Positions 1 to 13,225 of a DNA stretch of 13,225 nt are shown here, one piece after another. The stretch covers positions 1 through 13,225 of IMG/VR virus record IMGVR_UViG_3300045988_135330; one strand, 5' to 3'. The notes under the pieces were generated by a model that was not told the DNA's origin, did no database searches, and saw only the letters and a list, made by a program, of their open reading frames with translations. The DNA comes from a virus. A program made the translations under genes and the position numbers. Numbering within the stretch: the stretch's first letter is position 1; each line of letters starts with the position of its first letter.

Positions 1-32
1 TTAAAGTACCCCCCTCTCGATAGCAAGCAGGT

Positions 33-129
33 CACTTTCCCACTTTAGCATGGTAAAGTGCTAAAGTGCTAAAGCGATAAAGCAAGACAGCAATGCTTTA
101 GTATAGTAAAGTGTTAAAGCGGTGAAGCG
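33..129. repeat. Terminal arrays of AAAG(T/C)G units in both orientations (mirrored at 13097-13193)
   Basis: CACTTT occurs at 33-38 and 41-46. Four tandem 8-bp units fill 53-84 (GTAAAGTG CTAAAGTG CTAAAGCG ATAAAGCA). GCTTTAG is at 95-101. Three more units fill 106-129 (GTAAAGTG TTAAAGCG GTGAAGCG). The extreme terminus TTAAAGTA (1-8) contains the same core. CACTTTA (41-47) and TAAAGTG (54-60) form an inverted pair. Confidence 0.85.
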
Positions 130-130
130 A

Positions 131-200
131 GTACAAATGATTGGACAGTTGGCGAGTACAAATAATTGGACTGATAAAGCGTACAAATAATTGGACAGTT
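131..200. repeat. Three direct 18-20 bp repeats spaced exactly 25 bp apart (mirrored at 13026-13095)
   Basis: GTACAAATGATTGGACAGTT is at 131-150, GTACAAATAATTGGACTG at 156-173 and GTACAAATAATTGGACAGTT at 181-200. The starts at 131, 156 and 181 are 25 bp apart. Confidence 0.9.
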
Positions 201-260
201 AGAAAATAAAAAAATAATACCTTTACGCAATAAAGAGCAAAAATATTTAGTTAAATAGAA

Positions 261-289
261 TTAACAAATACATAAAAGAAAAATATAAT
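261..289 (+). promoter_or_regulatory. Sigma-A-type promoter, outer one of the left ITR
   Basis: TTAACA (261-266), a 17-nt spacer, then TATAAT (284-289). It reads inward and sits in an A/T-rich context. Confidence 0.55.
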
Positions 290-305
290 GTTTACAAATT
301 ATTCA

Positions 306-334
306 TTGACAATGGCGGTGTAGTGTGGTATACT
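306..334 (+). promoter_or_regulatory. Near-consensus sigma-A promoter with extended -10, inner one of the left ITR
   Basis: TTGACA (306-311), a 17-nt spacer ending in TGG (326-328), then TATACT (329-334). The predicted transcription start is near 341, giving an ~84-nt leader before the ATG at 425. Confidence 0.8.
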
Positions 335-343
335 ATATATAGA

Positions 344-377
344 GTTAAGGGAGAGGACAGGAAAAGAAAACCTTAAC
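344..377 (+). other. Leader hairpin in the ITR 5' UTR (mirrored at 12849-12882)
   Basis: GTTAAGG (344-350) pairs with CCTTAAC (371-377) around a 20-nt purine-rich loop. It lies between the inner promoter and the 16-bp palindrome. The ITR substitution at 360 falls in the loop. Confidence 0.5.
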
Positions 378-393
378 AAATAAAATTTTTAAA

Positions 394-409
394 GTTGCAA
401 CGTTGCAAC
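394..409. promoter_or_regulatory. 16-bp double palindrome GTTGCAACGTTGCAAC, copy 1 (perfect)
   Basis: Exact match read from the sequence. It is preceded by AAA, lies inside ITR-L, and ends 15 nt before the ATG at 425. Confidence 0.9.
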
Positions 410-424
410 AGAAAGGAAAAGACC

Positions 425-1093
425 ATGGAGAACATTATTAAATCAGAAAGCACAAACATCATGAACACATTTAAGAGTAACGCACTCAGAGAAAGTACTC
501 AGCGTATCTTTACAAGAATGGTGAATGTAGAGGATAACAAGAAAGCTATCTGTACAGACCTTGCGGAGATATACAACAAAGGTACATGGAAAGACGATTT
601 CGGCGATTTTGGGGACTACACATTGACAATGTTTAATATCACAAAGTCAACAGCAAGCCGTATGAGAAGAGTTTCCGACAAGTTCATAACTGACATCAAC
701 TCACCGCTTGACGCTGATATGTATACTTTTAATCAGCTTGCTGTACTTGTAACTCTTGACAATGAAGTCATTGAGAACTCAACTGTAAATCCAGATATGA
801 CTATAAAACAGCTGAGAGAATTTGTCAACAGTACAAAGGCTCTTGAAATGAAAGACACAGAGAAAGCAGAGAAAGCAGAGGAAGCAGAGGAAGCAGAGGA
901 AAAGGAAGAGGAAGTAACAACGGCTGATAGTTGCAACGTTGCAACTAATGAAGAGCAAGTTCCAAGAGGTATTCAGCATTTTGCAAGCCTTAAAGATTTG
1001 TCAATCTGGGTAAATGCACTCATGGAGAAAAGAGAAAACCTTGAAAATATCGACATAAGTTTTGACGTTACAACAACACACACTGAGTATTAA
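425..1093 (+). CDS. Early protein, candidate HTH DNA-binding protein with an acidic EKA/EEA repeat (222 aa)
   Basis: The ATG at 425 follows the SD GAAAGGA (411-417). The ORF-track TTG start at 395 lies inside the palindrome and is unlikely. This is the first gene downstream of the ITR promoters. The segment ICTDLAEIYNKGTWKDDFGDFGDYTLTMFNITKSTASRMRRVSDKF has the layout I associate with ParB/KorB-like or DUF3102-like helix-turn-helix regions. The CDS call is strong; the function is tentative. Confidence 0.8.
   Translation: MENIIKSESTNIMNTFKSNALRESTQRIFTRMVNVEDNKKAICTDLAEIYNKGTWKDDFGDFGDYTLTMFNITKSTASRMRRVSDKFITDINSPLDADMYTFNQLAVLVTLDNEVIENSTVNPDMTIKQLREFVNSTKALEMKDTEKAEKAEEAEEAEEKEEEVTTADSCNVATNEEQVPRGIQHFASLKDLSIWVNALMEKRENLENIDISFDVTTTHTEY
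860..913 (+). repeat. Tandem 9-bp coding repeat (GAGRAAGCA-like, 6 units)
   Basis: The units are gagaaagca gagaaagca gaggaagca gaggaagca gaggaaaag gaagaggaa, encoding EKAEKAEEAEEAEEKEEE. This is an in-frame acidic linker in the first CDS. Confidence 0.9.
930..945. promoter_or_regulatory. 16-bp double palindrome, copy 2 (perfect, intragenic)
   Basis: Exact match inside CDS 425-1093, encoding (D)SCNVAT. It ends 178 nt upstream of the next start at 1124. Confidence 0.85.
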
Positions 1094-1103
1094 CTACTCA
1101 GTG
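1081..1103 (+). other. 9-bp stem hairpin enclosing the stop codon of the first CDS
   Basis: CACTGAGTA (1081-1089) pairs with TACTCAGTG (1095-1103). The loop TTAAC contains the TAA stop (1091-1093). No U-tract follows, so it is not a classical intrinsic terminator. Confidence 0.6.
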
Positions 1104-1123
1104 TGAAAAAAGGAGTGATTATA

Positions 1124-1330
1124 ATGAAAAGGCTTTTTAAGTGCGAGCTATGCGGTAAGATTTATGAAGATGAAATAAAAGCTAAACAGTGTGAAAAAGA
1201 GCATGAATACCCATCAGAGGTTAAGCCCCTTGCTTATGGTGAGGGTTCCATATACCCATATAAAGTTAAAGTAAAGTTTGGCAATTGTGAAGCGGTTTAC
1301 AGATATGACAGCGGTTTGTGGGGTATGTAG
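1124..1330 (+). CDS. Small early protein with a zinc-finger-like CxxC-x12-C-x3-H motif (68 aa)
   Basis: The ATG at 1124 lies 8 nt after AGGAG (1111-1115). The track's GTG start at 1103 lies in the hairpin and has no SD. The relevant sequence is KCELCGKIYEDEIKAKQCEKEH. Confidence 0.75.
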   Translation: MKRLFKCELCGKIYEDEIKAKQCEKEHEYPSEVKPLAYGEGSIYPYKVKVKFGNCEAVYRYDSGLWGM

Positions 1331-1332
1331 CT

Positions 1333-1494
1333 ATGAAGATAACGATAAAATCAGTCGTAACAATCCTATTGACAATTGTTTTTTGCCTACTATCATTAGC
1401 AGGAAAGATAACAAGTGAACAGTACATGACAGTTTTTACAACTGTAATCGCATTCTATTTTGGTACTCAGTTTTCAAAAAATGGTAAAGTCTAA
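1333..1494 (+). CDS. Holin candidate (53 aa, two predicted transmembrane segments)
   Basis: This ORF is not in the supplied track, probably because it is too short; I translated it by hand as MKITIKSVVTILLTIVFCLLSLAGKITSEQYMTVFTTVIAFYFGTQFSKNGKV*. It has two hydrophobic stretches and a charged C-terminus. Its TAA overlaps the next ATG (TAATG at 1492-1496), and it lies directly upstream of the endolysin. Confidence 0.65.
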   Translation: MKITIKSVVTILLTIVFCLLSLAGKITSEQYMTVFTTVIAFYFGTQFSKNGKV

Positions 1495-1703
1495 TGTGGA
1501 GTACGATAATAGTTGCGGTGTTATCCCTGATAGGCACATTTATTGGCAGTTATTCAGGGTTTAAGCTAACAGAGTACAGGGTGCAACAATTGGAAAAACG
1601 AGTAGCAGAGCATAACAACTTTGCAAGGCGTTTACCAGTAGTAGAAGAACAAATAAAGGTAATTAACCATAGATTAACAGATTTAGAGGTAAAAGAAAAA
1701 TGA
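1494..1703 (+). CDS. Membrane-anchored coiled-coil lysis accessory protein (XhlA/BhlA-like holin-family layout, 69 aa)
   Basis: An N-terminal hydrophobic segment (WSTIIVAVLSLIGTFIGSYSGF) is followed by a charged helical region (RVQQLEKRVAEHNNF...INHRLTDLEVKEK). The gene is coupled on both sides by overlaps: TAATG upstream and ATGA at 1700-1703. Confidence 0.6.
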   Translation: MWSTIIVAVLSLIGTFIGSYSGFKLTEYRVQQLEKRVAEHNNFARRLPVVEEQIKVINHRLTDLEVKEK

Positions 1704-2368
1704 CGTTTAAGGAATATATTTCTAAAACCCTAGGAAAATCAATTGAGTTTGACGGGGTTTACCCTTATCAGTGTTGCGACTTAGTTAATGACTATATGCA
1801 GAAATGTTTCAATGTTTTTACATACTACCCCTATAATTTTAACGCTCAGCAGTATTTCACAAGGTTCAATGAGGTATCAGCTCTTGTAAAAAATTTTACA
1901 AAAATTTCAAATACTCCTGAGTTTGTACCAATGCAAGGTGATATTTGTATTTTTAAGTCGCCTGACAACATCGGACACATCTCAATAGCAACTGGTGAGG
2001 GAAATACAAGCTATTTTTACAGTTATGACCAAAACTGGAACGGGCACAACTTTGTAGCAAAAGAGAGACATACTTATACTAATTTCTTAGGGGTTCTGAG
2101 ATATAAAGGCAATGCACTTGACACAACAGGACTAAAACGCGGTGATAATAATGCAGGAGTTTACGCTTACAAAATGATGTTAAAATTGGCAAAGACTTGT
2201 AAAATAATTAGTGCAGGTGTTGATTTTAACGGAATTTACGGAAAAGGCACTGAAAAGGCTACAAACGAGATTTTGCGAAAGTTAAAAAAGAAAGAAAACG
2301 GAATAGCAGGAGTAAAACTGGTCAATGCACTTTATGAAGCTATTCTTGACAAAATAGTTAATTTTTAA
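1700..2368 (+). CDS. Endolysin: N-terminal CHAP domain plus C-terminal PG_binding_1-like domain (222 aa)
   Basis: The CHAP catalytic signature is present: YPYQCCDLVNDYM (Cys), GHISIATG (His) and YDQNWN. The C-terminal GDNNAGVYAYKMMLKLA...DFNGIYGKGTEKATNEILRK fits the peptidoglycan-binding repeat pattern. The SD AGAGGT lies 8-9 nt upstream. Confidence 0.9.
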   Translation: MTFKEYISKTLGKSIEFDGVYPYQCCDLVNDYMQKCFNVFTYYPYNFNAQQYFTRFNEVSALVKNFTKISNTPEFVPMQGDICIFKSPDNIGHISIATGEGNTSYFYSYDQNWNGHNFVAKERHTYTNFLGVLRYKGNALDTTGLKRGDNNAGVYAYKMMLKLAKTCKIISAGVDFNGIYGKGTEKATNEILRKLKKKENGIAGVKLVNALYEAILDKIVNF

Positions 2369-2521
2369 CAGTTAATACGTTATGTGAGCATTTAACAATA
2401 CAACAGCAAATTGATAATAATTAACATTACAAAATAAGAGTGCTAAACCGCTATTGTTATTTTAACGTACATAACTATTATATTAAACAAATTACAAAAA
2501 CATGGAAAGAGGTTTTAAAAC

Positions 2522-2860
2522 ATGAACGGATTTAACGTAAACATGACTAAAAAGGATATTTTTAACGCTAAGAGCGGAAGTATCTCAATCAAGACAGCAG
2601 AGGCGAGCGAGTGGAATACTGTTTCTGGTTGTGCAGTGGTAGAAAATGGTGGACTTGACAGAGATAAGAAGCCATGTGATATAGGTTACATTGCTACAGA
2701 TATTGGAGTTTTCGGATTCTCTTCAAAGGTATGCATTGACCACATGGAAGAACTGGCAGATATTCTTAGCGACTGCCTTAATGACGGCGAAGAAGTAAAG
2801 GTAAGATTTGTCAAAGGCAAGTCAACCAAGGGAGAGTTTTATTCAATCCAGGTACAGTAA
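2522..2860 (+). CDS. Single-stranded DNA-binding protein candidate (phi29 p5-like, 112 aa)
   Basis: The SD GAAAGAGG (2505-2512) precedes the start. DIFNAKSG, the central YIATDIGVFGFSSKV and the C-terminal VKVRFVKGKSTKGEFYSIQV resemble phi29 p5 as I recall it (IFNAQTG ... FKVKVVQGTSSKGNVFFSLQL). The size is also similar. Confidence 0.5.
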   Translation: MNGFNVNMTKKDIFNAKSGSISIKTAEASEWNTVSGCAVVENGGLDRDKKPCDIGYIATDIGVFGFSSKVCIDHMEELADILSDCLNDGEEVKVRFVKGKSTKGEFYSIQVQ

Positions 2861-2874
2861 ATAACAAATCGGAA

Positions 2875-2902
2875 AACGTGGCAATAAAAAAGTTGCCACG
2901 TT
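2875..2902 (+). other. 10-bp stem hairpin built from a half-site plus the first part of palindrome copy 3
   Basis: AACGTGGCAA (2875-2884) pairs with TTGCCACGTT (2893-2902) around the loop TAAAAAAG. It lies just after the stop of CDS 2522-2860. Confidence 0.7.
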
Positions 2903-2907
2903 GCAAC
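2892..2907. promoter_or_regulatory. 16-bp double palindrome, copy 3 (variant GTTGCCACGTTGCAAC)
   Basis: One substitution, A to C at 2897. Its reverse complement, GTTGCAACGTGGCAAC, is identical to the variant at 8447. It ends 23 nt before the portal ATG at 2931. Confidence 0.85.
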
Positions 2908-2930
2908 CGATTGAAAAGGGGTGAAGAAAA

Positions 2931-3875
2931 ATGGGTTCAAAAATAAAGCCGTGGAACTGGAGTGAATTCGGAGTTTCAAACATCGATAAAACACAATTAA
3001 CGAGCTACTATTATAAAATGTTGCTAAATCGTGTTATCAATATGTTTACATGGGAGAACTTACCAAATACCATCGATGAACAGGTGATGAACTTTTGGCT
3101 ATTTGTGACAGGAAGAGTTGTGTTTACCGAGTTCAATGGAAAACTGTATGCACTAAATGGAAATTATGGCGGATATCCAAATGAGTACTATTTACCTACA
3201 GAATTTGTTATTGCAAATCCAATTTTAGGAAATAAAATTGTAAAGTTGGACGTTGACGGGGTGGCAATGTTTAATAGCGATACTGACAAATACCCCACAC
3301 AAACAATGACGGGTGGTTTATACCCTATACTAACACTAACGGCAAATATGTTAGCTGATTGTGTGGTAACAATATCCAGTGCATTGAAAAACGGCAGAGT
3401 TCAAACCGCATTTTTGTGCAAAGACGATACGGTAAGAATTGCAGGTGAAAAAGTTTTAAAACAGTTATATAATGGTAACCCCGCTGTCATGATTGACGAC
3501 ACTATACTAAATTGCATTTCGCCAATCAAAATGGCAGATAATACAAGCGTCGCTACAATTCTACAGCAGACGGTTGAAACATATCAATTTTGGCTTGCAA
3601 ATTTTTACAATTCAATTGGAGTAAATGCAAATTTCAATATGAAAAGAGAACGGCTAAATACAGCAGAGGTTAACATCAATGATAGTGCATTGTTTGTGAA
3701 TGTTGTAAATATGCTAAACAACAGACAGCAGGCACTTGAAAAAATTAACAAAATGTTTGGTACAAACATAACTGTTGAGATTTCTGAGGAATGGAAAGAC
3801 TTGACAGAAACTGAGGAAAACCCTACAGAGAAAGAGCCTACAGAGGAAGAGGGGGGAAGACAATGCGGAAGATAA
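2931..3875 (+). CDS. Portal (upper collar / connector) protein, phi29 gp10-like (314 aa)
   Basis: MFTWENLPNTIDEQ matches the FEWENLPPTIN motif I recall near the N-terminus of phi29 gp10. The length (~310 aa) and acidic C-terminal tail also fit. The SD AAGGGGTG lies 7 nt upstream. Confidence 0.85.
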   Translation: MGSKIKPWNWSEFGVSNIDKTQLTSYYYKMLLNRVINMFTWENLPNTIDEQVMNFWLFVTGRVVFTEFNGKLYALNGNYGGYPNEYYLPTEFVIANPILGNKIVKLDVDGVAMFNSDTDKYPTQTMTGGLYPILTLTANMLADCVVTISSALKNGRVQTAFLCKDDTVRIAGEKVLKQLYNGNPAVMIDDTILNCISPIKMADNTSVATILQQTVETYQFWLANFYNSIGVNANFNMKRERLNTAEVNINDSALFVNVVNMLNNRQQALEKINKMFGTNITVEISEEWKDLTETEENPTEKEPTEEEGGRQCGR

Positions 3876-4540
3876 TAACGTTAAATAAATGGGTTGAATT
3901 ATTCCCCACTATACAGACTATTTTTGATAAGGTATCAGCAGACTTGAAAATATTTACAATTTTTACATCAGCTGAAATGTTTTATTATTTTGCAGATAAG
4001 TTTGGCGAGCGTGATTTTTACAAGTTTTATGATAGTGAAAACACAACAAGTAACACTAACATGGTAAAACAAGCAAGCGACTATATAGCATTATATGGAA
4101 AATCTCACAAGTACGAATATGACAAGTTAGTTGACACTCTATCATTGGAATATAATCCCATTGAAAACTATTCCATGACAGAAAAAGGAACAGACACAAG
4201 AACACCAAACATCACGCAAACAAACAAGGGTGTAAATACAAATACTGTAGGTGTTGACACATCAATTACAACTGGAAAGACAACTTTTGACAAATTTGAT
4301 AGTTTTATCAATGATACAAAAACTACCAATACGGGAACTAATACCGATACGCAGGATATAAACACTACAGTTACCACGGCAGGAAATGAAAAAACTGTAC
4401 ATGAATTTACAAGAAGTGGTAATATAGGAGTTACAACGTCACAGCAGATGATTGAAAGCGAAAGAGAGTTAGCAATGTTCTCTGTAGTTGATTTATTTGC
4501 GAAAGCTATAGCTGATATAATTCTAATCGGCGTATATTAA
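3863..4540 (+). CDS. Lower collar (tail tube) protein candidate, gp11-like (225 aa)
   Basis: It follows the portal gene with a 13-nt overlap and has the strong SD GAGGGGGGA. LEYNPIENY and GNIGVTTSQQMIESE are motifs I associate with lower collar proteins of small podophages. There is a central Thr/Asn-rich low-complexity stretch. Confidence 0.6.
   Translation: MRKIITLNKWVELFPTIQTIFDKVSADLKIFTIFTSAEMFYYFADKFGERDFYKFYDSENTTSNTNMVKQASDYIALYGKSHKYEYDKLVDTLSLEYNPIENYSMTEKGTDTRTPNITQTNKGVNTNTVGVDTSITTGKTTFDKFDSFINDTKTTNTGTNTDTQDINTTVTTAGNEKTVHEFTRSGNIGVTTSQQMIESERELAMFSVVDLFAKAIADIILIGVY
4513..4521 (+). promoter_or_regulatory. Extended -10 promoter candidate (TGATATAAT)
   Basis: TG-A-TATAAT lies at 4513-4521, inside the 3' end of the lower-collar gene and 20 nt upstream of palindrome copy 4. 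There is no good -35. Confidence 0.35.
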
Positions 4541-4541
4541 A

Positions 4542-4557
4542 GTTGCAACGTTGCAAC
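4542..4557. promoter_or_regulatory. 16-bp double palindrome, copy 4 (perfect)
   Basis: Exact match, preceded by AAA. It starts 1 nt after the lower-collar stop and ends 24 nt before the ATG at 4582. Confidence 0.9.
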
Positions 4558-4581
4558 TAGGAAAGGAGAAAAAATAAAAAA

Positions 4582-4902
4582 ATGCAAAAAGTGAGAAGTC
4601 CAACTTTTGCTGAAAATTATGTCAATTTAGCGAGAGCAGTTGTATTAAAAGTAGTAGTAGATACACTCCAAAACAAGGAAGATTTAAAAGACTATATTTT
4701 ATATAGTGATGATTTTGTGTTTTGGTTATGCCTTGCAGATTGGTTAAAATATGAAAATGTTATTAAAGATAAGGTTTCATGTTTTAAAGGGATTGACAAT
4801 ACGCTAAGAAAGAAACTAAATAACTATTATCGCTTAAAAGGCGAAGAAATGAAAAGAGGTAAATTATATGAAAGTTACACAAATTGCCACAATTTTGAAT
4901 GA
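4582..4902 (+). CDS. Hypothetical protein (106 aa), located where phi29 carries its scaffold gene
   Basis: The ORF follows palindrome copy 4 and AGGAAAGGAG, although the SD-to-ATG spacing of ~13 nt is long. It overlaps the capsid gene by 35 nt. I recognise no motifs. Confidence 0.55.
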   Translation: MQKVRSPTFAENYVNLARAVVLKVVVDTLQNKEDLKDYILYSDDFVFWLCLADWLKYENVIKDKVSCFKGIDNTLRKKLNNYYRLKGEEMKRGKLYESYTNCHNFE

Positions 4903-6025
4903 AGCACAGCAGGAGATAATCGGAGAAGCCGCAATAACAACGGAAAATCTTGAAAACGTTGTTGATATGGGCAAGCAGATTTTGGAAGCTACAGACGTTG
5001 ACAACTATGTTCGCAAGCTGATTGACAAAGTCGGCAGAATGATTTTTGTAGACAGGGTTTACAACTCAACAGCTCCTGATATTTTGACGGATAGTTGGGA
5101 GTATGGCTATGCAATGCAAAAAGTCCGCTGTGAAATGCCTGACGCAGTTGAGAATGACAGTTGGAAATTGACAAACGGTCAGAGTTATGACCCATTCGTA
5201 TTTACAGCTCCTGACGTGCAGTCAAAATTTTATGATAGCAAGGTAACGTACGAAGTGCAGATGTCATTTACAGAAATGCAGGTCAAGAGTGCATTTAATT
5301 CACCTGCTGAAATGAATAGCTTTTTTGCTATGATTGAGAACAGAATACGTTTTAAGCTCACTTTGTCAAATGACATACTTAAAACACGAACTGTTAATAA
5401 TCTTATCGCAGAGAAGATACACAGCAATAACAATGTTGTTAATCTTTTGACAATGTATAACACAGAGTTTACTCAGACCCTGAAAGCAGACCATGCTCTT
5501 ATGGATAAAGATTTTCTAAGATATGCAATTGGCAAAATCAAGGAGTATATCAAGTACATTCAGCGTCCGTCAATGCTGTTCAATGACGGCGGTTACACAA
5601 CTTTCACTCCTGAAAGTGACATGAAAATGGTGCTTTTGTCACGATTTGTAAATACTGCTGAGGTTTATCTACAGAGTGACACGTTCCACAATGACCTTGT
5701 GAAGCTAAGTGGTTATTCTGAGGTTCCATACTGGCAGGGTAGCGGAACGGGTGAAACGTTTGATTTTGCAGAAATTTCAAAAATCGATGTTACAACTGCT
5801 AGCGGTAACAAGGTATCTCAGATAGGTATTATTGGAACTATTTTTGACAGAGACGCTTGTATGGTCTGCAATGCTAATCCGAGGGTTACAAGTATTTACA
5901 ATCCAAAAGGAGAATATTGGAATTACTTCTACAAATACGATGCAAGCTATTTCAATGATACCATGGAAAACTGTGTTGTATTTATAGTAGCAGACACAGC
6001 AAAAAAAACCAGTATAACAAAATGA
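4868..6025 (+). CDS. Major capsid protein, phi29 gp8-like (385 aa)
   Basis: The SD AAGAGGT lies 8 nt upstream. NPKGEYWNYFYKYD resembles the NPRGLYWNYYY motif I recall near the end of the HK97-fold part of phi29 gp8, and LIDKVGRMIFVDR resembles LVDRIGLVVIRQ. The size and position also fit. Confidence 0.8.
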   Translation: MKVTQIATILNEAQQEIIGEAAITTENLENVVDMGKQILEATDVDNYVRKLIDKVGRMIFVDRVYNSTAPDILTDSWEYGYAMQKVRCEMPDAVENDSWKLTNGQSYDPFVFTAPDVQSKFYDSKVTYEVQMSFTEMQVKSAFNSPAEMNSFFAMIENRIRFKLTLSNDILKTRTVNNLIAEKIHSNNNVVNLLTMYNTEFTQTLKADHALMDKDFLRYAIGKIKEYIKYIQRPSMLFNDGGYTTFTPESDMKMVLLSRFVNTAEVYLQSDTFHNDLVKLSGYSEVPYWQGSGTGETFDFAEISKIDVTTASGNKVSQIGIIGTIFDRDACMVCNANPRVTSIYNPKGEYWNYFYKYDASYFNDTMENCVVFIVADTAKKTSITK

Positions 6026-6033
6026 TAGTTAAA

Positions 6034-6061
6034 ACGTTGCAACCCTAAAAAGTTGCAACGT
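6034..6061 (+). other. 10-bp stem hairpin built from a half-site plus the first part of palindrome copy 5
   Basis: ACGTTGCAAC (6034-6043) pairs with GTTGCAACGT (6052-6061) around the loop CCTAAAAA. It lies just after the capsid gene stop. Confidence 0.7.
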
Positions 6062-6067
6062 TGCAAC
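6052..6067. promoter_or_regulatory. 16-bp double palindrome, copy 5 (perfect), with an extra half-site GTTGCAAC at 6036-6043
   Basis: Exact match. It ends 19 nt before the ATG at 6087 and is followed by TATATT and the SD GAGGTG. Confidence 0.9.
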
Positions 6068-6086
6068 TATATTGAGGTGAGAAAAA

Positions 6087-6587
6087 ATGCCAATTATAAC
6101 AACGTATCAATGTTCGCAGGACGTGAGAACAATTTCAAAAACGTTAACAAATGCAATAGAGTATAATTGTGAAATACTGGATACTATGAACAGTTTTTCA
6201 CCCCGTATAAGATTATTTTGCACGTCCGAAACGTTTAATGCAAATATGGTGTATATACCATTTTTTGATAGGTTTTATCATATAATTTCAGCAGACGTTG
6301 AGAGTGCTGAAACCATTATTTTACAATGCGAGTTTGATATATTTACCTATTCAGTAGCACTACTATCTAGCGAATTTTTAGTTACTAGAAATGAAAATAT
6401 ATGTAGCACATATATCCCTGATACAATGTTACCATTAAAAGGTAATAAGGAAATGAAAGTAATTGAATTTACTGGCGGAGATTTTAACCTTGACACTGCC
6501 ACGGCAAATAGTTACAATTTTGTGCTAAATGTTGCAGGCGGTGGAAGTAATCAAGGAACGGTGGAAAACGGGGGATTGGACACATGA
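6087..6587 (+). CDS. Tail knob N-terminal-domain-like protein (166 aa)
   Basis: The SD GAGGTG lies 7 nt upstream. ANMVYIPFFDRFYHIISADVESAETIILQCEFDIFTY resembles the N-terminal part of phi29 gp9 as I recall it (...YIMFQN..KWFYAFVTELEF...HFEIDVLQTW). The gene ends in an ATGA overlap with the next ORF. Confidence 0.55.
   Translation: MPIITTYQCSQDVRTISKTLTNAIEYNCEILDTMNSFSPRIRLFCTSETFNANMVYIPFFDRFYHIISADVESAETIILQCEFDIFTYSVALLSSEFLVTRNENICSTYIPDTMLPLKGNKEMKVIEFTGGDFNLDTATANSYNFVLNVAGGGSNQGTVENGGLDT
6490..6518 (+). promoter_or_regulatory. Near-consensus sigma-A promoter candidate inside a coding region
   Basis: TTGACA (6490-6495), a 17-nt spacer, then TACAAT (6513-6518). It lies about 65 nt upstream of the ATG at 6584. 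Confidence 0.35.
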
Positions 6588-8671
6588 AATTAAATCAAGA
6601 AATTTATTCTAGTGATCGCAGTATATCACTAGAATTTTTAAAGGGGATTAAAACTACACAATCAATGAAAACATTAATTGATAATGGTAAATTACAGTTA
6701 AATAATACCATTGATGAAACAATTTTTTATGCGGTTGATTTTAACCCTCCTGACGATTATTTTATAAGAAGTGGGTATCGTAAACCTCATCAATCGGAAT
6801 TTGTTAAGGGAACGAAAACTCCGAGCGGTGTATGCGCTATGTTTGGTAGATTAAATACTAATGATACATTACAAAATCGCCCCTCACTTGGTAACCAAAC
6901 TATAACTACATATCATAGACTGGCATATGATAGTGACAAGAGTGATAGTTTAGGCTATTATTTTGGCACTGAGTATAAATTGAAAGATTTTCTTTTTTTG
7001 ATTCGTGTGATAGTGAGTAAATTTGAATATTCTGATATGGGTGACGTATCGTCATTTAGTGATAAAATTGACGTAGACGTACAAACATTTGAAACCACAT
7101 ATAAAAATACACATCATATTGTAGGAATATACGCACTACCATATTATTTAAGAGCTGAACATCATGATAGAAAACGATGTCAGGGGTTTAATATTATACC
7201 ATTTTGCACATATTCAAAAAATTCTATTACGGATAATTATGATATTTATGGCGCGTTATATTTTAGCGATTATGATCAGTCACACGCTGTTTTAAATACG
7301 TTTATGTATGGGGTTGATGACATATACCCTTCTTATTTTAATACCTATGATTATGTTTATGCAAATTTAGGGTTTATTGATTTGTGGAATAAAACATATT
7401 TTGCTATTGGTAGTAATGAATATACGGGATATTTACCAGTTTTCAATTATAGCATAGAAAACATTCATAAATTATATAGCAGAATGGGAACATATTACAC
7501 ATTTTCGGAAAATTTAGCAAAGCAGGAAAATCTAAACCAAAATGGAATATATTGCGGTATTATATCAGACGATGGAAAAATCACTGGAAAATATTCTGAG
7601 GGTGTAGAAAATGCAAAACAAATACAGACAACATGGGATAAGCCGACAGATTGGCAAAATAACCCATTTAACGGCATAGGCAATACAGACCCAAACAATT
7701 ACACTGATAAAATAGACCTAAACAAACCGACGCTATCTAATGTGAATGTTTTCAATAGGTCATTTGCGGTCACGTCAAATAATGTTCGTCAACTTGCTGA
7801 TTTTTTGTGGAACGCTGACGAGACTAAATTTCAAGAAATTGTAAAAGGGTTAGCGTTAATGGGTGAAAACCCTATGAATGGCATTATTGACTTGCGTTTA
7901 TTTCCGTTTAATGTGGCGTTAAAAAATTCTGCAACAAATGCCGAGCCTATTGTGATAGGCAGAACGAACACGGGCGTAAATGGTATTAAACTAACGGAAA
8001 ATGTAAACAGTTTAATTGATTTAGGTGAATGCACATTTTTTACTAAATTCAAAAATTTCCTAGATTATGAACCATACACAACAGCACAACTATACATCCC
8101 ATATATAGGGGTAGTACCAGTTTCAACAGCTGAATTTATGGGACATAGAATATCGGTTAAAATGATAGTTGACTATACCACGGGTGCAAGCACTGCGATA
8201 GTCTTCAAAGACGATATACCGTTTATTTACAGAAATGGTGTAGTAGGCATATCAATTCCAATGACTGGAAATGATAGTGCAAGTTATGCTAACACAGTTA
8301 TCGGCAATGTAGTTAGCGGTGCAGTAGGCGGCGTAACATCAATTGCTAGTGGAAATATCGGCGGAATGGTTAGCAGTGCAGAAAAAATTTACAGCGGTTT
8401 TACAACTGGTACGAATTACCAAGAGGCGAGTGCAAGTTCTCCATCTGTTGCAACGTGGCAACCGCAAAAGTGCTATTTCATTATTGACCGCCCTATTTTA
8501 AATGTACCTGATAATTACGGGCGAACGATTGGTTTTGCGTGTGAAAAAACTGGTAAACTATCAGATTTTAAGGGTTTTACAGTTGTTAGCAACCCTGAAA
8601 TAAATTTCAGGTGTACAGACAGCGAAAGACAATATATAGTAAATATGTTACAAGGCGGTGTATTTGTATGA
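6584..8671 (+). CDS. Tail knob (distal tail) protein, gp9-like C-terminal portion with a large inserted or unknown N-terminal region (695 aa)
   Basis: QLYIPYIGVVPVSTAEFMGHRISVKMIVDYTTG, the Gly/Ala/Ser-rich hydrophobic stretch GNVVSGAVGGVTSIASGNIGGMVSS, and the C-terminal GFACEKTGKLSDFKGFTVVSNPEINFRCTDSERQYIVNMLQGGVFV resemble phi29 gp9 as I recall it (YPYC..., its GGGISAGASAAGGSALGMASS loop, and its C-terminal KYGY...ISGDI...IRTIFDNGI). Confidence 0.6.
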   Translation: MKLNQEIYSSDRSISLEFLKGIKTTQSMKTLIDNGKLQLNNTIDETIFYAVDFNPPDDYFIRSGYRKPHQSEFVKGTKTPSGVCAMFGRLNTNDTLQNRPSLGNQTITTYHRLAYDSDKSDSLGYYFGTEYKLKDFLFLIRVIVSKFEYSDMGDVSSFSDKIDVDVQTFETTYKNTHHIVGIYALPYYLRAEHHDRKRCQGFNIIPFCTYSKNSITDNYDIYGALYFSDYDQSHAVLNTFMYGVDDIYPSYFNTYDYVYANLGFIDLWNKTYFAIGSNEYTGYLPVFNYSIENIHKLYSRMGTYYTFSENLAKQENLNQNGIYCGIISDDGKITGKYSEGVENAKQIQTTWDKPTDWQNNPFNGIGNTDPNNYTDKIDLNKPTLSNVNVFNRSFAVTSNNVRQLADFLWNADETKFQEIVKGLALMGENPMNGIIDLRLFPFNVALKNSATNAEPIVIGRTNTGVNGIKLTENVNSLIDLGECTFFTKFKNFLDYEPYTTAQLYIPYIGVVPVSTAEFMGHRISVKMIVDYTTGASTAIVFKDDIPFIYRNGVVGISIPMTGNDSASYANTVIGNVVSGAVGGVTSIASGNIGGMVSSAEKIYSGFTTGTNYQEASASSPSVATWQPQKCYFIIDRPILNVPDNYGRTIGFACEKTGKLSDFKGFTVVSNPEINFRCTDSERQYIVNMLQGGVFV
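8447..8462. promoter_or_regulatory. 16-bp double palindrome, copy 6 (variant GTTGCAACGTGGCAAC, intragenic)
   Basis: One substitution, T to G at 8457. It lies inside the tail gene and encodes VATWQ(P). It ends 205 nt before the start at 8668. Confidence 0.8.
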
Positions 8672-9219
8672 TGAATGAACATTTTGCAAGCGGTTTAACA
8701 AATGAGCAATTGAAAGCGGAGATTTTAAGGCAAGGGCGTAAAGCAAATTTACGCCTAAACCAATTGAAAAAAAGTGGAATGTACAGCAAAAACCCCATAA
8801 TTTCTAGTAAATGGAATACGTTTTTACACGAAAGTAAATTCTCAACAAAAAAGAATTTTTTTAAGACAGGTACAAAAGGTGAAACAAGAACAGAATTGTT
8901 AAAACACTATGTACAGATTAGACAGTTTTTAGGACAAAAAACGACAGTGAAAGAAACGAAAACTATCATGTCAAAACACGCAAAACGTTTAAATATTTCT
9001 GAGGAAAATGTTGATAAAGTTCTATCAATTTTTGGTAATAGCGGAATAAGTGCGGAGTTACCTAACAGCGATTTTGTGCAACAGTTTATTGCTGAAATGG
9101 TTGAAAATGGGTTTAATGATAATGAAATAAATTCATTGTTGAATACCCTTGAAAGTTCAGCACGAACACAAAATGAAATGTACGACTTAATGCGTGAGCA
9201 ATTACAAATGCTTGAATAG
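8668..9219 (+). CDS. Candidate terminal (priming) protein (183 aa)
   Basis: The ATG at 8668 overlaps the upstream stop (ATGA) and follows the SD AAGGCGGTG. The track's earlier start at 8611 lies deep in the tail gene. The gene sits immediately upstream of the protein-primed DNA polymerase, as in phi29. The basic N-terminal QGRKANLRLNQLKKSG loosely resembles the phi29 TP segment NTKAKIARTKKKYG. The function is tentative. Confidence 0.45.
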   Translation: MMNEHFASGLTNEQLKAEILRQGRKANLRLNQLKKSGMYSKNPIISSKWNTFLHESKFSTKKNFFKTGTKGETRTELLKHYVQIRQFLGQKTTVKETKTIMSKHAKRLNISEENVDKVLSIFGNSGISAELPNSDFVQQFIAEMVENGFNDNEINSLLNTLESSARTQNEMYDLMREQLQMLE

Positions 9220-9234
9220 TTGCAACGTTGCAAC
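9219..9234. promoter_or_regulatory. 16-bp double palindrome, copy 7 (perfect)
   Basis: Exact match. It overlaps the last base of the upstream TAG stop and ends 22 nt before the DNA polymerase TTG start at 9257. It is flanked by TTGAAT upstream and TATTTG downstream. Confidence 0.9.
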
Positions 9235-9256
9235 TATTTGTAAAGGGGTGTAATAG

Positions 9257-11395
9257 TTGATAAATGTAAATGATTTTGATTTTAACATTCTTAAAAATGG
9301 TAATTTACAAACAGTTACAACCCGTACAAGAGATAATCAGTTTATTGAATATTATAACGCTCCGTTTGCATTTGATATTGAAACGAGTTCATTTTATGAC
9401 GGAAAAAATAAACGTGCGTGTATGTACATTTTTATGTTTGCATTAAATGGAAATTATGTATATGGCAGAACATGGGAAGATTTTGACTTTACATTAAATA
9501 AGTTAAAAGAAGTGTTACAATTAAATGAATACAAAAGAATTATAATATATATTCACAATTTAGGCTATGAATTCCAATTTTTAATCGGTCATGAGCGTTT
9601 TAAAGATGTTTTTGCGAGAAACGCACGCCACCCGATTAAGTGTACTATGAATGAGTGTTTTGATTTAAAGTGCAGTTTAATGCTCAGTGGTATGAGTTTA
9701 GCAAAAACAGCGGAAGACCTGACAAGTGTAAAAATACAAAAATTAACAGGTGATTTGAATTATAAACTTGTAAGAACATGGAAAACCCCTCTAACACAAG
9801 AAGAATTAGGATATTGCGAATATGACGTTAAAATATTACACTATTTTATACTTGAAGAAATGGCAAAAAATGATAATGATATAACAAAAATACCATTAAC
9901 TAAAACAGGGTATGTAAGAAAATATTGCCAAAACTACATTAAAAAACACACATATTATCCAAAATATAGAGAGAAAATAAAAAAGATAGCCCCAATTGAT
10001 AAAGATTTATTTTGTTTATTACATAAAACTTTTATGGGCGGTTATACTCACGCTAACTATATGTATGTGGGAACGGTGCTTGAAAATGTTGCCAGTATCG
10101 ACTTTACAAGCTCTTATCCGTCCGTTATGATTAGAAAAAAGTACCCCATGCAACCATTTACAAAAGTTCACATAAAAGATTTAACAGATTTTAAATATTG
10201 TATTAAAAATTATCCTTGTGTTTTTGAGGTAGAATTAACTAACGTTATTGCTAAAAAATGTAATCACATTTTATCACGTTCAAAATGTTCTGTTTGTGAT
10301 AATGCGGTAGTTGATAATGGTAGAATTGTATCGGCAGATAGAATATTTACATATTTTACAGATATTGACTTTAAGGACTTTGAACAATTTTATTCTTATG
10401 AACATTTGTCAATTGGTAAATTTTACACGTCAAGTTATGGATATTTGCCTAAACAAATTATAGAATGTGCGTTAAAATTTTACAACGATAAGACAACATT
10501 AAAAGGCGTAGCAGGAAAAGAGGTTGAGTACCTAGTCGGCAAAGGAATGCTAAATAGTTTGTTTGGTATGTGTGTGACAAATCCTGTAAATGATGATATT
10601 GTTTTTGACGGAAAAGAATGGAATACAGAAAAGAAAGATATTACGGAATCATTACAAGAAAATTACATAAAAAATAAAAAGCAAGTGTTAGTATATCAGT
10701 GGGGAGTGTGGATAACGGCATGGGCAAGGCATGAACTTTTTAAGGGTATATTAAAAATTAATAATGATGTTATTTATTGTGATACTGATAGCATAAAATT
10801 TTTAAACTATGAGAATTATGAAAACTGGATAAATGAATATAATAAAAACTGTATTAACGAGATAAATAAGGCTTTAAATTATTATGAAATTAATTTGAAT
10901 TTGGCTAAACCTAAAACAATTAAAGGTGTTGAAAAGCCGTTAGGGGTATGGGATTTTGAGGGAGTTTATTCAAAATTCAAAACGTTAGGCGCAAAGCGTT
11001 ATGCCTATGAGCAAGACGAAAAATTTAATATTACAGTTTCAGGGTTAAATAAAAAGTGTGCCGTTCCGTACATAGTTGCAACGTTGCAACCGTTTGAATT
11101 TTTTGACAATGAAATGTATATACCTAAAGAATATACAGGAAAAAATACATTAACATATATTAATGACCCCTACAAAATTATGATAAAAGACTATCAGGGA
11201 AATTATGCAAAAGTGGCAGAAAATAGTTATATCCACATGGAGGAGCAAGATTATAACATGTCACTATCTGAACAATTCATATATTATTTAATTTGTGGTA
11301 CAAATTTCGGTGGCGGAGCAAAAGAGCATACATTATTTGAAAAAAGTCAAGAATTGGCTACAAATTTTTGGGAGTGTGATTTTAATGAGAAATGA
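9257..11395 (+). CDS. Family-B, protein-primed-type DNA polymerase (712 aa)
   Basis: The translation contains FAFDIETSS (ExoI), HNLGYEFQF (ExoII), YCEYDVKIL (ExoIII), DFTSSYPSVM (motif A, Dx2SLYP), KGMLNSLFGM (motif B, Kx3NSxYG), YCDTDSIKF (motif C) and LGAKRYAY (KxY). The TTG start at 9257 lies 6 nt after AAGGGGTG. An in-frame TAG sits at 9254-9256, and the first in-frame ATG lies after ExoI, so a non-ATG start is required. Confidence 0.95.
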   Translation: MINVNDFDFNILKNGNLQTVTTRTRDNQFIEYYNAPFAFDIETSSFYDGKNKRACMYIFMFALNGNYVYGRTWEDFDFTLNKLKEVLQLNEYKRIIIYIHNLGYEFQFLIGHERFKDVFARNARHPIKCTMNECFDLKCSLMLSGMSLAKTAEDLTSVKIQKLTGDLNYKLVRTWKTPLTQEELGYCEYDVKILHYFILEEMAKNDNDITKIPLTKTGYVRKYCQNYIKKHTYYPKYREKIKKIAPIDKDLFCLLHKTFMGGYTHANYMYVGTVLENVASIDFTSSYPSVMIRKKYPMQPFTKVHIKDLTDFKYCIKNYPCVFEVELTNVIAKKCNHILSRSKCSVCDNAVVDNGRIVSADRIFTYFTDIDFKDFEQFYSYEHLSIGKFYTSSYGYLPKQIIECALKFYNDKTTLKGVAGKEVEYLVGKGMLNSLFGMCVTNPVNDDIVFDGKEWNTEKKDITESLQENYIKNKKQVLVYQWGVWITAWARHELFKGILKINNDVIYCDTDSIKFLNYENYENWINEYNKNCINEINKALNYYEINLNLAKPKTIKGVEKPLGVWDFEGVYSKFKTLGAKRYAYEQDEKFNITVSGLNKKCAVPYIVATLQPFEFFDNEMYIPKEYTGKNTLTYINDPYKIMIKDYQGNYAKVAENSYIHMEEQDYNMSLSEQFIYYLICGTNFGGGAKEHTLFEKSQELATNFWECDFNEK
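11075..11090. promoter_or_regulatory. 16-bp double palindrome, copy 8 (perfect, intragenic)
   Basis: Exact match inside the polymerase gene, encoding VATLQ(P). It ends 294 nt upstream of the ATPase start at 11385. Confidence 0.85.
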
Positions 11396-12476
11396 ATACT
11401 ATTCACTAAAAAAGATTAATAAGTTAAATGCTTTATACAATTTAATTATAGGGCAACGCTCAAACGGAAAAACTTACGCAGTATGTGAACAGGAAGTAAA
11501 AGGAAATTTTAAAGAGGGGTATAGAATGGCATATATTAGAAGATATGATGAGGAAATTATGCCAAAAAATATACAAAATCTGTTTAAGCCCCATTCAGCT
11601 TTAATTGAAAAATTATCCAACGGCCAGTTTAACAGCACTGTATACAAGAATAGGGAATTTTTCCTATATAATACAGATACGGAAGAAAAAAGTGAACAAA
11701 GTTTTTGCAAGTGTTTTTCCCTTAATGCGTGGGAACGTACAAAAGGTGCTGACAATGGTTACTTTAAATATATACTATTTGACGAATTTATGACCCGTTC
11801 TTTTTATCTTAATAATGAATTTGTTACATTTACTAACCTTTTATCATCTATTATTCGTGATAGAGATAATTCAATTATTTACATGATAGCCAATACAGTA
11901 AACCAGTACTGTCCGTATTTTGCGGAAATGGGTTTAGGCAAAATTTCAGATATTAAACAGGGCGACTTGAAATTATTTACATATGGTGAAAGTGAGCTAA
12001 CACTAGCCCTTGAATATTCTGACAGTAAGGGTAAAACGGAAAAAGTTAGTAAATATTTTGCTTTTGACAATCCTCAATTGAAAATGATAACAACGGGGCA
12101 GTGGGAAATTAAAAACTACCCACACGCACCATTTAAAATTAAAAAAGAAAATATAGTATACAGAGCATATATATTCTTCGACAATGACGTCATCGCGTGC
12201 AATATTGTGCATTATGAAAATACTGTTTTTCTATTTTTTAACATTCAGACAAAAACGGAAAGCCTTGATTTAAAAAAAAGAGTTGTGTACAGTTTTGAAA
12301 CTGACACGAACCCTCTACACGTTCAATCACTAGCAGAACAACCGACAGATGTACATAAACTTATTAATAATTTAATAACATTTAATCGTGTGTTTTATGC
12401 GGATAACTCAGTAGGTGAAATTGTTAGAAACTGGATAAACGCACAAAACAAGCACGCTATCAGTATAAGGACATAA
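11385..12476 (+). CDS. DNA encapsidation (packaging) ATPase, phi29 gp16-like (363 aa)
   Basis: The ATG at 11385 follows the SD GGGAGTG and overlaps the polymerase 3' end by 11 nt. The track's start at 11295 has no SD. Walker A (GQRSNGKT) and Walker B (KYILFDEF) are present. The size and last-gene position match phi29-type packaging ATPases. Confidence 0.85.
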   Translation: MRNEYYSLKKINKLNALYNLIIGQRSNGKTYAVCEQEVKGNFKEGYRMAYIRRYDEEIMPKNIQNLFKPHSALIEKLSNGQFNSTVYKNREFFLYNTDTEEKSEQSFCKCFSLNAWERTKGADNGYFKYILFDEFMTRSFYLNNEFVTFTNLLSSIIRDRDNSIIYMIANTVNQYCPYFAEMGLGKISDIKQGDLKLFTYGESELTLALEYSDSKGKTEKVSKYFAFDNPQLKMITTGQWEIKNYPHAPFKIKKENIVYRAYIFFDNDVIACNIVHYENTVFLFFNIQTKTESLDLKKRVVYSFETDTNPLHVQSLAEQPTDVHKLINNLITFNRVFYADNSVGEIVRNWINAQNKHAISIRT

Positions 12477-12480
12477 AAAT

Positions 12481-12527
12481 AACCCCGTGAAATTAATCAC
12501 GGGGTTTGTTTTTTTTTTTTTTTTTTT
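12481..12527. terminator. Bidirectional intrinsic terminator with a 19-nt T run
   Basis: AACCCCGTGA (12481-12490) pairs with TCACGGGGTT (12497-12506) around the loop AATTAA, followed by TG and T19 (12509-12527). On the minus strand the same stem is followed by ATTTTTAT. It lies between the convergent ATPase gene and the leftward ORF. Confidence 0.9.
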
Positions 12528-12528
12528 G

Positions 12529-12798
12529 TTATATCACATAATCTCTTAATACCGTCCGTAGTGTTATCATAGATATTTTATAATTTGCTGGATAAACATC
12601 ACTAATTATAGCAGTTAAATCAACAAACAGACAATCAGCTCCGTATATTTTATTAACAACTCTATCATAAAATTTTTTTGATTCTACTATAACTTCGTGT
12701 CGAACTTGTGAATAAATTATAACTTTATTTGCATTATCTTTATTCCATTCACCTATAGCTTTTTTAATACCCTTAACTTCTGTGCCATTAATTTTCAT
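12529..12798 (-). CDS. Right-end early protein, unknown function (89 aa)
   Basis: On the minus strand the ATG at 12798 follows the ITR-encoded SD GAAAGGA. The longer track ORF starting at 12822 begins inside the palindrome. It is the only leftward gene and is driven by the ITR-R promoters. Confidence 0.75.
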   Translation of the reverse strand: MKINGTEVKGIKKAIGEWNKDNANKVIIYSQVRHEVIVESKKFYDRVVNKIYGADCLFVDLTAIISDVYPANYKISMITLRTVLRDYVI

Positions 12799-12815
12799 AT
12801 TAATCAATCCTTTCT

Positions 12816-12831
12816 GTTGCAACGTTGCAAC
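12816..12831. promoter_or_regulatory. 16-bp double palindrome, copy 9 (perfect)
   Basis: Exact match inside ITR-R. It lies 17 nt upstream, in the minus-strand sense, of the ATG at 12798. Confidence 0.9.
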
Positions 12832-12891
12832 TTTAAAAAATTTTATTTGTTAAGGTTTTCTTTTCTTGTCCTCTCCCTTAACTCTATATAT

Positions 12892-12920
12892 AGTATATCA
12901 CACTACACCGCCATTGTCAA
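12892..12920 (-). promoter_or_regulatory. Near-consensus sigma-A promoter with extended -10, inner one of the right ITR
   Basis: Mirror of 306-334. On the minus strand it reads TTGACA (12920-12915), 17 nt, then TGA-TATACT (-10 at 12897-12892). It drives the leftward ORF 12798-12529. Confidence 0.8.
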
Positions 12921-12936
12921 TGAATAATTTGTAAAC

Positions 12937-12965
12937 ATTATATTTTTCTTTTATGTATTTGTTAA
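12937..12965 (-). promoter_or_regulatory. Sigma-A-type promoter, outer one of the right ITR
   Basis: Mirror of 261-289. On the minus strand it reads TTAACA (12965-12960), 17 nt, then TATAAT (12942-12937). Confidence 0.55.
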
Positions 12966-13225
12966 TTCTATTTAACTAAATATTTTTGCTCTTTATTGCG
13001 TAAAGGTATTATTTTTTTATTTTCTAACTGTCCAATTATTTGTACGCTTTATCAGTCCAATTATTTGTACTCGCCAACTGTCCAATCATTTGTACTCGCT
13101 TCACCGCTTTAACACTTTACTATACTAAAGCATTGCTGTCTTGCTTTATCGCTTTAGCACTTTAGCACTTTACCATGCTAAAGTGGGAAAGTGACCTGCT
13201 TGCTATCGAGAGGGGGGTACTTTAA

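Follow-up and report, generated by a model that had tools for sequence, protein, structure and literature searches.

A repeated 16-bp palindrome in a small phi29-like phage genome as a candidate parS-like site set of a phage-encoded DUF3102-type protein

Copies of the repeat, their positions and their conservation

The window, that is, the whole 13,225-nt stretch of viral DNA analysed here, carries seven perfect copies of the palindrome GTTGCAACGTTGCAAC, two copies with one mismatch and one with two mismatches. These sites, together with the terminal repeats and the gene for the candidate binding protein, are distributed as follows.

1 to 417: left inverted terminal repeat, with two sigma-70-type promoters (261-289 and 306-334) and the site at 394
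394 to 409: perfect site within the left repeat; a repeat promoter lies about 55 nt upstream of it, and the start codon of g01 15 nt downstream
425 to 1093, plus strand: g01, the phage's first early gene, encoding the candidate binder
930 to 945: perfect site within g01 itself, where the acidic linker ends and the site reads CNVAT; 178 nt before the next gene
2875 to 2885: half-copy AACGTGGCAAT, conserved in relatives; its sequence complements the left half of the site at 2892
2892 to 2907: one-mismatch site GTTGCCACGTTGCAAC ahead of the portal gene, with C at position 6
4542 to 4557: perfect site upstream of the g09/major capsid block
6028 to 6043: degenerate copy with two mismatches; its start precedes that of the 6052 site by exactly 24 bp (3 x 8)
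6052 to 6067: perfect site upstream of the tail genes
8447 to 8462: one-mismatch site GTTGCAACGTGGCAAC within the 695-aa tail gene, with G at position 11
9219 to 9234: perfect site overlapping the g13 stop codon, upstream of the DNA polymerase gene
11075 to 11090: perfect site within the polymerase coding sequence; the packaging ATPase gene begins 294 nt further on
About 12809 to 13225: right inverted terminal repeat, the mirror image of the left one
12816 to 12831: perfect site within the right repeat, preceding the leftward early gene 12798-12529 by 17 nt

The pattern search returned the seven perfect copies listed in the original prediction (394, 930, 4542, 6052, 9219, 11075 and 12816) and its two single-substitution copies (2892 and 8447). 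As for the two half-sites proposed at the same time, the one at 2875-2885 is a true half-copy, whereas 6036-6043 proved to be the right half of a full degenerate copy. Since the 394 and 12816 sites both lie in the inverted terminal repeat of about 417 bp, they are one element counted twice, so that the 9 to 10 copies represent 8 independent loci. The repeat had been judged non-random, and shuffling bore this out: a mean of 0.08 matches was obtained with dinucleotide-preserving shuffles, none of the 200 reaching the 10 observed in the window. Similarly, the 8-mer GTTGCAAC occurs 17 times versus 0.30 expected.

Six of nine copies are located in non-coding DNA, which amounts to 5% of the genome (binomial P = 1e-6), and the spacing of the copies is more regular than under random placement (CV of 0.37, P = 0.006). 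As read from the sequence, the intergenic copies precede the next start codon by 15, 23, 24, 19, 22 and 17 nt, and the in-gene copies by 178, 205 and 294 nt, in agreement with the ranges of 15 to 24 nt and 178 to 294 nt given earlier. The in-gene copies fall within the final 164 to 320 nt of genes that overlap the following gene, and each gene block has a GTTGCAACGTTGCAAC-type site ahead of it. The motif had not been recognised from described phi29-like phages, and this holds for the literature searched, where nothing relevant to it was found. A search of the whole window for near-identical DNA in cultured phages gave no match.

Among 18 close relatives, the divergence of the 16-mer was 1.9%, versus 12.3% for its flanks (Fisher P = 3e-64), and the low divergence also held for the in-gene sites, where adjacent codons vary. 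The 16-mer is thus under selection at the DNA level. The 11075 site is invariant in relatives, its adjacent codons being variable, while the imperfect form of the 2892 site is itself kept in 17 of the 18 relatives and the 8447 site, the mismatch of which is fixed by a Trp codon, in 16. Substitutions concentrate at the loop-closing pair (positions 6/11), and within the family these changes are one-sided, without compensation.

Canonical parS and private palindromes in homologous phages

For comparison, 72 homologous small phi29-like genomes were used, namely, 63 selected by major-capsid similarity (42 to 62% identity), the window and eight GenBank relatives. Between two and five perfect canonical parS sites (TGTTTCACGTGAAACA) are present in 19 of them, all without a g01-like gene. 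A g01-like gene is found in 12 genomes, none of which contains two or more parS sites (Fisher P = 0.017 among related genomes), and eight of these 12 have a multi-copy palindrome of their own. The private palindromes of the g01-like genomes are GTTGCAACGTTGCAAC, GTTCGACGTCGAAC, TTCCGTTTAAACGGAA, TCTAGTCGACTAGA, GTTAGTCGACTAAC, TTTCAAACGTTTGAAA and TTCCGATTAATCGGAA, while of the 60 genomes lacking g01, just 4 have a non-parS palindrome in at least two copies (P = 1.6e-5, again among related genomes). Because the genomes compared are related, these contingency P values overstate independence. The window has no match to canonical parS (TGTTNCACGTGAAACA) within 3 mismatches, whereas the sister phages have it.

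The 62 parS sites of 17 genomes were mostly intergenic (49 of 62), 25 of them lay no more than 500 nt from a genome end, and many were situated 14 to 22 nt upstream of a start codon. The parS and the private sites thus occupy the same places, that is, terminal repeats, module junctions and positions 14 to 24 nt upstream of start codons. Sites of the sister phages are also found at convergent junctions and within terminal repeats, and in one parS-type sister phage (L287) the terminal-repeat parS adjoins an extended -10 (TGTGTATAAT). Since placement just 5' of the Shine-Dalgarno sequence is common to true parS, it is by itself no evidence for a promoter or translational function. Overall, the private sites are co-distributed with g01-like genes, complementary to parS in their distribution, and share its placement. 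In phi29, five parS sites are used with the host Spo0J for spore entrapment (PMC2731898).

The g01 product and other DUF3102-type proteins

The g01 product begins with a DUF3102-like, ParB-HTH-like helical domain (approximately residues 10 to 145), followed by a linker that is acidic and disordered and, at the C terminus, by a short helix. On its own, g01 gave no match to Pfam at E <= 0.1. The g01-like protein of L298 matches PF11300 directly (E = 3e-4; 21.3 bits versus a cutoff of 24.4), a homologue with 84% identity to g01 is annotated as DUF3102 in nr, and hhalign aligned g01-type N-terminal domains with PF11300-positive proteins with a probability of 97% (E = 7e-11). The AF2 model of the N-terminal domain reached a pLDDT above 90. 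Its best 11 Foldseek matches in the PDB were all ParB/Spo0J/Noc DNA-binding domains, but weak ones, headed by the Spo0J-parS complex 4umk_D (probability of 0.97; best E = 0.13; TM-scores of 0.33 to 0.52), and matches to a viral library included DUF3102 proteins and a "chromosome partitioning protein." Searching the PDB with the g01 sequence profile yielded neither a ParB structure nor any other meaningful match. The g01 product would be a DUF3102-type helix-turn-helix protein with a predicted fold weakly resembling those of ParB, Spo0J and Noc.

A ParB/Srx CTPase domain is absent from the g01 model, and Pfam gave no match to it in g01 or the other window proteins; likewise, no ParA ATPase was found among the 16 ORFs of the window. 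Lacking this domain, and in a genome without ParA, g01 cannot work like a full ParABS system. The product of 425-1093 had been listed among the proteins to be assayed for binding, and it is now the favoured candidate given its DUF3102 type and its ParB-HTH-like predicted fold. A site lies directly upstream of the ribosome-binding site of the g01-like gene in the window and in two further genomes, L298 and L276. The recognition-helix region of g01-type proteins differs between motif groups and is alike in L298 and L276, which share a motif.

Proteins of the DUF3102 family are frequent in phages and plasmids, and the literature searched offers no characterisation of them. In independent lineages, DUF3102-type genes contain a palindrome within their own coding sequence: the exact 16-mer lies inside such a gene in Streptococcus prophages and in L190 and L093, and GTTGCGACGTCGCAAC occurs in the linkers of larger gut-phage homologues. 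The cyanobacterial contigs L129/L142 have the exact 16-mer upstream of the gene. In homologues picked by protein similarity alone, a palindrome is present at +222 nt, with its centre CAACGTTG kept and its outer arms co-varying symmetrically, as in CTGACAACGTTGTCAG of phage MissF. Many of the motif loci were collected by exact-match search and carry that ascertainment bias. Temperate Streptococcus phages have their DUF3102 genes directly after cro, in the early lytic operon, and a cyanobacterial assembly and several metagenome-assembled genomes have DUF3102-like genes beside or around the motif. ORF2 of Streptococcus phage 7201 is also a DUF3102 protein; no work on the replication origin of this phage was found in the literature searched.

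The 14-16-bp motif is also abundant in unrelated phages (L042, L088, L080, L009, L066 and L021), in a Treponema mobile element and in the viral contig L029, which has a high GC content; none of them yielded a DUF3102-like protein, which counts against g01 as the binder. No binder gene shared by the motif-rich family B, L021, L029 and L112 was detected with phmmer, jackhmmer, hmmsearch --max or hhalign. A 324-aa family-B protein with an internal site, considered as a DUF3102 candidate (E of ~0.1), was discarded, given an hhalign probability of only 11% and its scaffold-like character. The bacterial-genome scan gave mostly single chance-level hits and no multi-copy pattern of the kind expected of a host regulon, both among the matches listed. 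Those bacterial loci with more than one hit, or sharing an assembly, that were examined proved to be either mobile elements (L112 and L109/L150) or contigs with sigma-factor or HTH genes (L133 and L146).

A proposed private site set, rival readings and known systems

In our judgement, the 16-mer is rather likely to be the double-stranded DNA cognate site of g01, forming a private parS-like set that replaces the canonical host parS. This reading follows from the distribution of g01-like genes and parS, the shared placement, and the in-gene palindromes with co-varying arms. Accounting for the repeat by a KorB/ParB-like site set for a phage-encoded protein was one of the options of the original prediction, and it is the one favoured by the co-distribution with g01-like genes and the parS-equivalent positions. 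The identity of g01 as the binder, its binding as a dimer and the physiological outcome are inferred. The 16-mer would act as a double-stranded, dimer-symmetric site, and the 8 loci would stand in for canonical parS at the positions used by phi29 and homologous phages. Made first, from the terminal-repeat promoter, g01 would bind the site just ahead of its own gene, leading to autoregulation, as well as the sites that follow one another along the genome at intervals of about 1.5 kb, thereby marking and organising the phage chromosome. By analogy with phi29, which makes use of parS with the Spo0J of its host, the phage genome would be tethered or partitioned when hosts divide or sporulate, with transcription that reads through the sites probably damped too. 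The site set thus probably serves to tether, partition or silence the phage genome.

A less probable but serious possibility is that g01 binds the sites purely as a genome-wide set of transcriptional operators, without any segregation role, as do the proteins acting on the KorB OB sites, phage P1 C1 operators and mycobacteriophage stoperators. Bound g01 would then block or tune RNA polymerase read-through, setting early/late timing and module ratios. The 394 site, about 55 nt downstream of a terminal-repeat promoter and 15 nt before g01, would suit such a role, as would a site ahead of every gene block, in-gene sites near the ends of overlapping genes, DUF3102 genes directly after cro and the L287 parS adjoining an extended -10; the placement ahead of ribosome-binding sites and after the terminal-repeat promoter fits a purely regulatory function equally well. 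However, sister phages have canonical parS, the known role of which is ParB loading and segregation, at these same positions, so that the placement may simply reflect the sole non-coding space available. Even spacing (P = 0.006) is unneeded for operators, and the promoter scan found no internal promoters for late genes after a roadblock. That the binder is instead encoded by the host or a resident element, and hijacked as phi29 hijacks Spo0J, appears improbable. The unrelated phages and mobile elements with many motif copies and no detectable DUF3102 gene would be explained in this way, as would the DUF3102-like genes near the motif in the cyanobacterial assembly and metagenome-assembled genomes; but private palindromes of the small-phage clade track g01-like genes and differ by lineage, a site lies directly upstream of g01, and bacterial genomes show no regulon-like multi-copy pattern among the matches listed.

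An RNA hairpin (6-bp stem, ACGU loop) acting in processing, as a 5' or 3' stabiliser or in translational control, another of the original options, is very unlikely. Sites immediately ahead of ribosome-binding sites, upstream half-copies permitting an 11-bp stem at 2892 and 6052, and substitutions gathered at the loop-closing pair would all be in its favour, yet the stem is weak (-5.6 kcal/mol), the 6/11 changes are one-sided rather than compensatory, and mere structure does not require one exact sequence across the copies of a genome. Moreover, the equivalent sites of relatives are perfect palindromes of other sequence, including parS and TTCCGTTTAAACGGAA, and a TTCCGTTTAAACGGAA-type centre would have to melt; in sister phages, sites also lie within terminal repeats and where convergent genes meet, and the motif associates with a DNA-binding-type protein. 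Intrinsic terminators and REP-like RNA hairpins have a stable stem rich in GC, joined in terminators by a U-tract; in a lax terminator scan only 11075 (sense strand) and 2892 (antisense strand) passed, and a terminator formed by the A-rich upstream flank (antisense T-tract) was rejected as a general explanation, fitting only 2892 in the window. Even less credible is a promoter core or phi29 p4-like activator site, or a hairpin on the strand displaced during protein-primed replication. Few sigma-70-like promoters occur outside the terminal repeats, in agreement with the earlier statement; weak nAnAGT -10-like strings, read from the sequence, overlap the left edge of several sites. Nevertheless, the scan tied no promoter in the window to the sites, neither a -35 nor an extended -10 is suitably spaced, site and start codon lie anywhere from 15 to 294 nt apart, a transcript from a site-edge -10 would often miss the ribosome-binding site, and the window proteins include no phage RNA polymerase, as stated earlier, and no p4 homologue, which, with no -10 conserved at a fixed distance, tells against the p4-like option raised originally. 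A 6-bp DNA hairpin is unstable, and nothing found supports one on the displaced strand, the last of the original options.

If the private parS-like reading is true, a first function could be assigned to DUF3102, namely, sequence-specific binding to DNA, for which the motif family is defined (GTTGC-N-ACGT-N-GCAAC / xxxxCAACGTTGxxxx), and some small-podovirus lineages would have swapped the host parS system for a private one. Among uncultured small gut podoviruses, parS use of the phi29 kind is widespread. This pattern points to phages that, though usually counted as strictly virulent, live non-lytically and coupled to their hosts, persisting in spores or a carrier state, which is relevant to phage persistence in the gut, and orthogonal protein/palindrome pairs would provide a toolkit of DNA-binding specificities. 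More speculatively, and with doubt prevailing, DUF3102-type proteins might be a widespread, previously unrecognised minimal ParB-like class on mobile elements, with a DNA-binding domain and no CTPase, each with a private 14-16-bp palindrome often in its own gene. In small protein-primed gut phages they would have replaced Spo0J/parS hijacking, letting a "lytic" 13-kb phage of gut Firmicutes keep its genome parked and silenced and also segregate it, through spore entrapment or a carrier state.

Among known systems, the phi29 p4 sites, inverted repeats ahead of a late promoter without a -35, differ in that the window has neither a p4-like protein nor a conserved -10 at a fixed distance from the site. 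MetJ is a ribbon-helix-helix protein, and its met-boxes are tandem 8-bp palindromic boxes. The likeness to the window motif, in which two (at some loci three or four) tandem 8-bp palindromic boxes form a 16-bp palindrome, is a formal one, no ribbon-helix-helix protein being implicated here. The stoperators of cluster A mycobacteriophages are many copies of a short site, mostly in short intergenic gaps, recognised by one phage protein (L5 gp71), but they are asymmetric, orientation-dependent 13-mers bound by the monomeric immunity repressor of a temperate phage (PMC9283540, PMC6550527). The window resembles them in its many intergenic copies between gene blocks and its presumed single phage binder, and differs in that the site is a perfect palindrome and no integrase or repressor gene was found among the ORFs.

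With ParB, Noc and KorB (parS, NBS and OB sites), the window would share a helix-turn-helix protein, presumably dimeric, acting on scattered 13-16-bp palindromes, and a site in or beside the binding protein's own gene; ParB/Spo0J/Noc domains are also nearest to the predicted g01 DNA-binding domain. In contrast to these proteins, g01 lacks both a ParB/Srx CTPase domain and a partner of the ParA or KorA kind, and its sequence, without significant ParB similarity, belongs to the DUF3102 neighbourhood. As to a KorB-type regulon, only the terminal-repeat promoters are recognisable in the window, with a site at about +55 from one of them. The phi29-type parS is bound by the host Spo0J, whereas the presumed binder of the window is phage encoded, and it is present in 5 copies versus 9 to 10 of a motif that is not parS in sequence. 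Like the window motif, however, it is a multi-copy 16-bp palindrome with a central ACGT in a small protein-primed podovirus genome, and sister phages have canonical parS where the window phage has its own motif.

Occurrence and conservation of the palindrome in the window

The window corresponds to the full 13.2-kb genome of a phi29-like podovirus, with inverted terminal repeats of ∼417 bp that each contain two strong sigma-70-type promoters. Its gene products include a connector, a major capsid protein of the phi29 type, a gp16-type packaging ATPase and a protein-primed DNA polymerase of family B. The host is probably a species of gut Clostridia or Erysipelotrichaceae. The dispersed 16-bp palindrome of the original prediction was confirmed. 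There were 7 perfect copies of GTTGCAACGTTGCAAC (starting at 394, 930, 4542, 6052, 9219, 11075 and 12816), together with two copies bearing one mismatch (2892 and 8447) and one bearing two (6028); shuffled window sequences, the comparison proposed with that prediction, gave a mean of 0.08 matches and never reached 10. Since the copies at 394 and 12816 both lie inside the inverted terminal repeats, the sites represent 8 independent loci. Non-coding DNA makes up 5% of the genome, yet it holds 6 of the 9 copies (P = 1e-6), and the intervals between sites are more even than expected by chance (P = 0.006).

A search of related genomes, also suggested at the outset, recovered every site in 18 close relatives from viral metagenomes (∼90% protein identity). 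Across these relatives, divergence affected 1.9% of positions in the 16-mer, compared to 12.3% in the 40-nt flanks. At 8447 and 11075, both inside genes, the site was invariant, with neighbouring codons varying synonymously. The imperfect copies were conserved in their imperfect form, with C6 at 2892 and, where a Trp codon forces the mismatch, G11 at 8447. Substitutions in the 16-mer were few and one-sided, and they clustered at positions 6/11 and 8/9. This pattern indicates that selection on the 16-mer works at the DNA-sequence level.

The terminal repeat also carries tandem 8-bp units resembling CTAAAGTG, in two blocks (43 to 85 and 96 to 130), and three 25-bp direct repeats (GTACAAATRATTGGAC...) at 131 to 212. 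Both sets of repeats recur as a mirror image in the right terminal repeat and may be arrays bound by the terminal protein or by some other early protein that binds DNA.

Other sequence elements of the window
12477-12527: hairpin of a bidirectional terminator (AACCCCGTGA...TCACGGGGTT) with a tract of ∼25 T after it; the packaging ATPase gene and the leftward early gene converge on this stretch
2369-2521: longest gap between genes in the interior of the genome (153 nt), very rich in A+T and containing promoter-like hexamers (2392-2421 and 2454-2481)
1079-1105: hairpin with an 11-bp stem (CACACTGAGTA...TACTCAGTGTG), overlapping the stop codon of g01

The gap at 2369 to 2521, which contains no copy of the palindrome, may be where an internal promoter lies, upstream of g06 and the structural genes. 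The hairpin at 1079 to 1105 precedes a run of A on the sense strand and is thus not a classical terminator in the sense direction.

The candidate binder g01 and the palindrome in other lineages

The first gene downstream of the left terminal-repeat promoter, g01 (425 to 1093), contains one copy of the 16-mer internally and has a second 15 nt before its start codon. The N-terminal 140 residues of its product are DUF3102-like (Pfam PF11300): hhalign against PF11300-positive proteins gave a probability of 97% (E = 7e-11), an 84%-identical homologue carries the label DUF3102 in nr, and the homologue from a sister phage matched PF11300 directly. In the AlphaFold2 model, a confidently predicted domain made up entirely of helices is followed by an acidic disordered linker and a short helix at the C terminus. 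Among PDB structures, the top 11 matches to the model were all ParB/Spo0J/Noc DNA-binding domains, with weak scores (best E, 0.13); matches in a viral structure library included DUF3102 proteins and a "chromosome partitioning protein." No ParB CTPase domain was found in g01, nor a ParA gene in the window genome. A literature search found no publication characterizing DUF3102, the term turning up only in unrelated topics.

Loci outside the clade were first retrieved by an exact-motif search, and a set chosen by protein similarity was added as an unbiased test. DUF3102-type genes in independent lineages were linked to the 16-mer, either in its exact form or as its 14-bp core, TTGCAACGTTGCAA. In ∼20 Streptococcus-prophage-like loci the motif lies inside the DUF3102-type gene, where it encodes NVATLQ, and it also lies within DUF3102-like open reading frames (ORFs) of two further loci, L190 and L093. 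Two small contigs from a cyanobacterial assembly (L129 and L142; Chlorogloea sp. CCALA 695) contain three tandem 8-bp boxes, TTGCAACGTTGCAACGTTGCAC, upstream of a PF11300-positive DUF3102 gene and between it and a divergent 62-aa ribbon-helix-helix-like ORF. In homologues of g01 from larger gut phages (L229 to L251; 350 to 770 aa), the gene itself contains one or two GTTGCGACGTCGCAAC sites, which fall in the acidic linkers and read as VATSQ; relative to the window motif, positions 6 and 11 are changed symmetrically. These proteins begin with a g01-like domain, are Cys-rich in their middle regions and end in a conserved domain (LPxLKNNDQRK...YYRYDL).

The homologues chosen by protein similarity, from the cultured Streptococcus phages SW10, 7201, MissF and Javan146 (L252 to L255), have a palindrome at a fixed position, +222 nt, just after the helix-turn-helix coding region of the DUF3102 gene. 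This palindrome keeps a constant centre, CAACGTTG, and shows symmetric co-variation in the outer arms (GTTG...CAAC, CTGA...TCAG and GTGA...TCAG), a pattern that points to DNA-level selection within coding sequence. In these phages the DUF3102 gene directly follows cro among the early lytic genes of the operon.

The motif was also observed in genomes in which no DUF3102-like protein was found, namely, a separate family of tailed phages (∼16.7 kb, 44 to 56% GC; L042, L088, L080/L019, L009, L066 and L032), a 26-kb contig with many copies (L021), a 66%-GC contig with four (L029) and an integrative element in a Treponema MAG contig with six, flanked by A5/T5 tracts (L112; JAEDGP010000024). In the tailed-phage family, the loci fetched for L042, L088, L080, L009 and L066 contain 5 to 17 copies of nTTGCAACGTTGCAAn each, most of them 1 to 20 nt upstream of start codons without a Shine-Dalgarno sequence. 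Most start codons of the family are preceded by the motif in this way, and at L080:12225 only the palindrome separates two divergent start codons. Apart from a weak terminase match, these phages have no Pfam-recognizable proteins, and their capsid is distantly like those of cyanophages and archaeal viruses. The motif is also present at L109/L150, from an Erysipelotrichaceae MAG; these loci and L112 are integrative or mobilizable elements that encode HicB, a topoisomerase, relaxases of the MobL/MobA type and an integrase or serine recombinase. By analogy with the use of Spo0J by parS-type phages, the tailed-phage family, L021, L029 and L112 may use a binder encoded by the host or by a resident element; if they do not, the binder assignment is incomplete.

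Distribution of parS and private palindromes among sister phages

The cultured relatives Phanie, astrithr and AD70P3 lack both a g01 homologue and a dispersed palindrome. The comparison was made over 72 genomes: the window, eight GenBank relatives and 63 metagenomic genomes (42 to 62% capsid identity). Two to five perfect copies of the canonical parS, TGTTTCACGTGAAACA, were present in 19 genomes, all of which lack a g01-like gene; in these uncultured phages there is typically one copy per terminal repeat.

Genomes of the parS type (n = 19)
L267, L271, L274, L275, L278, L280, L281, L283, L285-L289, L291, L293, L299, L313, L317, L321

A g01-like gene was present in 12 genomes, none with two or more parS sites. 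Eight of these 12 have a multi-copy palindrome of their own, with a different sequence in each case listed: the window motif, GTTCGACGTCGAAC, TTCCGTTTAAACGGAA (two genomes), TCTAGTCGACTAGA (15 copies), GTTAGTCGACTAAC, TTTCAAACGTTTGAAA and TTCCGATTAATCGGAA. Another has a single parS within its g01-like gene. The remaining genomes of the 72 have neither a g01-like gene nor multi-copy parS. The P values for the exclusivity of parS and g01 (0.017) and for the association of a private palindrome with g01 (1.6e-5) are optimistic, because the genomes compared are related.

Both kinds of site share the same types of location, being found in terminal repeats, at module junctions and at distances of 14 to 24 nt before start codons. 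The terminal-repeat parS of L287 is contiguous with an extended −10 element (TGTGTATAAT / TGTGTAGAAT); host Spo0J could therefore also repress early promoters in parS-type phages.

Proposed role of the sites

Co-distribution, co-variation and predicted fold together suggest that g01 probably binds the 16-mer as a private parS-like set. The 16-mer would then be a double-stranded DNA site, bound presumably by a dimer, and its copies would take the place of the host Spo0J/parS hijack of the sister phages. By analogy, the sites would probably serve to mark, tether or partition the phage genome. Because one of them lies between the early promoter and g01, it is also likely that g01 would to some extent regulate its own expression and damp transcription reading through the sites. 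The main rival, a purely regulatory role of the KorB or stoperator kind, appears distinctly less probable and is compatible with the parS-like reading.

The other roles first envisaged are poorly supported. The location of sites just before ribosome-binding sites holds, but genuine parS sites share it, so it is no argument for a promoter or RNA role. An RNA hairpin would be weak (−5.6 kcal/mol), and a promoter element or p4-like activator site is disfavoured by the failure to find promoter elements tied to the sites or a p4 homologue in the window. A hairpin on the displaced strand is likewise poorly supported.

Palindromes that occur in several copies and are bound by repressors or by proteins of the ParB family are already known. 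What is new here is the 16-mer itself, its inferred pairing with an uncharacterized DUF3102-type protein without the ParB CTPase, its complementary distribution with canonical parS among sister phages, and the family-wide habit of carrying the site within the gene of its own presumed binding protein. The known counterparts are KorB OB sites, stoperators and the parS sites of phi29, five in number, which are used with host Spo0J to bring the genome into the forespore (PMC2731898). Compared to ParB systems, g01 has no CTPase domain and the window has no ParA gene.

Follow-up and report, generated by a model that had tools for sequence, protein, structure and literature searches.

Two-tier hairpins with conserved pairing after the SSB-like and capsid genes of a phi29-like gut phage: candidate 3'-end elements of the upstream messages

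Two hairpins built on a repeated 16-bp palindrome stand directly after the SSB-like gene and the major capsid gene of a phi29-like phage, and comparison with relatives shows selection on their pairing. By position and analogy they may well serve as 3'-end-forming or 3'-end-stabilising elements that raise the levels of the SSB-like and capsid messages, a reading that we hold with about even confidence. The stretch analysed (13,225 nucleotides, hereafter the window) is a complete 13.2-kb phage genome from the human gut. All genes from 425 to 12476 lie on the + strand, downstream of promoters in the terminal repeat (393 nt, 99% complementary); the rightward transcript, which carries both hairpins, probably starts from the promoter-like sites at 261-334. 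The main features are:

261 to 334, + strand: pair of strong sites resembling sigma-70-type promoters (11/12 matches each), within the terminal repeat, mirrored at 12965-12892
2522 to 2860, + strand: SSB-like gene (112 aa), directly 5' of the first hairpin
2867 to 2912, + strand: two-tier hairpin at the portal junction (-23.8 kcal/mol, z -6.8)
4868 to 6025, + strand: major capsid protein gene (Pfam Phi29_MCP, E 1.8e-54), directly 5' of the second hairpin
6025 to 6070, + strand: two-tier hairpin at the capsid junction (-20.9 kcal/mol, z -5.7)
12481 to 12506, no strand assigned: canonical bidirectional intrinsic terminator from a terminator scan (10-bp G+C-rich stem, T runs)

The label 'SSB-like', given in the preliminary description, is backed by fold comparison. 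The AlphaFold2 model of the 112-aa protein (pLDDT 92) has podovirus and tectivirus ssDNA-binding proteins as its best Foldseek matches in a viral library (TM about 0.7, E 5e-7), which supports a predicted SSB fold for this gene product. In phi29, p5 and p8 are required in high copy number, and by analogy the SSB-like and capsid proteins would be needed at high dosage here.

Both elements are 46 nt long and contain 17 bp (6 + 11), with internal loops AA/GCAA and AA/GC (2+4 or 2+2 nt). At the portal junction, an outer stem of 6 bp (2867-2872/2907-2912) is separated by an internal loop (2873-2874 and 2903-2906) from an inner stem of 10 bp plus a closing U.G (2875-2885/2892-2902), capped by a loop at 2886-2891. 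The capsid-junction hairpin has an outer stem of 6 bp (6025-6030/6065-6070), an inner stem of 11 bp (6033-6043/6052-6062) and a loop at 6044-6051; its first base coincides with the final A of the capsid stop TGA (6023-6025). The hairpins start 0-7 nt past the upstream stop codon and end 3-4 nt before the next ribosome-binding site. The minimum-energy fold accounts for 57-69% of the ensemble at both sites, and none of 200 shuffled controls folded as stably as either element. The composite sites at the core of these structures, AACGTGGCAA-TAAAAAAG-TTGCCACGTT at 2875-2902 and ACGTTGCAAC-CCTAAAAA-GTTGCAACGT at 6034-6061, are where the preliminary description had placed them. Folded as DNA, the hairpins have energies of -15 and -14.6 kcal/mol. 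It had given each a 10-bp stem with an 8-nt loop; the hairpins are real, but the capsid stem has 11 bp, the portal stem 10 bp plus U.G, and the outer 6-bp helix had been missed. The portal-junction left arm is an inverted copy of the site that includes its non-palindromic flank (AATCGG...CCGATT).

The palindrome GTTGCAACGTTGCAAC is perfect, is composed of two palindromic 8-mers and occurs nine times in the genome (seven exact copies and two with one mismatch, versus 0.08 expected). Because it is palindromic, a nearby partial copy automatically pairs with a full copy. The copies, listed without strand and with the degenerate copy at the capsid junction, are:

394 to 409: 16-mer bordering the left terminal repeat on its inner side, within the 5' leader of the first rightward gene
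930 to 945: 16-mer within gene 1, reading S C N V A T
2892 to 2907: copy 3, variant GTTGCCACGTTGCAAC, whose first 11 nt form the 3' arm of the inner stem
4542 to 4557: 16-mer that follows the stop codon of gene 3863-4540 and precedes the ribosome-binding site of gene 4582
6028 to 6043: degenerate left copy GTTAAAACGTTGCAAC (2 mismatches), 24 bp 5' of the full copy, giving the 5' arm
6052 to 6067: copy 5, exact, at the capsid junction
8447 to 8462: variant GTTGCAACGTGGCAAC within the tail gene, reading V A T W Q
9219 to 9234: 16-mer between the stop TAG (9217-9219) and the DNA polymerase ribosome-binding site
11075 to 11090: 16-mer within the DNA polymerase gene, reading V A T L Q
12816 to 12831: 16-mer in the 5' leader of leftward gene 12801-12529, the mirror image of copy 1

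Six of the nine copies sit 15-24 nt 5' of a start codon, and at 9219-9234 the flanks lengthen the palindrome to an 11-bp stem. The 16-mer itself may act as an RNA hairpin or as a DNA operator. Its least constrained positions in relatives are 6 and 11, and C6 of copy 3 is kept in 19/19 genomes of the clade. The variants at 2892 and 8447 had been taken as one substitution recurring three times, which was not borne out. Palindromy makes the two reverse complements, because an A6>C change reads as T11>G on the opposite strand. In the 8447 variant, G11 occupies the second position of a Trp codon (GTT GCA ACG TGG CAA) conserved in every clade examined, and was rejected as a recurrent regulatory substitution.

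The pairing is strongly conserved in relatives. Across 18 distinct relatives, 99% of the 306 cells at the portal junction are paired; eight pairs vary on one side only, and always to G.U. At the capsid junction, the inner helix is fully paired in all 13 distinct sequences, L110 and L111 included, and 5 of its 11 pairs have compensatory changes on both sides. Of 500 shuffles, 0-1 attain the observed values and none the observed score, and sliding the partners out of register reduces pairing to 24-47%. Unpaired cells are absent from the inner stems (0/198 portal, 0/143 capsid); the terminal and internal loops differ among relatives in both length and sequence, the terminal loop having 4-9 nt. 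RNAalifold by itself predicts both two-tier structures from the relatives, and they are the same as those folded from the window. The compensatory change on which the preliminary description had rested its argument is G2880-C2897 at the portal junction where the capsid junction has U6038-A6057; among the 13 distinct orthologues of the capsid junction, 6 show this same T-A to G-C exchange. Left arms depart from the motif consensus yet still pair (the arm of L091 is AACGTGGTGGC), and in L033 a right-arm A>G is tolerated as U.G. All these counts are of sequences, not of events, and part of the covariation may have spread through exchange of whole junction modules; L053 has a window-type junction inside a 92% clade.

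The variants also distinguish between strands. G.U variants occur in 12 pair columns and A.C in 2; with A.C columns 9-46 of A3 set aside for their different pairing in L110 and L111, the count is 12 versus 1 (binomial p = 0.0017). Read on the - strand, pairing at the portal junction falls from 99% to 89%. Since G.U variants work on the + strand only, the selected structure lies in the mRNA-sense strand. The preliminary description had counted against itself any loss of the half-sites from relatives that keep the 16-mer. Such a loss is seen at the portal junction of L110 and L111 (83-84% relatives), where the upstream arm is absent and the motif still present, but their capsid junction still pairs. 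The portal-junction site is therefore a recent addition that the lineage does not require.

Neither hairpin is followed by a U-tract, as previously noted: the following sequences, GAAAAGGGG and AUUGAGGUG, do not contain at least 5 U in 8 nt. The terminator scan called neither junction on the + strand, whereas it called 12481-12506, an example of a real terminator in the same genome. Of the features of an intrinsic terminator, a stable stem-loop directly after the gene is present and a U run is not, so efficient intrinsic termination is unlikely. Rfam covariance models gave no match at the hairpins and only two chance-level matches elsewhere in the window. Two features of an intercistronic stabiliser were found, namely a strong intercistronic hairpin, within one transcript, whose pairing is conserved, and a position after cistrons presumably needed in highest amount.

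Several more distant relatives also have a hairpin after the capsid gene. Among those without the motif, Phanie, astrithr, L096, L113 and L131-L133 have a canonical hairpin and U-tract terminator exactly after the capsid gene. A strong G+C hairpin without a long U run follows the capsid gene in L137 and L138, and in L117 and L118 a G+C-rich hairpin is followed by their own motif; the distant relatives L130, L134-L136 and L095 have no post-capsid hairpin. In phi29, a Rho-independent terminator lies just past genes 6 and 5 (SSB) and is thought to favour p5 and p6 production (PMC11476376). As in these phages, a stable hairpin directly follows the SSB or capsid gene within a long transcription unit, a placement that there too would favour those products over downstream ones. 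However, their terminators are canonical, G+C-rich and provided with a U-tract, whereas the hairpins described here lack one and are made from a repeated palindrome. It is from the strong conserved folds, the + strand pairing, the position after the SSB-like and capsid genes and the terminators at equivalent sites that we infer a function as 3'-end elements.

Under this reading, part of the palindrome, copied by inversion or duplication, would have come to sit 6-8 nt 5' of a full copy, and the left copy would then have drifted from the consensus with its complementarity to the right copy retained. Both composite sites would be RNA structures of the rightward polycistronic message, the 17-bp hairpin folding on transcription and forming or protecting the 3' end of the upstream message. 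It might do so as a barrier to 3' exonucleases, as a weak terminator without a U-tract or as a site of double-strand-specific cleavage. The SSB-like and capsid messages would then outlast or outnumber the downstream cistrons. As a side effect, the first 11 nt of the 16-mer would be held in the long stem at both junctions and the 16-mer would not fold on itself there. Intercistronic stem-loops stabilise the upstream message in the puf operon, at the malE-malF REP sequences and in papBA. These systems, and the RNase III sites of T7 and SP82, share with the present case a strong intercistronic hairpin after the gene needed most; here, however, the duplex is only 17 bp and its sequence is shared with a genome-wide repeat.

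Several other explanations were weighed. The 16-mers may be operators, or sites resembling a centromere, that a dimeric DNA-binding protein recognises, with the hairpins as a by-product and the composite sites as two cooperatively bound sites, the candidate binders being the early gene-1 product, a ParB/KorB-like protein or a host protein. We consider this unlikely, although it accounts for much about the 16-mer: its perfect dyad symmetry, its identity in seven copies, and its maintenance inside genes, where third codon positions are variable at 1/5 sites in the motif versus 32/40 in the flanks at 8447-8462 and at 1/5 versus 28/40 at 11075-11090 (together 2/10 versus 60/80, p = 0.001). In L110, one intragenic copy persists although this entails a Leu>Gly change. 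At these junctions every clade carries a palindrome of its own, L115 and L116 have an exact parS consensus after the capsid gene, and the two full palindromes of L115 have the 24-bp spacing of the capsid-junction copies. Gene-1 homologues are present in all motif-bearing clades and in none of the motif-less ones. Left unexplained are the restriction of left-arm changes to those keeping G.U on the + strand and the five pairs changed on both sides; moreover, the inverted left arm of the portal junction, flank included, is not a direct repeat of a binding site. In L110, gene 1 is truncated (40 aa), yet seven motif copies are kept, and the gene-1 product has no family match and a poor structure model (pLDDT 47). 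Genomes of the phi29 family carry parS sites bound by the host Spo0J, five of them in phi29 (PMC2731898). There too, a small phage genome with protein-primed replication holds a 16-bp palindrome in several dispersed copies, but the window 16-mer agrees with the consensus TGTTNCACGTGAAACA at only 6/16 positions. In bacterial genomes, the 18-mer obtained by extending it with its flanks turned up at 11 loci over 596 Gb, about the roughly 9 expected by chance. The stoperators of Cluster A mycobacteriophages and the KorB operators of RK2 are likewise protein-binding sites, ten to thirty per small genome and many in intergenic gaps. The likeness lies in one short site repeated through a small genome with many copies in short gaps between genes; protein binding has been shown for them, whereas the present copies are candidate sites only, and stoperators are asymmetric.

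It is also rather improbable that RNase III or a similar endonuclease cuts the two-tier hairpins and divides the long transcript into individual messages, as happens in T7 and SP82, which would leave the inner hairpin on the 3' end of the SSB or capsid message and a short 5' leader on the next gene. This overlaps with our preferred reading as 3'-end elements, and the architecture, 17 bp in two coaxial helices around a small internal loop between cistrons, resembles T7 RNase III sites, which have two helices around an internal loop. RNase III usually requires about two helical turns of double-stranded RNA, or roughly 20 bp, often with an internal loop, and the duplexes here are shorter; in L110 and L111 the internal loop has shrunk to a 2-nt bulge, and L110 has 20 bp. 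The preliminary description had left room for a switch in which the long hairpin alternates with the 16-mer's own 6-bp hairpin, giving attenuation or antitermination. The two folds are indeed mutually exclusive, both needing 2892-2902 or 6052-6062, and a ribosome halted at the end of the capsid gene (stop codon 6023-6025) would mask the outer stem together with some of the 5' arm, which makes translation-dependent alternation conceivable. The switch nevertheless seems very improbable: the long folds (-21 and -24 kcal/mol, against -8 for the 16-mer alone) are ahead by about 13-16 kcal/mol, their 5' arm is the first part to be transcribed, both folds lack a U-tract, and neither a leader peptide nor an alternative pairing or third partner was found. 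The strand asymmetry by itself would also fit hairpins in single-stranded DNA, since the two sites, at 2.9 and 6.1 kb of 13.2 kb, belong to the left half of the genome, in which protein-primed replication displaces the + strand from the left end; DNA tolerates G.T wobbles, and the DNA folds have the energies given above. We find this very doubtful, as we know of no role for such hairpins in phi29-type replication and it fails to explain their placement between stop codon and ribosome-binding site after two high-dosage genes, which an RNA element does. Least probable of all, the arms might be decaying duplicates without function. Duplication of a palindrome yields a hairpin for free and the portal arm is clade-specific, but decay would break pairs, which is contradicted by the fully paired inner stems and the covariation counts.

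Among known repeats, the arrangement recalls the SAS of Cluster K mycobacteriophages, a short motif with many copies just upstream of the start codons of some genes; in about half of these copies an imperfect inverted repeat, with a spacer of 4-13 bp, extends the motif (ESAS), and the consensus differs by subcluster with the sites staying at the same genes (PMC3203893). Here too, the motif precedes the start codons of a subset of genes (6/9 copies) and is extended by an inverted repeat in 2/9. The SAS is asymmetric, 13 bp long, in one orientation and overlaps the ribosome-binding region, whereas the 16-mer is a perfect palindrome 5' of a separate ribosome-binding site. Sequence, phage family and host are unrelated, and the extension described here has clear RNA-type covariation.

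A 17-bp two-tier hairpin lies immediately 3' of both the SSB-like gene (2522-2860) and the capsid gene (4868-6025), ending 3-4 nt before the next ribosome-binding site. Each contains the 16-mer GTTGCAACGTTGCAAC, a palindrome repeated along the window, together with an upstream element. At the portal junction, the stretch after the SSB-like gene, an outer stem (2867-2872/2907-2912) encloses an inner stem (2875-2885/2892-2902; -23.8 kcal/mol), and the left element repeats the right one in inverted orientation, non-palindromic flank included. At the capsid junction (outer stem 6025-6030/6065-6070, inner stem 6033-6043/6052-6062; -20.9 kcal/mol) a degenerate 16-mer lying 24 bp before the full copy serves as the left element. 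Both hairpins have z of about -6, and no shuffled sequence folds as well. The outer stems, AAUCGG/CCGAUU at the portal junction and AUAGUU/AACUAU at the capsid junction, are unrelated in sequence, yet both are paired. The preliminary description gave sequences and coordinates that are correct; the composite hairpins it reported exist, but it saw only part of each, as a 10-bp stem. Its suggested switch with the 16-mer's own short hairpin is not supported: the long fold is more stable by some 13-16 kcal/mol, and transcription produces its 5' arm first.

The window is a complete linear genome with inverted terminal repeats (393 nt, 99% complementary). The + strand carries all genes from 425 to 12476, and one early gene, with a 90-aa product, runs leftward from the right end. 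The main features are as follows.

Features of the window
1-393 and 12833-13225: inverted terminal repeats
32-130: short TAAAGTGC-type repeats, in terminal repeat
131-212: three direct repeats of 25 nt, in terminal repeat
261-289 and 306-334, and mirror images: two strong sigma-70-type promoter-like sites per terminal repeat
2931-3875, + strand: phi29-type connector
4868-6025, + strand: Phi29_MCP capsid protein
12481-12506: canonical bidirectional intrinsic terminator, between the convergent packaging ATPase gene and leftward early gene

The genome also encodes a CHAP lysin, a protein-primed type B DNA polymerase and a gp16-type packaging ATPase. An Rfam scan of the whole window gave no relevant match, and a phi29-type packaging RNA (pRNA) was not found, despite the gp16-type ATPase and the phi29-type connector. 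Megablast against known phages returned no match, relatives being detected at the protein level only; the nearest cultured ones are Astrithrvirus phages (capsid identity 41-46%), and close relatives come from human gut metagenomes. The start of the capsid gene is overlapped by 35 nt (4868-4902) by the preceding 106-aa gene, and ATGA overlaps occur at several other gene pairs; the genes thus form translationally coupled blocks with the 16-mers between them. Small phi29-like phages appear to transcribe nearly all their genes as one or a few long messages and hence need means for gene-specific output.

Conservation of the hairpins was assessed in 18 close relatives from IMG/VR and 10 from metagenomes, the latter adding no new stem variants, and in intermediate relatives found through the capsid protein (L110 and L111, 83-84% identity; L113, 70%; L115-L118, 58-62%). 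Across 18 distinct portal junction sequences, 99% of 306 cells are paired, the inner stem completely; seven of 11 inner pairs and one outer-stem pair vary one-sidedly, always to G.U, while the loop (4-8 nt) and the internal loop vary. The inner helix of the capsid junction is 100% paired in 13 distinct sequences, including L110 and L111, and shows two-sided changes at five of 11 pairs (A-U to C-G, A-U to G-C, C-G to U-A, U-A to G-C and C-G to U-A). Counts for both junctions are per sequence, not per event, and some states may have spread by exchange of the whole junction module, for example in L053. The values observed at the capsid junction are reached by 0-1 of 500 shuffles, and pairing drops to 24-47% when the partners are slid. 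Unguided RNAalifold recovers exactly the same two-tier structures at both junctions. The kept pairing, the two-sided changes and the RNAalifold result together support well the proposal that the hairpin is preserved by covariation.

The variation also indicates which strand is selected. G.U variants are found in 12 pair columns and A.C in two; for one of the latter (9-46 of A3) the pairing is different in L110 and L111, and the comparison was therefore counted as 12 versus 1 (p = 0.0017). Read on the - strand, pairing at the portal junction decreases from 99% to 89%. From these comparisons, the G.U excess and the lower - strand pairing, the selected structure is taken to be that of the mRNA-sense strand. 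A terminator on the - strand, the side on which the T-runs lie, was rejected: the G.U pairs turn into A.C mismatches there. Formation of the hairpins as DNA in a displaced strand, which would fit the location of both sites in the left half of the genome, is improbable. There is clear comparative evidence that the extension would act through base pairing in one strand.

The apparent threefold recurrence of a single substitution in the 16-mer, reported previously, follows from palindromy and a conserved Trp codon. In a palindromic consensus, A6>C on one strand is necessarily T11>G on the other. The G in the copy at 8447 is part of a Trp codon (V-A-T-W-Q) conserved in every clade. Positions 6 and 11 are the most variable among relatives, and the motif consensus of L110 and L111, GTTGCC-NNNN-GGCAAC, places each of the two window variants half-way towards it. 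The coincidence of three like substitutions has little weight.

The 112-aa product of the SSB-like gene has a confident model (pLDDT 92), whose best matches in a viral structure library are predicted ssDNA-binding proteins of podoviruses and tectiviruses (TM about 0.7, E 5e-7). A PDB fold search gave nothing significant, and no family was matched in Pfam, PHROGs or NCBIfam. Given this fold match, both hairpins would follow genes for the products needed in the largest amounts. We infer that the hairpin is a 3'-end-forming or 3'-end-protecting element on the message that raises the level of the upstream cistron relative to downstream ones. It might do so as a barrier to exonuclease, as a weak terminator lacking a U-tract or as a double-strand-specific cleavage site. 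Both hairpins lack the U-tract required of intrinsic terminators. The terminator at 12481-12506 does have one, and the contrast speaks against efficient intrinsic termination at the hairpins.

Intercistronic stabilizing stem-loops and RNase III sites occur in other operons and phages, and the window hairpins resemble them functionally. A functional parallel also exists with the terminators that phi29-like phages have after the SSB and capsid genes. One of these, a Rho-independent terminator immediately beyond genes 6 and 5 (SSB) of phi29, has been proposed to favor production of p5 and p6 (PMC11476376). The closest layout is the SAS/ESAS of Cluster K mycobacteriophages, a start-associated repeat with subcluster-specific consensus, a subset of which has an added imperfect inverted repeat, the spacer being 4-13 bp (PMC3203893). 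Unlike SAS/ESAS, the window motif is palindromic, unrelated in sequence and carried by an unrelated phage; it is therefore not a member but a second, independent case of a start-associated repeat with an extended inverted repeat.

Other clades carry their own palindromes at the junctions shared with the window: upstream of the scaffold/capsid block and of the polymerase gene, downstream of the capsid gene, and in the terminal leaders.

Clade-specific palindromes
L110 and L111: GTTGCC-N4-GGCAAC, 4-nt centre free
L117: GTTGCTA-AA-TAGCAAC
L118: TTGCGC-NN-GCGCAA

Two relatives with about 61% capsid identity, L115 (5373-5414) and L116 (5886-5903), have the exact parS consensus TGTTTCACGTGAAACA directly after the capsid gene, L115 in two copies 24 bp apart that form a 16-bp hairpin; both genomes also encode a 103-aa sigma-70 region-4/GerE-like protein. 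The window 16-mer does not match the parS consensus. Relatives without the motif (L113, Phanie, astrithr, L096 and L131-L133) have a canonical hairpin and U-tract terminator after the capsid gene, and L137 and L138 a strong G+C hairpin that lacks a long run of U. At the remaining motif junctions of L113, genes overlap. A strong post-capsid hairpin is thus widespread, though not universal, in the lineage, and the window clade builds it from the palindrome. The portal junction of L110 and L111 has the simple motif only, so the composite there is younger than that at the capsid junction. The sites provide a clean, comparatively supported case in which local duplication converted a genome-wide palindromic repeat into a long RNA hairpin, placed after the two highest-amount genes where an ordinary terminator is found in relatives. 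L095, a distant relative that has a gene-1 homologue, carries a distinct palindrome sharing the AACGTT centre, TTCAAACGTTTGAAA, immediately upstream of ribosome-binding sites (3905 and 6622).

The hairpins are also an entry point to the repeated palindrome itself. The 16-mer, the palindromic 8-mer GTTGCAAC twice in tandem and as a whole also a perfect palindrome, occurs in seven exact and two one-mismatch copies versus 0.08 expected. Six follow a stop codon and precede the next ribosome-binding site, ending 15-24 nt short of the start codon; the other three are intragenic. A literature search with the motif string gave no match for a 12-mer and primers only for the 8-mer. As read from the sequence, TGGCAA...TTGCC does not fit a sigma-54 promoter (GG and GC are 15 apart rather than 12, and the GG is missing at the capsid site), and the window copies have no correctly spaced partner hexamer for a sigma-70 -35 or -10 element.

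The 16-mer could be an RNA hairpin, consistent with its exact position between stop codon and ribosome-binding site and with arms that co-vary around a free centre between clades. It could also be a DNA site such as an operator, for which phi29 parS is a precedent (PMC2731898). Copies are identical within one genome, and intragenic copies are conserved at synonymous sites: third codon positions vary at 2 of 10 inside the motif versus 60 of 80 in the flanks (p = 0.001). One of these, the polymerase-gene copy, tracks the clade consensus (GTTGCAACGTTGCAAC at 11075-11090 in the window versus GTTGCCACAGGGCAAC at 10261-10276 in L110 and 10517-10532 in L111) at the expense of a Leu to Gly change in the protein, so that the nucleotide motif takes precedence over the protein sequence. 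The DNA-site reading also draws on the fact that the motif and the early gene-1 protein occur together.

The product of gene 1 (425-1093), the first early gene, is helical and has an HTH-like stretch (FNITKSTASRMRRV); the gene contains an acidic 9-nt tandem repeat (858-902) and the 16-mer copy at 930. Homologues are present in every motif-bearing clade (L111, L117, L118 and L095), a close one being named DUF3102 by one database source. The product has no match in Pfam, NCBIfam or PDB, and its AlphaFold2 model (pLDDT 47) is too poor for a fold search. A role as the binding factor is disfavored: the protein matches no family, and in L110 gene 1 (38-160) is cut to 40 aa while seven motif copies are kept. 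Another protein, of 58 aa, follows the motif in its phyletic distribution; being a two-helix membrane (holin-like) protein, it was rejected as a binding factor.

The same 16-18-mer recurs in multiple copies, mostly before gene starts, in phage contigs of 34-66% G+C. The exact (A)GTTGCAACGTTGCAAC(T) is present in 3-13 copies each in L042, L032, L021, L029, L003/L051 and L023 from IMG/VR and in the Treponema MAG contigs L100/L109. BLASTP found no protein common to the window and these unrelated contigs, among which the sole cross-group pair is an ordinary SSB; a Pfam census of 85 ORFs found no common family, and a gene-1 profile search no homologue. The 18-mer occurs at chance level in bacterial genomes, and an IMG/VR scan with the sister-clade motif GTTGCCACGTGGCAAC gave 12 loci, almost all single-copy, near a rough chance estimate. 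The recurrence before gene starts in unrelated phages raises the idea of a system or factor shared horizontally across phage families, in which the palindrome and its clade versions would punctuate a genome-length transcript, a phage factor reading each copy as RNA hairpin or operator to set expression per cistron and the composites being copies deliberately masked by the upstream arm; we regard this as unlikely. The first copies in L042 (719) and L032 (230) each overlap a promoter-like site at its -10. In L100 and L109, A-runs and T-runs border the copies in the manner of bidirectional terminators, and L109 encodes a ParA-like ATPase (183-1094).
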